DNA from: Escherichia coli
GTDB taxonomy: Bacteria > Pseudomonadota > Gammaproteobacteria > Enterobacterales > Enterobacteriaceae
DNA: 64,000 bases
Assembly: GCF_016903815.1 (NCBI RefSeq)
Contig: NZ_CP069974.1
Strand: one strand, 5' to 3'
Of the stretch, positions 1-64,000 are shown in pieces. Numbering within the stretch: position 1 is the first letter of the stretch; every line of letters begins with the position of its first letter. The position numbers and the translations under genes were made by a program. A model generated the notes under the pieces. The model had not been told where the DNA came from and searched no databases. It saw only the letters and a program-made list of their open reading frames with translations.

Positions 1-7
1 CGCCGGT

Positions 8-934
8 GTGGCCTTCGGCAAGCAATTTCCCGAGCAGGGCCCGCTCACTGCTGACAGCTTCTCCGGTGGCGAGGCGACCGTCGTTCCGGCGCTGACGCGG
101 CTCGGGTTTCGCATCATTCGCATCGGCGAAGACTGGTCCGAAGAAGAGGTCCTGGCCACGGTCGAAGACTATTTCGACATGCTGCGTGCCGAGGCGGCTG
201 GGGAGCCGTACAACAAGTCCGAGCACAACCAGGCACTGCGCCAACTGCTGAACGGTCGCAGCAAGTCTTCAGTCGAGCTCAAGCACCAGAACATTAGCGC
301 CGTACTCGATGCCCTGGGCCTGCCCTATATCAACGGCTACAAGCCACGCGGCAACAGCCAACTGCTGCTGCGTAAATCCGTACACGCCTACGTTCTGGAA
401 CATCAGCAGACGGTCGGCGCTCTTGTCGATGCCCTGGAGGAGGTAAAACTTCCGGGTGACAAAACCTACCGAGCGGCTTTGGTAGAACCACCCGCCCGTG
501 AAGTGCTTGTGCGTACCCCGGCATCTCTACGGCAACGCCTACCGCGAAAGTTCGATTATGCCGCTCGCGATGAAGCCAACCGCAAGCTGGGCCGGGCAGG
601 GGAGCAGTGGGTGATTGGCTACGAACAGCAACGCCTGACCGAGCTCGGCCACCCAGAGCTTTTTCAGCGGCTGGATTGGGTGTCCGACACCCAGGGAGAC
701 GGTGCGGGGTTCGACATCCTGTCGTTCGAAGAGGACGCCCATGAGCGCTTCATCGAGGTGAAAACCACCAATGGCGGGGTAGGCTCGTCTTTCTTGGTCA
801 GCCACAACGAACTCGAATTCTCCAAGGAGGCGGGCGATCAATTCCATCTGTATCGCGTGTTCCAGTTTCGGGACGGTCCGCGCCTGTTCACGCTACCCGG
901 CGACCTCAGCCAACATGTGCATCTCAAGCCGACG
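8..934 (+). pseudogene. DUF3883-like domain protein, 3' end interrupted by IS26; 5' end probably outside window
   Basis: ORF 8-961 runs directly into the IS26 left inverted repeat at 935; C-terminal part has the FIEVKTT...SHNELEFS...YRVF pattern I associate with DUF3883; ORF opens on a non-ATG codon at the window edge. Confidence 0.45.
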
Positions 935-1754
935 GGCACTGTTGCAAATAGTCGGTGGTGATAAACTTATCATCCCCTTTTGCTGATGGAGCTGCACATG
1001 AACCCATTCAAAGGCCGGCATTTTCAGCGTGACATCATTCTGTGGGCCGTACGCTGGTACTGCAAATACGGCATCAGTTACCGTGAGCTGCAGGAGATGC
1101 TGGCTGAACGCGGAGTGAATGTCGATCACTCCACGATTTACCGCTGGGTTCAGCGTTATGCGCCTGAAATGGAAAAACGGCTGCGCTGGTACTGGCGTAA
1201 CCCTTCCGATCTTTGCCCGTGGCACATGGATGAAACCTACGTGAAGGTCAATGGCCGCTGGGCGTATCTGTACCGGGCCGTCGACAGCCGGGGCCGCACT
1301 GTCGATTTTTATCTCTCCTCCCGTCGTAACAGCAAAGCTGCATACCGGTTTCTGGGTAAAATCCTCAACAACGTGAAGAAGTGGCAGATCCCACGATTCA
1401 TCAACACGGATAAAGCGCCCGCCTATGGTCGCGCGCTTGCTCTGCTCAAACGCGAAGGCCGGTGCCCGTCTGACGTTGAACACCGACAGATTAAGTACCG
1501 GAACAACGTGATTGAATGCGATCATGGCAAACTGAAACGGATAATCAACGCCACGCTGGGATTTAAATCCATGAAGACGGCTTACGCCACCATCAAAGGT
1601 ATTGAGGTGATGCGTGCACTACGCAAAGGCCAGGCCTCAGCATTTTATTATGGTGATCCCCTGGGCGAAATGCGCCTGGTAAGCAGAGTTTTTGAAATGT
1701 AAGGCCTTTGAATAAGACAAAAGGCTGCCTCATCGCTAACTTTGCAACAGTGCC
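935..1754 (+). mobile_element. IS26 (IS6 family), complete 820 bp
   Basis: Terminal inverted repeats GGCACTGTTGCAAA at 935-948 and TTTGCAACAGTGCC at 1741-1754; internal 234-aa Tnp26 ORF. Confidence 0.95.
998..1702 (+). CDS. tnpA: IS26 transposase Tnp26
   Basis: Protein MNPFKGRHFQRDIILWAVRWYCKYGISYRELQEM... matches Tnp26 from memory; 234 aa from ATG at 998. Confidence 0.95.
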   Translation: MNPFKGRHFQRDIILWAVRWYCKYGISYRELQEMLAERGVNVDHSTIYRWVQRYAPEMEKRLRWYWRNPSDLCPWHMDETYVKVNGRWAYLYRAVDSRGRTVDFYLSSRRNSKAAYRFLGKILNNVKKWQIPRFINTDKAPAYGRALALLKREGRCPSDVEHRQIKYRNNVIECDHGKLKRIINATLGFKSMKTAYATIKGIEVMRALRKGQASAFYYGDPLGEMRLVSRVFEM

Positions 1755-4468
1755 CTTTTTTCTGCCTCATACGACGCACGGGAAACCAGCAGACCTGTGC
1801 CATAGCCTTTTGCCACATCCACATACAGTAAGTCACCGCGTTTTATCTGCGCATTGATTTCCCCTCCCAGTTCAGTAAAACCGGTTCCTTCTGCAGCAAA
1901 CGACTTCGCCTCTGTCAGCAGGTCCACCATGCTGAAGGCCAGGTTTTTACTTTCCAGCACAGGAAGGGCCAGATGAATGGCCTGCTGTGCCGGCGTGTGA
2001 AGCCCGGCTTTCTGCAGACTGATAGCGGTTTCCAGCAATGTCTCACCGGCACGCGCCTTTATCTGATCAGAAACCACCGTAAAGGAGGGATGGCGGGCAA
2101 GTTTTTCCGCAGTACGGGGTTCATCCAGCGAGGAATACAGCCGGACATCACGACCACTGCGGGCCAGACCGTTCAGGGTCGCGTTGTCCATCGCCATCTG
2201 TGTGACGGAGGCAAAAACCGTCGCACTGTCGCTGACGGAATGCCCGGGCGTTTCCACCCAGCCGTTCTCCAGCTTCAGTGCCGTGAATGGTGAATCAGCC
2301 ACAGGCAGGGTGGCCGGTTCAGCCCGCCCCGGCACAACAACCGTCATCGCATCTTCACTGACGGATGCCACCTGCAGGCGGTCACCGCCGGAGACGCGGA
2401 GTCCGGGAATTTTCCCTGTCACCCTCAGTCGCTCGCCGTCTGCCACCGGCATTTTTTCCGGCCGGAACAGCGACCAGCTGCTGTCCAGGGAGGAAATACG
2501 CACCACCTGCGTTTCGCCCTGCGCATCCCGCAGGTTCAGGCTGTGACTCTGCGCTGTCACCCGGTCTATCACATAGCGGTCATGACTGCGTGTCTCCGGG
2601 TTCCACTGCTCCATCACCATCCCCGGTCGGTACATATCCCGCAGATAACGGCTCCGGCTGTCCAGCCAGACCGGTGACAGTGCAGTCATGGTCACCTCAG
2701 GGTGTCCGAGCACGCCCTGCGTTTTCAGCTCACTGCGAATGGCCTCTGTCAGTATGGCCTGTTCCCGTACCCCGCTGACCTGTGCCACGCTCTCTTCTCC
2801 GGCTTTCACGCTGGCCGCAAAATCTCCGGCCAGCCGGGCATAGCGGACATTACGGTCCGGTTCACTGATGATGGTGGCCGGTCGCTGTTCTCCCCCCTGC
2901 CAGCGATATGTGTTCACCCCGGCATCCTTCATGGCCATCAGTGCACTGCCTGTACCGGTTCGCTGCCCGCTGTCGGTTATCAGGACCTGTACGTTATGAC
3001 GTGCGGCACCATCCAGCAGGGTTAACGTCTCTTTCAGGGAGAGTTTTTCGCCCTGGTCGACGATAACGGTACTGCCCGGCGGGAAGGCCATGCCTTCCAG
3101 CAACTGACGACGTCCGGTTATCAGTTCACCGGACAGCCGTTCATCCTGCTTCAGGTTCATCTGCGAGCGACGGTCAGCAGCGATAATCTGCACCTCCCGC
3201 CCCTGCTCCCGGGCCATCATGACCAGTTCAGCCACCCGCTCACGCTGCCCGGCTGCACCGCCCTGCCCGGACACAATGGCCAGCGACGGGCGATCCTGTG
3301 CCAGAACACTGACGGCATCGCTGTAACCGGCCGTCCGGGGGACACTTTTCTCCGGATGTACGGTCACCCGGTTCTGTTTCATGATGTCACGACTGAGTGC
3401 CCGGACTGACAGCTCATCGAGCACATGAATCCCGGACGTGAACAGCCCCTTCTCACGATCGAGGGGGATAAGCTGCTCACGGCTGATGGCCTCATCGATA
3501 CCGGCGCGTGCCCGTTCAATCACACCATTTTCCGGCGGCAGTATGCCGACCGTCCTGGCCAGCACGTCCGTATACGTGAACTGCACTTTTCGTTCACTTA
3601 ATCCGGCAATGGCCTGTGTCACCGCCTGCTGCACATCCGGCCCGTCCTGTGAAGCAGGCCCGGGCGCCTGCGTGCGGATCTCCGCACGCTGATCCGCCGC
3701 GTCACGATATGCCCGGATGTCGAACCCGGTTTCCTTCAGCGTCTGCATCCATTCAGCCATTCTGACTTCAGGATCGACGTGCTGTTTGGATTTACGCGTA
3801 TCCAGTGCCGCCACATCCCGGGATTTCAGCGAGGCGTCTTCACCGACGGCCTCCCGGATAGCCTGTGAGCGTCCGGAGAAGGCTTCCACCGGTACGCCCG
3901 GCATCTCCCACATACCGTGCTTACCGACCACTTCGGTTTCATAACCCAGCGCCTCAACGCGCTGACGTAACTCACTCTGATATATTTTCCCGAACGCAAT
4001 CCGGTTCGCGAGCACGTTCTCGGAAAATCCGGTTTTCCCCACTTTGTCACTGCTCAGTGTCTTCCATTCGCCGTTATGCTGCGTGACATTAGCCACCACC
4101 ACATGCGTGTGTAACTGTGGGTCCTGATCGCGACTGGTGTCATGGTTAAACAGTGCCATCACCAGATTACCGGTCAGCACCGTTTCTGACTGTCCGTCCG
4201 TCATCACCCGTGTGGAAGCCAGCGCCTCCACCTGACGGACAGCAAAATCCACAGCCTGGTTATGTGCATCAATAAGACGTTTATCCCCCCCGAGCATGGC
4301 CATCATGGAGACACTTTTGGGGGCGGAGAAGGTCAGGTCGTAGCCGGGACGATGCTTATTACTGCCATCCTGCATGCGGCTTAAATCCGCCCCGTCCGGC
4401 AGCCTGCCCTCCAGAAGACGGGTAAAAACATCCTTATCGACGCTGCCCTGCAGCCCAAGCTGTTCAGC
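1755..4468 (-). pseudogene. traI: traI relaxase/helicase fragment (about residues 36-947), truncated at both ends
   Basis: ORF 1736-4489 matches F TraI from ...[55 protein letters not shown] onward; 3' end cut by IS26, 5' end fused to a traD fragment. Confidence 0.85.
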
Positions 4469-4643
4469 CCCCTGAACGGAAAAAAGCACGGGTGTTCATG
4501 ACGTCAAACAGCGTGGCCGCCGCTTTCTCACCGTAGATATCTTCCAGCTGGGCATAGGACTGGATACCAAACACATAACAGCCACCGAACTTACGGGCTT
4601 CCGGCAGGATCTCCACCAGGTCCGGCAGTTTGTGTAACGTGGG
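4469..4643 (-). pseudogene. traD: traD internal fragment (coupling protein), deletion remnant
   Basis: Minus-strand translation [52 protein letters not shown] matches an internal TraD segment; flanked by traU and traI fragments. Confidence 0.7.
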
Positions 4644-4809
4644 TACCCTGGCTGACTTTGATACTGCCCAGCGAGAGCGGGAAAATACAGCTCCAGCAGA
4701 TATCCGTGATCGGGTTTACAAAACGCCCCTCACAGGCAGAATCCGCAGACGCCGCAGGGACATGACCGGCGAGAAGGAATAACATCAGCAGCCACAGTCT
4801 TCGCTTCAT
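4644..4809 (-). pseudogene. traU: traU 5' fragment (signal peptide plus first ~55 codons)
   Basis: [55 protein letters not shown] matches the TraU N-terminus, then the frame runs into traD-derived sequence. Confidence 0.75.
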
Positions 4810-5150
4810 TTTCTGCCCTCCTCTGCCGGAATAAATTCCACCTTCAGGAAGCGATCGCCGGGAACGGCGCTCACCCGTGCCGGGACCTGATCAATGCCGA
4901 GGCGCTGGCAGAGCACACCGTTCTGGTCAAAGTAAATACGGCTGTCCAGCGCTTTCTGCATCTCCGGGATACTGCCCTGCACGAGGATAATTTTGCTCTC
5001 CAGTGTGGGCGGCGTCTGGCGTTTCATCCAGGCCACCTGCGCCGGATCATCGCCATTGATGAAATACAGCGTCTGGTTAAAAGGAACATACTGCAGCGGA
5101 TTCATCACTTCACCCTGACGGGCAAACACCCGCCCTTCGTTATCCCGGAT
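4806..5150 (-). pseudogene. traW: traW 3' fragment (C-terminal ~100 codons), N-terminal part deleted
   Basis: IRDNEGRVFARQGEVMNPLQYVPFNQTLYFINGDDPAQVAWMKRQTPPTLESKIILVQGSIPEMQKALDSRIYFDQNGV... matches the TraW C-terminus; the upstream part of ORF 4806-5384 is out-of-frame traC sequence. Confidence 0.7.
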
Positions 5151-7467
5151 ACAGCTGGTTGTATTTTGCGAACTCCTTCGCACTCTGTTTGAGGATAATT
5201 TTGTAGGAGGAGTTACCCCATGCCGCACGGGCCGCACTGGAGGCCTTGTCAGAGTCAAAGTCGACGATGTTCTGTGTGATGGTGATATAAGCACCGGTAT
5301 GACGACGGGCGGTACGGTAACCTTTCTCAATAAACTCACCGACCTTGTAATTTTTGAAGTCCAGCAGACGCCAGCCTTCATCAATGACGTTCAGTTTCTT
5401 GAGGTTACGCGGCGTGCGGTACATCCTGTTCTCGATGTAGATAATCAGGGAGAACATCACCGCAACCAGCAGTGACGGACGGTCTTCCAGTCCGCCCAGC
5501 TCCAGCACCACCATTTTTGCGTCATCCCGCAGGGACGGCTCATCAGAGTTAAAATACTGACCGTAAGTGCCGTTGGCAGTGTACTGGTCAAGCAGCACAA
5601 TCATTTCGTCCAGACGGCTGCGGATAGTCGGTGACCCGGCATACTGCTCGCTGTCACTGGCGTTTTTCAGGAAATCCACCACGTCATCAATACGTGCCCT
5701 GTTCTCTTTGGCCAGCCAGGAGGCCCTGACCGCCTGCAGCAGCAGACCTTCATGCACTTCATCCAGGTTACCGTTGGGGCTGGCCATCACTGACAACTGG
5801 TCACGGACACGCTCCGCTGACTGGTCGATATCGGTGATATTCGCAAACGGGTTAAAACGCAGGGTTTCACCGTCCAGATATACGCCACCCATGTTCTCAC
5901 ACAGGGACTTGTAGCCATCCCCCATGTCGAACACCACGGCAAAGCCCCCGGAGTCCAGCACGCTGCGGATAAGGGGCTGTATCAGTCCGGTTTTACCGGC
6001 CCCGGAGGTGCCACAGACCGCCATGTTGTAGTTGGTGTTATTCATCCCCCGGAAGAAAATATCGATAAACGCCAGCTGGTTACGGTAGGTGGGTGCCAGC
6101 AGACCTGCCGGTGTCAGGGGGTTATCCGCCACTAACGGCATCAGGTTGGCAACATTAAAGCTCTCTGCGCGCTGAACCACACCGGCCTCTTTCAGCTGTT
6201 TAAACAGCCCTTTCCCGGCCATAAAGGGCAGGCAGGTCAGGAAATTGCGCATGTGGTTAAAGCGCGGTGAAATCAGCTCAAAACCGTTTTTACGGAAGCT
6301 GTTCAGGATGTCCTGCTCCACTTCCAGTGCCGTTTCATTATTGTCCTTGCAGAAGGCTGTGATGTTGAGGAAGTAGGACACGACAGAAGACTGACCGGAG
6401 CCCAGCCGCTGACGCAGTTCCCCCCACTCCTTCGCCTCTTTCTCCACGGACGGAAACCATTTGGCATAGGAGGTCTTCGACTTTTTCTCCAGGTCCATGT
6501 ACTTCAGGTTGGCTTCGCTGTGGGTTTTCACCTGGTCTTCCACCACCAGAGTCAGCGTCAGGATGAACGGACAGGAGATGGACAGTTCCGGGTTCAGCAG
6601 GTTGCTGTAGTTGTCGGCCATATTCCACAGGAAGGCGATTTCCGGGTTACGGGCCAGATGGAAATTCAGGATGCGGGCCGTGCTGTTCCTGCCGTTCTCA
6701 CGCAGGCCCAGCGTCAGGTAATCAGCCCGGACTTTCAGGTCAAAACTGTCCTCCACACACTGATAATTCAGATCAGAATACGGGTCCAGCTGACGTCTTT
6801 TCGGGTACAGGGAGTCCGGGTTATGATTAATCATCTCCCCGACAATATCGATAAAGGCCTGTGCATCCACCGTCTGTGTGGCGATACTGGCCCCCTGTAA
6901 CGACGCCCGGATGATTTTCACCAGGTTTTCCATTTCCAGAATGTCAGCCCGGCTTTTTTTCTTCGAGGGAGAACAGTACGAGAAGAATACCCGGTAATGG
7001 CGCAGGGTCAGGGGCAGATTCATCCCCTCCGGCAGCGGAAACTGTGTCGCTGCCGCGTTCATATAATAGGCACGGGTAATGGCGTTAAACCGTTCAGCCT
7101 GTTCACCGGACCAGGAGAACTCACGCAGCCCGTATTCAATTCTGTCACCAACAAGCTGGCTGGACTTCAGATGGATGCAGAACGGCACTCCGCGTGGCAG
7201 TTTGGTGCGCAGCATGTGGTCGAGCGCCTCCACAATGGACTCATTCGCCCCATTGATGGGAATGGCTTCCAGCATAAAGCCCATCGTGGTGTCATTCATG
7301 AACAGACCGGACTCCTGGTTGTAATCACGGTACGGCAGCAGACGGCTGAACTGCGGGAAGCTCATTTCGCCCAGAACTTCATTGGCCTTTGCGGATTCGT
7401 CAGGCAGTTTCAGTGCTGTGACGAGGGAGTTAACCGCCTGAGTGACGGCCTCAAGTGGGTTATTCAC
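5140..7467 (-). CDS. traC: TraC (VirB4-like pilus assembly ATPase), C-terminally truncated at 775 aa by deletion
   Basis: MNNPLEAVTQAVNSLVTALKLPDESAKANEVLGEMSF... matches F TraC; ORF stops at ...KYNQLYPG where the traW fragment begins; no room for trbI. Confidence 0.8.
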   Translation of the reverse strand: MNNPLEAVTQAVNSLVTALKLPDESAKANEVLGEMSFPQFSRLLPYRDYNQESGLFMNDTTMGFMLEAIPINGANESIVEALDHMLRTKLPRGVPFCIHLKSSQLVGDRIEYGLREFSWSGEQAERFNAITRAYYMNAAATQFPLPEGMNLPLTLRHYRVFFSYCSPSKKKSRADILEMENLVKIIRASLQGASIATQTVDAQAFIDIVGEMINHNPDSLYPKRRQLDPYSDLNYQCVEDSFDLKVRADYLTLGLRENGRNSTARILNFHLARNPEIAFLWNMADNYSNLLNPELSISCPFILTLTLVVEDQVKTHSEANLKYMDLEKKSKTSYAKWFPSVEKEAKEWGELRQRLGSGQSSVVSYFLNITAFCKDNNETALEVEQDILNSFRKNGFELISPRFNHMRNFLTCLPFMAGKGLFKQLKEAGVVQRAESFNVANLMPLVADNPLTPAGLLAPTYRNQLAFIDIFFRGMNNTNYNMAVCGTSGAGKTGLIQPLIRSVLDSGGFAVVFDMGDGYKSLCENMGGVYLDGETLRFNPFANITDIDQSAERVRDQLSVMASPNGNLDEVHEGLLLQAVRASWLAKENRARIDDVVDFLKNASDSEQYAGSPTIRSRLDEMIVLLDQYTANGTYGQYFNSDEPSLRDDAKMVVLELGGLEDRPSLLVAVMFSLIIYIENRMYRTPRNLKKLNVIDEGWRLLDFKNYKVGEFIEKGYRTARRHTGAYITITQNIVDFDSDKASSAARAAWGNSSYKIILKQSAKEFAKYNQLYPG

Positions 7468-7626
7468 ATGAATTCCTTAGTTGAAAAATAAAGCGAGAAA
7501 TGCGGTAGCCATGAAGGGAATACCTGTAATTAACGCGCCATTTCCCGGCGCATATACAAAGATTTCGGTTTTCTGAATATCAACTCATGTTCATCCGGAA
7601 TTAAATCAATATGTTCTGCGACTGAC

Positions 7627-7848
7627 TTATGCATAATGTTTTCTCTGCTTTTCCTGATACGCCTGACATTCAACGCACAACGTCACACCGGGAAATATTT
7701 TCCGCCGGGCTTCCGGAATAGGATTTCCGCATGCTTCACAGAGATAAACAGGAATACCATGAACATTTATTTTCTGGCGTATCCGGTTTATTCCTGTCAT
7801 GGTCAGTTGTTCTGTCACTGAATATGCTTCATCGGCTTCATCACTCAC
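7627..7848 (-). CDS. traR: TraR
   Basis: 73 aa MSDEADEAYSVTEQLTMTGINRIRQKINVHGIPVYLCEACGNPIPEARRKIF... matches F TraR. Confidence 0.85.
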   Translation of the reverse strand: MSDEADEAYSVTEQLTMTGINRIRQKINVHGIPVYLCEACGNPIPEARRKIFPGVTLCVECQAYQEKQRKHYA

Positions 7849-7982
7849 GGAATATTCCTCCCGACATGTTCTGACACGCTACCGCCCATCCCTTTTCACG
7901 CACAGGGCACTCGTTTTACAGGCAGATTTTGAATACAGAAAGCCCGCCGGCATTGCCGGCTGATATACAACTTCAGGGCCAG

Positions 7983-8498
7983 TTAATTAATACGTGGTTT
8001 TCCCCACGCAGACGGTTTAATAACAAAAAACACACTGGATGGCTGATGATAAACATCCTGATTATCAATATAAGGCGCTATCCATAATGCAGCCGTCTGC
8101 TCACCCGTTCTTAGCGGGCGGGGAGGTGTTACCGGCGCAACTGAACTGACCGGAACAATCGTTTTCACTTCCCGGGCAGCCGTAAACAACGGACGTGGTG
8201 CCAGCAGTTTCTGCTCCGGAAGTGCCGTCACCGCAGGTCTGCTGCCGGACGGAGGGGTCGCGGTGACGGTCTGCACCGGCATTGTCCGGAAGTTCCCTTC
8301 AGCCAGGCGCGGCAGTGATGCCGCAACCGGCTTTGCTTCTGAGGACTGCTCCAGTTCTTTGGCCTTCTCATTGGCCTGCTCCATCGTCATACAGGTATCG
8401 GATGTGGTGGCGTTACACTCAAATTCCGTACTGGTTCCGGCACAGCCGGAAAGTAATAACGTTCCCAGCAGAGGAATAAATAAAGAAATCTGTTTCAT
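7983..8498 (-). CDS. traV: TraV lipoprotein
   Basis: 171 aa, lipobox LLSGC, matches F TraV; position between traR and traP region. Confidence 0.8.
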   Translation of the reverse strand: MKQISLFIPLLGTLLLSGCAGTSTEFECNATTSDTCMTMEQANEKAKELEQSSEAKPVAASLPRLAEGNFRTMPVQTVTATPPSGSRPAVTALPEQKLLAPRPLFTAAREVKTIVPVSSVAPVTPPRPLRTGEQTAALWIAPYIDNQDVYHQPSSVFFVIKPSAWGKPRIN

Positions 8499-8857
8499 TA
8501 CCCTTCTCCTTTTTTATTACTCTCCACAACAGCAGAAATTAACTCTACTGTCAGATTTGTTTTTCCTGCACAGGGTTGTCCGGAGACTACTGTATTTCCC
8601 GGAGAAGAAAATAAGCTCATCGACATACCCTTCTTCATCACACCGACAGCTGCCATATTAAAATTGTGCGGCAATGATTCAGAACCGAATTCCTTCAGTG
8701 CAGGAAGTACGATTCTTGTGGTGCAGTTACTGAGAACAGCATTCATAAAATCATCTGATACGCTTTTATCCGGTACAGAGCGTGCAGTAATAATATTACG
8801 CATGTTCATTTTTATCTCCGTTGTTTCTGTTTGCCCTGTCATCAGGGAAATAAACAT
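8498..8857 (-). CDS. small ORF in the trbD/trbG position of the F tra operon
   Basis: Position between traP and traV as in F; identity of the product not verified. Confidence 0.35.
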   Translation of the reverse strand: MFISLMTGQTETTEIKMNMRNIITARSVPDKSVSDDFMNAVLSNCTTRIVLPALKEFGSESLPHNFNMAAVGVMKKGMSMSLFSSPGNTVVSGQPCAGKTNLTVELISAVVESNKKGEG

Positions 8858-9383
8858 GGCATTTCCTGATTTTTTCCGACAGAGAAGTATCTTCCGTATA
8901 AACTTCCTTCAGATGTTCATCTGCGGTTCCCACCCGGACACATTTCATTTTTCCGGGTCGCACCGGATATTTCCCGGTGATCGCTGCCAGCGAGACATAC
9001 ATCAGTGCCAGTGTTGCCCAGAATGCGGTGACCAGTTGCATCAGTGACCGGTCAGTCTCCCTGACATAATCTGCAGCATCAGCCGCGCGGTAATGGCAGA
9101 TATCCTGTATTTCTGATCTGCCTGAAGAATCAGAGGAAGAAAACCAGCATTCACTGACCGGGAACTGTCCGGCAGGTGCTGTTTGTCTTACGAAGTTAAT
9201 CTCCTTAACCAGTAATTTCCCCGGCGTGGTGTTGTCCTTCCATAAAACAAACAGAGCCATCAGGGCCATTGTGGCCAGCGGCCAGATAACCACAAACCTG
9301 ACGACCCACAGCAGCCAGCGAACGACAAACGCCACACGGAATGTCAGTGCATCACCCGCCATTTCCGCCCTCCTTGCCGGCAT
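8796..9383 (-). CDS. traP: TraP
   Basis: 195-aa hydrophobic protein in the traP position downstream of traB; length matches F TraP. Confidence 0.55.
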   Translation of the reverse strand: MPARRAEMAGDALTFRVAFVVRWLLWVVRFVVIWPLATMALMALFVLWKDNTTPGKLLVKEINFVRQTAPAGQFPVSECWFSSSDSSGRSEIQDICHYRAADAADYVRETDRSLMQLVTAFWATLALMYVSLAAITGKYPVRPGKMKCVRVGTADEHLKEVYTEDTSLSEKIRKCHVYFPDDRANRNNGDKNEHA

Positions 9384-10803
9384 CCCCGCCCTGCGGGTTC
9401 TTGTCTCCGGACATAAACTGCTGCGGATTCAGATTGCCCAGCTGCTTCAGCATCTGGTCGGTGTTAAAACCGTTCAGGTGGCTTTCTGCCGAGGGAGGAT
9501 TCGGCACAGGGCTTTCCGGGTTACCCTCTTCCGCTGTACTCTGTGACTGCTCCAGCGCCATTTCCTCCACGGTTTTCAGCTGGAAGCCGTCCTGGAACAC
9601 CACTGTCACTTCGTTGCCCGCACCAATCGGTATCACCGGGTGATACTGTTCGGCACGTTTGATGTAGTAGTCACTGAGCGTCTGTGCGGCTTTCGATGCG
9701 CCGCCACCGATACCCATTTTAAGGACATCGCCGGCCCCGTAAGCGGCTGTGGCACCCAGCCCGACAGCCGGCTGGGAGGCGCGCTCCATTCCCTGACCGA
9801 TACCGTCAACAAATCCCGCGCCCCATGCCCAGCCGAGGATTTTGCCGTTACGCATCACCACTTCGCCCTTGATACCGTTTTTACCCCGGAAGCTGACATG
9901 CCCCTTAATCGGCATATCAATGGTTTTGCCATTCTTCAGGCAGCTGATATTACGGGTGCGAACAATAGCACGTTCACTGGAGACATCCCCCCAGGCTTCC
10001 AGCCCCACAAAACATCCCGTTGCGTCATACGTCTTGCTGTTCGGCATTTCCACCAGACCGGTGATACGCAGCTGCATCGGCACCGTGGATTCATTACCGG
10101 TGACTGAGGCATTGGCATCCGCCCCTTCAATCAGCATGGCTTTCGCAAAACTTCCTGACGGAATGTACGGCAGCGATGGTCCCTGTTTTCCCTCATTACG
10201 GGTAAACACCTTACGCTGTATCCGGTTAGGCACCGGCACAGACTGGTACATCACCTGTGGTGGTGGCGTGACACCATTCCCGGGATAAAACGCCGTCGGC
10301 GGTGGAACAGCAACGCTGCCCTGCGGCGGGAAGGATACGGGGGTGTTTCCCGGCTGTGGTTCGCCTTCCGGCCCGGGCGGTGAGGCTGGCGTCTGCGGTA
10401 CAGGCTCACCGGTCGCCGTGACGGGATTAGCACCCAGGGCTTTTACCTGCTCTGCCAGGGCGGCATTGTCCTGTCCCAGTTTTTCAATACGACGCTGGTC
10501 ATCACCGCGCTGTTTGTTCAGGACATCCAGTTCACGACGGATTTCCTCATACTGCTTCTGCATCTGCGCTGCCGTCACCTGCATCTCTGTGGTGGCATGC
10601 TGACGCACCTTGTCATCAAAGGTCGTATCCACCACACCGGTCATATCCGGCACAGGCTCCTGTTCAGCCACGGTTTCCCCGTTACCGGACATGTCCACAT
10701 CAGACAGATACAGTGCCCCACCAATCGCGGAGGCTGTACCGACAACCACAATCCCCAGCCACAGGTACTGCTTGCGTTTCACAATGGTGTTGATACTGGC
10801 CAT
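9352..10803 (-). CDS. traB: TraB (VirB10-like)
   Basis: Pro-rich middle region and conserved C-terminal domain; matches F TraB. Confidence 0.85.
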   Translation of the reverse strand: MASINTIVKRKQYLWLGIVVVGTASAIGGALYLSDVDMSGNGETVAEQEPVPDMTGVVDTTFDDKVRQHATTEMQVTAAQMQKQYEEIRRELDVLNKQRGDDQRRIEKLGQDNAALAEQVKALGANPVTATGEPVPQTPASPPGPEGEPQPGNTPVSFPPQGSVAVPPPTAFYPGNGVTPPPQVMYQSVPVPNRIQRKVFTRNEGKQGPSLPYIPSGSFAKAMLIEGADANASVTGNESTVPMQLRITGLVEMPNSKTYDATGCFVGLEAWGDVSSERAIVRTRNISCLKNGKTIDMPIKGHVSFRGKNGIKGEVVMRNGKILGWAWGAGFVDGIGQGMERASQPAVGLGATAAYGAGDVLKMGIGGGASKAAQTLSDYYIKRAEQYHPVIPIGAGNEVTVVFQDGFQLKTVEEMALEQSQSTAEEGNPESPVPNPPSAESHLNGFNTDQMLKQLGNLNPQQFMSGDKNPQGGDAGKEGGNGG

Positions 10804-11531
10804 CAGTTGCCCTCCCCGTCACGGATGACATACACATCCATGCACGCACCTGCCAGTAACTGGCTGGCAGGCTGGCTGAACATCACGGCACGGGTTCCCG
10901 GCTGCCAGAAGTCACTTTCCCGGATATTCAGGGCAGACAGCGTTTTATTTTCCACGGCAAAGCGGACCATCTTCAGGTGATTCCCCGTCCATACGGCATC
11001 TGCCACTGAAGACAGCCCCGCCGGGGCCTGCAGGGTTTCCTTTGTCACAGGAACCTGATACCAGCCTGCAGGTAATTTTCCGCCACGGACAGCCTGGCTG
11101 ATGGTCACAAGCAGGGATTCGTAAGGCGTGGACGTTTCCCACGCACCGGCTTCTTCTCCGGTTCCGCGCAGGTCACTGACCAGCTGAATGGTACGCCCCG
11201 CGCCTTCACGGGGAACGGCCTGAATGGAAAGATTCAGACCACGTTCTGTTTCCAGAATGAACGTAAAGGGCTTTTTGTTGACGGTGGCAACCACCACACC
11301 GCCGGAGGCGGTCTGCTCATTATTGGTCAGGGCACCATCCAGACTGTTCACGGCGATAATCCGGTCACCGGGAACGGTAAACAGATTCGGGCTGGTATTG
11401 CTGATGGCAATACTGGCCTGACCACCGTTCACCATTGGCACCACGGTGGGGGACAGCGTACCGTTTGCGGCCATCACGCTGCAGGAAAAAAACAGGCTGC
11501 CGAATATTATTGCCGTATTATTTTTTCTCAT
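10803..11531 (-). CDS. traK: TraK (secretin-like)
   Basis: 242 aa with signal peptide; matches F TraK; operon position. Confidence 0.85.
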
Positions 11532-12084
11532 CGTCTGTTTCCCCGAAATTATCCAGCCAGGTCACCCCGTTTTCCCGCTTCAGAATAAGGATGTAATGTT
11601 TGATATCAGTGAAAGGTTTTGAATCACCAATCCAGGTTTTAAGCACACCACGAATTTCCACACGGCCATACTGAGGCCAGACACGAACACTGGTCTGGAA
11701 AAAGGCTGAGTTCACGTTATCGTTTTTAATACGCTTCGCTTCTTCAGCCAGAATAACTTTCATCTGGTTCTGTGCGCCCGGGCGGATATATTTCAGAAGC
11801 GCCTGATGTGAGGCATCGACGGTTTCTGATGAAACATTCAGACGGAGGGCAATAAATGACAGCGCCATCTGCTGTAAATAAGAGGCGTCGGCACTGTTCT
11901 GTGACACGGCAAAGGGGGCATTAAATGCCATTGGCGTCACGGCAGTGCGTTGCTCATTCTGAAGACGGTAGTTATTCACCCCCTGAATGACGTTAACAGA
12001 GAGGCTGAGAACAATAAGCACTGACATAAATATAAAGGCGATGGCCATTACACGACTGGTACTTAAACGGGCACCGTGTTCCAT
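11518..12084 (-). CDS. traE: TraE
   Basis: 188 aa with N-terminal TM segment; matches F TraE. Confidence 0.85.
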
Positions 12085-12105
12085 ATAACAATCCTGGTAT
12101 CAGTT

Positions 12106-12417
12106 CTATTTAACCCACTGCCGGAAACACGAATCGGGAACATTATGAAAAATACCGCGCAGCAGGGCTGTTGGCATATACCAGTAAATCAGGTCTCGTA
12201 ACCAGGAACTGCCCCGCCCTTTTTTCAGTTTTTTAATCCCGAAATAAACCAGAACCGCTGCACCAATACCGAACAGATATTTTGATGTTGTGATACCCCA
12301 GCCAATACAGATTGCGGCGGGGATCAGTTCATCCAGTGGCAGGCCAAACCAGCGGCTCTGGTTGGTCAGTGTTTCCGGGAAACGATATTTCTTAAGTTTA
12401 TTCTCGTCTCCCGACAT
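12106..12417 (-). CDS. traL: TraL
   Basis: Small membrane protein downstream of traA; matches F TraL. Confidence 0.8.
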
Positions 12418-12421
12418 CGTT

Positions 12422-12784
12422 TTATTTCAGGCCAACGACGGCCATACCCACAGCAATAAATACAGAGATGATGGCAAAACCGGCCAGGAACTTGACGTTT
12501 TTGGTCATCATGTACATGACCGCACCGACCAGAACTTCAGCCAGAACAACCCATTTAACAACACTGGAGTCCTTACCGAAGGTCGCCTTAACCGTGGTGT
12601 TACCGCTTGCCATCAGGTCCTGGCCCTGTGCTGCCATTGCCAGTTGCGGGAAGAACATCATCAGAACAGCAGCAGGGATCACAGCGCGAGCCAGGCGAAG
12701 CATATTCAGACGAGTGAATTTAGAAAAAAACGATTTCTTTTTGACGGGCGCAGAAGCACCCTGAACACTTAAAAAGGCGTCCAT
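12422..12784 (-). CDS. traA: TraA propilin (F-pilin)
   Basis: ...[48 protein letters not shown]...[55 protein letters not shown] matches F propilin. Confidence 0.9.
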
Positions 12785-12817
12785 ATGATTCCTCTGTTTA
12801 ATATTGATAGATAAAAA

Positions 12818-13045
12818 CTAAAGTTCTTTAAATGTTGACTCGTTCTCTTCGATCACCTCCCTGAATATTTCTTCATTATAGAAATCAGGAAACCGTTTCA
12901 GATGATCTCTGAGACGGATCTGAACCTCTATAGTTTTACTTCTACCGCTACGATCTTTGGCCCGAATAAGTCGGTTATTTGTATCTTCATCGAGATACAC
13001 TGAGACTGTTCTGCTTATCCCGCCTCTCGCGTTACGCCTCCTCAC
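12818..13045 (-). CDS. traY: TraY (ribbon-helix-helix oriT/PY binding protein)
   Basis: 75 aa basic protein between traJ and traA; resembles R100-type TraY. Confidence 0.75.
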   Translation of the reverse strand: MRRRNARGGISRTVSVYLDEDTNNRLIRAKDRSGRSKTIEVQIRLRDHLKRFPDFYNEEIFREVIEENESTFKEL

Positions 13046-13132
13046 TCAATTCACCTCTGTTTCCTGACCAATAAAATCATGATTGCACAGAAATGGCCTG
13101 TCGAAAATGGGCCCAAAACGAGCCCTGCTTTA

Positions 13133-13810
13133 TTACATTTTTTTAACACCCATATATTCACTCAAAACATTTAATATTTCGTACATTACACCTGTCTTAA
13201 TACATTTATTCCTGAACAAATCGAAGGAACCCAATCTTTTATTGATATCCGCATTAATCTTTTTAATCCTTTTTTTAGAAGCCACTTCTGTGATTTTTAA
13301 TTCTTTAGCTATATTTATATGTTTATACCCTAATGCATAGAAACAAAAAACAACCAATGATTTTGCTGTCATATTCGATATAACAGACTGTACATAGCTA
13401 TCACGATGATAATAATTTTCTTTTTCCACACGAAAGAATGGATAGTCAGGAAATATATTAATTTGCCATAGAACAACAGATTCTTCATTATAAAATGAAA
13501 CATTTTCCATCCTTATTTGATAGATTTCTCCATGAAAATTAAAACGACGACAAAATGCGGAACCATGCCCAAGAGACTGGCATTCAAGCTCAAGTGATGA
13601 AAGAAAAATTTCAACCTGCAGACGTACATAACTTTCACCAGAGAAGGGTTTATCTTCTTTGGAAAAGAGTTCAATAAAGGCCCCATTGGCATAAAGGATT
13701 TTCCTTTTTTTGTTACGGACACAAACAGGAACAGGAGAATTCCTGTAGATATTTTGAACGTTAAGAATGTATTTATTTACAGATTGACTGTTAAGTGGCC
13801 TTTCTCTCAT
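13133..13810 (-). CDS. traJ: TraJ transfer activator (variable allele)
   Basis: 225-aa AT-rich ORF between traM and traY; C-terminal HTH-like region; TraJ alleles are highly divergent so the call rests mainly on position. Confidence 0.65.
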
Positions 13811-13885
13811 CGGCGATTTTTAATATCAAGTTTTAACGTGGCATTAACCACATAATTAATATAACCTTTATGCGGTTAATTGTCA
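13800..13885 (+). ncRNA. finP: putative FinP antisense RNA region (antisense to traJ leader)
   Basis: Placed by F-plasmid organisation, opposite the traJ RBS and first codons; no structural verification. Confidence 0.25.
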
Positions 13886-13943
13886 TCAAATTGAACCAGA
13901 TCAAAATCCTGTTATTTGAAGCAAATCAACTTTTAATTCTTTT

Positions 13944-14327
13944 TTAACCCTCATCATTTTCTGGAAAGAACCTCTCCATCTCAGATGACACCTTCTCCCT
14001 GATATCTTCGACCATATTCGCATATTCAAACTTTGGATTTCCGGAGACATGAGGACTGAGAGACTCAATACCCAAAATTTTCGCTACTGATGATTGTGTT
14101 TTTACAACGCATTCAAGAAGCAATTTATTAAACTCAGTCTGATTAAATGCAGACTCTTTACGCTCCATCTGAGTCTCATATACACGAAGCCCTAATTCGA
14201 GAAGCATAGTGGATATGCTTGAGAAACTTACATCTGTACTTTTAGCTCCTTCTGCACGTCTTCTTTCCACAATTTTATTTATTTTATAGACAATTTCGTC
14301 ACTGACATAAGCCTGCACTTTCGCCAT
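13944..14327 (-). CDS. traM: TraM (oriT-binding relaxosome protein)
   Basis: 127 aa MAKVQAYVSDEIVYKINKIVERRRAEGAKSTDVSFSSISTMLLELGLRVYE... matches F-family TraM. Confidence 0.9.
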   Translation of the reverse strand: MAKVQAYVSDEIVYKINKIVERRRAEGAKSTDVSFSSISTMLLELGLRVYETQMERKESAFNQTEFNKLLLECVVKTQSSVAKILGIESLSPHVSGNPKFEYANMVEDIREKVSSEMERFFPENDEG

Positions 14328-14329
14328 AT

Positions 14330-14700
14330 GTATACCTCTTTATTTTCTTATCGCATCAAATTTATTTCACATATAAAAAAAAGACAATTCATCGATGAAT
14401 CGAATCGTGACGCAAGTTACGAAAATTACGATTCATGCAGCAAATCACATCACGAATTGAATCTAGAGTCAATTCGCTTTAACTCGTTGTTTTATTATTA
14501 CTGATTCATCTATGAGTTGTGTTAAATTCATTGGTGAATCATATGCGATTCACCAATGAATCCTTTTTATAATGTAAAATAAATTAAAATACATTATTTA
14601 AAACATAAGTTAATGATTCAAGTAGCAAATCAGCAAAAACTTGTTTTTGCGTAGTGTGTGGTGCTTTTGGTGGTGAGAACCACCAACCTGTTGAGCCTTT
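14330..14700. other. oriT region with predicted nic site near 14660/14661 and TraM-binding inverted repeats
   Basis: GCGTAGTGTGT/GGTGCTTTTGGTGGTGAGAACCACC resembles the F nic region; AT-rich IHF-like tracts; inverted repeats TTCATTGGTGAATC...GATTCACCAATGAATC around 14530-14570. Confidence 0.6.
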
Positions 14701-14750
14701 TTGTGGAGTGGGTTAAATTATTTACGGATAAAGTCACCAGAGGTGGAAAA

Positions 14751-15260
14751 ATGAAAAAATGGATGTTAGCCATCTGCCTGATGTTTATAAATGAGATCTG
14801 CCAAGCCACTGATTGCTTTGATCTTGCAGGCCGGGATTACAAAATAGATCCTGATTTACTGAGAGCAATATCATGGCAAGAATCCCGTTACCGGGTTAAT
14901 GCCATCGGTATTAATCCGGTAACGGGATATGGCAGCGGACTGATGCAGGTAGATTCCCAGCATTTTAACGAACTGGCCCGCTACGGAATTAAGCCAGAAC
15001 ATCTGACAACAGATCCCTGCATGAACATTTATACCGGTGCTTATTATCTGGCAATAGCATTTAAAAAATGGGGCGTCACCTGGGAGGCCGTTGGTGCATA
15101 CAATGCCGGATTCAGGAAAACCGAACGCCAGAACCAGAGACGTCTTGCCTACGCATCAGATGTTTACCGGATTTATACCGGGATAAAAAGCAGTAAAGGT
15201 ATCCGGCTTCCGGCCACGAAGAAATCACTTCCGGAAATTAACAGCGTGCAGAACAATTAA
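14751..15260 (+). CDS. gene X / orf169 lytic transglycosylase (P19 family)
   Basis: 169 aa from [11 protein letters not shown] with signal peptide and SLT-like ...[14 protein letters not shown]...GLMQV... motif; adjacent to oriT as in F/R1. Confidence 0.8.
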
Positions 15261-15528
15261 TCTTACAGACATTGTCAGATACCGGTTATGCCGCAAAAGC
15301 GGCATGGAAGGCCACACACAAAAATATCATATGAGTGACAATACTGACTGGCCGAAGCCCCGCGAAGCGGGAACCCATCTTATATATACCCGGTAACTGC
15401 GCAGCCTCCTGCCAGACCATTTTTCGCAGGCACAATATTTACAGACAACCGGAAAGCCGGTTGATGAAATTGAGGTATATCAGACGACACAGCAATGCCG
15501 AAAAATGATAATATAAGTAAAGCCCCGA

Positions 15529-15558
15529 AAATTTTTTCGGGGCTTTACTTATATTATC
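15529..15558. terminator. bidirectional rho-independent terminator hairpin
   Basis: Near-perfect palindrome AAAGCCCCGAAAA/TTTTCGGGGCTTT with flanking A/T runs between convergent gene X and orf273. Confidence 0.5.
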
Positions 15559-16378
15559 ATGACTTCCACTTTCTGAACTGTTCGGCAATCACCCATAACG
15601 CCTTGTTGATTCTTATATCACCATCAATACCTGTAATGGCTCTTGTCCTGGTATTTTTCCCGGAGGCACTTCGCCCCGATAATCCACCTTTTATCATATT
15701 CTCCTGAACCCGCTGCCAGGTTGTCCAGAGATCGTTCTGTTTGTCTTCCCGACGACGGGGAGTAATTATCTGTTCAGGTGTCACTGGCGTTTTATTTTCA
15801 TCTTCATACCTGACCATCAGTGCAGCTCTGCCAAATAAATGTTGCTCGTCACTGTTAAGATGAATTTCTTTCATCGCCTCCATATTATCAGTGACCTTAT
15901 CAAAGACACCGAGCACTTCATACGCTCCCTCGATAACCTGCCCGACAATATCACCTTTATGTGGAACGCGGATTTCGCCAAAATTATTTCCGCACACCAG
16001 GCCATTTGTGCAGACAAAACGAAAAATTCCGGGGATCATCTGATAACTGGATGAACCATCATGTGAATTAAGCAGGATAATTTCAGGAACTTCCTGTCCG
16101 TTAATATGCCCTTCCCTGCGAAGACGTAACATATGTTTACTGTATTCGCGACGTCCCAAATCACGAACCCGACTCTGACAGGCAAAGAATGGCTGGAAAC
16201 CTTCATCACGTAACTTATTGATGATATTGATTGTTGGAATATACGTATAACGTTCACTCCGGGACTCATGTTTATCACCGGAAAATACCGAAGGCACGAA
16301 CTGCATTAATTCATCATCCGTTAAAGGACGTTCACGGCGGATGGAATTATACCGACCAAAACGGGAAGCTAATCGCAT
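15557..16378 (-). CDS. leading-region orf273-like protein (DUF932-like)
   Basis: 273 aa from MRLASRFGRYNS...; position next to oriT as in the F leading region. Confidence 0.6.
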   Translation of the reverse strand: MRLASRFGRYNSIRRERPLTDDELMQFVPSVFSGDKHESRSERYTYIPTINIINKLRDEGFQPFFACQSRVRDLGRREYSKHMLRLRREGHINGQEVPEIILLNSHDGSSSYQMIPGIFRFVCTNGLVCGNNFGEIRVPHKGDIVGQVIEGAYEVLGVFDKVTDNMEAMKEIHLNSDEQHLFGRAALMVRYEDENKTPVTPEQIITPRRREDKQNDLWTTWQRVQENMIKGGLSGRSASGKNTRTRAITGIDGDIRINKALWVIAEQFRKWKS

Positions 16379-16496
16379 AACAGCTACTCCTTTATGAAAG
16401 AATAAATTTAATAAAAAATTTTTCCGCTTAATATCATCCCCCCCGATCTCCATTAACAAGATTGCAACAATCAGGAGGGGTATTCATCACATCCGG

Positions 16497-16784
16497 TCAG
16501 CAGATCGCCCGGATATCGAGGCCGGCACGCTTAATCTGACGCAGGAACTGTTTGAAGTGATCGGCTTCCGCAATGTTGATATGGCGGAACTGCTTATCCA
16601 CACCCTGACTGAGCGCGTAGCTATAACTGAAGGCCATCTTTTCCGGGTGGCTTTTGCGATATTTTTTCAGCTCAGTCAGGCTGCTGAATTCCAGGACGTC
16701 CCACTCTTCCCCGGTGTTTTTTTTCTTCCCGGCAACAAGAAGCGTGTACGACGCGGTGTTAACGTGGATATTTCGGGTACTCAT
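16497..16784 (-). CDS. leading-region orf95-like small protein
   Basis: 95-aa ORF with RBS GGAGAAAGCAGG immediately downstream (minus strand) of the GC-rich repeat. Confidence 0.55.
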   Translation of the reverse strand: MSTRNIHVNTASYTLLVAGKKKNTGEEWDVLEFSSLTELKKYRKSHPEKMAFSYSYALSQGVDKQFRHINIAEADHFKQFLRQIKRAGLDIRAIC

Positions 16785-16810
16785 CCTGCTTTCTCCTCTC
16801 TCTGGTTTTC

Positions 16811-17392
16811 AGCCCCCATCATCTGTTGAGTTTCGGGAGCCGCGGTTTTGACGTTTTGCGGGGACCTGCCTTTTGTTCCCTCCGGTATTCACCATCACCT
16901 TTTTGAGAACCTTCGCCGCAAGGGGCATCACTGCCACGGACGGAAACGACTGTCCGGGGGCAGACCGCAAAAGTTTTTGCCTGCTTCTGGGCAAAAAGTT
17001 TTGCGGGATGTGCATTTCACCCCTGGACTGGCGGAGACGGTTGTGGCTGTCTTTGCCCCCGGCGACAGGGGCTTAAACAGGTGAATGGCACCGGACAGAA
17101 CAACGGGCAGGGACCCGCCGCAACGACGTGAAGCGCGGTTTGCGAAACGGCGTTGCCCCTTACATCCCGGCGGTCTTTTGCCGGGATGCCAGGAGCGCAG
17201 GCCACGGCGCGACAGAGGCGGCGCGACCGGAACGGTCGCTGCAAGCCAGGGGTTTTCACGCATCGGACCGTAGCGACAGCCCGAAACCGCGCCAGCGGGT
17301 TCGGCGGAGACTGGCAGGTGCGCCAGCAGCTGCCTGTCGGAGTCGGGCCTGACGACCGGATGCCGCCAGGCAGCCGGGAGCCGAAGGTGCGC
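16811..17392. repeat. GC-rich structured repeat copy 1 (candidate Frpo/ssi-type ssDNA promoter), abutting intron copy 1
   Basis: ~0.57-kb sequence repeated at 28596-29177 (near-identical) and 34285-34848 (diverged in the first ~250 nt); sits ~27 nt upstream of the orf95 start on the minus strand; multiple hairpins, e.g. GCGACCG-GAA-CGGTCGC. Confidence 0.45.
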
Positions 17393-19776
17393 GTGCGACA
17401 GGAAGTCGCTTAACGTATTGTTTTACATTGATAAAACCAGCTATCCCATTAGCTGTAGCCTACCGGGACAGGCGTTGCCGGCAACGGCGGGGTCTGAAGC
17501 TCCCGGGACAACGAGAGCCGGGCGTCAGCCCGGGTAATGCCCCGTGAGGGGCTTTACCTTGCTGCAAGCATCATGCGGCAGGAGAGCAAGGCTGGTCAGA
17601 AGGGTTAACACATGTGAACTGTTGATAAACACCGTTATCGGCAACAGGCCAAAGATGCTGACAGGCCTGAACCAAAAGGTACGGGGTCCGGTTGCTACCT
17701 CGCGCACAGGGAGCACATGGGCGCAGAGACCCCCGGTGAAGAGACAGAACCCGCCCTGACCCTCTGTATGTTAAGCGGAACCTGGTAAACCCGTATCGCT
17801 GCCTCACAGGCAGGTGAACCGCAAGGAACACTGTTAGCGGTGCGGGCATAGGAGGACGGAAAAAGCGAATGCCCGGCTGTAATAACCGGGATACGGGGCA
17901 GGTTCCCCGACGCGAAAGCGGGCAGACTTCCGTCTGGTCTTTAATTGCATGAAAAGCTGTAAAGCAGTCAAAAGGATATCAGCGAGATGAATACACACAT
18001 CAGTGTGTCCACGATACCCCACCCGACAGGCTGGCACACCATAAACTGGAAAGCATGCCATGCCCGGGTGCGAAAGCTACAGTTACGGATTGCAAAGGCA
18101 ACCCGACAGCAACAATGGCGGCAGGTCAGAGAACTACAGCGCATCCTCACCCGCTCATTCTCCGGCAAAGCCGTGGCTGTCAGGCGTGTAACTGAAAATA
18201 CCGGTAAAAGGACACCCGGTATTGACGGAAAAATATGGCACACACCGAAGGAGAAATGGGAAGGAATATGCAGCCTGAATCTGTGTGGTTACAGGCCACA
18301 GCCACTACGGCGAATACATATCCCAAAATCAAACGGCAAAACGCGACCGCTGGGCATACCCACAATGAGGGACCGGGCCATGCAGGCACTGTGGCTGCTG
18401 GCTCTGGAACCCGTATCCGAGACCACTGCTGACCATAACAGCTATGGTTTCAGACCAATGCGCAGCACGCATGACGCCATTGAGTCCATTTTTCTGCGGA
18501 TGAGCCAGAAAGTATCGCCCAAATGGATACTGGAGGGCGATATTAAAGGGTGCTTCGATAACATCAGCCATGACTGGCTGCTTTCCCATATTCCGATGGA
18601 CAGGAGACTGCTTAAAAAATGGTTGAAAGCAGGTTACATGGAAAGAGGCGTGTTTAACCATACGAACAGCGGGACACCGCAGGGAGGCATCATATCCCCT
18701 GTTCTCGCCAACATGGCTCTGGACGGACTGGAGAAGGAACTGATGCAAACGTTCAGGAAAAGTGGTTATCACAGTGCAAAGCACCAGGTGAATTATGTGA
18801 GATATGCTGATGATTTCATCTGTTCAGGCAGCTCCCGTGAATTGCTGGAAAATGAGGTCAGACCACTGATTGCAGCTTTCATGCGCGAACGAGGGCTGGA
18901 ACTGTCGGAAGAAAAAACAGCGATCACACATATAGATAAAGGCTTCGACTTTTTAGGGCAGAACGTCAGGAAGTACAACGGTAAAATGCTGATTAAACCG
19001 TCGAAGAAAAACCTGAAGAACTTCCTCTGTAAAGTCAGAGAAATAATTAAACGCAATCCGACGCTCCCGGCATGGAAACTGATAGGCCAGCTAAACCCGG
19101 TGATCCGGGGATGGGCTACCTATCACCGACACGTCGTGGCGAAAGAAACATTTAATTATGTCGACACCCAAATCTGGCGAGCTATATGGCGATGGTGTGT
19201 AAGACGGCATCCCCGGAAAGGATTGCGGTGGATCGCCGGACGATACTTCTCCTTTGAAGGCAGGCGCTGGATCTTTAAAGCCATAACCCCGGAAGGGAAA
19301 ATTCTGACACTCTTCCGGGCAATGGAAACACCGATAAAGCGCCATATAAAAATCAAAGGCGAAGCAACACCATACACCCCCGGAATGGAAATCTACTTTG
19401 AACGTCGTCTGGATCTAATCTGGAAAGGCAAATCAAAGAAGATGAAGACAGTAGTTCAACTCTGGAAGAGGCAGGGGAAACACTGTCCGCAGTGCGGACA
19501 ACTCATAACCAACCAGACCGGATGGAATATACATCACCGGATCAGGAAAGTTATGGGCGGCAGTGACGAACTGACCAATCTCGAGTTGTTACATCCGAAC
19601 TGCCACCGACAGTTACACAGCAGGGAAGCCGGTGCTCACCGAAAGCACTTATAAAGGCTTGAGCGGAGTGCGGGGAAACTCGCACGCTCCGTTCTTAGGG
19701 GGCGGCGGCGCAGCAATGTGCCGCTGCTACCCGACCCGGCAGACAGGACAACACTGCAGTAGTCAGAATCAGAGCA
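17393..19776 (+). mobile_element. group II intron copy 1 (RT-maturase-HNH IEP); 3' boundary approximate
   Basis: Starts GTGCGACAGGAAGTCGC; 555-aa IEP in domain IV; domain V-like hairpin GAGCGGAGTGCGGGGAAACTCGCACGCTCCGTTC at 19661-19694; identity with copies 2 and 3 extends to ~19776, true 3' splice site probably within 19735-19776. Confidence 0.75.
17987..19654 (+). CDS. group II intron-encoded reverse transcriptase/maturase with HNH endonuclease domain
   Basis: RT motifs (GTPQGGIISP, YVRYADDF), maturase region, C-terminal CPQCG...HH...HPNCHRQLH. Confidence 0.9.
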   Translation: MNTHISVSTIPHPTGWHTINWKACHARVRKLQLRIAKATRQQQWRQVRELQRILTRSFSGKAVAVRRVTENTGKRTPGIDGKIWHTPKEKWEGICSLNLCGYRPQPLRRIHIPKSNGKTRPLGIPTMRDRAMQALWLLALEPVSETTADHNSYGFRPMRSTHDAIESIFLRMSQKVSPKWILEGDIKGCFDNISHDWLLSHIPMDRRLLKKWLKAGYMERGVFNHTNSGTPQGGIISPVLANMALDGLEKELMQTFRKSGYHSAKHQVNYVRYADDFICSGSSRELLENEVRPLIAAFMRERGLELSEEKTAITHIDKGFDFLGQNVRKYNGKMLIKPSKKNLKNFLCKVREIIKRNPTLPAWKLIGQLNPVIRGWATYHRHVVAKETFNYVDTQIWRAIWRWCVRRHPRKGLRWIAGRYFSFEGRRWIFKAITPEGKILTLFRAMETPIKRHIKIKGEATPYTPGMEIYFERRLDLIWKGKSKKMKTVVQLWKRQGKHCPQCGQLITNQTGWNIHHRIRKVMGGSDELTNLELLHPNCHRQLHSREAGAHRKHL

Positions 19777-20048
19777 GGAAGAAAAAGAGAATAATCACAG
19801 GGAAGGTGATGTGATTTCTGACAGGCCATAACCAGAGAAGGCGGGGGAAAAGAACGGGCGCCGCAGGCGCGCGTTCATCCCCGTTCCTGAAGGGAAACGA
19901 CCTTCCTGAAGTCAGGTTGTTCATGCCCGTACAACATCAGCAAGGAGAAAGGGGCTACCGGCGAACCAGCAGCCCCTTTATAAAGGCGCTTCAGTAGTCA
20001 GACCAGCATCAGTCCTGAAAAGGCGGGCCTGCGCCCGCCTCCAGGTTG

Positions 20049-20207
20049 CTACTTACCGGATTCGTAAGCCATGAAAGCCGCCACCTCTCTGTGTCCGTCT
20101 CTGTAACGAATCTCGCACAGCGATTTTCGTGTCAGATAAGTGAATATCAACAGTGTGAGACACACGATCAACACACACCAGACAAGGGAACTTCGTGGTA
20201 GTTTCAT
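20049..20207 (-). CDS. hok: Hok-family type I toxin (hok/flmA)
   Basis: 52 aa [52 protein letters not shown] matches Hok. Confidence 0.9.
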
Positions 20208-20313
20208 GGCCTTCTTCTCCTTGCGCAAAGCGCGGTAAGAGGCTATCCTGATGTGGACTAGACATAGGGATGCCTCGTGGTGGTTAATGTACTGACCCCA
20301 AAAAGTTGGACAG

Positions 20314-21165
20314 TTAAACACGAGGCATATAGGTCTGATTCCGATATTCAATTGGAGTCAGACCTTTTAATTTCAGGCTAATTCTTCTGCTGTTGTAGTA
20401 TTCAATATATTCCGTAACAGCATCCTTCAGTTCGCTTATATTACTGAACTCATCAAGATAAAAACACTCCGACTTTAAGGTTCCAAAGAAACACTCCACC
20501 ACAGCATTATCCAGACAATTGCCTTTTCTGGACATGCTTTGTTTAATACCATGTTCTTTAAGGATATTTTGATATCTTCTCATACGATACTGCCATCCCT
20601 GGTCAGAGTGCAGAACAGGATGCTCGTGAGGATTAAGCTTTTTGAATGCCTGATCGAGCATATTCTCAACCATGTTCATCACTGGTCTTTCCGAAAGGCT
20701 GTAAGAAATAACTTCGTTGTTGAAGAGATCTATTACTGGAGACAAATACAGCTTGCGCCCATTGACTGCAAATTCAGTAACATCGGTAACCCACTTCTCG
20801 TTTGGCCGCGTAGCCTTGAAATCTCTTTGGAGAACATTAGGGGCGGTTTGCCCTACCTCTCCTCTGTAAGAGCGGTATCGCTTGACCTTAATCGCTGCTT
20901 TAAGTGAGAGGGTTCCCATCAGGCGCTGAACAGCTTTATGGTTAATCTGTTTCCCTTCTCGATGAAGAGACAGCGTTACCCTACGGTATCCGTATCGGCC
21001 TCTATTCTCGTGATAAATCTCACTAATACGCTTTTTAACGTCCGCATACTTGTCAGGCTTGCTGAGAGCCTTTAGATGATAATAAAACGTACTGCGCGGT
21101 ATCTCCGCAGCCCTGAGAAGCTCATCAAGAGGATAAAACTGCCTTAGCTCGTTGAGTACTTTCAC
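20314..21165 (-). CDS. insK: IS150 OrfB (InsK) transposase catalytic part
   Basis: 283 aa with DDE integrase-like region; overlaps orfA as in IS3-family frameshift arrangement. Confidence 0.85.
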
Positions 21166-21683
21166 TTTTTCGTGGGATGAGCTAAGGCTTTCAGCTTTTT
21201 TAGATACATAAGCCGCGTTTCAAGAAATCGAACTTGCCTTTCAAGATCCTCAATGCGTCGGTCTTTTGACAGCTCCAATGCTGATGCCGCTTTTTCTGGA
21301 TCAACTGATATTGCAATGTTTCTTTTGGTGCCAATCTTGAGCGCGCGTAAACCAGCTTCTCCGCGCTCTTCATAGACCTTCAGCCACCTGGCTACAGAAC
21401 CACTACCAGCAAGCATAAAGTGAGCAGCAGCCTGATTAAGGGACATGTGCTGCTCGATCACAGCTTTCACGACCTTAATACGCAACTCTGGATCAGCACT
21501 AACGCCTTTAGGTTTGGGAATTAAACCTTTTTCTCCATGTTTTTCATAGAGGGCAACCCATGTCCTGACCTGGGTTCGGGGGACACCAAAACGTGCCGAG
21601 ATGATCCTGTAACCATCATCAGTTGTGAAGTAGTGATTCACGACTTCAAGGCGCTTTTCAAAAGGGTATTTTGGCTTTGACAT
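21162..21683 (-). CDS. insJ: IS150 OrfA (InsJ)
   Basis: 173 aa MSKPKYPFEKRLEVVNHYFTTDDGYRIISARFGVPRTQVRTWV... HTH, leucine-zipper-like C-terminus. Confidence 0.85.
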   Translation of the reverse strand: MSKPKYPFEKRLEVVNHYFTTDDGYRIISARFGVPRTQVRTWVALYEKHGEKGLIPKPKGVSADPELRIKVVKAVIEQHMSLNQAAAHFMLAGSGSVARWLKVYEERGEAGLRALKIGTKRNIAISVDPEKAASALELSKDRRIEDLERQVRFLETRLMYLKKLKALAHPTKK

Positions 21684-21842
21684 ATTAGGGGCTATTCCAT
21701 TTCATCGTCCAACAAAATGGGTGCAGTACAAGCGCCGGGCACATCATAGCCCATATACCTGCACGCTGACCACACTCACTTTCCCTGAAAATAATCCGCT
21801 CATTCAGACCGTTCACGGGAAATCCGTGTGATTGTTGCCGCA

Positions 21843-22562
21843 TCACGCTGCCTCCCGGAGTTTGTTCGGCACCATCCACCGCTCCATCTCACGAACAGCA
21901 TGACCGACCACCCTTGCCGCCATACCAGCCTCTGCGATGACCTGCCAGAATGGCATATCCTGCCACTGCCAGCGTTCCATTCCGGCCAGTGACGGAAAAC
22001 GCTCGCCCCACTGCCAGAACAGGGTTTCCAGGTCATGCTCTGCCACCCGGTCACTCCAGCGTGCATGCCAGCTTCCGACTGTTTCCGGCGAATGGAATGC
22101 CAGTTCGATTTCAGCCTGAGCGACCAGCGCCTGGTACGCACGGGCTTTCTGCTCTGCCTCCCTCGCCTGCTGGCGGCTGTACTTCTGCATGACCAGCGCG
22201 GATTTATGGCGACTGCGTTCCCTGACACGAAACCGCACCGACGGGAACAAGCGCTCTGCTGCATCACCGGGAAGGGGAAGGAGGCAGACCTCGCCCTGTG
22301 TTTCAATCAGCACATCGATGGCATACAGCCACTGAAGACGGTTGCCGTGCAGTTCTTCTGCGGTCAGGGACGGCATGAAAAATCGCAGGTCAGACAGCGA
22401 TATCCTGCGGCTTCCGTTCAGACAGCGGAAAAACGCCCCCGCATACGGATATTCAGCCAGCGTGTTACCCTGATGGCGGCGTTTTTCGGTCTCCGCCACC
22501 GCCCGCCATGCGGCCTGTTGCTCTGTGCTGAGAGGAACCAGTGCCTGTGAACGTGCGCTCAT
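21843..22562 (-). CDS. psiA: PsiA
   Basis: 239 aa, matches F PsiA by recall; adjacent to psiB. Confidence 0.8.
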
Positions 22563-22993
22563 GCCTGACCTCCTTCCGCCATCAGGATATGGATGATGTC
22601 ACTGACGCTGTACCCCTGCGCGTCCAGTGACGCCGCCAGTGCCAGTGAATGGCTGACGGCTTCCGGTGCAAACCGCCGCTGTACCTGAACCACCGCAAAC
22701 GGCTCACCACCGGCATTCACCAGAACCAGCACCCAGACCTGAGAGACATCGCCCGGTGAACATAACGCCAGGTGGAAACGTTCGTGGGCTGGCGTGAAAC
22801 GAACCTGGACGGGGAAAAAGCCCCCGAACTCACTGCCATACTCGCCATTCATCATCCAGTTGTCCGGCGCATCCAGTTCCCGCATCACGGCGTGTGTCAG
22901 CTCACGACGTTCATCACTTCCGGCTGCCCGGATATCTTCATATTCCTGTGCGCTCATGGTCTGTAATACATTCAGGGTCAGTTCAGTTTTCAT
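22559..22993 (-). CDS. psiB: PsiB (SOS inhibition, RecA-binding)
   Basis: [66 protein letters not shown]... matches F PsiB. Confidence 0.9.
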
Positions 22994-23047
22994 CACGGTA
23001 TCTCCCTTGCTGCCGCCCCGTCTCCGGCGGGGCGGTGTGGTTGTTTA

Positions 23048-25006
23048 TCAGGCGGCATCAGCCAGGTTATCGGTGCGTTCAGTGGTATCCGTCTGTGGAT
23101 GTGGTGCACACATCCAGCCAGGCACCCAGCAGTTGTCTTTCATATGGTGCTCTGCATGTTCAGCCGCATCACCTTTCTTCATCTTCTCTGCATCCCGTGC
23201 AGCACCGGACAGTCCTGCCTCATTCAGGGCTGCGATAATCTGCGGCTTTTTCAGGTGTCCGAAGAAGTTTGCTTTTGTCGGCTGCCACCAGTCGCGCATG
23301 TGGAATCCGATAGCGGTTTCCAGCGAGTCAAGCGGACTGCGTGACGTGTGACCACACTCACGGGTCTGGACACCGTTAAGGCTGCATGCGGTGCAGAAAC
23401 TGAGCAGGGACAACAGCACCTCCTGACTGAGTGACAGGAATGTCGTCATGTCTCGTGACCATCCCTCCGGTAACAGGGCAGCAAGACGGGCTTTTTCTGC
23501 CATCAGCGCCATGAATGCGACACCTTCCTTCCCTGACGGCGCATCGCTGGTCAGCGAATAATGTTTACATTCCAGGCTGATTTGTGCCGGTTTACTGTAC
23601 GCTCCGCTGCCAAACACATTCAGGCAGAGCGTCCATGCCAGCAGTGCCAGAGATTTGTCCGGTTGCTGCATAAGCGCCGCCTGGACTGCCAGCGTGCGTT
23701 CGGAAGACATTTTCGTCAGCAGTGGCAGACTGATTCCCCCCACTGACGCTTTCTCCTGCACCTGTTCCGTGCGGTCAGCGTCGTCAGCCACGTCATCCTC
23801 ACTGCGCAACTGCACACCTCGCTGGACACACACGTTGCCATAACGCCAGGACACCACCACTCCACCTCCGGCACGCATCTCCGGCGTCCACGCTCTGACC
23901 TTCGCCATGCAGCGCATCAGCTTCATTTCTGCTTCCAGCAGGTCAGATTCCTCACACTGGTTTTCCAGCGCGTCGTAACGCGTCATCAGTTCGTTCAGAC
24001 GTTCTTCTTCCGCCTCCGTCAGCACCGCTTCCGGCTCCGGCAGACAGCGGTATGTTCCGGCATCCTCACGGCACTCACCTACAGGCTCCATGCGTCCGGC
24101 ACACCATCCCCAGCCTTCGGCTTCCCGAAGGAACTCTGCGACAGCCTGGAGTTTTTCCAGCAGGGCGGCATCGAGCGCCACGCAGTCCACATAGCCACCC
24201 TCGTCGTCGCTGAACAAATCGGTGCGCAGTTCGTCTGGCGAGAAGGCATCAGCCCCCACGAAGCGGAATTTACTGTTCCCAGCCACCGCCACTTCACTTT
24301 CGGTAATCAGGTTGCGGATAACCCGCACATCCGGTTTACCGCCCCATCCTGACTGGCAGGCGGCTTCAAACACCTGCACCTGACGCGCGGTGTCGTTCTC
24401 CAGCGCCAGCGCCTGACAGTGTTCGGTGGTGATGCGGTCTTCTGCCAGCGCATCAAGGATGACGGGTGCAAGGTCTGCCAGTTTCAGCATTCGCTGGACG
24501 TGGCGGGGTGAATAGCCCAGCAGGTCGCCAGTCTGCGCAGGTGTTTTGCCTTCCTGCGCCATTGCGCGGAATCCGGCAATCTGTTCGGCAGGGTGCATAT
24601 CCCGACGATGACCGTTTTCAGTCATTGATGCGGCAGTCGCCAGTTCCTGCAGAATAACCTTCACGCGTACAGGCCAGTCAGCCGGAAGGATGTTGCGCTC
24701 TGCCAGCATGTTGAGTGCAGCCAGTCGGCGACCACCTGCGGCGACACCGTAACGGTCACCAGGCAGGGTATGCACGACCAGATTCTGCAACAGGCCAACG
24801 CCCTTAATGGACTCAGCCAGTTCGCTGACGGACTCCACAGAATACGGCACCGTGCGCACATTCAGCGGTGATTTAATCAGTGAGGCCAGCGGCACGCTCA
24901 CTTCCTCCGTCTGCGCCAGCAGGGCAGACAGGACTGTTTCCTGCGTTTTTGCAGGTTTACGGCTGGATTTACGCTCCGTTTTTGCCTTAGACTCTGTAAC
25001 TGACAT
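23048..25006 (-). CDS. ParB-like nuclease domain protein of the leading region (652 aa)
   Basis: Large acidic ORF between psiB and ssb; N-terminal ParB/Srx-like region (GGRRL-type motif); position as in F-like leading regions. Confidence 0.55.
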   Translation of the reverse strand: MSVTESKAKTERKSSRKPAKTQETVLSALLAQTEEVSVPLASLIKSPLNVRTVPYSVESVSELAESIKGVGLLQNLVVHTLPGDRYGVAAGGRRLAALNMLAERNILPADWPVRVKVILQELATAASMTENGHRRDMHPAEQIAGFRAMAQEGKTPAQTGDLLGYSPRHVQRMLKLADLAPVILDALAEDRITTEHCQALALENDTARQVQVFEAACQSGWGGKPDVRVIRNLITESEVAVAGNSKFRFVGADAFSPDELRTDLFSDDEGGYVDCVALDAALLEKLQAVAEFLREAEGWGWCAGRMEPVGECREDAGTYRCLPEPEAVLTEAEEERLNELMTRYDALENQCEESDLLEAEMKLMRCMAKVRAWTPEMRAGGGVVVSWRYGNVCVQRGVQLRSEDDVADDADRTEQVQEKASVGGISLPLLTKMSSERTLAVQAALMQQPDKSLALLAWTLCLNVFGSGAYSKPAQISLECKHYSLTSDAPSGKEGVAFMALMAEKARLAALLPEGWSRDMTTFLSLSQEVLLSLLSFCTACSLNGVQTRECGHTSRSPLDSLETAIGFHMRDWWQPTKANFFGHLKKPQIIAALNEAGLSGAARDAEKMKKGDAAEHAEHHMKDNCWVPGWMCAPHPQTDTTERTDNLADAA

Positions 25007-25071
25007 AGTTAGTACCTCCCAAAACGGTAATAATGATTGTCTGCCGGACGTGTCCCCGTCCGGCACCTCTC

Positions 25072-25868
<797 letters not shown>

Positions 25869-28529
25869 GTAGGGTAGGGTACGTGTGGTCTTTCAAGATA
25901 AATGGCGAATATGTCCTGCTTATCTTGAGTTAGATCACCGTTACCCCCCCTCCGAACCGTACGTGCACCTTTCAATGCATACGGCTCTCCATTGCTAGCT
26001 TATTGGGGATAAACTCATTTAGCAGAATCCCCACTTGAGACAGGTGGTTGCAGGAGTATTCTTCCCTTTTCCTGTCTCAGATCGGGTAGTTTTCCGCTAT
26101 GTAACTTGTCGTGGCAACTTGCGCACAAAATCATCGTTTTCCGGCGGCGTGCGATCATCATTAGTTGCCACAGGCTGGGTTTATATCCGGCCTTACGACC
26201 TTTCTTCAGGTCTTTTAGCTTTCTGACATGATGTACTTCGCAGCGCCCAGTCTTCGCACAATACTCGCAGATCCTTGCCCCTAATCGACGCATGATCTCT
26301 GTTGTGCGGGTTGTGATATGTGCGGTTCTCGGTTCCGTATCGACAATCGTTGTTCGGTTGCGATTGACATGTTTGAGTTTGAAAACCTCAATCTTTCGGG
26401 ATCCATTTTTGGCCTGAACGGTAATAGCCAGATCTCCATTATTTTGCCGTAGCGATTTGGCGACTTTATTCACTGAACTACGTCGTTTATTCGCTAGGGT
26501 CTTAAAAAGGCTTATTTGCCATATGAAATATAATTTTGATAATTTATATTTCATGTCCAGCGCCAGACTGTAGTAGTTCGCCAATCCGCGCATTTCCGCG
26601 TTGAAAGTCAGAACAATTTCAGCTTCACTGAGATTTTGTAGACTTGAACGATGTACAGCCTTCACATTCTCATAACAGCCATATTTCTTTTGGTGACAAA
26701 ATTTAGCGGCTATATTGTCAGGAACGAAGAGCTGCACAATTCCTGTGGTGGATCTCCGGAGAGCGTGCCGCCCTTGCATTTTCTGCTTCAGCAATTTCTT
26801 TGCATCTGCCTGTCTGATTTCATAGCCTAAAAAATTAACTCCTTCTGAGATATGGCGGATCCTGGTCTTTGCTTCATTAACTTCCAATCCCAGTGAAGTA
26901 GTAATAAAGTTTCTGACCTGTCTTGATATATGTTCAGCATCTTTCTTCGAGCCGATGACACCAATTACGAAGTCATCAGCATATCGAACATAGTACATAC
27001 GCCTGAAGTTTGGATCGTTCATGACCTGAGATGGTATAGAACGTTTTTCTTCAAGCAGTCGTTCAATTTCTTTCTTTATGGCTTCTTTTTCTGATTCAGA
27101 ATCAGTTGCCATACCGTCTACTTTCTTTCGTAGTTTATGAATCTTATGGGCCAGCCTGTTCATATCTGGATTCGCTCTTCGTTTTGTACCGCTTGTATAT
27201 GCAGGAATTAAGTTCTGTTCTACAAAACGGTCCAGTTTGTCGAGGTATATATTTGCCAGTAAGGGAGAAATTATCCCACCTTGTGGCGTGCCAGAATATG
27301 AGCGATGGTATTTCCAATTGTCCACATATCCTGCCTTCAGCCACTGTTCGATTAATTTCAGGAAATTCTTATCCTTAATTTTCTCTGCCAGTGTATTCAG
27401 CAATAGTTTGTGGGGGATATTGTCAAAGAAACCTTTGATATCAACATCCACGATCCATTTAACTCCGTTCCAGACTGGACGAATAGATCTGAGCGCAGTT
27501 TCACACGAACGTTTTGGTCTGAATCCATGAGAGTGTTCAGAGAATACTGGTTCATAAACCCTTTCCAGAATAATTCTTGCTACTTCTTGCGCCAGTTTAT
27601 CGTCTCCACCTGGAATCCCCAGCGGTCTGGTTTTTCCGTCCTTTTTTGGGATCTGAACTCTGCGTACAGGTTTCGCTACGTATTCTCTACTCCGCAATGT
27701 TTTTGCCAGCTTCTCTGCTCTTTCGATAGAGAAGCCATCAATGGTATCTGTTGATACACCTTGAGTCAGTGCACCTGCATTGGCCCGTATATTCACGTAG
27801 GCTTGCAGCCACAGTCCGGGCTCACACGCAATTTTGTATAGATTACGTACTGGATACCCTTTTTTTGAAGCATCCTCAATTCCATCTAATCTTTTCTCAA
27901 GTTCATCAGGCAGCATTGGCTAACCCTCCTCTTAGAGATTGATGTATCTAACAACTGTCTCCCTTCCCCGCAGCACTGTGAGGCTTTCATCTCCCTTCCG
28001 GTTGATTTATACCTTTGCTGCTTCCGTATAATGCGGACTGCCGTAGCCCATTACAGGCCGACCTTGAGTACTATGGAGACTCCGCTACCATGCTGGGTAT
28101 AAATCCAGTTTAGGTAGTCCCGTAGTTTCACGGTGTGGAGATGCGATGTACTTAGGATGTCTTTCGATCGTTTAACTATTTCATCAATAGCTGGCCCGTT
28201 AGAGTGGTCACAATCAACGTAGGGCGGATTTCTTGTGCTATTACGGGAATAACGCTTCAATCGTTCTGCGTTATTGGTTTCCTGTTTCCCACATAGATCT
28301 CGACTTCAACAAACCCAGTTTATCCATATACATCTTGCATTGAGTGGTGATACTTATAACGATTTCCGTATTCACCACCCTTTTCTGTGGATGCTATGTT
28401 CACCTCTCCTTTTCAGGATCTCCGAGCCTGTTACCAAGCGAGGCTAACCACAGTATGCAATGGCTATACCACTAAGCCATGTTGCTTTTCATGCAACACT
28501 CCATAAAACACCGCGCTTCAACGGCGCAC
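25869..28529 (-). mobile_element. group II intron (LtrA-like IEP, IIA-like) inserted in ssb in sense orientation
   Basis: Minus-strand 5' end GTGCGCCGTTGAAGCGCGG directly after ssb codon 13; IEP 26015-27916; canonical domain V GAGCCGTATGCATTGAAAGGTGCACGTACGGTTC at 25954-25987 (minus); 3' end ...CCTAC followed by ssb exon 2. Confidence 0.85.
26015..27916 (-). CDS. group II intron reverse transcriptase/maturase (LtrA-like) with C-terminal HNH-like domain
   Basis: YSGTPQGGIISPLLANIYL, YVRYADDFVIGV, maturase region, C-terminal CEYC...HH...CASCHDKLH; closely resembles Ll.LtrB LtrA by recall. Confidence 0.9.
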   Translation of the reverse strand: MLPDELEKRLDGIEDASKKGYPVRNLYKIACEPGLWLQAYVNIRANAGALTQGVSTDTIDGFSIERAEKLAKTLRSREYVAKPVRRVQIPKKDGKTRPLGIPGGDDKLAQEVARIILERVYEPVFSEHSHGFRPKRSCETALRSIRPVWNGVKWIVDVDIKGFFDNIPHKLLLNTLAEKIKDKNFLKLIEQWLKAGYVDNWKYHRSYSGTPQGGIISPLLANIYLDKLDRFVEQNLIPAYTSGTKRRANPDMNRLAHKIHKLRKKVDGMATDSESEKEAIKKEIERLLEEKRSIPSQVMNDPNFRRMYYVRYADDFVIGVIGSKKDAEHISRQVRNFITTSLGLEVNEAKTRIRHISEGVNFLGYEIRQADAKKLLKQKMQGRHALRRSTTGIVQLFVPDNIAAKFCHQKKYGCYENVKAVHRSSLQNLSEAEIVLTFNAEMRGLANYYSLALDMKYKLSKLYFIWQISLFKTLANKRRSSVNKVAKSLRQNNGDLAITVQAKNGSRKIEVFKLKHVNRNRTTIVDTEPRTAHITTRTTEIMRRLGARICEYCAKTGRCEVHHVRKLKDLKKGRKAGYKPSLWQLMMIARRRKTMILCASCHDKLHSGKLPDLRQEKGRILLQPPVSSGDSAK

Positions 28530-28568
28530 TCCTACGAGAATGACCTTGTTAATGCCACGAACTGCCAT
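28530..28568 (-). CDS. ssb: plasmid SSB, exon 1 (codons 1-13, MAVRGINKVILVG)
   Basis: RBS AGGAGG then ATG at 28568; 13 codons matching the SSB N-terminus, followed immediately by intron 5' GTGCG. Confidence 0.8.
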
Positions 28569-28595
28569 GATGTGCCTCCTTCTGTTGATGTTTTC

Positions 28596-29177
28596 AGCCC
28601 CCATCATCTTTTGAGTTTCGGGAGCCGCGGTTTTGACGTTTTGCGGGGACCTGCCTTTTGTTCCCTCCGGTATTCACCATCACCTTTTTGAGAACCTTCG
28701 CCGCATGGGGCATCACTGCCACGGACGGAAACGACTGTCCGGGGGCAGACCGCAAAAGTTTTTGCCTGCTTCTGGGCAAAAAGTTTTGCGGGATGTGCAT
28801 TTCACCCCTGGACTGGCGGAGACGGTTGTGGCTGTCTTTGCCCCCGGCGACAGGGGCTTAAACAGGTGAATGGCACCGGACAGAACAACGGGCAGGGACC
28901 CGCCGCAACGACGTGAAGCGCGGTTTGCGAAACGGCGTTGCCCCTTACATCCCGGCGGTCTTTTGCCGGGATGCCAGGAGCGCAGGCCACGGCGCGACAG
29001 AGGCGGCGCGACCGGAACGGTCGCTGCAAGCCAGGGGTTTTCACGCATCGGACCGTAGCGACAGCCCGAAACCGCGCCAGCGGGTTCGGCGGAGACTGGC
29101 AGGTGCGCCAGCAGCTGCCTGTCGGAGTCGGGCCTGACGACCGGATGCCGCCAGGCAGCCGGGAGCCGAAGGTGCGC
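28596..29177. repeat. GC-rich structured repeat copy 2 (candidate Frpo/ssi-type ssDNA promoter) immediately upstream of ssb
   Basis: Near-identical to 16811-17392; begins ~28 nt upstream of the ssb start codon on the minus strand. Confidence 0.45.
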
Positions 29178-31561
29178 GTGCGACAGGAAGTCGCTTAACG
29201 TATTGTTTTACATTGATAAAACCAGCTATCCCATTAGCTGTAGCCTACCGGGACAGGCGTTGCCGGCAACGGCGGGGTCTGAAGCTCCCGGGACAACGAG
29301 AGCCGGGCGTCAGCCCGGGTAATGCCCCGTGAGGGGCTTTACCTTGCTGCAAGCATCATGCGGCAGGAGAGCAAGGCTGGTCAGAAGGGTTAACACATGT
29401 GAACTGTTGATAAACACCGTTATCGGCAACAGGCCAAAGATGCTGACAGGCCTGAACCAAAAGGTACGGGGTCCGGTTGCTACCTCGCGCACAGGGAGCA
29501 CATGGGCGCAGAGACCCCCGGTGAAGAGACAGAACCCGCCCTGACCCTCTGTATGTTAAGCGGAACCTGGTAAACCCGTATCGCTGCCTCACAGGCAGGT
29601 GAACCGCAAGGAACACTGTTAGCGGTGCGGGCATAGGAGGACGGAAAAAGCGAATGCCCGGCTGTAATAACCGGGATACGGGGCAGGTTCCCCGACGCGA
29701 AAGCGGGCAGACTTCCGTCTGGTCTTTAATTGCATGAAAAGCTGTAAAGCAGTCAAAAGGATATCAGCGAGATGAATACACACATCAGTGTGTCCACGAT
29801 ACCCCACCCGACAGGCTGGCACACCATAAACTGGAAAGCATGCCATGCCCGGGTGCGAAAGCTACAGTTACGGATTGCAAAGGCAACCCGACAGCAACAA
29901 TGGCGGCAGGTCAGAGAACTACAGCGCATCCTCACCCGCTCATTCTCCGGCAAAGCCGTGGCTGTCAGGCGTGTAACTGAAAATACCGGTAAAAGGACAC
30001 CCGGTATTGACGGAAAAATATGGCACACACCGAAGGAGAAATGGGAAGGAATATGCAGCCTGAATCTGTGTGGTTACAGGCCACAGCCACTACGGCGAAT
30101 ACATATCCCAAAATCAAACGGCAAAACGCGACCGCTGGGCATACCCACAATGAGGGACCGGGCCATGCAGGCACTGTGGCTGCTGGCTCTGGAACCCGTA
30201 TCCGAGACCACTGCTGACCATAACAGCTATGGTTTCAGACCAATGCGCAGCACGCATGACGCCATTGAGTCCATTTTTCTGCGGATGAGCCAGAAAGTAT
30301 CGCCCAAATGGATACTGGAGGGCGATATTAAAGGGTGCTTCGATAACATCAGCCATGACTGGCTGCTTTCCCATATTCCGATGGACAGGAGACTGCTTAA
30401 AAAATGGTTGAAAGCAGGTTACATGGAAAGAGGCGTGTTTAACCATACGAACAGCGGGACACCGCAGGGAGGCATCATATCCCCTGTTCTCGCCAACATG
30501 GCTCTGGACGGACTGGAGAAGGAACTGATGCAAACGTTCAGGAAAAGTGGTTATCACAGTGCAAAGCACCAGGTGAATTATGTGAGATATGCTGATGATT
30601 TCATCTGTTCAGGCAGCTCCCGTGAATTGCTGGAAAATGAGGTCAGACCACTGATTGCAGCTTTCATGCGCGAACGAGGGCTGGAACTGTCGGAAGAAAA
30701 AACAGCGATCACACATATAGATAAAGGCTTCGACTTTTTAGGGCAGAACGTCAGGAAGTACAACGGTAAAATGCTGATTAAACCGTCGAAGAAAAACCTG
30801 AAGAACTTCCTCTGTAAAGTCAGAGAAATAATTAAACGCAATCCGACGCTCCCGGCATGGAAACTGATAGGCCAGCTAAACCCGGTGATCCGGGGATGGG
30901 CTACCTATCACCGACACGTCGTGGCGAAAGAAACATTTAATTATGTCGACACCCAAATCTGGCGAGCTATATGGCGATGGTGTGTAAGACGGCATCCCCG
31001 GAAAGGATTGCGGTGGATCGCCGGACGATACTTCTCCTTTGAAGGCAGGCGCTGGATCTTTAAAGCCATAACCCCGGAAGGGAAAATTCTGACACTCTTC
31101 CGGGCAATGGAAACACCGATAAAGCGCCATATAAAAATCAAAGGCGAAGCAACACCATACACCCCCGGAATGGAAATCTACTTTGAACGTCGTCTGGATC
31201 TAATCTGGAAAGGCAAATCAAAGAAGATGAAGACAGTAGTTCAACTCTGGAAGAGGCAGGGGAAACACTGTCCGCAGTGCGGACAACTCATAACCAACCA
31301 GACCGGATGGAATATACATCACCGGATCAGGAAAGTTATGGGCGGCAGTGACGAACTGACCAATCTCGAGTTGTTACATCCGAACTGCCACCGACAGTTA
31401 CACAGCAGGGAAGCCGGTGCTCACCGAAAGCACTTATAAAGGCTTGAGCGGAGTGCGGGGAAACTCGCACGCTCCGTTCTTAGGGGGCGGCGGCGCAGCA
31501 ATGTGCCGCTGCTACCCGACCCGGCAGACAGGACAACACTGCAGTAGTCAGAATCAGAGCA
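29178..31561 (+). mobile_element. group II intron copy 2
   Basis: Identical to copy 1 across the IEP and flanking RNA domains; same junction with the upstream repeat. Confidence 0.75.
29772..31439 (+). CDS. group II intron-encoded RT/maturase/HNH (copy 2)
   Basis: 555-aa protein identical to the copy 1 IEP. Confidence 0.9.
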   Translation: MNTHISVSTIPHPTGWHTINWKACHARVRKLQLRIAKATRQQQWRQVRELQRILTRSFSGKAVAVRRVTENTGKRTPGIDGKIWHTPKEKWEGICSLNLCGYRPQPLRRIHIPKSNGKTRPLGIPTMRDRAMQALWLLALEPVSETTADHNSYGFRPMRSTHDAIESIFLRMSQKVSPKWILEGDIKGCFDNISHDWLLSHIPMDRRLLKKWLKAGYMERGVFNHTNSGTPQGGIISPVLANMALDGLEKELMQTFRKSGYHSAKHQVNYVRYADDFICSGSSRELLENEVRPLIAAFMRERGLELSEEKTAITHIDKGFDFLGQNVRKYNGKMLIKPSKKNLKNFLCKVREIIKRNPTLPAWKLIGQLNPVIRGWATYHRHVVAKETFNYVDTQIWRAIWRWCVRRHPRKGLRWIAGRYFSFEGRRWIFKAITPEGKILTLFRAMETPIKRHIKIKGEATPYTPGMEIYFERRLDLIWKGKSKKMKTVVQLWKRQGKHCPQCGQLITNQTGWNIHHRIRKVMGGSDELTNLELLHPNCHRQLHSREAGAHRKHL

Positions 31562-31577
31562 GCAGGAAAAAGAAGAA

Positions 31578-31616
31578 CAGTAGCAGTAGCAGTAGCAGTA
31601 GCAGTAGCAGTAGCAG
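31578..31616. repeat. hexanucleotide simple sequence repeat (CAGTAG)x6
   Basis: cagtagcagtagcagtagcagtagcagtagcagtagcag directly 3' of intron copy 2; not expanded at the equivalent position after copy 3. Confidence 0.9.
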
Positions 31617-31791
31617 GAACAACAACATCAGTAACAGACAAATGACAGGCATGAAGAAACAGAAGCCCCCATCAGAACGTCCGCGTAATGAAAGGGGCGG
31701 CGCGTGAGCGCGGCCCCTTTCAGCGCCACCGGCGCGCGTTTTTTCCCGGCGCGGGCAGACAGGCATTTATCCTCCCGCCGGCCCTGTGTCA

Positions 31792-32355
31792 TCAGGCACG
31801 CAGACGAATAATCATCGTCGGGACATCGGTATAAGCAAACGTGCCGCGCGGCAGCTCCTCGCGGACGTCAGAAAACGGTAACAGCTTCTCCTGCTGGCGT
31901 GGTCCGTTGAGACAGACGGCGACCAGCACGCCACCCGGACGCAACAGGGAAAAGGCCCGCAGGATATGCCGGATATCCTGCCCGTGGCTGAACGGCGGAT
32001 TCATGATAACCCGGCTGTAATACTGCACCGGCAGCCATTCCATGAAGTCGCCACACTGAACCCTGACACCGTTAAAATTTTCCCGCAGATACCGGACCAG
32101 CCCGCTGTTGATTTCCACCGCATCACACATGGCCCCCGGCGCGGTATCCCGAATCGCCCGCAGTATGGCCCCGGTGCCGGCAGAGGGTTCCAGAATGTGA
32201 TCACGGTTGCTGATCTCCGCCAGCATCACCAGGCGATCACAGACCGGGGCAGGAGTCACAAAAAGCTGAGATTCAGCCCGGATTTCAGCAACCGGCGCGG
32301 CGTTATCCAGCCTTGCGCGCATCAGCCGGATACGTTCTCTTAACTGACTGTGCAT
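31792..32355 (-). CDS. small orphan methyltransferase (putative DNA N6-adenine MTase)
   Basis: 187 aa with AdoMet motif EPSAGTGA followed by NPPF motif; no adjacent restriction gene. Confidence 0.6.
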   Translation of the reverse strand: MHSQLRERIRLMRARLDNAAPVAEIRAESQLFVTPAPVCDRLVMLAEISNRDHILEPSAGTGAILRAIRDTAPGAMCDAVEINSGLVRYLRENFNGVRVQCGDFMEWLPVQYYSRVIMNPPFSHGQDIRHILRAFSLLRPGGVLVAVCLNGPRQQEKLLPFSDVREELPRGTFAYTDVPTMIIRLRA

Positions 32356-32402
32356 ATCATTATCTCCGTCATCCCCCGGGGATTTTCCCGGGGGGATATA
32401 CC

Positions 32403-33764
32403 TTATTTCTGTGGGATTTCCGTGATTTTCATGTCGGAGATATACACATTCACCAGGCGGAAATTATTGTCCATTGTGCGGCGGTACCGGTATGCCCCGT
32501 GGTCTTCTGCTTCTGCCACACTGCGCACGGCCTTACAGTCCCGGGGCAGGGCGGCCCACTGTGCCTTTGTCATTTCCCGGAAACCTTCCCCCGGATAGTT
32601 GACTACCGGCGGACGCTTCGCGGCCTGACTGGCGACGGCAGCCTCTTCTGCCGATGGTGCTTTGTAGTCCGTGATGCGATCGGGCGTCACTTTCATCGTG
32701 CCGCTGTACCCGAGAAAACTGTAATTTGGCGTTGTGACTGAACTCACCGCCCCGTTGCTTTTGTTCACACGGATGATGGTCAGCCACTCGCCCCGGCTGA
32801 AAACCTGTCCGCCCGGCTCAAAATCCTGTGTCCGGGTAACCACGCCGCCGCTTTCGTCCAGCATGGCACGCTCATAGATCAGGCGGTTCTGATAGTGGTT
32901 AACCCAGCGTTGTTGATGCTGAATCTGCCGTTCATGACAGCGGATCGCAATTTCGCGGGCCTGCTCCGTGGTGATGATGTCATCATCCAGGGCCGACCAT
33001 AACGATCGACTTCCTTCATACTGGCTTTTTTCTGCCGGGCGCGGATACGTATCCAGCGGGAAACAGGCGCTGATATGGTCATGACTGCTGATGAGTTTTG
33101 CCATATTCAGATCCAGCGATTCAGCCCGCCACATCGTCAGATATTTCTGCGACTGCGCGATGGTCTTTTCAGCCTTGCGCAAATCAGCTTCGATTTTTTT
33201 GATACGACGCCAGCGAACGTCCGGACGTTCTTTATACTTCGCGTGAAGCAGTGCCGACCGCGCCCGCTCTTCCCAGTATTCCGCACGTTCAAAGAGCATC
33301 ACGGCTCGTTTCATGCCGTTTTCAATACGCTGCGCATCACGACGGGCGCGGCGTTCGCTGTGATGCCCCACAAGAATGGGCTGACCGGGCGGGATCATCG
33401 CGGCCAGTCTTTCCACTTCATCAAGTGCCTGTGCGGATTCACTGGCCCGCTTTCCGCTGTATCCGGTAAACCGCTCCGCCCGTGCTTCCTGACGTTCAGC
33501 GAGCGTGCTGTCTTCATCCTCAATCTCTCCGGCAAGTGAGAGGAGCACGTCTTCCCGGCCCGGTGTCCAGGCTGGCGCGACAAACAGCGCCTGTTTTGGT
33601 GCCCAGCGGAAACCGGCATCATGCACTTTTTTATACGTCTCCGGGTCAAGACGTGACACGGCATACAGGCGCAGTTTGTTGTCATCCGGTGAGTAGGTCG
33701 CGCGGTACATCTGCACAGGGCTGGCGGCTTCCGGGGCGGTCATGGTGATTGCTGCTAATGTCAT
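32403..33764 (-). CDS. hypothetical leading-region protein (453 aa)
   Basis: Long basic/acidic ORF with coiled-coil-like central region; same strand as the neighbouring methyltransferase. Confidence 0.5.
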   Translation of the reverse strand: MTLAAITMTAPEAASPVQMYRATYSPDDNKLRLYAVSRLDPETYKKVHDAGFRWAPKQALFVAPAWTPGREDVLLSLAGEIEDEDSTLAERQEARAERFTGYSGKRASESAQALDEVERLAAMIPPGQPILVGHHSERRARRDAQRIENGMKRAVMLFERAEYWEERARSALLHAKYKERPDVRWRRIKKIEADLRKAEKTIAQSQKYLTMWRAESLDLNMAKLISSHDHISACFPLDTYPRPAEKSQYEGSRSLWSALDDDIITTEQAREIAIRCHERQIQHQQRWVNHYQNRLIYERAMLDESGGVVTRTQDFEPGGQVFSRGEWLTIIRVNKSNGAVSSVTTPNYSFLGYSGTMKVTPDRITDYKAPSAEEAAVASQAAKRPPVVNYPGEGFREMTKAQWAALPRDCKAVRSVAEAEDHGAYRYRRTMDNNFRLVNVYISDMKITEIPQK

Positions 33765-33815
33765 AAAATGTTCTCCTTCCGTCTGTTGCCGCCCCTCGCG
33801 GGGCGGCTCACCTCA

Positions 33816-34046
33816 TCAGTTAAAAGCGCGTTTCAGTTCGAGTGTGCGGAGCACCTGCCCGAAGGCCGTGTTTTTCATGGCGGGGATGTGTACACCACGC
33901 CCCCGGTGAAAACTCCGGGCAATGTGTCGCCCGAAGGCTTTCAGCACGGGGTCAATTTCCGGCGCGGGGATGTCTTCGCGTCTGAAACGGGGATGACGGC
34001 GGGGCTTTACAGCCGCTGCGGAAGGTGAAACAATACTTACTGTCAT
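33816..34046 (-). CDS. small hypothetical leading-region protein (76 aa)
   Basis: ORF downstream (minus strand) of repeat copy 3; no motif recognised. Confidence 0.35.
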   Translation of the reverse strand: MTVSIVSPSAAAVKPRRHPRFRREDIPAPEIDPVLKAFGRHIARSFHRGRGVHIPAMKNTAFGQVLRTLELKRAFN

Positions 34047-34284
34047 AATTTAGCCTCTTATGACGTTAATTAATGAAACCGTAAAGACTGTTCGTGCAGT
34101 CTCTGCGGTGTGGATTAAGCAGGTCCCTGACCTGCTTTTTTCATATCTGCGTCTGACGTTCTCCGGTGTTTTCCTCCTTCTGTTCCTGCGTTCTCATTAC
34201 CTGCCAGCCGGATGACTGACAGAACACATAAATGCGTATTGCCGGAGCCTGAAATAAATCCTGATTTTTAAAGAACATCACCCG

Positions 34285-34848
34285 TTGAGTTTCGGGAGCC
34301 GCGGTTTTGACGTTTCGCGGGAACCTGCTGCTGTATACCCTGTGGTATGAACTTCACCCGTTTGAGAACCTTCGCCGCAAGGGGCATCACTGCCACGGCC
34401 TGACGCACCTGTCCTGGGCAGAACGCAAAATTTTTTACCGGGTTTTGGGTAAAAAATTTTGTGGGCTGTTCATTTACCCTGGACAGTCAGTGCGGCAGGT
34501 TGTGGCTGTATCAGCCCCAGGCGACAGGGACTCATACGGGTGTGTGGCACCGGCAGGCAATGAGCAGGGACCCGCCGCAACGACGGAGAGCGCGTGCGCG
34601 AAACGGCGTTGCCCCTTACATCCCGGCGGCCTTTTGCCGGGATGCCGGGAGCGCAGGCCACGGCGCGACAAGGGTGGCGCGACCGGAACGGTCGCTGCAA
34701 GCCCGGGGTTTTCACGCATCGGACCGTAGCGACAGCCCGAAACCGCGCCAGCGGGTTCGGCGGAGACTGGCGGGTGCGCCAGCAGCTGCCTGTCGGAGTC
34801 GGGCCTGACGACCGGATGCCGCCAGGCAGCCGGGAGCCGAAGGTGCGC
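34285..34848. repeat. GC-rich structured repeat copy 3 (diverged 5' part)
   Basis: Homologous to 16825-17392; first ~250 nt heavily substituted, remainder near-identical; abuts intron copy 3. Confidence 0.45.
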
Positions 34849-37233
34849 GTGCGACAGGAAGTCGCTTAACGTATTGTTTTACATTGATAAAACCAGCTAT
34901 CCCATTAGCTGTAGCCTACCGGGACAGGCGTTGCCGGCAACGGCGGGGTCTGAAGCTCCCGGGACAACGAGAGCCGGGCGTCAGCCCGGGTAATGCCCCG
35001 TGAGGGGCTTTACCTTGCTGCAAGCATCATGCGGCAGGAGAGCAAGGCTGGTCAGAAGGGTTAACACATGTGAACTGTTGATAAACACCGTTATCGGCAA
35101 CAGGCCAAAGATGCTGACAGGCCTGAACCAAAAGGTACGGGGTCCGGTTGCTACCTCGCGCACAGGGAGCACATGGGCGCAGAGACCCCCGGTGAAGAGA
35201 CAGAACCCGCCCTGACCCTCTGTATGTTAAGCGGAACCTGGTAAACCCGTATCGCTGCCTCACAGGCAGGTGAACCGCAAGGAACACTGTTAGCGGTGCG
35301 GGCATAGGAGGACGGAAAAAGCGAATGCCCGGCTGTAATAACCGGGATACGGGGCAGGTTCCCCGACGCGAAAGCGGGCAGACTTCCGTCTGGTCTTTAA
35401 TTGCATGAAAAGCTGTAAAGCAGTCAAAAGGATATCAGCGAGATGAATACACACATCAGTGTGTCCACGATACCCCACCCGACAGGCTGGCACACCATAA
35501 ACTGGAAAGCATGCCATGCCCGGGTGCGAAAGCTACAGTTACGGATTGCAAAGGCAACCCGACAGCAACAATGGCGGCAGGTCAGAGAACTACAGCGCAT
35601 CCTCACCCGCTCATTCTCCGGCAAAGCCGTGGCTGTCAGGCGTGTAACTGAAAATACCGGTAAAAGGACACCCGGTATTGACGGAAAAATATGGCACACA
35701 CCGAAGGAGAAATGGGAAGGAATATGCAGCCTGAATCTGTGTGGTTACAGGCCACAGCCACTACGGCGAATACATATCCCAAAATCAAACGGCAAAACGC
35801 GACCGCTGGGCATACCCACAATGAGGGACCGGGCCATGCAGGCACTGTGGCTGCTGGCTCTGGAACCCGTATCCGAGACCACTGCTGACCATAACAGCTA
35901 TGGTTTCAGACCAATGCGCAGCACGCATGACGCCATTGAGTCCATTTTTCTGCGGATGAGCCAGAAAGTATCGCCCAAATGGATACTGGAGGGCGATATT
36001 AAAGGGTGCTTCGATAACATCAGCCATGACTGGCTGCTTTCCCATATTCCGATGGACAGGAGACTGCTTAAAAAATGGTTGAAAGCAGGTTACATGGAAA
36101 GAGGCGTGTTTAACCATACGAACAGCGGGACACCGCAGGAAGGCATCATATCCCCTGTTCTCGCCAACATGGCTCTGGACGGACTGGAGAAGGAACTGAT
36201 GCAAACGTTCAGGAAAAGTGGTTATCACAGTGCAAAGCACCAGGTGAATTATGTGAGATATGCTGATGATTTCATCTGTTCAGGCAGCTCCCGTGAATTG
36301 CTGGAAAATGAGGTCAGACCACTGATTGCAGCTTTCATGCGCGAACGAGGGCTGGAACTGTCGGAAGAAAAAACAGCGATCACACATATAGATAAAGGCT
36401 TCGACTTTTTAGGGCAGAACGTCAGGAAGTACAACGGTAAAATGCTGATTAAACCGTCGAAGAAAAACCTGAAGAACTTCCTCTGTAAAGTCAGAGAAAT
36501 AATTAAACGCAATCCGACGCTCCCGGCATGGAAACTGATAGGCCAGCTAAACCCGGTGATCCGGGGATGGGCTACCTATCACCGACACGTCGTGGCGAAA
36601 GAAACATTTAATTATGTCGACACCCAAATCTGGCGAGCTATATGGCGATGGTGTGTAAGACGGCATCCCCGGAAAGGATTGCGGTGGATCGCCGGACGAT
36701 ACTTCTCCTTTGAAGGCAGGCGCTGGATCTTTAAAGCCATAACCCCGGAAGGGAAAATTCTGACACTCTTCCGGGCAATGGAAACACCGATAAAGCGCCA
36801 TATAAAAATCAAAGGCGAAGCAACACCATACACCCCCGGAATGGAAATCTACTTTGAACGTCGTCTGGATCTAATCTGGAAAGGCAAATCAAAGAAGATG
36901 AAGACAGTAGTTCAACTCTGGAAGAGGCAGGGGAAACACTGTCCGCAGTGCGGACAACTCATAACCAACCAGACCGGATGGAATATACATCACCGGATCA
37001 GGAAAGTTATGGGCGGCAGTGACGAACTGACCAATCTCGAGTTGTTACATCCGAACTGCCACCGACAGTTACACAGCAGGGAAGCCGGTGCTCACCGAAA
37101 GCACTTATAAAGGCTTGAGCGGAGTGCGGGGAAACTCGCACGCTCCGTTCTTAGGGGGCGGCGGCGCAGCAATGTGCCGCTGCTACCCGACCCGGCAGAC
37201 AGAACAACACTGCAGTAGTCAGAATCAGAGCAG
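34849..37233 (+). mobile_element. group II intron copy 3
   Basis: Identical to copies 1 and 2 except a single substitution in the IEP. Confidence 0.75.
35443..37110 (+). CDS. group II intron-encoded RT/maturase/HNH (copy 3, Gly to Glu substitution in RT motif)
   Basis: GTPQEGIISP instead of GTPQGGIISP (gga to gaa); otherwise identical to copies 1 and 2. Confidence 0.9.
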   Translation: MNTHISVSTIPHPTGWHTINWKACHARVRKLQLRIAKATRQQQWRQVRELQRILTRSFSGKAVAVRRVTENTGKRTPGIDGKIWHTPKEKWEGICSLNLCGYRPQPLRRIHIPKSNGKTRPLGIPTMRDRAMQALWLLALEPVSETTADHNSYGFRPMRSTHDAIESIFLRMSQKVSPKWILEGDIKGCFDNISHDWLLSHIPMDRRLLKKWLKAGYMERGVFNHTNSGTPQEGIISPVLANMALDGLEKELMQTFRKSGYHSAKHQVNYVRYADDFICSGSSRELLENEVRPLIAAFMRERGLELSEEKTAITHIDKGFDFLGQNVRKYNGKMLIKPSKKNLKNFLCKVREIIKRNPTLPAWKLIGQLNPVIRGWATYHRHVVAKETFNYVDTQIWRAIWRWCVRRHPRKGLRWIAGRYFSFEGRRWIFKAITPEGKILTLFRAMETPIKRHIKIKGEATPYTPGMEIYFERRLDLIWKGKSKKMKTVVQLWKRQGKHCPQCGQLITNQTGWNIHHRIRKVMGGSDELTNLELLHPNCHRQLHSREAGAHRKHL

Positions 37234-37423
37234 CAGATAAAGGAACAACAACATCAGGAACAGTTCCATAACATAAGAAAGAAACACTCCTGAGTCAGAC
37301 ACATCACAGACGGGAAGGGTAACGGGCGACGCGCCAGCGTGGCCCGCTTCCCTTCCGGCAGGCGTCAGCCTGCCAGGGGTTTTCGCGCGGACTGACAGGC
37401 GGCCTCCACCGCCTGCCCCTGTA

Positions 37424-37615
37424 TCACCTGTTTCTGCTACCCTGTAAGATGTAGTGACCGCCCAGGAAAACCGCCTGCTGATTCGCCACAAAATCGCAGA
37501 TTTCATCAACAATCTGCGCGGTGGTGAGCGGTTTCTGCCCCATTTCACGACGCCGCGCATTAATCACGGCCCTGTAATTACGCAGAATTTCGCGGGTTTC
37601 TGTGCTGATATTCAT
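37424..37615 (-). CDS. small hypothetical protein (63 aa)
   Basis: ORF with stop/start overlap to the upstream 140-aa gene. Confidence 0.35.
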   Translation of the reverse strand: MNISTETREILRNYRAVINARRREMGQKPLTTAQIVDEICDFVANQQAVFLGGHYILQGSRNR

Positions 37616-38034
37616 GACATCGTCTCCCCGTCCAGCGCCTGTAACACAACGTCCATTGCTTCGCGTTCCTCCCTGACGAATGCGTCACCGTCGCCCCCGT
37701 TCTCACTCCCGACGGCATACAGGCGCTTCATTTCACTGCCTGCCAGCGCCATCACTTTTTCCAGCATCACCGCCGGGACTGTCACCTGACGGCTGGCGCG
37801 CTTTTCTTCCATCAGTTCACGAACAACGCCGTGAACAACGCTGACATCCGCACCATATTCAAAGGCATCGTCCAGCCGCTGCATGACGGTTTCCAGCTCA
37901 TCGTCTGTCAGACTCCAGTCCTGGGCTATGTGACGCACATCCCCACGGGTCAGCACTACGGCAAAAACGCATTCACTGTCCGGCACGTCTGTATCCAGCA
38001 CTTCGCGGATAATTTCTTTAACAGTACAGTACAT
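37612..38034 (-). CDS. hypothetical acidic leading-region protein, paralog of 39750-40184
   Basis: 140 aa; shares an RQVTVPA..L motif and overall architecture with the 144-aa ORF at 39750-40184. Confidence 0.5.
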   Translation of the reverse strand: MYCTVKEIIREVLDTDVPDSECVFAVVLTRGDVRHIAQDWSLTDDELETVMQRLDDAFEYGADVSVVHGVVRELMEEKRASRQVTVPAVMLEKVMALAGSEMKRLYAVGSENGGDGDAFVREEREAMDVVLQALDGETMS

Positions 38035-38080
38035 GTTCTCGTCTCCTTTACAGGGGCGGCATTGCCGCCCCGTCCGTTAA

Positions 38081-38506
38081 TCAGTCCAGAGCCGCGTAAA
38101 TCGCGTTGCATTCGGGGTGAAATTCGATGTGACGCCACAACTGCGCATCGCGCATCCGGTAAAGCTGGGTCAGTCCTGCATCCCCGCTGTCGTGGTACAG
38201 CCACAACTGGCGGTTAATCACAAGGGAGGTCAGGATGATGCCTGCGGCATCAGCACTCACGGTACGGTCAAACCAGTTTGCACCGTTCACCATGTGGAAA
38301 CGGTCGCCATCCGGCATCATGTAACCGCCACCGTCCGGCAGGCGGATGAAGTGCCAGAAGCCTCCCTGATATTCCGGCATCATTTTTTGCGCCAGCGCGT
38401 ACACATACGCCTCGGCATACAGAAAATCGTTGCCAAACAGATACGGCAGAAAGGAGAGACGGTCGCACTCTTCAACATTCAGAGTGACAGGTTTCGCATA
38501 TTGCAT
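38081..38506 (-). CDS. putative antirestriction protein (ArdB/KlcA-like)
   Basis: 141 aa, size and leading-region position typical of KlcA/ArdB; family assignment by recall only. Confidence 0.4.
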
Positions 38507-38922
38507 GATGTTTTCCTCCGTTGTTCACATATTCCGCGACACCGGGCGGTGCCGTGCCTCCATAAAAGCCGGGCGAACAGGCGGGGATGCAGGGGCGCAA
38601 GGGAAGCCGCAGCCTGACGCACACGGCTGACGGGAGTTGCAGGGTGAGACCGCGAAATCTGAGCGGGTGAACGACCGGAAAATCACGGCAGACGGGAAGG
38701 AGGGACCGGGTGACCGCAGCGGCGAAGCGTACCCTTGCATCAACGCCAGCCCGGCTAAGATGGAGGCACGGCACAGCCCGCACACGACGCTGAGGCCACA
38801 TAACTGAAAAACCACAAGGCCATGCCCTGCATGGCCGGGTAAAGCGGAGCCGGCGGCGACTTCCTTTGTGCTCTGTCCGGGGACCGGCAGGAAAAAGGCG
38901 GGGATTTACCCCGCCAGTGTCA
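38507..38922. promoter_or_regulatory. GC-rich region with long imperfect inverted repeat (candidate ssDNA promoter-type hairpin) upstream of the ArdB-like gene
   Basis: Arms CCGGGCGGTGCCGTGCCTCCATAAAAGCCGGGCG (about 38540-38575) and GCCCGGCTAAGATGGAGGCACGGCACAGCCCG (about 38748-38785) are reverse-complementary. Confidence 0.35.
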
Positions 38923-39699
38923 TCATTTCCGGATTTTTGCCAGGGCATCCGCCATGCTGCGGATTTCGGTCCGGGCTTCCCGGACCACCTCCCGCAGAAC
39001 ACCACGGTCAAACCAGCGGCGGGGCGGTTCATCCGGTATACGCAGCACATCGCAGGCCAGCCCACTGGACAGGATATGCTCAATACACTCACTGACCAGA
39101 TACATTTCCACCGACGAAAAACGTGCTCCCCGGTTCACGATGGCATCGAGCACCACGGGCAGGTTTTCGTCATCTTCATCGAGCCAGCAGGGGTGATCGC
39201 TTTCCTTCACGACCAGGCGAAAGCGGCGCGTCTGGCGGGTCAGCAACGTCTGACCGGTGGTGGTCAGCGCCGCACGGATACGCCGCGCATCTTCTGCCAC
39301 CTGGTAACAGATGCTTCGTACCGCATCGTGCACCGCATCAAGAACAGCCCTGATTTCGTCTTCGGTCAGCCATTCTCCGGCATACGGGAAAGACACCTGC
39401 GTTCCGTCTGCCGGAAGTACCGGCAGCGACTGCCACTGACTGCCGGACAGTACCAGTTCCGCCCCGGTTCCGGTCAGTCTCTGAATGGCGGAGGCCAGGA
39501 GCGGCGGCAGTACGCCGCCGTGACGGTTGATAAGTAACGTCGCCAGCCGGGGCGCATCCAGCCGCACGTAAATGCTGATCCAGCCCGGATAGTTCGGATT
39601 TCGCTGGTCAACATCCGTCTCTTCCGGCCAGCCCTGCGCCAGCAGCAGGTTACGGGCGTGACGACAAATCAGTGCGTTCAGCGTGCTGTTTTCGTTCAT
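38923..39699 (-). CDS. hypothetical leading-region protein
   Basis: ORF from [14 protein letters not shown]...; no recognised motif. Confidence 0.45.
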
Positions 39700-39749
39700 G
39701 ATTAAGCGTTCTCCCTGTATCGCCGCCCGCAGGGCAGGCGGCGATAACA

Positions 39750-40184
39750 TCAGTTGTTTTCGTGTGTGTTGTTTTTCAGCAGGGTGCGGGCCTGATTAAC
39801 CACCGCCTGACGGCGGGTAACGCATTCCGGGACGGCGAGGCCGTTATCACGGGCGGCCCACTCACGTTTCCACAGTGCCTGTTCAGCGGTCTGAATCAGG
39901 GACGCCAGCAGTTCAGCAGGGACGGTCACCTGGCGGTTTTCGCTCACGTTGCTGATAATCTCCATCACCGCGGCGGAAGAAATACCGGATTCAGTCCGCT
40001 GGTCTTCCGGGATGTCCTCCATGCGCGCCAGGACGGTCCTGATTTCATGATCGGTCAGAGAAATTTCCATACCGTCAGCCAGTGCCTGAATCTCTTCCGG
40101 GGACCAGATAACCAGCATCAGCGGCGCGTCTCCCGGATACTTTGCTGCCAGCTCCCGGCATAGCGTTTCGCATGTTCCGTACAT
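39750..40184 (-). CDS. hypothetical acidic leading-region protein, paralog of 37612-38034
   Basis: 144 aa, shares the [10 protein letters not shown] motif with the 140-aa ORF. Confidence 0.5.
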
Positions 40185-40197
40185 TCTCGTCTCCTTC

Positions 40198-40419
40198 TCA
40201 ATCTTTGAAGCAGGAATCCAGTTCCAGAATTTCGGTATACGCCTCCATAAACAGGCGATTGGCGCGATACAGCGTCTGGCGTGTCAGGCGTTCAACAAGC
40301 ACATCGGAATCAAAGCGACAGCGATGCTCCATATCGTTCAGCCTGGCCCGAAGGTCACACATGGTGTTGGCCACCTCCGCCACGTCGGCGCGAAGTTTTT
40401 CGTGTCCGGCATAGTTCAT
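40198..40419 (-). CDS. small hypothetical protein (73 aa)
   Basis: ORF immediately downstream (minus strand) of the orphan methyltransferase. Confidence 0.4.
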   Translation of the reverse strand: MNYAGHEKLRADVAEVANTMCDLRARLNDMEHRCRFDSDVLVERLTRQTLYRANRLFMEAYTEILELDSCFKD

Positions 40420-41103
40420 TTACGCAGCCTCCGGCATAAACCAGTCATCATTCGCGGCCCCCTGCTGCATGGCCCGTTGCACGGCGGCAAGGCGTTGCTG
40501 CCCGGCACGGTGATACTGCTCAAGCAGCTCGATACCGATATACCGGCGTCCGGACTGGAGGGCGGCGACGCAGGTTGAGCCGCTGCCTGCAAACGGGTCC
40601 AGCACAATTGCGTTCGGGTGTGTGAAGCTCTCAATCAGCGGTTGCAGGCTGGTAACGGGCTTTTCCGTCGGGTGATGACGATTGCCAGAATATTTCCAGC
40701 CCAGCACGTCCGGCAGCGGGTTTTGTGGCAGACGTGGACGGCCTTTTGCCAGGATGTAGGCGCATTCGTGGCGATAGCCCACATATGCGGCCTTCGATGT
40801 GTAGTTTTTGGTGAAGACCAGGTGACCAACAACGCTGAATCCCGCATTTTTCCAGGCGGCCATAAAGCGATCGACGCGGTTCCAGCCGTAGAAGCTCACC
40901 ATCAGCGCGTCTTTTTTGAGTACGCGGTACATTTCATTACAGGCCGGTTGCAGCCATTCATCGGTTTTATCGCCGGCGATGGTGCGCCCGGAACGGTCAC
41001 GAAAACCGACGAGATATGGCGGGTCAGTTAATATGAAATCAATGGCGTTATCAGGGATACGCGTCATAACATCGATGCAGTTACCAAGGACAAAACGGGA
41101 CAT
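40420..41103 (-). CDS. orphan DNA methyltransferase (DPPY motif, N6A/N4C type)
   Basis: 227 aa with DPPY catalytic motif near the N-terminus and FAGSGST AdoMet-binding motif later; no cognate restriction gene. Confidence 0.75.
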   Translation of the reverse strand: MSRFVLGNCIDVMTRIPDNAIDFILTDPPYLVGFRDRSGRTIAGDKTDEWLQPACNEMYRVLKKDALMVSFYGWNRVDRFMAAWKNAGFSVVGHLVFTKNYTSKAAYVGYRHECAYILAKGRPRLPQNPLPDVLGWKYSGNRHHPTEKPVTSLQPLIESFTHPNAIVLDPFAGSGSTCVAALQSGRRYIGIELLEQYHRAGQQRLAAVQRAMQQGAANDDWFMPEAA

Positions 41104-41487
41104 AACAACGCTCCTTCTCTTACAGAGGGCACCGGGAGGGCCCCCCTGTGGTGCCCGTTCCCCGCTGCCTGTGGGCTGTTCACCGCGTCCGGTAACGGGT
41201 CAGGCCGACCGTGGAATATCGCAGCCGTCGTCTTTTTGACGGCGAGAATATGCCGCGAAAGCGGCTTGAAGGGCGTTCATCAGAAAAGGGCGACAGGCTG
41301 GCGTACACTGTCACCGGTGCCAGCCGGGAGCAGTAAAAGCGCCCGTCCCGTGCCCGCCGGACGCGGGACACTGACCACAGGCAGCGTTCCTGCCGCGCCG
41401 CGTCAGCCGGCGCAGTAAAAAGAGGAGCACGGCGACATCCTTTGTCGGAAAAGAAACGGGCGGTTGCCCGCCCGTCTCCGTCATACT

Positions 41488-42414
41488 TCATCCCCCGTAA
41501 TGCGCCACCTTGTCGACTATCCACTCCGGCGCGGTGACTTCCGGCAGCTCATCATCATCTGTCGGGGAAGACCATTCCAGTTCCCCCCACAGCACATCAA
41601 CAAGCTCTCCACGCTCATATCGCTGCCAGCCACAGAAATTGCAGCCCTGTTCGGCGTACCAGTGCTCCAGCGTGCAGCCGAAACGGCGGCTTAATTCTGC
41701 AACAACGTTGCTTTCCGGCTGACACCACGGCGTGTCGAAATCCACTTGAATGAAGTTTTCTCCCTGACGGCTGATATTCACCTCATACCCCACAGGCCAC
41801 TTCACGCCATACTGTTCCGTATACCAGTGATACGCAGAAGGAACACCGTTCAGAACACCACCGTTAAAGCCATTCACTTCAACATCCAGGCGGGTGGGCA
41901 GAACCGTCAGCAGGTCAAACGGCATGGTTTTTTCCGGCAGTACATTGTCACACAGACGGTTCCACCACACCGATACATCCTCGTTACTCCAGAAGCCACA
42001 CCAGTCACCTCTTTTTGCGGTGAAATGCACGGTGATGGTTTCCCTGACCTCATCCGGTAATCCTTCCCAGCGACGCTGGCCAGTACCACTCTGCAGCCAG
42101 AGTTCATGCAGCATCAGGCAGTTTTGCTCATCCAGCAGTACACCGTTCTGCAGGTGTGTCAGCCAGCGGGTGAACGCGATATTCTCCGGCGATACAACAC
42201 CACGTCCGGCATCCGTCAGTCCGGGGCACGGTTCAAACTGCACATCTTCAGTGGTCTGCAGAAGTCCGGCACTTCCGGCCAGAAACAGCTGAATACCTTC
42301 ATTTGTGGCGCGGCGATAAAGCGGTGTGACGGCACCGCTGGCCAGTCGTTTAATCTCAGCAATCTGTGCCGGTTCACCAGAAAAATGCATACGATTCGAG
42401 CACCAGTTTGGCAT
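41488..42414 (-). CDS. hypothetical leading-region protein (from MPNWCSNRMHF...)
   Basis: ORF with Trp/Cys-rich sequence; no motif recognised. Confidence 0.45.
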   Translation of the reverse strand: MPNWCSNRMHFSGEPAQIAEIKRLASGAVTPLYRRATNEGIQLFLAGSAGLLQTTEDVQFEPCPGLTDAGRGVVSPENIAFTRWLTHLQNGVLLDEQNCLMLHELWLQSGTGQRRWEGLPDEVRETITVHFTAKRGDWCGFWSNEDVSVWWNRLCDNVLPEKTMPFDLLTVLPTRLDVEVNGFNGGVLNGVPSAYHWYTEQYGVKWPVGYEVNISRQGENFIQVDFDTPWCQPESNVVAELSRRFGCTLEHWYAEQGCNFCGWQRYERGELVDVLWGELEWSSPTDDDELPEVTAPEWIVDKVAHYGG

Positions 42415-42785
42415 GGGAATTCTCCTCTCACATGCGGCCTCCATCAGGCCGTGCCGCACCTGTAACCGGGCGACCGCATACGAATGCAGGTGCGGCCCCG
42501 AAGCCGCAGCGCGTGGAGGAGGAACGACGAAACGTGACCGGGTGAGGAGGCCGGCGACAGCGACACACTTGCATCGGATGCAGCCCGGTTAACGTGCCGG
42601 CACGGCCTGGGTAACCAGGTATTTTGTCCACATAACCGTGCGCAAAATGTTGTGGATAAGCAGGACACAGCAGCAATCCACAGCAGGCATACAACCGCAC
42701 ACCGAGGTTACTCCGTTCTACAGGTTACGACGACATGTCAATACTTGCCCTTGACAGGCATTGATGGAATCGTAGTCTCACGCTG

Positions 42786-43180
42786 ATAGTCTGATCGACA
42801 ATACAAGTGGGACCGTGGTCCCAGACCGATAATCAGACCGACAACACGAGTGGGATCGTGGTCCCAGACTAATAATCAGACCGACGATACGAGTGGGACC
42901 GTGGTCCCAGACTAATAATCAGACCGACGATACGAGTGGGACCGTGGTCCCAGACTAATAATCAGACCGACGATACGAGTGGGACCATGGTCCCAGACTA
43001 ATAATCAGACCGACGATACGAGTGGGACCATGGTCCCAGACTAATAATCAGACCGACGATACGAGTGGGACCGTGGTCCCAGACTAATAATCAGACCGAC
43101 GATACGAGTGGGACCGTGGTCCCAGTCTGATTATCAGACCGACGATACAAGTGGAACAGTGGGCCCAGAGAGAATATTCA
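42786..43180. repeat. sopC: sopC partition centromere (tandem 43-bp repeats with internal GGGACCGTGGTCCC palindrome)
   Basis: About 8-9 tandem 43-bp units directly downstream of sopB. Confidence 0.9.
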
Positions 43181-43256
43181 GGCCAGTTATGCTTTCTGGC
43201 CTGTAACAAAGGACATTAAGTAAAGACAGATAAACGTAGACTAAAACGTGGTCGCA

Positions 43257-44228
43257 TCAGGGTGCTGGCTTTTCAAGTTCCTTAAGAATGGCCTCAATTT
43301 TCTCTATACACTCAGTTGGAACACGAGACCTGTCCAGGTTAAGCACCATTTTATCGCCCTTATACAATACTGTCGCTCCAGGAGCAAACTGATGTCGTGA
43401 GCTTAAACTAGTTCTTGATGCAGATGACGTTTTAAGCACAGAAGTTAAAAGAGTGATAACTTCTTCAGCTTCAAATATCACCCCAGCTTTTTTCTGCTCA
43501 TGAAGGTTAGATGCCTGCTGCTTAAGTAATTCCTCTTTATCTGTAAAGGCTTTTTGAAGTGCATCACCTGACCGGGCAGATAGTTCACCGGGGTGAGAAA
43601 AAAGAGCAACAACTGATTTAGGCAATTTGGCTGTGTTGATACAGCGGGTAATAATCTTACGTGAAATATTTTCCGCATCAGCCAGCGCAGAAATATTTCC
43701 AGCAAATTCATTCTGCAATCGGCTTGCATAACGCTGACCACGTTCATAAGCACTTGTTGGGCGATAATCGTTACCCAATCTGGATAATGCAGCCATCTGC
43801 TCATCATCCAGCTCGCCAACCAGAACACGATAATCACTTTCGGTAAGTGCAGCAGCTTTACGACGGCGACTCCCATCGGCAATTTCTATGACACCAGATA
43901 CTCTTCGACCGAACGCCGGTGTCTGTTGACCAGTCAGTAGAAAAGAAGGGATGAGATCATCCAGTGAGTCCTCAGTAAGCAGCTCCTGGTCACGTTCATT
44001 ACCTGACCATACCCGAGAGGTCTTCTCAACACTATCACCCCGGAGCACTTCAAGAGTAAACTTCACATCCCGACCACATACAGGCAAAGTAATGGCATTA
44101 CCGCGAGCCATTACTCCTACGCGCGCAATTAACGAATCCACCATCGGGGCAGCTGGTGTCGATAACGAAGTATCTCCAACCGGTTGAGTATTGAGCGTAT
44201 GTTTTGGAATAACAGGCGCACGCTTCAT
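43257..44228 (-). CDS. sopB: SopB (ParB-type partition protein)
   Basis: 323 aa matching F SopB by recall; adjacent to sopA and sopC. Confidence 0.9.
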
Positions 44229-45403
44229 TATCTAATCTCCCAGCGTGGTTTAATCAGACGATCGAAAATTTCATTGCAGACAGGTTCCCAAATAGAAAGA
44301 GCATTTCTCCAGGCACCAGTTGAAGAGCGTTGATCAATGGCCTGTTCAAAAACAGTTCTCATCCGGATCTGACCTTTACCAACTTCATCCGTTTCACGTA
44401 CAACATTTTTTAGAACCATGCTTCCCCAGGCATCCCGAATTTGCTCCTCCATCCACGGGGACTGAGAGCCATTACTATTGCTGTATTTGGTAAGCAAAAT
44501 ACGTACATCAGGCTCGAACCCTTTAAGATCAACGTTCTTGAGCAGATCACGAAGCATATCGAAAAACTGCAGTGCGGAGGTGTAGTCAAACAACTCAGCA
44601 GGCGTGGGAACAATCAGCACATCAGCAGCACATACGACATTAATCGTGCCGATACCCAGGTTAGGCGCGCTGTCAATAACTATGACATCATAGTCATGAG
44701 CAACAGTTTCAATGGCCAGTCGGAGCATCAGGTGTGGATCGGTGGGCAGTTTACCTTCATCAAATTTGCCCATTAACTCAGTTTCAATACGGTGCAGAGC
44801 CAGACAGGAAGGAATAATGTCAAGCCCAGGCCAGCAAGTGGGCTTTATTGCATAAGTGACATCGTCCTTTTCCCCAAGATAGAAAGGCAGGAGAGTGTCT
44901 TCTGCATGAATATGAAGATCTGGTACCCATCCGTGATACATTGAGGCTGTTCCCTGGGGGTCGTTACCTTCCACGAGCAAAACACGTAGCCCCTTCAGAG
45001 CCAGATCCTGAGCAAGATGAACAGAAACTGAGGTTTTGTAAACGCCACCTTTATGGGCAGCAACCCCGATCACCGGTGGAAATACGTCTTCAGCACGTCG
45101 CAATCGCGTACCAAACACATCACGCATATGATTAATTTGTTCAATTGTATAACCAACACGTTGCTCAACCCGTCCTCGAATTTCCATATCCGGGTGCGGT
45201 AGTCGCCCTGCTTTCTCGGCATCTCTGATAGCCTGAGAAGAAACCCCAACTAAATCCGCTGCTTCACCTATTCTCCAGCGCCGGGTTATTTTCCTCGCTT
45301 CCGGGCTGTCATCATTAAACTGTGCAATGGCGATAGCCTTCGTCATTTCATGACCAGCGTTTATGCACTGGTTAAGTGTTTCCATGAGTTTCATTCTGAA
45401 CAT
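44228..45403 (-). CDS. sopA: SopA (ParA-type partition ATPase); likely start at MKLMETL (45394)
   Basis: Walker [17 protein letters not shown]; matches F SopA. Confidence 0.9.
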
Positions 45404-45724
45404 CCTTTAATCATTGCTTTGCGTTTTTTTATTAAATCTTGCAATTTACTGCAAAGCAACAACAAAATCGCAAAGTCATCAAAAAACCGCAAAGTTGTTT
45501 AAAATAAGAGCAACACTACAAAAGGAGATAAGAAGAGCACATACCTCAGTCACTTATTATCACTAGCGCTCGCCGCAGCCGTGTAACCGAGCATAGCGAG
45601 CGAACTGGCGAGGAAGCAAAGAAGAACTGTTCTGTCAGATAGCTCTTACGCTCAGCGCAAGAAGAAATATCCACCGTGGGAAAAACTCCAGGTAGAGGTA
45701 CACACGCGGATAGCCAATTCAGAG

Positions 45725-46779
<1,055 letters not shown>

Positions 46780-46839
46780 CTAAATAAAAAAGAGTCAATA
46801 AGCAGGGATAACTTTGTGAAAAAACAGCTTCTTCTGAGG

Positions 46840-47045
46840 GCAATCTGTCACAGGGTTAAGGGCAATTTGTCACAGACAGGACTGTCATTTGAGGGTAATT
46901 TGTCACACTGAAAGGGCAATTTGTCACAACACCTTCTCTAGAACCAGCATGGATAAAGGCCTACAAGGCGCTCTAAAAAAGAAGATCTAAAAACTATAAA
47001 AAAAATAATTATAAAAATATCCCCGTGGATAAGTGGATAACCCCA
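46840..47045. other. ori2 (oriS) of RepFIA: four iterons, AT-rich stretch and two DnaA boxes
   Basis: Four direct repeats (GAGGGCAATCTGTCACAGG etc.) at 46840-46930, AT-rich region, GTGGATAAGTGGATAAC DnaA-box pair near 47023-47040. Confidence 0.8.
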
Positions 47046-47510
47046 AGGGAAGTTTTTTCAGGCATCGTGTGTAAGCAGAATATATAAGTGCTGTTCCCTG
47101 GTGCTTCCTCGCTCACTCGAGGGCTTCGCCCTGTCGCTCGACTGCGGCGAGCACTACTGGCTGTAAAAGGACAGACCACATCATGGTGCTGTGTTCATTA
47201 GGTTGTTCTGTCCATTGCTGACATAATCCGCTCCACTTCAACGTAACACCGCACGAAGATTTCTATTGTTCCTGAAGGCATATTCAAATCGTTTTCGTTA
47301 CCGCTTGCAGGCATCATGACAGAACACTACTTCCTATAAACGCTACACAGGCTCCTGAGATTAATAATGCGGATCTCTACGATAATGGGAGATTTTCCCG
47401 ACTGTTTCGTTCGCTTCTCAGTGGATAACAGCCAGCTTCTCTGTTTAACAGACAAAAACAGCATATCCACTCAGTTCCACATTTCCATATAAAGGCCAAG
47501 GCATTTATTC

Positions 47511-48317
47511 TCAGGATAATTGTTTCAGCATCGCAACCGCATCAGACTCCGGCATCGCAAACTGCACCCGGTGCCGGGCAGCCACATCCAGCGCAAAAAC
47601 CTTCGTGTAGACTTCCGTTGAACTGATGGACTTATGTCCCATCAGGCTTTGCAGAACTTTCAGCGGTATACCGGCATACAGCATGTGCATCGCATAGGAA
47701 TGGCGGAACGTATGTGGTGTGACCGGAACAGAGAACGTCACACCGTCAGCAGCAGCGGCGGCAACCGCCTCCCCAATCCAGGTCCTGACCGTTCTGTCCG
47801 TCACTTCCCAGATCCGCGCTTTCTCTGTCCTTCCTGTGCGACGGTTACGCCGCTCCATGGGTATTTTCAGTGTTGCCACCATCGTCTGCAGCTGGCTGAC
47901 GTACCAGGAGTCAGAGAGCGGAACCAGCCGGTGAGTCTGCTGACCGGCGGGCATTCTCCCCGCCGTCCTGGCAGCTTTTTCGGTCCGTTGTTTCAGGGTC
48001 GCAAGCTGCACAAACGGATACGGAGGCGCAAGCGAAAAATCCCCCCGCGTCAGCGCCAGTGCTTCATTAATGCGTGCTCCGGTGTTCCACAGTGTGGCCA
48101 GCAGCATCTTGCGGTGCAGATCCGGGACGTAATGGAGCAGGGCACTCACTTCCGGAGCCAGCAGATATTTTGGCAGTTCATCATGGACCATCGACATCTG
48201 GCGAAGTGCCAGAGCTGCCGGATAATCAATGGCAACAGGCAGCGATGCAGGCTGCCCGGCAGAATACACTGCCGGTACCATGACTGCAGACTGGCTGTGT
48301 ATAACGGAGCCTGACAT
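47511..48317 (-). CDS. resD: ResD (D protein) tyrosine site-specific recombinase/resolvase
   Basis: 268 aa with conserved R...HxxR...Y integrase motifs (HTFRHSYAMHM, Y near C-terminus); adjacent to ccdB. Confidence 0.85.
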   Translation of the reverse strand: MSGSVIHSQSAVMVPAVYSAGQPASLPVAIDYPAALALRQMSMVHDELPKYLLAPEVSALLHYVPDLHRKMLLATLWNTGARINEALALTRGDFSLAPPYPFVQLATLKQRTEKAARTAGRMPAGQQTHRLVPLSDSWYVSQLQTMVATLKIPMERRNRRTGRTEKARIWEVTDRTVRTWIGEAVAAAAADGVTFSVPVTPHTFRHSYAMHMLYAGIPLKVLQSLMGHKSISSTEVYTKVFALDVAARHRVQFAMPESDAVAMLKQLS

Positions 48318-48843
<526 letters not shown>

Positions 48844-49234
48844 AGCACACCTCTTTTTGACATACTTCGGGTATACATATCAGTATATATTCTTATGCCG
48901 CAAAAATCAGCGCGCAAATACGCATACTGCTATCTGGCTTTTAGTAAGCCTTATGTATTTTACCTTTCGTTATGTTAACCAATAAAAATTAAAATCTGAC
49001 TTATAAAAACAAAGCGTAATTACCGCATTCCCGTTTCGTATGGATCCGACTTTATTTGAATAAACGACTTTCCGGAAGTGTACAACGCTGAGAAAATCAT
49101 CATATCGCTGTTTTCCGCCCCTGCACGGCGCATCACAGGTCAGGGAAATAACACAACATATAGTGTCATCAGCAGCTGAATCCGGCACCACATGTTGTGC
49201 TTACAGGAAGTGGCGTTGTGTGGGGGGGAGAGGA

Positions 49235-49355
49235 AGATCCGTAACTGCCGGAAACCGGATCTCAGAAGAGAAAAAGAAGAGTTGTTGCAAGATAAGCACA
49301 AAAAATGGTGGTTTGTTGAGATATGGTAATTATTGCTCAGTGGGCAAAATTCAGA
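49235..49355 (+). repeat. island repeat R copy 1 (GATCCG-N13-CGGATC hairpin, purine-rich tract, mini-ORF)
   Basis: AGATCCGtaactgccggaaacCGGATCT then CAGAAGAGAAAAAGAAGAG...ATGGTGGTTTGTTGA...ATTATTGCT...GCAAAATT; homologous to the copies at 51190 and 57888. Confidence 0.6.
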
Positions 49356-49476
49356 ACAGAGTTAGCCTGAAATTGCAAAAAACAGGCCAGAAAAACTTTT
49401 TTCAGCTCATTTTCATCAACCGGCCTTAAAGGCTGCTTCGGATTTCCTAAATACAGTTTTACATAAGGAACATCGT

Positions 49477-49674
49477 ATGACTGTATTTCTCATGGCCGTT
49501 TTCTATGGCCTCTTAAAAACTGGCTCTCTCATTGCCCTACTTGTTGATGCCTATAAAGGCTGGACCTTGTTCTGGAAGAACTATGATCGACTCCCCCATA
49601 TCTACCGTTCGCAATGGCGATATCAGCGACGCTTCATTCTCAAAAGAATCTGGAAACGCATCAGAACCGGCTAA
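49477..49674 (+). CDS. small hydrophobic peptide (65 aa) with basic C-terminus
   Basis: MTVFLMAVFYGLLKTGSLIALLVDAYKGW... then RSQWRYQRRFILKRIWKRIRTG; downstream of repeat R1; coding status unverified. Confidence 0.3.
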   Translation: MTVFLMAVFYGLLKTGSLIALLVDAYKGWTLFWKNYDRLPHIYRSQWRYQRRFILKRIWKRIRTG

Positions 49675-49955
49675 GCCGGTTCTTCCAGCAGCATCCCCAA
49701 CCCGGCCAGCCAGCACAGACAGCACCAGGTGGTGAACACCATTCTGGTCTCGCCGGATTTCCACTTACGGATGGTGCGCTCGTCCACATCTAGCCGGTTG
49801 GCCAGCTGGATATCTGTGAGCGGGATCAGCGCCCGGACCACGCTGACTTCACTGGCTGAAGGTGCCATCCAGCTCTCGCCCGAGCACAGTGTTTCAGGGT
49901 TAAATTTCTCTAGTTCTATCAGCCCCTGAACCTGACGGGCATTTTCTGCCTTCAT
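49671..49955 (-). CDS. small HTH-containing protein with hydrophobic C-terminal tail
   Basis: LTDIQLANRLDVDERTIRKWKSGE HTH-like segment; C-terminal VFTTWCCLCWLAGLGMLL; 20 bp downstream of the DUF3800-like gene. Confidence 0.45.
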   Translation of the reverse strand: MKAENARQVQGLIELEKFNPETLCSGESWMAPSASEVSVVRALIPLTDIQLANRLDVDERTIRKWKSGETRMVFTTWCCLCWLAGLGMLLEEPA

Positions 49956-49974
49956 ATGCGGTTAACCTTTCTGA

Positions 49975-51108
49975 TCAGGATTGCGACACACTTTGTACAC
50001 GATGGGCAAGACGGCGCGTTTCTTCCACGGCCCTGAGTTCATTTGCTTTTTCTATCATTTCTGCGGTTGGTTCAGAAAGTTTTTCAAAAAACTCCTTAAA
50101 CCTCTTTGCAACTGACTGCAGAGAAACACTGTCAGTTCTCGCTGTTTTAAGATTGGTGTAGACGAGGCGGGAAAGGGGTTTGGTCAGTTCCTTCCGTTCC
50201 ATGTATCGTTTGAAGATCCAGAGATAAATATCAACCAGTTCCAGCCCGGCACTCATCGTTCCCGACTGGAAGACAAGCGGTTTTGCTGGCATGTTCTTCA
50301 TATCCATGACAGGCAAACCCGGCCCCAGTGCCCACGGCTGTTCGCGGATCTGGTAGTAAAACTCGTTCAACTCCCGCTGGGTGGTGTTGAACTGTGACTG
50401 CTGGTCAACAATGATATCTGCTTTCCGGTTCGGTGCCCCCAGACGAGAGCAGATCCCGTGCAAAACGGACTGAAAACCAATCATATTGGGCATGATCTGC
50501 AACTTTTCCTTATTGGTTTTGCAGTTGTACCCCAGCTCATCAAAGTTGACCATCGCCCAAGATAGGGCATCGGTAATGAGTTCAACTGAACGGGCATCAC
50601 CCAGAGAGTGAACGCGCTGAAGCAGCACTCCACAAACCTCACTGAATAATGAGCAAGAACGTTCATCATGAGCCTCAAGACGGGCACGCCACGCTTTTTC
50701 AGCCAGCTCATCATCAAACAGATTAGACAGATTCAGCAGCAGGGGATAGCGCAGAGGGGTCCAGTAGGCACTCCAGGGCACAACCGGATTCAGTCCCTGA
50801 TCAAACACCTGGTCGAAGAACGAAATAATGGCGTGATCGCGCTTAACCACCTGCCAGATATCAAACCGTATCCGGTGATTTTTCTGCAGGACCAGCAGCG
50901 TATCCACAACTTCTGAAAGGCGGTGCACGCCCAGTTCCGCAGCGTGCAGGCGCTCCACGCCCAGAGTTTTGCGTAATGCGGCAAGATCCGCTTCAGCAAC
51001 CTTATCTAGGTCAGCCTCTGAGGACAGTACTCCGTAGGAGAGGATTGGCTGGGTTTTGTCAAAAAGGTTTCGGCCAGTCTGGCCTGTTTCATCCACATAA
51101 AAGTGCAT
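49975..51108 (-). CDS. DUF3800-like protein (377 aa)
   Basis: N-terminus MHFYVDETGQTG resembles the y-DESG signature I associate with DUF3800; family assignment by recall. Confidence 0.45.
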   Translation of the reverse strand: MHFYVDETGQTGRNLFDKTQPILSYGVLSSEADLDKVAEADLAALRKTLGVERLHAAELGVHRLSEVVDTLLVLQKNHRIRFDIWQVVKRDHAIISFFDQVFDQGLNPVVPWSAYWTPLRYPLLLNLSNLFDDELAEKAWRARLEAHDERSCSLFSEVCGVLLQRVHSLGDARSVELITDALSWAMVNFDELGYNCKTNKEKLQIMPNMIGFQSVLHGICSRLGAPNRKADIIVDQQSQFNTTQRELNEFYYQIREQPWALGPGLPVMDMKNMPAKPLVFQSGTMSAGLELVDIYLWIFKRYMERKELTKPLSRLVYTNLKTARTDSVSLQSVAKRFKEFFEKLSEPTAEMIEKANELRAVEETRRLAHRVQSVSQS

Positions 51109-51189
51109 TCAGATATCCTTTTCAAGGCAGGAGGAAAAGAAACGGCATAATTCAAATCAATGTAAAACCTTCCTGTTGCCGGCTGCAAG

Positions 51190-51310
51190 TGATCCTCTTA
51201 AATGAGTTTTCGGATCTAAGGAAGAGAGAAGAGGGATTATTGTATGAATGGCACAAAAAGCGACGGATTGTTGCGGTGAATAGATTATTGCTTAGGAAGC
51301 AAAATTTATA
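51190..51310 (+). repeat. island repeat R copy 2
   Basis: GATCCtcttaaatgagttttcGGATC hairpin, AAGGAAGAGAGAAGAGGG tract, mini-ORF ATGAATGGCACAAAAAGCGACGGATTGTTGCGGTGA, ATTATTGCTTAGGAAGCAAAATTT. Confidence 0.6.
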
Positions 51311-51329
51311 GTAATTGATAACTCTAATG

Positions 51330-51360
51330 CAATTAAACAGCGACCCCATCAGGGGTCACC
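51330..51360 (-). terminator. putative terminator hairpin downstream of the 1039-aa gene
   Basis: GACCCC-ATCA-GGGGTC stem-loop at 51342-51357, followed on the minus strand by a T-rich stretch. Confidence 0.4.
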
Positions 51361-51370
51361 GTAATTTTGA

Positions 51371-54300
51371 TCAGCGATGTTCAAACCGCGCCACTGGAGT
51401 ATCAGTGATTTCCATCTCTATTTCCCAGAGCGTTTTCATCACACCTTCAAGTGGATCGTCGCTGCTGCGGTAGAAGGTATTGAAAAGGGTTCCATCCGGA
51501 TACCTGAACAGCCTGAGTTCACCAAAGGATTCAGCACTGACCATAAGCGAAAACTCCTGTTCGGAATTGAGGACAAGGTAAATAAGACAGTTATTGATCC
51601 TGAAGGGCAGAGAGCGGCTACCCCTGGCCGATACATCAACATGTATGCTAAACGCGTCATGCCTTTCCGGCTGATAGACCAGTTCCCTCAGTTCCTCGCT
51701 GAAGCGGGAACCATAGATCACCAGAATGTAGTTATTCTGATCAGCGGACCGTTGCGCGACTTCCATTAACAGCGTTTCGAGGTTATTGACCTCAATCGTT
51801 AATTTAGCCTGTGACTGCCACAGTACATAATGCAGTCTGCGGAGAATATTTCTGTTCACTTCTGATACCGAAGGGAAATCTCCGTAGTCAGTCTGATTAA
51901 GCTCTCTGGCAACATACTCTTTGGAAACACCAACAGGAATATATATCGCCAGCCAGTTGCGATCACATTCTGAATTTTGAGTAAACGTGAAGTATTTAAG
52001 CAGAACATCTTCAGACAATGCCCCAGGAAGTTCATTTGTAAGACGAGCATCAGTGTTTCTCAGTCGAGCCTGGTCTACTTCAGCAGCAACGATATCTGCC
52101 GTTTTACTACGACTGAATACATCTATGTATTTATCCAGAACATCATTAAAGAACACCACATTCGTTGCATAATCCGCTTCTGAAATGATATAACCTTCAT
52201 AGGGAACTGAAGGGTCTCGTTTCAGTCGTTTAAGAATAGAAATTATTCTGTCTTTACTGGAATAGGAAAACACCCCTCCAGCCAGGGCTTCATTAACACG
52301 CTGTGTAACCTGCTCCGCAGGCCTTGCGAGCTTTATAGCCAGCAAGGCAAACGCCCCGTAGAGACTCCCTAAATCTTCATATTCCCCTGTATACATACGC
52401 CCGGGAATGTAAGGCCTTTCATTATATGAGTTCATAACCTCAATGGTTTCTGATAACCCGCTGTACCAGCTTGTATTCGTATGCAGATTGCAGTGCTCAA
52501 TTCTCAGTATCATGTCAATGATATCGACAGAACGTCTGAATGCAGGCGTCAGCGTGTCATGTGTATCTCTATCTTCATATAATTCAGACATAATGAGATG
52601 ATTCACAAGATCGGCTAAGTCTATATTTTTTTGCGATTCAAAATGAGCAATAAGATACCCTGCCATTAACAACCGCAAATCGGATAAGGCATTTGCAAAC
52701 ATAATGGACAAAGCGGCATCTTTTTTATACTTGCTGCCCCTGAGTAACATATTCCACTGCGGTTCTGTCTCCTTCAGGGACAGATAATCCGGAGTCAGGA
52801 AGAAACTGTGCCAGCGGTACTCTTCCTCCCAGTAACGTGTAAACCGGCTCTGATTAAACCAGAGGCAGAGAACGTCGTGAGCATATCGCACGGAAGAGGC
52901 ATTATCGGCAACCACTGACGGAATAAGAAGCCTGGCGGTATTATGCAGATGATACATCAGGCGGCCAGTAGAATCTTCACTCCCGGGTTTGCCAGTGATC
53001 GTGGTCATACTCCAGCCTTCCCACAGTCCGATATACCCGCGGATAAGGGCCTGGTGAGTCAGCTCCTGGCTGGCCGAGAGGGGGCCCCCCAGTCCCGCTT
53101 TCCACTCGTTTAACACATGCCACACCCTGAAAAGCGAGAGTAAAAACTGTCTGAAATCGGTAAAACACGTGCTCTGTGTTTTTCTGTACACACGCAATGG
53201 AATGAGCATCGATTCACGGAAATATTCGCCTGAATATTCCGTTGATTTTACGGATTCACGAAAAAACTTTCTCAATTCATAATGGAATGAATCGCTGAAA
53301 GTATGGCTAAAACCTGATTCTTTTACTTCATCCAGATAATTTTTATCGACCTCGTAATTGTAACTTCTTTTGATAGAGGTATAGGTATCTGTTAATCGTT
53401 CAATCCCTGTTCTGAAGACGCTAATATTTTTATCGTTAAGCGCATCGTAAGCCTCACCAAAGAAATCAAAAGTAATATCATCCAGATCCCTTTTGTTCTC
53501 AGGGCGCCCTGTTACAATACAACGACGCAATAACCACCGCCACAATCCTGAAACAGGCTTGACATTTCTCGATGACAATAAAGTCAGTTCACCAGAACGA
53601 ACACCAAAGGAGGGCAGAATGATAATTTCCGCATCCTGCCCATCTACCGCCTCTAGCCTTCTCAGTAGGAATAAAAAAGGCCTTATATAAATATCAGTAA
53701 CAACATCACCTTTACTGATATTAGATTTAACATGAAGCATATCGTCTTTCTCAGAAATTGAGTAAGGCAGTATTTTAATATTACCGAGGTAATTTTGACC
53801 TACATGACCCCCCGGGTAACGCAGCCACGCCTGAATATATGCTTTTTGAATGTAGTCATCCACTATCTGAGATAAAAAAAACTTATTCATTAGTCGATCG
53901 CGTTTGCTCTCATCCAGGACATTCAGACTGGAGACGAAGAACCAGATAGACAGAATAATATTGAAAAGCATCCACACAAAAGCTGTTACGGCAAAAGAAG
54001 TATTAAGATATCCGTCACCTATAGATAACGTCATACCGCCCAGCACGACAAATGCAGCCAGTGAAAGACCACTCAGGCCCGCAAACATATATCCGGAATG
54101 AAGTTGATACGCGGACTGAATATGGATCCTTGCTGATTTCTTTTGAAATAAAACACTTATAAGCCCCACAACCAGCGGAAATACAATACCGATTATAGTC
54201 AACTGGCTACCCAGTAAATTAGACATCCAATCTGAAAGCTTGGTAATGCCCTTAAAATGCTGCACAGCGAAAGGTAGCAATACAGGGCGAAAATATTCGA

Positions 54301-54490
54301 CCACGCCAACAGCCCCGAAGGCTGCGGACCATAGAACCAGCATAGCCCGGACGTAATGGGTGGAGCAGGAAACAAGTATTCTCTCCACCGGGTTCCAGCG
54401 AAGTTTTTTGTAATCCCGGTTCGACTTCAGGCTCCGTCGGAGTTCAGCTCTCACCTGCCATGAGACACTTTTCAGAAGTTTTCCAAACAT
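51371..54490 (-). CDS. large membrane-anchored protein of unknown function (1039 aa, four N-terminal TM segments)
   Basis: Uninterrupted 3.1-kb ORF in an AT-rich island; four hydrophobic segments within the first ~200 aa, ~840-aa soluble C-terminal region with no recognisable catalytic motif. Confidence 0.7.
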   Translation of the reverse strand: MFGKLLKSVSWQVRAELRRSLKSNRDYKKLRWNPVERILVSCSTHYVRAMLVLWSAAFGAVGVVEYFRPVLLPFAVQHFKGITKLSDWMSNLLGSQLTIIGIVFPLVVGLISVLFQKKSARIHIQSAYQLHSGYMFAGLSGLSLAAFVVLGGMTLSIGDGYLNTSFAVTAFVWMLFNIILSIWFFVSSLNVLDESKRDRLMNKFFLSQIVDDYIQKAYIQAWLRYPGGHVGQNYLGNIKILPYSISEKDDMLHVKSNISKGDVVTDIYIRPFLFLLRRLEAVDGQDAEIIILPSFGVRSGELTLLSSRNVKPVSGLWRWLLRRCIVTGRPENKRDLDDITFDFFGEAYDALNDKNISVFRTGIERLTDTYTSIKRSYNYEVDKNYLDEVKESGFSHTFSDSFHYELRKFFRESVKSTEYSGEYFRESMLIPLRVYRKTQSTCFTDFRQFLLSLFRVWHVLNEWKAGLGGPLSASQELTHQALIRGYIGLWEGWSMTTITGKPGSEDSTGRLMYHLHNTARLLIPSVVADNASSVRYAHDVLCLWFNQSRFTRYWEEEYRWHSFFLTPDYLSLKETEPQWNMLLRGSKYKKDAALSIMFANALSDLRLLMAGYLIAHFESQKNIDLADLVNHLIMSELYEDRDTHDTLTPAFRRSVDIIDMILRIEHCNLHTNTSWYSGLSETIEVMNSYNERPYIPGRMYTGEYEDLGSLYGAFALLAIKLARPAEQVTQRVNEALAGGVFSYSSKDRIISILKRLKRDPSVPYEGYIISEADYATNVVFFNDVLDKYIDVFSRSKTADIVAAEVDQARLRNTDARLTNELPGALSEDVLLKYFTFTQNSECDRNWLAIYIPVGVSKEYVARELNQTDYGDFPSVSEVNRNILRRLHYVLWQSQAKLTIEVNNLETLLMEVAQRSADQNNYILVIYGSRFSEELRELVYQPERHDAFSIHVDVSARGSRSLPFRINNCLIYLVLNSEQEFSLMVSAESFGELRLFRYPDGTLFNTFYRSSDDPLEGVMKTLWEIEMEITDTPVARFEHR

Positions 54491-54796
54491 AGATATCCTG
54501 CGTATTACATAAGAAATTTTATGAATAATAAGCGGTAGGAACCTTTTTTTCTCTGGAAAATGTCACCCGATACCCTTCATACAGGCTTTGTCATCCTAAA
54601 ATCCGGTTTAACCTTTTTTCGGATCTCCGATAAAAAAGAAAGAAATAGAGATATGCATAAACATATGCCTGGCATCTACATATGCTACCGCTATACATAT
54701 GCCACACATCTGCCTATACTAAACATATGCACACACCCGGTGCTTTGAATATTCCGGATATGTTTCACATATCCATATGCTCGGGAGAGAAAGAAC

Positions 54797-55027
54797 ATGA
54801 GAACCGTATCGATATTTAAAAATGGCAACAACCGCGCCATCCGTCTGCCTCGTGATCTGGATTTTGAGGGGGTGAGCGAGCTCGAGATCGTCCGGGAAGG
54901 GGACAGCATCATCCTGCGCCCCGTCCGGCCAACCTGGGGATCATTCCTAGAGTACGAAAAAGCCGATCCAGATTTTATGGCGGAGCGCGAGGATGTTGTC
55001 AGCGACGAAGGGCGATTTAACCTGTGA
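54797..55027 (+). CDS. vapB: VapB/MvpA antitoxin (AbrB/SpoVT fold)
   Basis: 76 aa MRTVSIFKNGNNRAIRLPRDLDFEGVSELEIVREGDSIILRPV... matches VapB/MvpA-type antitoxins. Confidence 0.85.
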   Translation: MRTVSIFKNGNNRAIRLPRDLDFEGVSELEIVREGDSIILRPVRPTWGSFLEYEKADPDFMAEREDVVSDEGRFNL

Positions 55028-55440
55028 ACAAGACTTATATGCTTGATACCTGTATCTGCTCGTTCATCATGCGTGAACAGCCAGAAGCCGTCCTGAAGCG
55101 TCTGGAGCAGGCGGTGCTACGCGGCCACCGTATAGTGGTCTCGGCCATCACCTACTCTGAAATGCGCTTCGGGGCTACCGGCCCAAAGGCCTCACCACGT
55201 CACGTCCAACTGGTCGATGAATTCTGCGCCCGCCTCGATGCCATCCTGCCCTGGGATCGCGCCGCAGTAGACGCCACCACGAAGATTAAAGTGGCACTGC
55301 GGCTGGCCGGGACGCCGATCGGCCCGAACGACACGGCGATTGCCGGGCACGCCATCGCCGCCGGGGCGATACTGGTAACGAATAATACAAGAGAATTTGA
55401 GCGAGTGCCTGACCTGGTGCTGGAAGACTGGGTGAAGTAA
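55024..55440 (+). CDS. vapC: VapC/MvpT PIN-domain toxin (start GTG 55024 or ATG 55039)
   Basis: MLDTCICSFIMRE...VVSAITYSEMRFG...LVTNNTREFERVPDLVLEDW with PIN acidic residues; overlaps vapB stop. Confidence 0.85.
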   Translation: MNKTYMLDTCICSFIMREQPEAVLKRLEQAVLRGHRIVVSAITYSEMRFGATGPKASPRHVQLVDEFCARLDAILPWDRAAVDATTKIKVALRLAGTPIGPNDTAIAGHAIAAGAILVTNNTREFERVPDLVLEDWVK

Positions 55441-55601
55441 GACACTCTTTTCAAAGTCAGGAGATAAGGGCACCAAGAAACAGCCCGTATACGGGCTGTT
55501 TTAACAGATATCTACAGTAAGCGGTCCTAAACTGTAGGGTATCTTCGAAGATCAGACTATCAGGGAGCTAAAGCCTATCTTCCGGCGGCAAAAACAGTGG
55601 C

Positions 55602-57740
55602 TCAAGCGATACGGGCAACCGAGCTCTGGTTTGCTGCCGGTGGCAGGGCGATGAGCTTGTCACATTCCATAATCACGTACTCCGGGATGAGATCGAATCT
55701 GGACGGATCTAGTTGACAGATGAACTCATTTTCAATGTGGTACGTTTCGTTAACGAATTTTCGTATTACCGGATGGTCCTGATCCAGTTCCAGTAAACGG
55801 AATACCTGCAGTTTTTCATAGCCGTTACGACAGCGACGGTACAGGTTTTTTATTTCATCTGGGCTGCTGACGAGAGCCTGAAGTCGCGGGTAATCAAAAC
55901 TGTCCACATACTCCCGGATATCCCGCAAGGCCTGCTGAATTTTCTCAGGAGCCATTTTGGGATAGCCCGAGCCCGCAGCGGCAGGCTCGCGATAATCCAG
56001 CGGGGCGACGCGTCGATGGAATAGATTGGATAGAAGCTGATAAGCATCACCACGTTCGTCAACGATTTCAAAGTAGCGACGAAGATAGATGAGCTTAATG
56101 ATCTCCTCACAGTCTGCTGACGCGGTGATGGATTTGCAGATCTGCATGAATGTCATGATATCGCCGTCGTTAACAGGTAATTCTTCTATGACTCCAGCAG
56201 ACAGGCGCAGGCAGGAGGCGGTCACCTGATTACTGAACAACCTTCTGACTGACTTCAGCGTGTCAATCACAGGCTCCACGTCATGCGTCAGCATAAGTAC
56301 AGTCCGGTTCTTCAGGCATTCACCACTTGCACGTCTGAACAGCATTTCAAGAATGGCAAACTTCTTGTTTTTATCAAAAGAAGATATGGGATCATCAAGG
56401 ATAATCAGTCCCGGGTTTTTTGACAGGCATTCATACATGAATAACACAATCGCAAAGGCGTTCCGTTCTCCATAGCTGAGATGCTGGCTACCGCCGCTGA
56501 CGTACCCGTCAAAATCTATGTGTCGTAGCCTGAGTTTTCTCTGCTCTCCCTCGCCGGCTATATCCACCCTGTATTTATAGCCTGCATAAGTGAGGAAATT
56601 ATTGATGTTTGTTTTGTGCTGTGCGATCAGCCGGATCATGCTGTCCCGGTGCCGGTTAATTTTTCCCTGCAGCGGTCCGGCAAGGTTTATCAGGTCCATA
56701 AGGGCCGCGTTCAGTCTGTCGGTGATCCCCTGCATGAGTTCGGATTGCAGATCAGGGAAGAACTGCAGGTCAATCAACCTGGCAGTGAGCACCTCCCGAA
56801 CGTTCTGCTGTTCCTGCAGGCTGAAAACATTCAGGCCTCTCAGCGCAGTGAGTTTCTCTGTCAGCGTATCGGTCTGGCGTTTCAACGCCACTAGGTACTC
56901 GATATGTTCGGCTTCCGGACCGTTCTGAAGCATAGTAATGGCCAGAAGGCGTTCTCTGGCGCTCTCCGTCAGGTAATTACCGAGGTTTTCCACCAGTCTG
57001 ATGATAGCGGTCAGGTTTTTAATGGTGGATTTATCGTATTCCTCTCTGACTTGGCGAATTTGTGCTTCCTTTCCCGTGATATCACCGGTACAGAACGGAC
57101 AGCAGCCATCCGAAAGGGGCGAAAACTCGAGTCCCTTTGTCTGCCAGTCAATCCATTCCACGCGGCGTTCACTGCGGATGTAGGGTTGATAGTTCTCAAG
57201 ACCAGCCGGAATGTGGTGTATTTTATTTCCGCCTGACAGACCTCTCATGCCGGTTGAAGAACGTGAAATCCCGGAACTGGTTGATTTGAAAGCATTACTG
57301 AGTTCCTGTAGATGGTCTATCAGAGAGTTCAGCTCAGTGTGATCCGTGAAAACAGCCCGGATCTTTTGCGTCATTTCTTCTATTTCACGCTCTCTTTCCG
57401 CATGGGCTTGATTGCGGATAAGAATATTAAAGCTGTCACTGATGAGCTCGTCCGGTTGGAACGTAAACTGACTGACGTACTCCTCGTTGAAGCACATCAC
57501 GTCCCCAATCCCGTCAGCACCGATGACAATGGGCCCGGTGCTATCGGGGTTTTCTCCGCGCAGCCGGAAGGGCATCAGTGCCTGTAGTCCCTGAATGTCG
57601 TCCCGCGCCGCACAGCTTATGGCCCGTGACAGCGTACTTTTTCCAGTACCATTTGGCGCAAACTTAATGTTCAGTTTATCGGCAGTGAGGGTGATATGTG
57701 CTCGTACGATGTTATTGCAGTGGCGTATTTCAATGTCCAT
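55602..57740 (-). CDS. RloC/Rad50-like ABC ATPase with CxxC hook insert (candidate anticodon nuclease)
   Basis: Walker A APNGTGKST at the N-terminus, long coiled-coil-like insert with CCPFCTGD (CxxC), signature-like LSYGER, Walker B LIILDDP, C-terminal LRRYFEI...H region reminiscent of PrrC/RloC. Confidence 0.45.
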   Translation of the reverse strand: MDIEIRHCNNIVRAHITLTADKLNIKFAPNGTGKSTLSRAISCAARDDIQGLQALMPFRLRGENPDSTGPIVIGADGIGDVMCFNEEYVSQFTFQPDELISDSFNILIRNQAHAEREREIEEMTQKIRAVFTDHTELNSLIDHLQELSNAFKSTSSGISRSSTGMRGLSGGNKIHHIPAGLENYQPYIRSERRVEWIDWQTKGLEFSPLSDGCCPFCTGDITGKEAQIRQVREEYDKSTIKNLTAIIRLVENLGNYLTESARERLLAITMLQNGPEAEHIEYLVALKRQTDTLTEKLTALRGLNVFSLQEQQNVREVLTARLIDLQFFPDLQSELMQGITDRLNAALMDLINLAGPLQGKINRHRDSMIRLIAQHKTNINNFLTYAGYKYRVDIAGEGEQRKLRLRHIDFDGYVSGGSQHLSYGERNAFAIVLFMYECLSKNPGLIILDDPISSFDKNKKFAILEMLFRRASGECLKNRTVLMLTHDVEPVIDTLKSVRRLFSNQVTASCLRLSAGVIEELPVNDGDIMTFMQICKSITASADCEEIIKLIYLRRYFEIVDERGDAYQLLSNLFHRRVAPLDYREPAAAGSGYPKMAPEKIQQALRDIREYVDSFDYPRLQALVSSPDEIKNLYRRCRNGYEKLQVFRLLELDQDHPVIRKFVNETYHIENEFICQLDPSRFDLIPEYVIMECDKLIALPPAANQSSVARIA

Positions 57741-57887
57741 TTATCTGTCCTTTGCCAGTTATTCCGGGGGGATTCATATCCTGCCGCAAAATGTGCCCGC
57801 ATGCTGTGATGCAGATACATAATACATTTCGTTTATACCATTGCTTACACCTCTCCGAGATGTTCATATCAGAAACAAAGATTAGGT

Positions 57888-58020
57888 CGATCCGACTTTT
57901 ACTTTTTTCGGATCTCTGGAGAGGGGAAGAAGGATTTGTGCTGATGATGCAATACTAATGATATATTTTGAACTTAATTGCATTATTGCTTATCTGGCAT
58001 TAATAACTGAAATACTTTGC
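57888..58020 (+). repeat. island repeat R copy 3
   Basis: GATCCGActtttacttttttCGGATC hairpin, CTGGAGAGGGGAAGAAGG tract, mini-ORF ATGATGCAATACTAA, ATTATTGCTTATCTGGCA...GCATAATTA. Confidence 0.6.
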
Positions 58021-58204
58021 ATAATTATCAATGAAAGAACGAGGCTCATATTTCCCATGTAAATTATATGCCCTTGCAGAGAGCGAGACGGTAGTGAACT
58101 TGCGGCACTAATAATAAACTGTACCGACTCTTCCCGGGCACTGGAATGTTCAGATGTACGACAGAGCCCCGCGCCTTTTGCAATAAATAATTAAAGGACT
58201 GAAC

Positions 58205-59200
58205 ATGGCGACCACAGTAATAGCTGCCTTTAACGAATTTATGAAAGATACCGTGAATCTCAAAAAGGCAGATACCGATGACGCGCGTGCAAGTCGCGAC
58301 TGGCTTATCGGTAAGATGAATGATTTTGAGAAGGACGATAAATTTCCGGTGAGTTTTCCAGCGATCCATATTGCCTTTGGCTCCTTTGCCAGAAGAACCA
58401 AAATCCGTCCGCTTGATGATATCGATCTGATGTTTGGCTTAACCGGGCAAGGTGCCACCTATACCATCCTGAGTGACCGGATAACTGTAACCTCCTCCGG
58501 AGAGGGGTCACGTCTGCACAGTTACCGCCATTCCGGAGCTGACACCGTCTGCTCCGTCAGAATTCTGAATGCCTTTAAAAACCGCCTGCAGGACATTGCC
58601 CAGTACGCCCAGGCTGATATCAGGCGTAACCAGGAAGCTGTCACGCTGAAACTGGTCAGCAAGGACTGGAATTTTGACATCGTCCCCTGCTTTATTACCA
58701 GCGAAGATGCCTTTGGACGGACTTACTACCTGATCCCCGATGGCAACGGCCACTGGAAGTTTACCGACCCCCGTAAAGACAGGGACAGAGTCACTACTAT
58801 CAATGTGCAGAATAACGGCAATGTGCTCAATGTCATCAGAGCAGTCAAATACTGGCAGCGGCGACCGACGATGCCATCCATGAGTTCCTACCTGCTGGAA
58901 ACGCTGATTCTGGACTATTACGCTGGCAGGACATCCTGCTCATCGTTTGTTGACATGGAGCTGGAAGCGCTTTTCCGCCACCTTGGTCAATCCGTGCGGT
59001 ACTCTGTCAACGATCCCAAAGGCATACAGGGTGATATCAACTCACTTTCAGCCGAGGCACGTAAGGCGATATCGGACAGATGTTATCTCGATGCGCAAAA
59101 GGTATCGGAGGCGAGATGGTTTGAAAATAATAAAGAGTATGAAAAATCCATCAATAAATGGCGCGATGTGTTCGGGCCATTCTTTCCTGTTTACGGGTGA
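58205..59200 (+). CDS. CD-NTase/SMODS-like nucleotidyltransferase (CBASS-type cyclase candidate)
   Basis: GS-x11-DID nucleotidyltransferase motif FGSFARRTKIRPLDDIDLMF and downstream third Asp KDWNFDIVPCF; 331 aa. Confidence 0.6.
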   Translation: MATTVIAAFNEFMKDTVNLKKADTDDARASRDWLIGKMNDFEKDDKFPVSFPAIHIAFGSFARRTKIRPLDDIDLMFGLTGQGATYTILSDRITVTSSGEGSRLHSYRHSGADTVCSVRILNAFKNRLQDIAQYAQADIRRNQEAVTLKLVSKDWNFDIVPCFITSEDAFGRTYYLIPDGNGHWKFTDPRKDRDRVTTINVQNNGNVLNVIRAVKYWQRRPTMPSMSSYLLETLILDYYAGRTSCSSFVDMELEALFRHLGQSVRYSVNDPKGIQGDINSLSAEARKAISDRCYLDAQKVSEARWFENNKEYEKSINKWRDVFGPFFPVYG

Positions 59201-59203
59201 ATC

Positions 59204-60136
59204 ATGAATGCCATTTACACAAACCAGTCGACCAGAGAAAACATGGATTTACTGTATGCGCAGGCCCGTGTCTACGACAGGGTAAAAAACTGGAACAGAC
59301 TGAATTTTCTCTTCAGCATCATCGTACCGCTCCTGCTTTCTTTCGTTACCGTATACAACCGGAGCCGGGAATTTGTCGATTCAGAGTTGTTGTCTTCGCT
59401 GTTGGGGTTATATGGACTCCTGGTGCTTACCTTTAACATTGTTATCAGTGGACACATCTCGGCTCTGCGCAGGAAGGCAGCCTCAATCCAGGAAATGTAC
59501 GACTGCCGGGTACTTGGCATCCGGCGTAATGAACTGAAGGTGGAGGAGATCCCACGGGATGACATCATCCGGGAAGCTGCATATTTTAGAGACAGCCCGG
59601 AAAAAGCACGAAAGCGATTTGGCGAAGAGGGGTGGTACGTCAGTAAGGTGTATGACGCGCCGCAGGCCGTAATGGCGCTCCTTTGCCACGGAAAAAATCT
59701 CGGCTGGGACAAATCGCTCAGGGAGGTTCTGCACGTATTTTATCTTTCCGCTTTTATTGTCTCGCCTGTCGCGATGCTTGTTTACGGCATCGTCATGAAA
59801 TCCGGGCTGAATGAGATCCTCTTCTATGTGGTGTTCACACTGCCGGTCATCCGCTATTTCTTGCTTCAGTTTCTGGATAATCGCAGCAGTATGAAAAGAA
59901 GCGAGAAGCTGAAAAAGTACGTTGAGAAGGAATTATCCGGCATAAGGGTGTCCGGAAGGGCAGAAGAAGAGCAACTGGCTTATACGCTCCGGAATATCCA
60001 AGATGAGATGTTTACCTACCGGGCCTCATGTCCGCCCGTACCCAACGGTATTCAGCTGATAATGAAGCCCAAAAATGAACGAATTTATGTTGATTACTTT
60101 GAAACAAATCTGAAGGAGCTGCACCTTCAGAAGTAA
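59204..60136 (+). CDS. 4-TM effector-like membrane protein (2TM-loop-2TM) coupled to the nucleotidyltransferase
   Basis: Starts 4 bp after the NTase stop; hydrophobic segments around residues 30-50, 60-85, 198-222 and 228-248. Confidence 0.55.
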   Translation: MNAIYTNQSTRENMDLLYAQARVYDRVKNWNRLNFLFSIIVPLLLSFVTVYNRSREFVDSELLSSLLGLYGLLVLTFNIVISGHISALRRKAASIQEMYDCRVLGIRRNELKVEEIPRDDIIREAAYFRDSPEKARKRFGEEGWYVSKVYDAPQAVMALLCHGKNLGWDKSLREVLHVFYLSAFIVSPVAMLVYGIVMKSGLNEILFYVVFTLPVIRYFLLQFLDNRSSMKRSEKLKKYVEKELSGIRVSGRAEEEQLAYTLRNIQDEMFTYRASCPPVPNGIQLIMKPKNERIYVDYFETNLKELHLQK

Positions 60137-60272
60137 TCCCTCCTTAGCTCCGGTGTAGGATTTACGTATGCCGGAGCACATCCGATAAACAATTCTTGGT
60201 TGCCTGAGTGTCAGCGTAAACCCATAGTCACCTTCGCCTCAGACGGTTAGTAACACAGGTAATGACTCCAAC

Positions 60273-60776
60273 TTACTGATAGTGTTTTATGTTCAGATAA
60301 TGCCCGATGACTTTGTCATGCAGCTCCACCGATTTTGAGAACGACAGCGACTTCCGTCCCAGCCGTGCCAGGTGCTGCCTCAGATTCAGGTTATGCCGCT
60401 CAATTCGCTGAGTGTAACGCTTGCTGATTACGTGCAGCTTTCCTTTCAGGCGGGATTCATACAGCGGCCAGCCATCCGTCATCCATATCACCACGTCAAA
60501 GGGTGACAGCAGGCTCATAAGACGCCCCAGCGTCGCCATAGTGCGTTCACCGAATACGTGCGCAACAACCGTCTTCCGGAGCCTGTCATACGCGTAAAAC
60601 AGCCAGCGCTGGCGCGATTTAGCCCCGACGTATCCCCACTGTTCGTCCATTTCCGCGCAGACGATGACGTCACTGCCCGGCTGTATGCGCGAGGTTACCG
60701 ACTGCAGCCTGAGTTTTTTAAGTGACGTAAAATCGTGTTGAGGCCAACGCCCATAATGCGGGCTGTTGCCCGGCAT
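60273..60776 (-). CDS. insB: IS1 InsB
   Basis: 167 aa matching IS1 InsB. Confidence 0.9.
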
Positions 60777-60970
60777 CCAACGCCATTCATGGCCATATCA
60801 ATGATTTTCTGGTGCGTACCGGGTTGAGAAGCGGTGTAAGTGAACTGCAGTTGCCATGTTTTACGGCAGTGAGAGCAGAGATAGCGCTGATGTCCGGCAG
60901 TGCTTTTGCCGTTACGCACCACCCCGTCAGTAGCTGAACAGGAGGGACAGCTGATAGAAACAGAAGCCAC
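60695..60970 (-). CDS. insA: IS1 InsA
   Basis: 91 aa [43 protein letters not shown]... matches IS1 InsA. Confidence 0.9.
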
Positions 60971-61183
60971 AGGAGCACCTCAAAAACACCATCATACACT
61001 AAATCAGTAAGTTGGCAGCATCACCGGCATTCAAAATCATTATGGCCGCGATCTATTTCTGGCTGTTCTCTATCACTTTTGGCGGCATCGTCGCTCATGG
61101 GTAAGGGGAGTATATTAGCCATTTGGAACCCCACGGTCTCTTGCGGGTTTAATTAAGAACCCGCAAGAAAAACACGAATTGGG

Positions 61184-64000
61184 CTATATTTTTCCGCCTA
61201 CGCCTTTAAACTTCTCAATAAACGAGACGATTTTCTGGAAAACTGCCTGTTTTTTCGTTTTATATTGCGGGTTTAACGGACTAAGTTTTGGTAATGTCTC
61301 GTTTAATTCTGTGCCATTTTCGGTGGCGTATTCGCGTTTTAAAGACGTGCGAATATAGCGTTTCGCCGCCTCTTCATTGAGATTTTCTTCTTTAATCAAC
61401 GCTTCTGCTTCACGTAGCTGTTCGTGTTGAGCAAAGGTAAAGAACGCGTCAATGATGCTGGCTTTGTCTGGTAAATCATCCAGGTTCGTTTGCTGAATAA
61501 AATCGACCACCAGGCCCTCTTTCGCCCGGTTCCCCAGGCTTGAACGAATTAAGCGTTTGACCTCTTCGATCATTTCGCCCTTGCCTTTATTTTGTCTGTT
61601 ATGTTCGAAAATCAGTCCAAGGATATAATCCAGGTTTATTTCCTGAGACTTCAGCAAATCGACCTCAAAAACCACGTCATCCCAGTCAGTGGTTGATTTC
61701 TCTTTTTTCTCAGCTTCTTTCTCACGGCGCTGCCAGTCGCGAATATCGTTATAGGCAGAACGATAATCCTGAATCTTGCGATCAGCAGGGAGACGAATTG
61801 TTTGCAATTCAGCGAGCTTTTCATCATCCACATAATGTTCTGCTTTGAATTTTTCTACTGCAACAGGATCGCTAAGATCGATTTGTTGCAGGGCTTTCAG
61901 CGTGGCAAATTCATCATAGTTTTGCAGGATGTTCTCGGTACGCAGGTATTCACCAAACAGTTTTACGAAGTCTTTCTTCTCTTTTTCACTTTCAATACTG
62001 GCAGGGTCAGGGAACCGTTGTTCCAGTTCTGCAACTACTGCCATAAAGCCGCGCTTAGCTTCACCAGTAGCAGCATCAGTAAAGCCTTCCATATACTCTG
62101 CATAACTCTTTTCTAACACTACATTTTTGGTGTTTTTGTCACCAAACAGCGTTATGGCATCAATAGTTGAGCGTTCCAGATCCCGGAAAGTGACGATATT
62201 ACCGAAGGTTTTAGTGGCGTCATAAATGCGGTTGGTGCGGGAAAATGCCTGCATCAGGCCGTGAAAACGTAAGTTTTTATCGACGAATAGCGTGTTCAAT
62301 GTTGGAGCATCGAAGCCGGTTAAGAACATCCCCACGACAATTAGCAGATCGATATCCTGATTTTTAACCCGCTGGGCTAAATCACGATAGTAGTTCTGAA
62401 AACCGTTACTGTCGGTGCTAAAGTTAGTTTTAAAATGGCTGTTATATTCACGAATTGCAGCGTCCAGAAACTCTTTAGCACTGCTGTCCATTGCGCTGGT
62501 ATCAAAAGTTTCATCGGAAATCTCACCAATGGCATTTTGTTCTTCATTGGCGGCAAAGGAGAAGATTGTCGCAATACGCAGCGGTTTATAGGTAGCCGAT
62601 TTATTAGCGGCTTCTTCTTGTAACCGTTTAAACGTCGCATAATAGGCTTTCGCGGCATCCACGCTGCTCACTGCCAACATAGCATTAAAACCTTTTGAGC
62701 CAGGGAAGGTACGGTGAGTTTTCTGGCGGAAATTATTCAGAATATATTGCGTAATTTCCTGTATACGCATGGGATGAAGAAACGCCTGCTGATTTTCAGC
62801 CGCACTCAGTTTTTTCTCGTCGGTTTCTGTCTCTAAAGACTTAAACTGTGGCCGCACATCGTTGTAGTCCACCTTGAATTTAAGCACTTTTTCATCTCGA
62901 ATCGCATCGGTAATAACATATGAATGCAATTCACGACCAAATACGCTGGCGGTTGTTTCTGAGCCTAAGGCGTTTTCCGGGAAAATAGGGGTACCGGTAA
63001 AACCAAACTGATAATAGCGTTTGAATTTCTTCTTCAGGTTTTTCTGTGCTTCTCCAAACTGGCTGCGGTGGCATTCATCAAATATAAACACCACTTGCTG
63101 ATTGTATACAGGCAGGTCGCTTTCTGCTTTCATCAGGTTATTGAGTTTCTGAATAGTGGTGACGATAATTTTGTTATCATCCTTATCCAGATTTCGTTTA
63201 AGACCTGCGGTATTTTCCGATCCATTGACACTGTCTGGCGAAAAACGCTGATATTCCTTCATGGTCTGGTAATCGAGGTCTTTCCTGTCGACCACAAAGA
63301 AGACTTTATCAATAAAGTCCAGTTCTGTTGCCAGACGCGCGGCTTTAAAGCTGGTCAGGGTTTTACCAGAACCGGTAGTGTGCCAGATAAAGCCACCACT
63401 TTCGGGGGTAGACCAGTTTTTCGCTTTATAGGAGCTGTTGATTTTCCATAAGATACGCTCAGTGGCGGCAATCTGGTACGGTCGCATCACCAGTAGCGTC
63501 TGGCTACTGTCAAAAACGCTGTAGTTCACCAGAACATTCAGCAGAGTATGTTTCTGGAAAAAGGTAGCGGTAAAGTCTTTGAGGTCTTTAATCAGCGTGT
63601 TGTCTGATTTTGCCCAATTCATGGTGAAGTCAAAACTGTTTTTATCGCGCTTTGTCGTGTTGGCAAAATAATGGGTATCGGTGCCGTTAGAAATGACAAA
63701 CAGTTGCAGATACTTAAACAGGGAATTTTCGCTGTTAAAACTCTCTTTACTGTAACGATGTATCTGGTTGAAAGCCTCACGAATCGCCACCCCGCGTTTT
63801 TTTAGTTCGATTTGCACCAGCGGTAAACCATTAACCAGGATCGTGACGTCATAACGGTTAGCATGAGAACCCGTCTGTTCAAACTGCTGGATAATCTGCA
63901 CCTTATTGCGCATGAGATTCTTTTTATCTATCAAATAGATGTTCTCAAGACGCTCGTCATCAAAAATAAAGTCGCAAATATAGTCGATATGGATTTTACG
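61184..64000 (-). CDS. hsdR: type I restriction enzyme R subunit HsdR, C-terminal ~916 aa (5' end outside window)
   Basis: Helicase motifs [22 protein letters not shown] (DEAH-like), QAFSRTNR; ORF continues past the window end. Confidence 0.85.

What the first reader, a model, noticed from the sequence alone, without database searches (positions are those of the whole stretch)
55602..57740. Stand-alone Rad50/RloC-like ABC ATPase with a CxxC hook near a type I restriction locus
The 712-aa protein has Walker A at the extreme N-terminus, a long insert containing CCPFC (zinc-hook-like CxxC), then signature-like and Walker B motifs, and a C-terminal region with an R..E...H pattern reminiscent of PrrC/RloC anticodon nucleases. 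RloC/PrrC proteins are classically linked to type I R-M loci, and an hsdR lies about 3.4 kb away across the CBASS-like pair and IS1. No partner gene is adjacent, which fits the single-protein RloC architecture.
Basis: partly seen in the sequence, partly recalled or inferred. Interest (0 to 1): 0.6.

Follow-up and report, generated by a model that had tools for sequence, protein, structure and literature searches.

The report
RloC-related defence ATPase, divergent nuclease domain
This plasmid gene encodes a stand-alone relative of the bacterial suicide enzyme RloC, which cuts tRNA to block viruses; the protein keeps RloC's ATP-driven sensor and zinc-hook parts, but the far end of its presumed cutting domain is different, and its function has never been tested.

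Summary
A 712-aa ORF lies on the minus strand at 55602-57740. It has Walker A, an invariant CPFC, the signature motif, Walker B and the H-loop.

It is the "AAA family ATPase" WP_000350635.1 of IncF E. coli plasmids. 543 of 5,426 complete E. coli genomes carry at least 80% of it. PADLOC matches it full length to its untested candidate system PDC-S06 (E 3e-286).

Profile comparison with canonical RloC-like proteins gives probability 99.7% (E 4e-26). The alignment covers the ABC head, the "DW..GL..CPFC" hook and the first part of the C-terminal domain, including LRRxxE, the Arg-x3-Glu of the RloC/PrrC catalytic triad.

The distal C-terminal part is different. The invariant His (H668, motif FINETYHIEN) lies 109 residues after the Glu, not 36-52. 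It matches no Pfam, PrrC or HEPN model and no convincing solved fold.

No partner gene is conserved across 77 loci. About 20-25% of loci sit beside R-M genes, and some lie between hsdS and hsdR. Close relatives have no hsd nearby, so the hsdR 3.4 kb away is probably a defence-island neighbour.

Verdict: a new variant of a known kind. An RNase mechanism is inferred, not shown.

The parts
55602..57740 (-). Complete CDS of 712 aa plus stop codon. It is WP_000350635.1 'AAA family ATPase', PADLOC PDC-S06 subfamily model PDLC04889.
57411..57740 (-). ABC ATPase N-terminal lobe (residues 1-110), with Walker A APNGTGKST at 57633-57659.
   Evidence: Foldseek top hits are SMC, Rad50, RecN, RecF and AriA heads.
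56583..57410 (-). Mostly helical insert of about 275 aa (residues 111-386) between the two halves of the ABC head. It ends in a 53-residue helix (334-386).
   Evidence: AF2 model, pLDDT 92.3.
57090..57155 (-). Hook region W196-IDW-QTKGLEF...CCPFC-217. C214 and C217 are invariant; W196, W199, G203 and P215 are nearly invariant. It aligns with the 'DWVK.GL.Y...CPFC' of RloC-like proteins.
56244..56582 (-). ABC ATPase C-terminal lobe (residues 387-499): signature LSYGERN (56460-56480), Walker B and D-loop LIILDDPISSFD (56373-56408), H-loop LTHD (56280-56291).
55605..56243 (-). C-terminal domain (residues 500-712): a short beta sheet followed by about ten helices. It is specific to this subfamily and is the presumed effector.
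   Evidence: AF2 pLDDT 90. No Pfam hit. The only PADLOC hit is its own model. AFDB50 neighbours are all from the same family.
56067..56084 (-). LRRYFE (residues 553-558). R554 is invariant and E558 is present in 93 of 99. It aligns with the N.MRR(I/V)LE Arg-x3-Glu of RloC-like proteins.
55728..55760 (-). KFVNETYHIEN (residues 661-671). H668 is invariant; K661, E665, E670 and N671 are at least 90% conserved. Candidate catalytic His motif.
57741..58204 (.). 464-bp divergent intergenic region between the ATPase and the CBASS cyclase. It presumably holds the promoter, but none was identified.
   Evidence: no convincing sigma-70 match inside it

Best explanation
The gene encodes a single-polypeptide defence protein of the RloC superfamily (Pfam AAA_13 / 'CR006 P-loop'; PADLOC candidate PDC-S06). 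It forms a sister subfamily to canonical RloC.

Shown:
- A Rad50/SMC-type ABC ATPase head, split by a helical insert.
- An invariant CPFC hook in that insert, homologous to the RloC hook.
- A C-terminal domain whose first part, including the Arg-x3-Glu helix of the RloC/PrrC anticodon-nuclease triad, is homologous to RloC.
- A distal part of that domain that is subfamily-specific and carries an invariant His in a different motif.
- The gene travels as a one-gene cassette on plasmids, genomic islands and predicted prophages. It often lies inside or beside R-M operons and other defence genes.

Inferred:
- It is held inactive by its ATPase head and zinc hook.
- It is switched on by a signal of infection or DNA damage, or by a perturbed R-M enzyme, as described for RloC.
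- It then uses R554, E558 and H668 (with K643, R648, K661, E665) as a metal-independent RNase site to disable translation, most likely by cutting tRNA. This aborts the infection.
For: - Full-length PDC-S06 match, E 3e-286.
- HHalign against RloC-like proteins: probability 99.7%, E 4e-26 over residues 6-599. The single-sequence version gives 98.4% and extends through LRRxxE.
- The comparison proteins L084-L087 are canonical RloC-like. They carry CPFC and R-x3-E-x36-40-SH, and the PADLOC PrrC model aligns through their C-terminal domains, with E 3e-7 to 6e-17 for three of the four; L087 is assigned on its motifs alone.
- With the ABC part removed, the C-terminal domain still aligns in the same register: P 0.034 and 0.019.
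- Invariant or nearly invariant R554, E558, K643, R648, K661, E665, H668, E670 and N671 across 99 sequences down to 27% identity.
- High-confidence model with an SMC/Rad50-like head.
- No neighbour family occurs in more than 8 of 77 loci.
- R-M or methyltransferase genes lie within 10 kb in 16 of 77 loci, 9 of 36 with at least 5 kb on both flanks, and 4 of 22 viral contigs. The gene sits between hsdS and hsdR in L006, L017 and L019.
- Tightly coupled downstream genes are other defence genes: SoFic, nSTAND/PDC-S73, SLFN_AlbA_2. This matches the contexts described for RloC-like ABC-HEPN proteins (PMC3710099).
- It sits here between a type I CBASS, vapBC and a type I R-M system.
Against: - No experiment exists for any member of this subfamily.
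- The His lies 109 residues after the Glu, against 36-52 in RloC and 31 in PrrC. It is preceded by Tyr or Phe, not Ser.
- The distal 150 aa show no significant profile similarity to RloC-like tails (P 0.16). A His-to-His register appears only as a suboptimal alignment (P 0.09). Deleting the putative insertion does not rescue significance.
- There is no Pfam hit.
- The canonical HEPN Rx4-6H motif is absent; the protein has K661-x6-H668.
Confidence: 0.55

Rival explanations
1. The C-terminal domain is not an enzyme. It is a regulatory or adaptor module. The protein is an NTPase switch that senses DNA or the state of an R-M enzyme and controls a partner encoded next to it or elsewhere, for example the plasmid's type I R-M system or the neighbouring CBASS.
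For: About 20% of loci have a tightly coupled or overlapping downstream gene of varying type: SoFic, nSTAND, SLFN_AlbA_2, endonuclease-like. Some copies are embedded in R-M operons. The distal domain resembles no known nuclease.
Against: No partner family is conserved; the commonest occurs in 8 of 77 loci. The E. coli plasmid copy and its 83-88% relatives have no same-strand partner. Invariant Arg, His and Glu residues suggest chemistry rather than docking. The Arg-x3-Glu that is catalytic in RloC and PrrC is retained (PMC2610378).
Confidence: 0.2
2. The protein is a DNA-directed effector. The Rad50/SMC-like head and hook recognise DNA ends or foreign DNA, and the C-terminal domain cuts or nicks DNA, in the manner of Lamassu or OLD rather than RloC.
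Confidence: 0.15
3. The protein has a housekeeping or plasmid function: an ABC-transporter ATPase (some sources name homologues 'cobalt transporter' or 'EcfA2'), or a conjugation or maintenance factor of the IncF backbone.
For: Names given by sources. The gene lies near the RepFIA, sopAB, ccdAB and vapBC maintenance region. NCBIfam transporter models hit the signature and Walker B region.
Against: The transporter hits score 20-32 bits against cut-offs above 200 and cover only about 80 residues. There is no membrane partner. The protein has a 275-aa helical insert with a hook and a 210-aa extra domain. Homologues occur on chromosomes and in predicted prophages across bacterial phyla and archaea, and inside R-M operons.
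Confidence: 0.03

Closest known systems
RloC (Geobacillus kaustophilus and Acinetobacter baylyi; Davidov & Kaufmann 2008, PMC2610378)
   Same: Both are single polypeptides. Both have an ABC head interrupted by a helical insert with a conserved CPFC hook in the same sequence context (DW..GL...CPFC). Both have the beta hairpin plus helix after the H-loop, and the L/M-R-R-x-x-E helix holding the first two triad residues. Both are only occasionally linked to type I or type III R-M loci (8 of 72 for RloC; 6 of 77 type I here). Profile-profile probability is 99.7%.
   Different: The distal half of the C-terminal domain differs. The His is at +109 in the motif [FY][IV]NE[TS][YF]HIEN, instead of 'SH' at +36-52. 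About 65 extra residues (three helices, about 575-636) are present. The PrrC model does not align to the C-terminal domain. The protein falls under a different PADLOC subfamily model (04889, against 04886 and 04890).
PrrC (E. coli anticodon nuclease of the type Ic prr locus)
   Same: ABC-type NTPase followed by a C-terminal effector with Arg-x3-Glu. Some family members lie between hsdS and hsdR, exactly as prrC does (L006, L017, L019).
   Different: PrrC is 396 aa with no coiled-coil or hook insert, and prrC is always linked to a silencing R-M locus (PMC3458546), the E. coli one being type Ic. This protein is 712 aa with a hook, and here it is separated from hsdR by IS1 and an inverted CBASS. 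The PrrC HMM matches only residues 421-473.
Other ABC-HEPN fusions (APECO1_4465 type; Anantharaman et al. 2013, PMC3710099)
   Same: ABC ATPase with a C-terminal alpha-helical putative RNase. Found in prophages, islands and R-M neighbourhoods, and next to Fic/DOC toxins.
   Different: Whether this protein belongs to one of those named groups could not be checked, because their sequences are not held here. The canonical Rx4-6H motif is not present.
Lamassu LmuB and PARIS AriA (defence ABC ATPases)
   Same: SMC/Rad50-like ABC head with a helical insert. Both give PADLOC or structural hits.
   Different: Those proteins work with separate effector proteins (LmuA; AriB). Here no partner is conserved, and an extra C-terminal domain is fused.

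Membership tests
RloC | ABC ATPase motifs: Walker A, signature, Walker B and D-loop, linchpin His | tested here: met
   All are present and invariant. They align to RloC-like proteins.
RloC | Coiled-coil insert in the ATPase domain carrying a CXXC zinc-hook motif | tested here: met
   C214 and C217 are invariant. The insert is helical in the AF2 model. The CPFC context aligns with that of RloC-like proteins. Zinc binding itself was not tested.
RloC | C-terminal triad Arg-X3-Glu-X36-52-His, with Ser often before His (PMC2610378) | tested here: not met
   R554-x3-E558 is present and aligned. The only invariant His (H668) is at +109 and is preceded by Tyr or Phe. No conserved His lies at +36-52.
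RloC | C-terminal domain homologous to the PrrC/RloC anticodon-nuclease domain at profile level | tested here: inconclusive
   The proximal part aligns in a consistent register (P 0.019-0.034). The distal part does not (P 0.09-0.16). The PrrC HMM aligns through the C-terminal domains of L084-L086, but not through that of this protein.
RloC | [quoted passage not shown] | not testable with these tools
   Needs biochemistry.
PrrC | A protein of about 400 aa without a hook, encoded inside a type Ic hsd locus that silences it | tested here: not met
   This protein is 712 aa with a hook. hsdR is 3.4 kb away across IS1 and CBASS. Close relatives lack hsd.
PADLOC PDC-S06 (candidate single-gene defence system) | Full-length match to a PDC-S06 HMM | tested here: met
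   PDLC04889, E 3e-286, residues 1-698 against model positions 1-688 of 693.
Pfam AAA_13 (PF13166) | Match to the family HMM | tested here: met
   Two partial matches, E 6e-9 and 1e-4, covering only the ABC parts. The precomputed annotation gives PF13166 for most homologues.
HEPN superfamily | Alpha-helical bundle with an Rx4-6H motif | tested here: inconclusive
Lamassu (LmuB) | SMC-like LmuB encoded together with the LmuA effector (with or without LmuC) | tested here: not met
   The LmuB HMM gives only a partial hit. No LmuA-like or other conserved neighbour exists.
Rad50/SbcC | Pairs with an Mre11/SbcD nuclease; has very long coiled coils | tested here: not met
   No such neighbour exists. 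The insert is about 275 aa. An extra C-terminal domain is present that Rad50 lacks.

The most novel reading that the evidence does not exclude
The distal C-terminal domain is a previously undescribed effector fold, not a HEPN/RloC-type anticodon nuclease. This widespread one-gene system would then kill or arrest the cell through an unknown target. On IncF plasmids it may act as a 'guardian' that fires in trans when the plasmid's own type I R-M enzyme is inhibited by phage or plasmid anti-restriction proteins. The system comprises at least 1,100 clusters at 50% identity across Bacteria, some Archaea and CPR bacteria, and occurs in about 10% of complete E. coli genomes.
Probability: 0.25. Interest if true: 0.65.

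Novelty: new variant of a known kind. Interest (0 to 1): 0.42.

Why it matters
The gene is carried, mostly 100% identical, on hundreds of clinical IncF plasmids of E. coli. It is present in about 10-15% of complete E. coli genomes, yet it is annotated only as "AAA family ATPase".

This work places it as a sister of RloC with a remodelled effector domain. That gives a concrete, mutagenesis-ready hypothesis: K34, C214/C217, R554, E558 and H668.

It also shows that PADLOC's untested candidate PDC-S06 is largely the RloC superfamily under another name.

If the protein is active, it would add a translation-disabling abortive-infection layer to the defence island of epidemic resistance plasmids. That bears on phage therapy and on plasmid competition.

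Tried and rejected
- Sequence search of the PDB with the protein and with the family profile found only generic ABC cassettes and AriA. An RloC-like protein has no solved relative, so a fold comparison with RloC or PrrC was impossible.
- Foldseek against AFDB50 with the C-terminal domain returned only the protein's own family in the 50 rows shown.
- A profile search with the C-terminal domain alone returned only fragments of the same family and no new architecture.
- Pfam has nothing for the C-terminal domain.
- The supplement of the HEPN paper holds no alignments, so APECO1_4465 and pEK499_p136 could not be compared.
- Tail-only HHalign, and a grid of 77 trial deletions of the putative insertion, did not give a significant single alignment joining Arg-x3-Glu to the His.
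- An alignment I made by eye ([FYW]-I-N-x-x-x-H, then [IV]-P-x-Y-[VI]) appears only as a suboptimal HHalign alignment, P 0.09. I treat it as a lead only.
- tblastn against 50,697 phage genomes gave no match, although 22 full-length copies lie on IMG/VR contigs, mostly apparently predicted prophages of isolate genomes.
- The promoter scan found nothing convincing in the upstream intergenic region.
- Literature searches for the accession WP_000350635, and for RloC together with IncF, found no characterisation.

Full report
**1. What is there**

The stated coordinates hold one ORF on the minus strand, 55602..57740, with an ATG start and 712 aa.
- Walker A, APNGTGKST, residues 28-36.
- CCPFC, residues 213-217.
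- LSYGERN, residues 421-427.
- LIILDDPISSFD, residues 445-456.
- LTHD, residues 484-487.
- RKFVNETYH, residues 660-668.

I aligned 99 homologues of 27-54% identity. The invariant residues are K34, C214, C217, S422, E425, D449, D450, P451, H486, R554 and H668. Nearly invariant residues include W196, W199, G203, P215, E558, K643, R648, K661, E665, E670 and N671.

The conserved Arg-Glu pair is R554-x3-E558.

**2. Replicon and neighbourhood**

The window is an IncF (FIA/FIB/FII) E. coli plasmid. The gene is WP_000350635.1, annotated 'AAA family ATPase'.

Prevalence:
- 634 PLSDB plasmids hold at least 80% of the 3.3-kb vapBC-ATPase segment.
- 813 of 5,426 complete E. coli genomes have a match, 543 of them over at least 80% of the gene.
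- 765 of 862 places are on plasmids.
- A 68%-identical chromosomal paralogue sits in an integrase-bearing island next to ychF.

The gene's surroundings in the window are:
- A convergent vapBC pair at 54797-55440.
- A divergent type I CBASS at 58205-60136 (cyclase E 4e-152, 4TM effector E 1e-165).
- IS1.
- hsdR, followed by hsdS and hsdM, starting 3,444 bp away.

**3. Family**

PADLOC matches the protein full length to PDC-S06, model PDLC04889, at E 3e-286. Next come LmuB (E 7.5e-14, ABC and coiled-coil part only) and other PDC-S06 models. The PrrC model matches only residues 421-473.

Pfam gives two weak pieces of AAA_13. NCBIfam gives only sub-threshold ABC-cassette hits.

The family is large, with 1,111 clusters at 50% identity. 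Most of the best 150 are about 700 aa and align over residues 1-697. It is found across bacterial phyla, in some archaea and in CPR bacteria.

The only mentions of PDC-S06 in the literature are census tables and one remark that an E. coli AAA-ATPase predicted as PDC-S06 may be a true defence protein. No experiment was found.

**4. Structure**

AlphaFold2 with the 99-sequence alignment gives pLDDT 92.3 and pTM 0.81. The model shows:
- An ABC head.
- A helical insert at residues 111-386, with the CPFC in a short hairpin between helices.
- A C-terminal domain made of a small beta sheet (506-530) followed by helices.

Foldseek against the PDB returns SMC, Rad50, RecN, RecF, SbcC and AriA heads.

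**5. The link to RloC**

Four weak hits of the genome scan (L084-L087) turned out to be canonical RloC-like proteins:
- They carry CPFC and N-x-[ML]-R-[RN]-[IV]-L-E, followed 36-40 residues later by S-H. This matches the published RloC definition (PMC2610378).
- The PADLOC PrrC model aligns through the C-terminal domains of three of them (L084-L086), with E from 3e-7 to 6e-17. L087 gave no PrrC hit at the E<=1e-5 threshold and is assigned on its motifs.
- PADLOC files these too as PDC-S06, under other subfamily models (04886, 04890). The 'candidate' PDC-S06 therefore largely overlaps the known RloC superfamily.

HHalign of my family against an RloC-like alignment gives probability 99.7%, E 4e-26, over residues 6-599. 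The alignment includes Walker A, the hook context (DW..GL..CPFC), the signature, Walker B, the H-loop, the post-H-loop beta hairpin and helix, and LRRxxE opposite MRNILE. The single-sequence version reaches probability 98.4% and ends just after E558.

With everything up to the H-loop removed, the same register is recovered, with pairwise P of 0.034 and 0.019.

Beyond E558 the two groups diverge:
- RloC-like proteins have about 80 more residues, with the S-H.
- This family has about 150 more residues, with [FY][IV]NE[TS][YF]HIEN.
- Tail-only comparison is not significant (P 0.16).
- A His-to-His register appears only as a second-best alignment (P 0.09).
- Removing a putative insertion of 60-80 residues does not produce a significant joined alignment.

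**6. Genomic context across the family**

I examined 77 loci: 69 from the scan of species-representative genomes and 8 fetched earlier, with crude ORF calling.
- No neighbour family occurs in more than 8 loci.
- 16 loci (21%) have a DNA methyltransferase or a type I subunit within 10 kb, nearly always on the same strand and within four genes. The figure is 9 of 36 for loci with at least 5 kb on both flanks.
- Six loci have type I genes. In L006, L017 and L019 the gene lies between hsdS and hsdR, where prrC lies in the prr locus.
- In a Desulfobulbaceae genome it overlaps the end of an SNF2, methyltransferase and ResIII operon.
- Among 22 full-length copies on IMG/VR contigs, 4 have R-M genes nearby.
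- About one locus in five has a tightly coupled downstream gene, but of varying kind: SoFic, nSTAND/PDC-S73, SLFN_AlbA_2, endonuclease-like. These are the contexts Anantharaman et al. described for RloC-like ABC-HEPN proteins (PMC3710099).
- The closest relatives (83-88% identity, Enterobacter and others) sit next to umuDC or a SIR2 gene, with no hsd nearby.

The gene therefore moves as a one-gene cassette. Its nearness to hsdR here is best explained by defence-island clustering. An interaction in trans, as proposed for RloC, cannot be excluded.

**7. Mechanism**

Shown:
- Homology to RloC through the head, the hook and the Arg-x3-Glu helix.
- Autonomy as a single gene.
- Defence-type neighbourhoods.
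- A strongly constrained set of Arg, Lys, Glu and His residues in the C-terminal domain.

Inferred from RloC and PrrC biology (PMC2610378, PMC3458546, PMC3874168):
- The ATPase and hook keep the effector off.
- DNA damage, foreign DNA or a disturbed R-M enzyme turns it on.
- The effector cleaves RNA, probably tRNA, and stops translation.

The rivals are a non-catalytic adaptor, a DNA-directed effector, and a housekeeping ATPase. They are listed with their evidence in the Rival explanations section.

**8. Verdict**

It fails the published triad spacing and the PrrC/RloC profile test for the distal nuclease domain, so it should not be filed as RloC or PrrC.

It is a new variant of a known kind. 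It matters mainly because it is so common on epidemic IncF plasmids, is untested, and offers clear residues to mutate.

Noticed in passing
window 58205-60136 (+): A complete two-gene type I CBASS. The oligonucleotide cyclase (331 aa) matches PADLOC at E 4e-152 and the S-4TM effector (310 aa) at E 1e-165. RefSeq annotates the cyclase only as 'hypothetical protein'.
   Followed up: partly
window 51371-54490 (-) and 49975-51108 (-): A 1039-aa ORF with a hydrophobic N-terminal region has no Pfam hit even at E<=10 and no PADLOC hit. It lies next to a 377-aa DUF3800 protein. [quoted passage not shown] This was not verified.
   Followed up: partly
PADLOC models PDLC04886-04898; loci L084-L087: PADLOC's candidate system PDC-S06 is a bundle of 13 HMMs. 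Several of them describe canonical RloC-like proteins whose C-terminal domains align to the PrrC model, so this 'candidate' overlaps an already characterised defence family.
   Followed up: yes
alignment A1: P0163, P0175, P0177, P0190, P0191, P0205: Six homologues have Trp at invariant Gly positions (for example NWTWK in Walker A). Overall they contain 3-6% Trp and under 2% Gly. They look like genes from organisms that read UGA as Gly (code 25) but were translated with UGA as Trp.
   Followed up: partly
L120 and similar IMG/VR loci (L093-L172): Many RloC-like proteins on viral contigs keep N.MRRILE but lack the 'SH' histidine motif. The distal part of the nuclease domain is therefore variable across the RloC superfamily in general.
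   Followed up: no
window 60273-60970 (-) and 61184-64000 (-): An IS1 element sits between the CBASS pair and a type I hsdR. The hsdR runs off the window end; hsdS and hsdM follow in the matching plasmid L001. All lie on the same strand as the ATPase.
   Followed up: partly
L006 7755-7988, L019 9755-9988 and one more locus: In the copies embedded in type I R-M operons, a 77-aa DUF2188 gene immediately precedes the ATPase on the same strand. It has no equivalent in the E. coli plasmid.
   Followed up: no
L014 (E. coli chromosome NZ_CP019029.1, 977362-979500): A 712-aa chromosomal paralogue, about 68% identical at the nucleotide level, lies in an integrase-bearing island next to ychF, beside a 1590-aa DEAD/DEAH helicase. 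About 99 E. coli records have matches in the 60-80% identity band, which includes this paralogue.
   Followed up: partly

What the first reader, a model, noticed from the sequence alone, without database searches (positions are those of the whole stretch)
58205..60136. Minimal CBASS-like pair: nucleotidyltransferase plus 4-TM effector
A 331-aa protein with the GS...DxD nucleotidyltransferase active site and a third Asp is followed 4 bp later by a 310-aa protein with a 2TM-loop-2TM arrangement. No cap genes (E1/E2/JAB or HORMA/TRIP13) are present. This matches a type I CBASS organisation but could equally be a different NTase-membrane toxin pairing.
Basis: partly seen in the sequence, partly recalled or inferred. 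Interest (0 to 1): 0.55.

Follow-up and report, generated by a model that had tools for sequence, protein, structure and literature searches.

The report
Known plasmid-borne type I CBASS pair
This two-gene unit on an E. coli IncF plasmid is an ordinary, already catalogued anti-phage system (type I CBASS: a cGAS-like signal-making enzyme plus a four-helix membrane "suicide" protein), about 99% identical to the pair carried by the strain from which a phage-tested operon was taken.

Summary
Two intact ORFs lie on the + strand, 58205-59200 (331 aa) and 59204-60136 (310 aa), 3 nt apart. The first has G59-S60, D72xD74 and D158. The second has four hydrophobic helices arranged 2+2.

The interpretation also holds. 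The first protein matches a PADLOC CBASS cyclase model over its full length (E 4e-152), and its predicted fold is closest to clade-D/C CD-NTases (P. aeruginosa CdnD, E 4e-16). The second matches the PADLOC 4TM effector (E 1e-165) and Pfam S_4TM (E 9e-47). No Cap2/Cap3, HORMA or TRIP13 gene lies nearby. The pair recurs at about 53% identity in three other bacterial groups (a Clostridium, an Ignavibacteriales and an Alteromonadaceae genome) with unrelated flanks, so it is a minimal type I CBASS.

It is not new. DNA matching the pair occurs in 672 of 5,426 complete E. coli genomes, almost always on plasmids, and RefSeq already names both genes. The proteins are 330/331 and 307/310 identical to the pair on plasmid pSLK172-2. 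E. coli SLK172 is the source strain of the "EcCdnD12-4TM" operon, which restricted phages of five families at least 10,000-fold and is triggered by a phage prohead-protease scaffold domain.

Still unknown are the nucleotide signal and how the S-4TM protein senses it and kills; no solved structure resembles it. Interest is low.

The parts
57890..58204 (+). Conserved AT-rich leader of about 315 bp that travels with the gene pair. It presumably holds the promoter, and an AAGGA ribosome-binding site lies 7 nt before the ATG. Its left edge coincides with a GATCCG...CGGATC inverted repeat.
   Evidence: A three-plasmid alignment (window, pSLK172-2, p504239_155) becomes near-identical from about window 57890 onward, while the sequence to the left is unrelated. 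GC is about 0.40 here. The sigma-70 consensus scan found no more sites than chance, so the promoter is not located. There is no Rfam match.
58205..59200 (+). CD-NTase (SMODS) oligonucleotide cyclase of 331 aa, closest to clade D. It is identical to RefSeq WP_000246636 and 330/331 identical to the cyclase of E. coli SLK172 plasmid pSLK172-2.
   Evidence: PADLOC Cyclase PDLC00802, E 4e-152, residues 1-331. Pfam SMODS gives two partial hits. G59, S60, D72, D74 and D158 are invariant. The AF2 model has pLDDT 90.3 and its best Foldseek match is PaCdnD at E 4e-16, TM 0.69-0.79.
59204..60136 (+). S-4TM effector of 310 aa. Predicted topology is N-in/C-in, with TM1-2 at about 34-83 and TM3-4 at about 176-222, a cytoplasmic helical domain, and a conserved cytoplasmic polar set (Y24, K28, Q96, D100, W144, Y145, Q266, R273). 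It is identical to WP_000991832.
   Evidence: PADLOC Effector 4TM PDLC00717, E 1e-165. Pfam S_4TM PF18159, E 8.8e-47, residues 2-293. Hydropathy. Invariant residues from a 60-sequence alignment. AF2 model with pLDDT 93 and pTM 0.90, all-helical. 307/310 identical to the pSLK172-2 protein.
60137..60248 (+). Conserved 3' tail of the mobile two-gene module. It contains hairpins at about 60110-60130 and 60148-60176 but no T-run on the + strand.
   Evidence: Homology among the three plasmids ends at about 60248 for pSLK172-2 and at 60257 for p504239_155, where IS1 begins in the window.

Best explanation
This is a type I (two-gene) CBASS anti-phage abortive-infection module carried on a conjugative IncFIA/FIB/FII plasmid of E. 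coli.

Gene 1 is a cGAS/DncV-like nucleotidyltransferase closest to clade D. It very probably belongs to the 'CdnD12' group of Richmond-Buccola et al.

Gene 2 is an S-4TM inner-membrane effector.

Proposed mechanism, with shown and inferred steps marked:

(1) In uninfected cells the cyclase is idle. This is inferred.

(2) Late in infection a phage virion-assembly cue switches it on. [quoted passage not shown] This was reported for that operon and not tested here.

(3) The enzyme uses G59-S60, D72/D74 and D158 to make a cyclic oligonucleotide. The active-site residues are shown by sequence. The product is unknown; a cyclic trinucleotide is my guess, because several characterised clade-D enzymes make one.

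(4) The signal binds the cytoplasmic helical domain of the S-4TM protein. The family-invariant polar residues (Y24, K28, Q96, D100, W144, Y145, Q266, R273) all lie outside the membrane helices. Binding there is inferred.

(5) The four long helices then rearrange or oligomerise to breach the inner membrane and kill the cell before phage release. This is inferred from the family's naming and from other CBASS transmembrane effectors.
For: Full-length PADLOC matches to a CBASS cyclase (E 4e-152) and a CBASS 4TM effector (E 1e-165). Pfam SMODS and S_4TM.

The catalytic GS/DxD/D residues are present and invariant across the family.

The predicted cyclase fold (pLDDT 90.3) is closest to PaCdnD, EcCdnC and other CdnD enzymes, then cGAS. 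Solved-structure sequence hits come only from clades D and C.

The pair is conserved with overlapping or abutting genes in Clostridium beijerinckii, an Ignavibacteriales MAG and an Alteromonadaceae genome. Flanks there are unrelated and no Cap2/3, HORMA or TRIP13 domains appear.

No cap genes lie beside the pair in the window.

RefSeq/PGAP names the products 'SMODS domain-containing nucleotidyltransferase' and 'S-4TM family putative pore-forming effector'.

The proteins are 330/331 and 307/310 identical to the pair on pSLK172-2 of E. coli SLK172. The preprint 10.1101/2023.05.21.541620 names that strain as the source of the clade-D operon 'EcCdnD12-4TM'. [quoted passage not shown]

None of the 4 substitutions touches an invariant family position.
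Against: The two NCBIfam CBASS cyclase equivalog models score below their curated cut-offs (115 and 60 bits against 200). The Pfam SMODS hits are weak and split. This cyclase therefore belongs to a subfamily those models cover poorly.

I could not see an accession for EcCdnD12, because the published paper and its tables are not held. The link to the tested operon rests on the strain name, the 4TM architecture and the clade-D affinity.

In that preprint the purified enzyme gave no stimulated product in vitro, so cyclase chemistry is undemonstrated even for the closest relative.

No promoter was located. Native expression from the plasmid is untested.

No solved structure resembles the effector, so steps 4 and 5 are inference.
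Confidence: 0.93

Rival explanations
1. The pair is a nucleotidyltransferase toxin-antitoxin or antibiotic-modifying pair (an MNT/HEPN-type or aminoglycoside NTase) that happens to sit beside an unrelated membrane protein or transporter.
For: The GS...DxD motif is shared by all pol-beta-fold nucleotidyltransferases. The plasmid carries several TA systems (vapBC, ccdAB, hok/mok) and an aminoglycoside-resistance gene elsewhere.
Against: At E<=0.01, NCBIfam returns only the two CBASS cyclase models and no ANT or MNT model. PADLOC returns 31 cyclase models. The predicted fold is closest to CdnD, CdnC and cGAS. The membrane protein is S_4TM over 292 residues and matches no transporter family. The two genes stay together across phyla.
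Confidence: 0.01
2. The genes are a CBASS by descent, but on this plasmid their main role is plasmid-centred rather than host anti-phage defence. They might act in post-segregational or competitor killing, in exclusion of other mobile elements, or as a silent passenger not expressed from its native promoter.
For: 680 of 690 occurrences in complete E. coli genomes are on plasmids. The module sits in the maintenance region next to repE-sopAB-ccdAB and vapBC. It moves as a discrete unit of about 2.36 kb between different plasmid contexts. No clear sigma-70 promoter was found. The published phage tests used synthesised operons cloned in a pBAD vector, not the native plasmid context. In some plasmids the operon is split by IS elements, so it can be lost without obvious cost.
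Against: The near-identical pair belongs to the strain whose operon restricted many phages in a cyclase-dependent way. Both ORFs are intact here, with every invariant residue preserved. Sequence identity of >=99% across hundreds of plasmids argues for maintained function. The neighbours are other defence genes (type I R-M, PDC-S06), as in a defence island. Plasmid enrichment of CBASS is already described as defence cargo.
Confidence: 0.05
3. The pair is an inactivated remnant: a pseudo-system stranded by the IS1-mediated rearrangement immediately downstream.
For: IS1 (60258-61025) abuts the module without a target-site duplication, so a rearrangement occurred there. The sequence to the left of about 57890 also differs between plasmids.
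Against: Both reading frames are full length. They are identical to the RefSeq proteins found in hundreds of plasmids. The 315-bp leader and about 110 bp of 3' tail are retained. IS1 lies 121 bp beyond the stop codon.
Confidence: 0.02

Closest known systems
EcCdnD12-4TM type I CBASS operon of E. coli SLK172 (Richmond-Buccola et al., bioRxiv 10.1101/2023.05.21.541620; published in Cell Host Microbe 2024)
   Same: The architecture is the same: a 331-aa cyclase followed by a 310-aa S-4TM effector. The SLK172 plasmid pSLK172-2 carries a pair 330/331 and 307/310 identical to the window's, with the same leader and 3' tail. Both sit on IncF-type plasmids.
   Different: There are four conservative substitutions: cyclase L19 against I; effector M14 against L, V209 against M, A259 against G. 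The flanking genes differ. I could not confirm by accession that the tested operon is this SLK172 locus.
Pseudomonas aeruginosa ATCC27853 CdnD (PDB 6P82/6P8J/6P8U), a type III CBASS cyclase
   Same: It is the closest solved relative by sequence (E 9e-16) and by predicted fold (Foldseek E 4e-16, TM 0.69-0.79). It has the same GS/DxD/D catalytic core.
   Different: Identity is only about 20-22%. PaCdnD works with HORMA/TRIP13 regulators and a NucC nuclease effector. The window's cyclase has no such partners and uses a membrane effector. It has 84 residues between the DxD motif and the third Asp (D74 to D158), which I take to be longer than in other CD-NTases; that comparison rests on my recollection and was not measured here.
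S-4TM family (Pfam PF18159, 'SMODS-associating 4TM effector domain'; PADLOC '4TM' CBASS effectors)
   Same: Full-length profile match, four TM helices arranged 2+2, and a position immediately downstream of a SMODS gene.
   Different: Nothing sets it apart from the family. The family itself has no solved structure and no demonstrated ligand or pore mechanism.
Other CBASS transmembrane effectors (Cap15 TM-beta-barrel, Cap14 2TM-SAVED, SLATT)
   Same: They share the presumed logic: nucleotide-activated inner-membrane disruption that causes abortive infection. This rests on established knowledge of those families.
   Different: No SAVED, beta-barrel or SLATT domain was detected. The predicted fold is all-helical, with TM helices continuing into a cytoplasmic bundle. 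The ligand-binding module is therefore of a different, uncharacterised kind.

Membership tests
CD-NTase / SMODS (CBASS oligonucleotide cyclase) | Pol-beta nucleotidyltransferase catalytic residues: GS, then [DE]x[DE], then a third acidic residue | tested here: met
   G59-S60, D72-I-D74 and D158 are present and invariant in 32 family members down to 52% identity.
CD-NTase / SMODS (CBASS oligonucleotide cyclase) | Significant match to curated CBASS cyclase or SMODS profiles | tested here: met
   PADLOC PDLC00802, E 4e-152 over residues 1-331, plus 30 other cyclase models. Pfam SMODS at E 6.8e-7 and 1e-3, split. However, NCBIfam CBASS_cyclase_b and CBASS_cyclase_a score 115 and 60 bits, below their 200-bit cut-offs, so it is not a member of those two narrower equivalog groups.
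CD-NTase / SMODS (CBASS oligonucleotide cyclase) | cGAS/DncV-like bilobed fold | tested here: met
   AF2 model with pLDDT 90.3 and pTM 0.87. Foldseek top hits are PaCdnD (E 4e-16, TM 0.69-0.79), EcCdnC, E. cloacae and Salmonella CdnD, DwCdnB and human cGAS.
CD-NTase / SMODS (CBASS oligonucleotide cyclase) | Synthesis of a cyclic di- or oligonucleotide | not testable with these tools
For the SLK172 enzyme the preprint reports no ligand-stimulated product in vitro.
CD-NTase clade D (cluster D12) | Phylogenetic placement within clade D of the Whiteley et al. 2019 classification | tested here: inconclusive
   All solved-structure sequence hits are clade D, plus one clade C. The SLK172 operon is called CdnD12 in the preprint. 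No tree was built and no accession list could be read.
S-4TM effector (PF18159) | Profile match across the domain | tested here: met
   Pfam S_4TM, E 8.8e-47, residues 2-293 against model positions 1-282 of 291. PADLOC 4TM PDLC00717, E 1e-165.
S-4TM effector (PF18159) | Four transmembrane helices in two pairs | tested here: met
   Hydropathy peaks at about 34-52, 62-83, 176-197 and 205-222. AF2 models long helices at 11-55, 60-104, 154-197 and 202-250 with pLDDT 93.
S-4TM effector (PF18159) | Encoded next to a SMODS cyclase gene | tested here: met
   The gap is 3 nt in the window. The same adjacency is seen in three distant taxa.
S-4TM effector (PF18159) | Nucleotide-triggered membrane disruption | not testable with these tools
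   No solved relative and no ligand data exist. This feature is inferred only.
Type I CBASS | Cyclase plus effector only, with no Cap2/Cap3 (E1/E2/JAB), HORMA/TRIP13 or other ancillary genes | tested here: met
   The neighbours are a PDC-S06 AAA ATPase (712 aa, ABC/SMC-like, not TRIP13), vapBC, IS1 and hsdR. The distant loci show no such Pfam families either.
Type I CBASS | Cyclase-dependent protection against phage | not testable with these tools
   Reported for the operon from E. coli SLK172, whose plasmid pair is 99% identical. Not tested for this plasmid.
Aminoglycoside / MNT-type nucleotidyltransferases (considered) | Profile match to ANT or MNT families | tested here: not met
   No such family appears at E<=0.01 in NCBIfam or at E<=10 in Pfam.
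SLATT effectors / membrane transporters (considered) | Profile or fold match to SLATT or transporter families | tested here: not met

The most novel reading that the evidence does not exclude
The evidence leaves open that the S-4TM protein senses its signal through a new kind of cyclic-oligonucleotide receptor. This would be an all-helical cytoplasmic bundle continuous with the TM helices, built around Y24, K28, Q96, D100, W144, Y145, Q266 and R273, and unrelated to SAVED, STING, CARF or the Cap15 barrel. It also leaves open that the CdnD12-type cyclase makes a signal not yet described. If so, this very common plasmid gene pair would be a convenient model for an unsolved CBASS effector class.
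Probability: 0.3. Interest if true: 0.4.

Novelty: already known. Interest (0 to 1): 0.1.

Why it matters
As a discovery it matters little. The gene pair is already annotated by RefSeq and recognised by PADLOC, and a 99%-identical pair sits in the strain whose operon has been phage-tested.

Its practical relevance is epidemiological. About one in eight complete E. coli genomes carries it (672 of 5,426), nearly always on plasmids. PLSDB lists 897 plasmids with it, 682 of them predicted conjugative, in E. coli, Salmonella, Klebsiella and others. This broad-range abortive-infection system therefore travels with resistance plasmids, which bears on phage therapy.

Two questions remain open and are tractable with this pair: which nucleotide the cyclase makes, and how an S-4TM effector reads that signal and kills.

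Tried and rejected
- Literature search for the RefSeq accessions WP_000246636 and WP_000991832 found nothing.
- I tried to read the published Richmond-Buccola 2024 paper and Whiteley 2019, with their supplementary tables, to confirm the EcCdnD12 accession and clade. Neither is held and the preprint has no supplements. The identification therefore rests on the strain name plus 99% identity.
- The 'CdnD12' hit in a second preprint turned out to be 'EcCdnD' with reference superscript 12, which is irrelevant.
- The sigma-70 promoter and terminator scan of 57600-60400 found no more sites than shuffled sequence, so no promoter is assigned.
- The Rfam scan of the same stretch gave one chance-level hit (E 0.96) and was rejected.
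- A search of the phage genome collection for the pair found no match. It is not phage or phage-plasmid cargo in that set.
- The aminoglycoside/MNT NTase reading and the SLATT reading were both rejected on profile evidence.
- The adjacent 712-aa AAA ATPase was considered as a possible TRIP13-like CBASS regulator. I rejected this: it is PADLOC candidate PDC-S06 with ABC/SMC-type ATPase similarity, it is divergently transcribed, and it lies outside the conserved mobile module.
- A first Python comparison failed because locus L002 was not available to scripts. Protein comparison was used instead.
Full report
**Observation.** The first ends in TGA at 59198-59200 and the second starts at ATG 59204, leaving three intergenic bases. 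An AAGGA ribosome-binding site lies 7 nt upstream of the first ATG.

The first protein carries G59-S60, D72-I-D74 and D158, and has no hydrophobic segment. The second has four hydrophobic stretches at about 34-52, 62-83, 176-197 and 205-222, separated by a loop of about 95 residues and followed by a tail of about 85 residues.

**What the two proteins are.** Against PADLOC, protein 1 matches the CBASS 'Cyclase' model PDLC00802 end to end (E 4.3e-152), along with 30 further cyclase models. Protein 2 matches the CBASS 'Effector 4TM' model PDLC00717 end to end (E 1.1e-165) and eight further 4TM models.

Pfam gives SMODS (PF18144) for protein 1, as two partial and rather weak hits. For protein 2 it gives S_4TM (PF18159, E 8.8e-47, residues 2-293).

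NCBIfam returns only its two CBASS cyclase equivalogs for protein 1, both below the curated cut-off (115 and 60 bits against 200). It returns nothing for protein 2. The cyclase therefore belongs to a subfamily those two models do not cover. No aminoglycoside or MNT-type nucleotidyltransferase model and no transporter model matches either protein.

**Closest solved relatives of the cyclase.** By sequence these are P. aeruginosa CdnD (6P82/6P8U, E 9e-16), B. cereus CdnD (9SA5), Enterobacter and Salmonella CdnD, and E. coli CdnC. All are clade D or C.

A homologue search found 2,493 proteins at E<=1e-10, nearly all 330-335 aa long. In an alignment of 32 of them, down to 52% identity, G59, S60, D72, D74 and D158 are invariant.

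AlphaFold2 on that alignment gave a confident model (pLDDT 90.3, pTM 0.87). Its best Foldseek matches are PaCdnD (E 4e-16, TM 0.69-0.79), then EcCdnC, other CdnD enzymes, DwCdnB and human cGAS. The CD-NTase assignment therefore rests on motif, profile and fold together.

**The effector.** It has no sequence relative among solved structures. It belongs to a large family: 1,098 clusters at 50% identity with E<=1e-3, almost all about 300 aa.

In a 60-sequence alignment at 22-38% identity, the invariant residues are Y24, K28, Q96, D100, W144, Y145, Q266 and R273. All lie outside the four hydrophobic segments. By the positive-inside rule (my inference from the sequence) they lie on the cytoplasmic side.

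The AlphaFold2 model is confident (pLDDT 93, pTM 0.90) and entirely helical. Long helices at 11-55, 60-104, 154-197 and 202-250 run from the membrane into a cytoplasmic bundle.

**System type.** No Cap2/Cap3, HORMA or TRIP13 gene is nearby. The neighbours are:
- a divergently transcribed 712-aa ABC/SMC-like ATPase that PADLOC files as candidate PDC-S06 (55602-57740, -);
- vapBC (54797-55440);
- a 1,039-aa orphan protein (51371-54490, -);
- IS1 (60258-61025);
- a type I restriction-modification operon beginning with hsdR.

Loci encoding cyclase homologues of about 53% identity in Clostridium beijerinckii, an Ignavibacteriales MAG and an Alteromonadaceae genome all have an S_4TM gene abutting or overlapping the cyclase gene. 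Their flanks are unrelated and show no cap-gene domains. The two genes form a self-contained unit, which is the definition of a type I CBASS.

**How well known it is.** DNA matching window 57900-60250 is found in 672 of 5,426 complete E. coli genomes. 524 records match at >=99% identity, and 680 of 690 places are on plasmids. RefSeq names the products 'SMODS domain-containing nucleotidyltransferase' (WP_000246636) and 'S-4TM family putative pore-forming effector' (WP_000991832).

In PLSDB the pair occurs on 897 plasmids: 611 Escherichia, 165 Salmonella, 75 Klebsiella and others. 682 of them are predicted conjugative. It is absent from the phage collection.

The window is colinear with an IncFIA/FIB/FII plasmid of E. 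coli strain 222: 100% identity over window 41000-64000 and 99.8% over 923-37075. A recent survey already reports CBASS as enriched on E. coli plasmids.

**Link to a tested operon.** A preprint from the Kranzusch laboratory (10.1101/2023.05.21.541620) screened type I CBASS operons against the BASEL phages. It reports that 'EcCdnD12-4TM' gave >=10,000-fold restriction of phages from five families. It states that the broadly defensive clade-D operon came from E. coli SLK172.

In that study, defence and toxicity required the two catalytic aspartates. The scaffold domain of the Bas13 prohead protease alone triggered CBASS-dependent toxicity. Escape mutations mapped to the prohead protease, capsid and tail fibre. 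The purified enzyme was not stimulated in vitro.

The SLK172 plasmid pSLK172-2 (NZ_CP017633, 34759-36690) carries a SMODS/S-4TM pair. Its proteins are 330/331 and 307/310 identical to the window's. The differences are L19/I in the cyclase and M14/L, V209/M and A259/G in the effector. None falls at an invariant family position.

I could not read the accession table of the published paper. That the tested operon is this locus is therefore a strong inference, not a verified fact.

**Extent of the mobile unit.** An alignment of the window with pSLK172-2 and p504239_155 shows near-identity from about 57890 to about 60248, with unrelated sequence on both sides. The left edge coincides with a GATCCG...CGGATC inverted repeat.

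The unit that moves between plasmids is thus about 2.36 kb: a 315-bp AT-rich leader, the two genes, and about 110 bp of tail. No promoter could be assigned by consensus scanning, and there is no Rfam match.

IS1 sits directly to the right. It has no target-site duplication (AGTAACACA against GGCATTCAA), so a rearrangement joined the module to the end of hsdR.

**Mechanism.** Shown here by sequence and prediction:
- an intact CD-NTase active site;
- a cGAS-like fold;
- a four-helix membrane protein with a conserved cytoplasmic polar cluster;
- tight gene coupling across phyla.

Taken from the preprint on the SLK172 operon:
- broad anti-phage activity;
- dependence on the catalytic aspartates;
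- activation by a late virion-assembly protein.

Inferred:
- The product is a cyclic oligonucleotide. A trinucleotide is my guess, because E. cloacae CdnD and B. cereus CdnD make cyclic trinucleotides.
- The product binds the cytoplasmic bundle of the S-4TM protein.
- Binding drives membrane permeabilisation and abortive infection.

**Verdict.** Its stated refutation conditions were tested and not met. The finding is an already known, already annotated and very common system, and the strain whose operon has been phage-tested carries a 99%-identical pair.

The remaining open questions are the identity of the signal and the structure and mechanism of S-4TM effectors. They concern the whole family and are not peculiar to this locus.

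Noticed in passing
window 51371-54490 (-): A 1,039-aa ORF (WP_023909028, 'hypothetical protein') with N-terminal hydrophobic segments. It has no match in PADLOC, NCBIfam or Pfam, even at E<=10. It sits in the same plasmid island between a DUF3800 gene and vapBC, so it is an orphan candidate defence gene.
   Followed up: partly
window 55602-57740 (-): A 712-aa ABC/SMC-like AAA ATPase transcribed divergently from the CBASS. It matches the PADLOC 'phage defence candidate' PDC-S06 over its full length (E 3e-286), with weaker LmuB, AriA and PrrC-like similarity. It lies outside the conserved CBASS module.
   Followed up: partly
window 60258-61025 (-): A complete 768-bp IS1 lies 121 bp downstream of the effector stop codon. 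The 9-bp flanks differ (AGTAACACA against GGCATTCAA), so there is no target duplication. IS1 marks a rearrangement that joins the CBASS module to the 3' end of hsdR.
   Followed up: yes
window 61184-64000 (-) and beyond: The type I restriction-modification gene hsdR runs off the window end. It is 3,117 nt in the matching plasmid and is followed there by hsdS and hsdM. Together with vapBC, PDC-S06, DUF3800 and the CBASS it forms a defence island beside the IncFIA repE-sopAB-ccdAB region.
   Followed up: partly
window ~16805-19791, ~28590-31577, ~34276-37250: Three copies of an element of about 3 kb, at 96.6-99.1% identity to one another. In the colinear plasmid they correspond to group II introns with ltrA reverse transcriptase/maturase genes, inserted in the F leading region.
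   Followed up: partly
window 57884-57911: An inverted repeat GATCCG(N14)CGGATC lies exactly at the left boundary where the CBASS module becomes identical between otherwise different plasmids. It could be a terminator of the upstream context or a recombination or junction site.
   Followed up: no
other plasmids: NZ_CP072982.1, NZ_OZ547615.1, CP142532.1 (hits H2/H33, H3, H47): In several plasmids the match to the pair is split in two pieces spanning about 0.8-1.3 kb of extra DNA, with IS3-family elements (ISEc52, IS3) annotated under the match in two of the three. These look like natural insertional knock-outs in or beside the operon.
   Followed up: no
window 58205-59200, cyclase residues 75-157: The spacing between the DxD motif (D74) and the third catalytic Asp (D158) is 84 residues, which appears longer than in the CdnD enzymes I recall. 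In the model the segment includes extra strands and a helix (85-128), and confidence dips at residues 61-70 and 131-160. It might be a family-specific surface, but this was not examined.
   Followed up: no

Follow-up and report, generated by a model that had tools for sequence, protein, structure and literature searches.

What might explain why an intact IS1 element, standing between a CBASS effector gene and a type I hsdR gene in E. coli plasmid DNA, has no target duplication around it? The window, by which we mean the whole stretch of 64,000 nucleotides that was analysed, is part of an IncF plasmid. A simple IS1 insertion produces a direct target duplication of 9 bp (occasionally 8 bp). We give a probability of roughly 0.8 to the reading that this IS1 is the fusion scar of two replicons, a P1-like phage-plasmid with a type IC hsd system and an IncF plasmid, as the DNA on its two sides suggests. 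The features that matter here are, from left to right:

58205..59200, + strand: SMODS-type CBASS cyclase, 331 aa (Pfam SMODS; PADLOC cyclase PDLC00802, E 4e-152)
59204..60136, + strand: S-4TM CBASS effector, 310 aa, complete (Pfam S_4TM, E 7e-47; PADLOC PDLC00717, E 1e-165)
60137..60257: F-plasmid spacer 3' of the S-4TM gene, ending in AGTAACACA; the new joint in the preferred reading
60258..61025, - strand: IS1A, 768 bp, intact; the identical sequence is IS1A with programmed frameshift in RefSeq annotation
60258-60280: IS1 IRR, GGTAATGACTCCAACTTACTGAT (inverted-repeat match)
60776-60273, - strand: insB' (NCBIfam transpos_IS1, E 8e-42)
60970-60695, - strand: insA (NCBIfam transpos_IS1, E 2e-25)
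60713-60719, - strand: A6C frameshift motif, TTAAAAAAC (read in the sequence)
61003-61025, - strand: IS1 IRL, GGTGATGCTGCCAACTTACTGAT (inverted-repeat match)
61026..61108, + strand: phage P1 backbone strip, 83 bp (P1 NC_005856 at about 84399-84482, pap-pmgT interval, 98-99% identity)
61109..61183: spacer specific to the hsd cassette, common to the hsd-bearing pXD35003 and not in the hsd-less pCREC-629_2
61184..64000, - strand: type IC (EcoR124-family) hsdR, codons 101-1038 and stop, by profile matches; runs off the window

Members of the IS1 family are about 768 bp long with imperfect terminal inverted repeats of about 23 bp, and their transposase reading frames, insA and insB', are joined by a -1 frameshift at A6C. 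Both terminal inverted repeats were found in the present element, the only IS1 copy in the 64-kb window, and an inverted-repeat search of the whole window gave IRR and IRL as its only two matches, against none expected by chance. Its position between the effector gene and the 3' end of hsdR is as the first-pass annotation had it, save that the start given there, 60257, was one base early. The element lies 121 bp from the S-4TM stop codon (60136) and 158 bp from the hsdR stop codon (61184-61186). Because the window contains the whole S-4TM gene, and the near-identical plasmid pEcIMT16316 a full-length hsdR reading frame of 1038 codons, IS1 is a structural seam and no functional part of either defence system, and the predicted coding sequence of neither is broken by it. 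A promoter scan returned two matches against 1.6 expected by chance, one at the position known for the IRL promoter and the other an outward hybrid -35/-10 combination, so that no promoter can be claimed.

The 9 bp to the left of IS1 are AGTAACACA (60249-60257) and the 9 bp to the right are GGCATTCAA (61026-61034). The lack of a 9-bp duplication reported earlier is borne out by these flanks, and none was found around this element at other lengths or nearby offsets either. Neither 9-mer stands beside another IS1 in the window, and the other copies of GGCATTCAA (13579 and 20642) adjoin no IS. The absent duplication is a sign of rearrangement after insertion, not a failure of IS1 membership. The missing second copy of GGCATTCAA is found on the left side of an IS1 of the same orientation in two P1-like plasmids, L018 and L019, which read AACACGGCATTCAA and then, at the IS1 IRR end, GGTAATGACTCC, while the window reads GCATCACC and then GGCATTCAAAATC; the IS-free P1-like plasmid L003 has one GGCATTCAA copy. 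As these sequences indicate, GGCATTCAA at 61026-61034 is the kept right-hand copy of the original IS1 target duplication. In L018 the IRL end of IS1 adjoins hsdM at approximately its sixth codon, through an adjacent deletion of hsdRSM, and L019 has the same layout by annotation.

The DNA to the right of the element belongs to the P1-like side. The 83-bp strip is the 3' part of a small open reading frame cut by IS1; from 61026 on, the right flank matches the IS-free P1-like pXD35003 base for base, and it also aligns with P1, phi456 and vB_EcoM-673R5. Chromosomal type IC loci match the window only from about the hsdR stop codon onwards. The DNA is collinear with P1 on both sides of the hsd cassette, the far side being read from pEcIMT16316, in which phd-doc-pdcA-pdcB' is 97.9% identical to P1. 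The spacer 3' of hsdR also contains a 10-bp inverted repeat (61140-61149 and 61158-61167), which was rejected as a canonical intrinsic terminator: the terminator scan made no call and the T-run is on the wrong side.

The DNA to the left belongs to the F plasmid. The IS-free pYJ4-a and S30 plasmid B align with the window to about 60250-60252 and then run into a pifC-like gene, a continuation that is not in the window save for a DUF3800 homologue at another place. At its last 5-7 bases (TAACACA) the left flank aligns poorly with the IS-free F relatives, which have GCATCCAGCTTTCACAG there, and AGTAACACA is presumed to be the F-side target copy. Two genes on this side form a type I CBASS, in which the SMODS/CD-NTase cyclase is directly followed by the S-4TM effector, without Cap2/Cap3 or HORMA/TRIP13; the neighbours of the pair are an AAA_13 ATPase gene and IS1.

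Between the window end and its stop codon the hsdR frame runs uninterrupted through 938 codons, and the product aligns to residues 101-1038 of EcoR124I HsdR (PDB 2W00) with about 98% identity, which places about 100 N-terminal codons beyond the window. It scores 723 bits against TIGR00348 (cut-off 285) and has the Pfam domains HSDR_N, ResIII/SWI2_SNF2, T1R_D3-like and EcoR124_C, that is, the nuclease, SF2 motor and helical domains together with the EcoR124-type C-terminal domain. What follows base 64000 of the source replicon is predicted from near-identical plasmids, of which pEcIMT16316, 99.995% identical to the window over 18.8 kb (window 45199-64000), is the only one read as far as hsdS and hsdM. 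Its gene order is hsdR (1038 aa), hsdS, hsdM, phd-doc, pdcA, a truncated pdcB and an rve fragment; hsdM (647 bits against TIGR00497) and hsdS are intact, and HsdS has the EcoR124-type conserved regions and TAEL repeats. The expectation that the island continues with hsdM and hsdS is thus upheld outside the window, in this plasmid. Nor does hsdR appear to be a lone remnant: every sampled relative that keeps hsdR beside IS1 has it at full length, as an annotated CDS of 3117 nt. Methylation at a specific sequence and restriction that depends on ATP are the predicted functions of the system.

How might the two kinds of DNA have come together? The history would begin with a simple insertion of IS1A into a P1-like phage-plasmid carrying type IC hsdRSM between pap and phd-doc, about 160 bp past the hsdR stop codon, with duplication of GGCATTCAA; it is the split of that duplication between the window and the P1-like plasmids that documents this step. 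IS1 would then have fused the P1-like plasmid with an IncF plasmid about 120 bp 3' of the CBASS S-4TM gene. Replicative transposition into AGTAACACA would have made a cointegrate; alternatively, the element may have recombined with an IS1 that the site already carried. Replicative transposition and homologous recombination between two IS1 copies are indistinguishable, as both give the same product, F-left-AGTAACACA-IS1-GGCATTCAA-hsdR. The missing parts suggest that the second junction and the F-side pifC-like neighbourhood were subsequently deleted and that hardly any of P1 was kept past nt 279 of pdcB. The remnant would be a 7.5-kb P1 fragment (hsdRSM, phd-doc, pdcA and the 5' end of pdcB), bounded on its far side by the remnant of an IS3-superfamily (rve) transposase. 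The reciprocal junction, in which the IS1 IRL end is joined to the pifC-like side, occurs in 0 of 20,395 E. coli records, and an intact ancestor with P1-left-IS1-GGCATTCAA-hsdR on one molecule was found neither in those 20,395 records nor in PLSDB; the ancestor search gave only the hsd-deleted L018 and L019 and plasmids whose IS1 lies deeper by about 290-376 bp, in what seems from annotation to be the 3' end of hsdR. Because ancestor and reciprocal junction were not found, the cointegrate stage is one that we infer and do not observe. The broader proposal of the first-pass annotation, that IS activity assembled or rearranged the island, agrees with flanks from different replicon types, IncF and P1-like, and with the presence of the missing GGCATTCAA copy on P1-like plasmids.

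The exact CBASS-IS1-hsdR joint is present in 304 RefSeq records (303 of 5,426 complete E. coli genomes) and is now vertically inherited in a widespread IncF lineage. The left joint between S-4TM and IS1 is found, with window-type alleles, in about 510 records against 304 with the full joint. Among ten sampled records with the window-type left flank and IS1, nine carry hsdR and one, L015, has the left joint as in the window and a different right flank.

These last counts are what could be said for an order of events that we think improbable, in which IS1 was first resident in the F plasmid 3' of S-4TM and attacked a P1-like plasmid, or deleted outward into an adjacent P1 fragment, so that the F-side joint is original and the hsdR-side joint new. 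The left joint is indeed the more frequent, and at least one plasmid (L015) has it with another right flank; however, later deletions from the IRL end, as in L018 and by annotation L019, account for the excess. In addition, no record among the 20,395 has IS1 beside the pifC-like side. A simple P1-side insertion predicts a second GGCATTCAA across an IS1 of the same orientation, which is what the two P1-like plasmids have, but if an F-borne IS1 had made the hsdR-side joint these copies would be a coincidence. A somewhat poorer prospect is that the hsd-phd-doc block moved from a P1-like plasmid to the F plasmid as an IS1-flanked composite transposon. In phage phi456, pdcB, which lies at the far side of the block, does contain a second IS1, and in pEcIMT16316 an inverted IS1B is found 13.7 kb to the right. 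However, the phi456 element cuts pdcB at nt 468, another site, while the P1 fragment of pEcIMT16316 stops at nt 279 of pdcB, where it meets an rve-type transposase fragment and no IS1; the outer flanks of the IS1B (CGCGCTCC and GGAGCCGCA) match neither AGTAACACA nor GGCATTCAA, and no IncF relative was seen with an IS1 at the pdcB end and AGTAACACA outside it. An inversion via the same IS1B was considered and rejected, the flanks being unrelated.

Two further explanations fare worse. An ordinary IS1 insertion into an existing CBASS-hsdR intergenic region, with its duplication erased by point mutations, has nothing in its favour except that IS1 stands between the two genes, and is effectively refuted. 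The two 9-mers have no common register, the flanks come from different backbones and IS-free relatives diverge right at the IS1 ends; with IS1 intact and the flanks 97-100% conserved, selective decay of just 9 bp is implausible. An assembly artefact, with two contigs falsely joined through a collapsed IS1 repeat, is the least credible of all: IS1 occurs in many copies and is well known for causing misjoins, but the same joint recurs in 304 complete RefSeq records that were assembled independently and come from many countries and hosts. The fusion of a P1-like phage-plasmid with an IncF plasmid is the reading we prefer. One extension of it is doubtful, if less so than any of these rivals: the S-4TM-IS1 joint may be a fixed anchor whose IRL end repeatedly captures or deletes neighbouring cargo. 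The variants that can be cited for this are hsdRSM-phd-doc from P1-like phage-plasmids (about 300 records), an Abi-like fragment (NZ_CP101004.1) and hsd deletions (p1_KH_005). If it were true, IS1 beside type IC hsd would be a recurrent shuttle, not a one-off scar, carrying modules for defence and addiction between phage-plasmids and conjugative F plasmids that reside in the same cell.

The 712-aa ATPase gene near the CBASS pair had been called RloC-like and taken as a sign of a restriction-modification-linked island, and this part of the earlier proposal is not supported. PrrC and RloC combine an ABC-type ATPase head with a C-terminal anticodon-nuclease domain, and PrrC is embedded in a type IC hsd locus. 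The gene matches Pfam AAA_13 with 65 bits, and its best PADLOC match is the candidate family PDC-S06 (E 3e-286); the match to the PADLOC PrrC model is marginal (E 3e-4, 17.8 bits) and lies in the ATPase part. It is on the F-derived side of the seam and absent from some plasmids that have the CBASS-IS1-hsdR joint. On this comparison it appears to be without ancestral link to hsd, and the hsd block would have been brought in, together with phd-doc, on a piece of phage DNA and not within a prr-like locus.

As a discovery the arrangement is of small value. It is ordinary and common and has been annotated before, and its components, like the P1-flank phenomenon, have been familiar since the 1990s. 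What is offered is a base-by-base account of how an EcoR124-family restriction-modification system and the P1 phd-doc addiction module came to stand beside CBASS in an IncF lineage, a concrete case of genes passing from a phage-plasmid into a conjugative one and of defence cargo both made and destroyed by IS1. It also offers useful background to plasmid epidemiology and to those who wish to type the methylation specificity of such plasmids.

The closest known systems are EcoR124I and EcoR124II of the IncFIV plasmids R124 and R124/3, which are likewise plasmid-borne. HsdR is 1038 aa in both cases, with about 98% identity over the 938 window residues and an EcoR124_C domain, and HsdS of pEcIMT16316 has the N-terminal, central (TAEL repeats) and C-terminal conserved regions, with three TAEL repeats as in EcoR124II. 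The differences are about 18 substitutions in HsdR and two HsdS target-recognition domains that are both unmatched in EcoR124, so that the recognition sequence is expected to differ. In the annotation of the P1 record (NC_005856), 84399-84482 is given 98% identity to the R124/3 DNA that lies 3' of hsdR. This homology starts at the very nucleotide, P1 84399, at which IS1 is joined in the window, which suggests that R124/3 may have the same IS1-hsdR joint. Nothing relevant came from a search of the literature for R124 and IS1 in combination. The same P1 record marks both EcoDXXI flanks as P1-like, and P1-derived flanks of type IC hsd loci are credited to Tyndall et al. 1997 (listed as ref. 364 in PMC12707154). 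As in EcoDXXI, P1 pap-pmgT DNA lies directly 3' of hsdR and the phd-doc side upstream of hsdM; unlike here, where IS1 cuts at 84399/84400, the downstream P1 homology of EcoDXXI is 136 bp longer (from P1 84263).

The P1-like (Punavirus) phage-plasmids pXD35003, phi456 and vB_EcoM-673R5 share the order pap, small ORF, hsdR, hsdS, hsdM, phd, doc, pdcA, pdcB, in which the hsd cassette replaces the pmgT-humD segment of P1. P1-like hsd phage-plasmids have 96-98% nucleotide identity to the fragment of the window lineage, but they are complete, whereas here a 7.5-kb fragment resides in an IncF plasmid and IS1 truncates the small ORF. P1 itself has a resident IS1, and PMC9025707 names its locus. Cointegration of plasmids through IS1 is cited in PMC9603915, and one IS1 with flanks from two replicons and no target duplication is what one cointegrate junction looks like, although the cointegrate and the second IS1 copy are no longer present here; the adjacent deletions from the same IS1 end in L018 are classical IS1 behaviour. 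Finally, the locus is reminiscent of EcoprrI-PrrC and of RloC in having a type IC hsd and an AAA_13-family ATPase gene within 8 kb, but here the ATPase gene lies outside hsd, with CBASS and IS1 between them and in DNA of other ancestry.

What might explain why an IS1 copy without a target duplication separates a CBASS operon from a type I restriction locus? The window holds a single 768-bp IS1, which is IS1A, a known entity; its terminal repeats at 60258-60280 and 61003-61025 account for both matches in the window, where chance predicts none. The stop codons of the S-4TM effector gene and of the minus-strand hsdR lie 121 bp to its left and 158 bp to its right, respectively, so the first-pass annotation had placed the element correctly between the effector gene and the hsdR 3' end, although the start given there, 60257, was off by one base. 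The element contains the frameshift site TTAAAAAAC and two ORFs matching the NCBIfam transpos_IS1 model:

60970-60695, minus strand, InsA
60776-60273, minus strand, InsB'

IS1 cuts no coding sequence of the CBASS or restriction systems, and the sole ORF that it interrupts is a small one lying between pap and pmgT in P1. The bordering 9-mers, AGTAACACA on the left and GGCATTCAA on the right, differ, and therefore there is no target duplication, as had been seen from the sequence alone. A promoter-like hybrid faces out of IS1 (61012-61040, plus strand; -35 TTGGCA in the IRL, -10 AATCAT in the P1 flank) and runs antisense to hsdR; the regional count of such hits is not above chance.

Comparison with related plasmids, a check suggested in the first-pass annotation, indicates that the two flanks differ in ancestry, the left being IncF and the right P1-like. 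Two IncF plasmids that lack the IS, pYJ4-a and S30 plasmid B, match the spacer after the S-4TM gene until ~60250-60252, beyond which they run on into a pifC-like regulator and more genes; this continuation is absent from the window, except for a DUF3800 homologue at another place. Because the alignment to the IS-free F relatives is not clean over the terminal 5-7 bases of the left flank, the F-side 9-mer at the left joint is only presumed. From 61026 onward the right flank matches base for base the P1-like phage-plasmids and phages pXD35003, phi456 and vB_EcoM-673R5, in which the gene order is pap, small ORF, hsdR, hsdS, hsdM, phd, doc. The 83 bp at 61026-61108 are common to P1 itself and to hsd-less P1-like plasmids, and the match of chromosomal type IC loci to this flank starts only at the hsdR stop codon. 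In the P1 GenBank record, 84399-84482 is already noted as having 98% identity to "plasmid R124/3 sequence downstream of hsdR gene", and the EcoDXXI hsd locus is marked as P1-like on either side. The R124/3 homology in P1 starts at the exact nucleotide where the window IS1 ends, which suggests that R124/3 carries an identical IS1-hsdR joint. The paper behind the P1-like flanks of type IC hsd loci is that of Tyndall et al. (1997, Mol Microbiol 23:729), reference 364 of PMC12707154.

Which joint came first was addressed with two chimeric queries, one per candidate ancestral half-joint, searched against 20,395 records. The IRL end of IS1 joined to the F-side pifC-like continuation was found in none of the 20,395, and P1 sequence left of the break, including GGCATTCAA, joined to the IRR end was matched in a single piece in two P1-like plasmids, p1_KH_005 and pSW071618_contig_3. 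Their joint reads ...ATGAACACGGCATTCAA|GGTAATGACTCC, and the window counterpart ...GCATCACC|GGCATTCAAAATC; the IS-free pXD35003 has one copy of GGCATTCAA, and the copy missing from the window is on P1-like plasmids. Taken together, the half-joints of the window and of these two plasmids rebuild an ordinary insertion of IS1, 9-bp duplication included, into a P1-like plasmid with hsd, which makes the IS1-hsdR joint the original and the S-4TM-IS1 joint the new one. In p1_KH_005 the IRL end adjoins approximately codon 6 of hsdM, an IS1-adjacent deletion of the entire hsd cassette, which shows activity of this IS1 end; pSW071618_contig_3 is annotated with the same layout, phd coming directly after IS1. 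In several P1-like or cointegrate plasmids, such as NZ_CP044294.1 and NZ_CP073989.1, a same-orientation IS1 lies ~290-376 bp further in, apparently (by annotation only) inside the hsdR 3' end. This part of hsdR in P1-like plasmids may be one into which IS1 inserts repeatedly.

In the simplest history, IS1 first inserted beside hsdR in a P1-like phage-plasmid, as shown by the split duplication. We infer that IS1 then mediated fusion with an IncF plasmid just downstream of the CBASS operon, and that later losses removed the second junction, almost the whole of P1, and the F plasmid's pifC-like side. The fusion could have proceeded by replicative transposition to a cointegrate, classical IS1 behaviour, or by recombination with an IS1 already at the F site; the product would be identical. 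Searches of the E. coli genomes and PLSDB yielded no cointegrate and no intact ancestor. IS1-mediated cointegration is cited in PMC9603915, and an IS1 locus of P1 itself is named in PMC9025707.

The first-pass annotation had also named a CBASS-like pair, an RloC-like gene and a composite R-M-linked island. The call of a CBASS, of type I, stands up well: the cyclase and S-4TM effector strongly match their respective Pfam and PADLOC models. The neighbouring ORFs are:

55602-57740, minus strand, the 'RloC-like' gene, an AAA_13 ATPase with its best match to the PADLOC candidate family PDC-S06
51371-54490, minus strand, a 1039-aa ORF between the DUF3800 gene and vapBC, without a match in Pfam, NCBIfam or PADLOC

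The PADLOC PrrC model reaches only E 3e-4 against the ATPase. Given the PDC-S06 match, its place in the F-derived DNA left of the seam, and the absence of its block from plasmids that keep the CBASS-IS1-hsdR joint, a prr-like, R-M-linked module is unsupported, and the closeness of the ATPase gene to hsd is a by-product of the fusion. Two plasmids lack the whole block of DUF3800, 1039-aa ORF, vapBC and ATPase, and in them ccdAB directly adjoins the CBASS pair. This makes the block variable accessory DNA, possibly defence-related. Elsewhere, the F-plasmid leading region (16805-37110) has one group II intron in three near-identical copies and a different intron RT:

17987-19654, 29772-31439 and 35443-37110, plus strand, 555-aa RT/maturase ORFs
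26015-27916, minus strand, 633-aa group II intron RT

By ORF length and annotation, the presumed-collinear part of pEcIMT16316 appears to have only the 633-aa type (ltrA).

Plasmid pEcIMT16316 (NZ_CP023816.1) is 99.995% identical to window 45199-64000, the lone difference being one base of a G-run in the 49219-49229 region, and is an IncF replicon with RepFIA (repE, sopAB, ccdAB), RepFIB and an F-type tra region. Across hundreds of plasmids, a 4.8-kb stretch including IS1 is 100% identical, and the exact S-4TM-IS1-hsdR arrangement occurs in 304 records (303 of 5,426 complete E. coli genomes). Among ten relatives with the window-type left flank and IS1, nine keep the joint; in the tenth, NZ_CP101004.1, the left joint is identical and the right flank is different, a second rearrangement at that IS1 end. 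There (5054-6072) the IRL end adjoins a truncated 'abortive infection family' ORF, with flank GTACAAATG, in place of hsdR.

The hsdR frame stays open for 938 codons as far as base 64000 on the minus strand. That the island would continue with hsdM and hsdS is borne out in pEcIMT16316, which has full-length hsdR (1038 aa), hsdS (427 aa), hsdM (518 aa), phd, doc, pdcA and pdcB as far as nt 279, then an rve-domain transposase fragment and RepFIB; the hsdM and hsdR products score far above curated NCBIfam cut-offs. At 23338-23751 of that plasmid, pdcB, cut at nt 279, adjoins a C-terminal fragment of the rve-domain (IS3-superfamily) transposase, which points to a second IS-mediated truncation where the P1 fragment ends on the side away from IS1.

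The earlier view of assembly by IS activity was right, and our analysis adds the direction of events at the IS1 seam and the P1-like donor type. All components are known (IS1A, a type I CBASS, phd-doc, and an hsd locus of the EcoR124 family flanked by P1-derived DNA), the arrangement is already annotated in hundreds of RefSeq plasmids, and such P1 flanks have been in print since 1997. The restriction system is assigned to type IC, EcoR124 family, because the in-window HsdR aligns over its whole length to EcoR124I HsdR (PDB 2W00; residues 101-1038), differing at ~18 of 938 residues, and has the EcoR124_C domain. Beyond the window lies the specificity gene:

pEcIMT16316 19223-20506, hsdS, with EcoR124-type conserved regions

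Its product shares the N-terminal, central and C-terminal conserved segments of EcoR124 and has three TAEL repeats, like EcoR124II, implying an N7 spacer. Neither target-recognition domain matches those of EcoR124, and because of this the recognition and methylation specificity is probably different from that of EcoR124.
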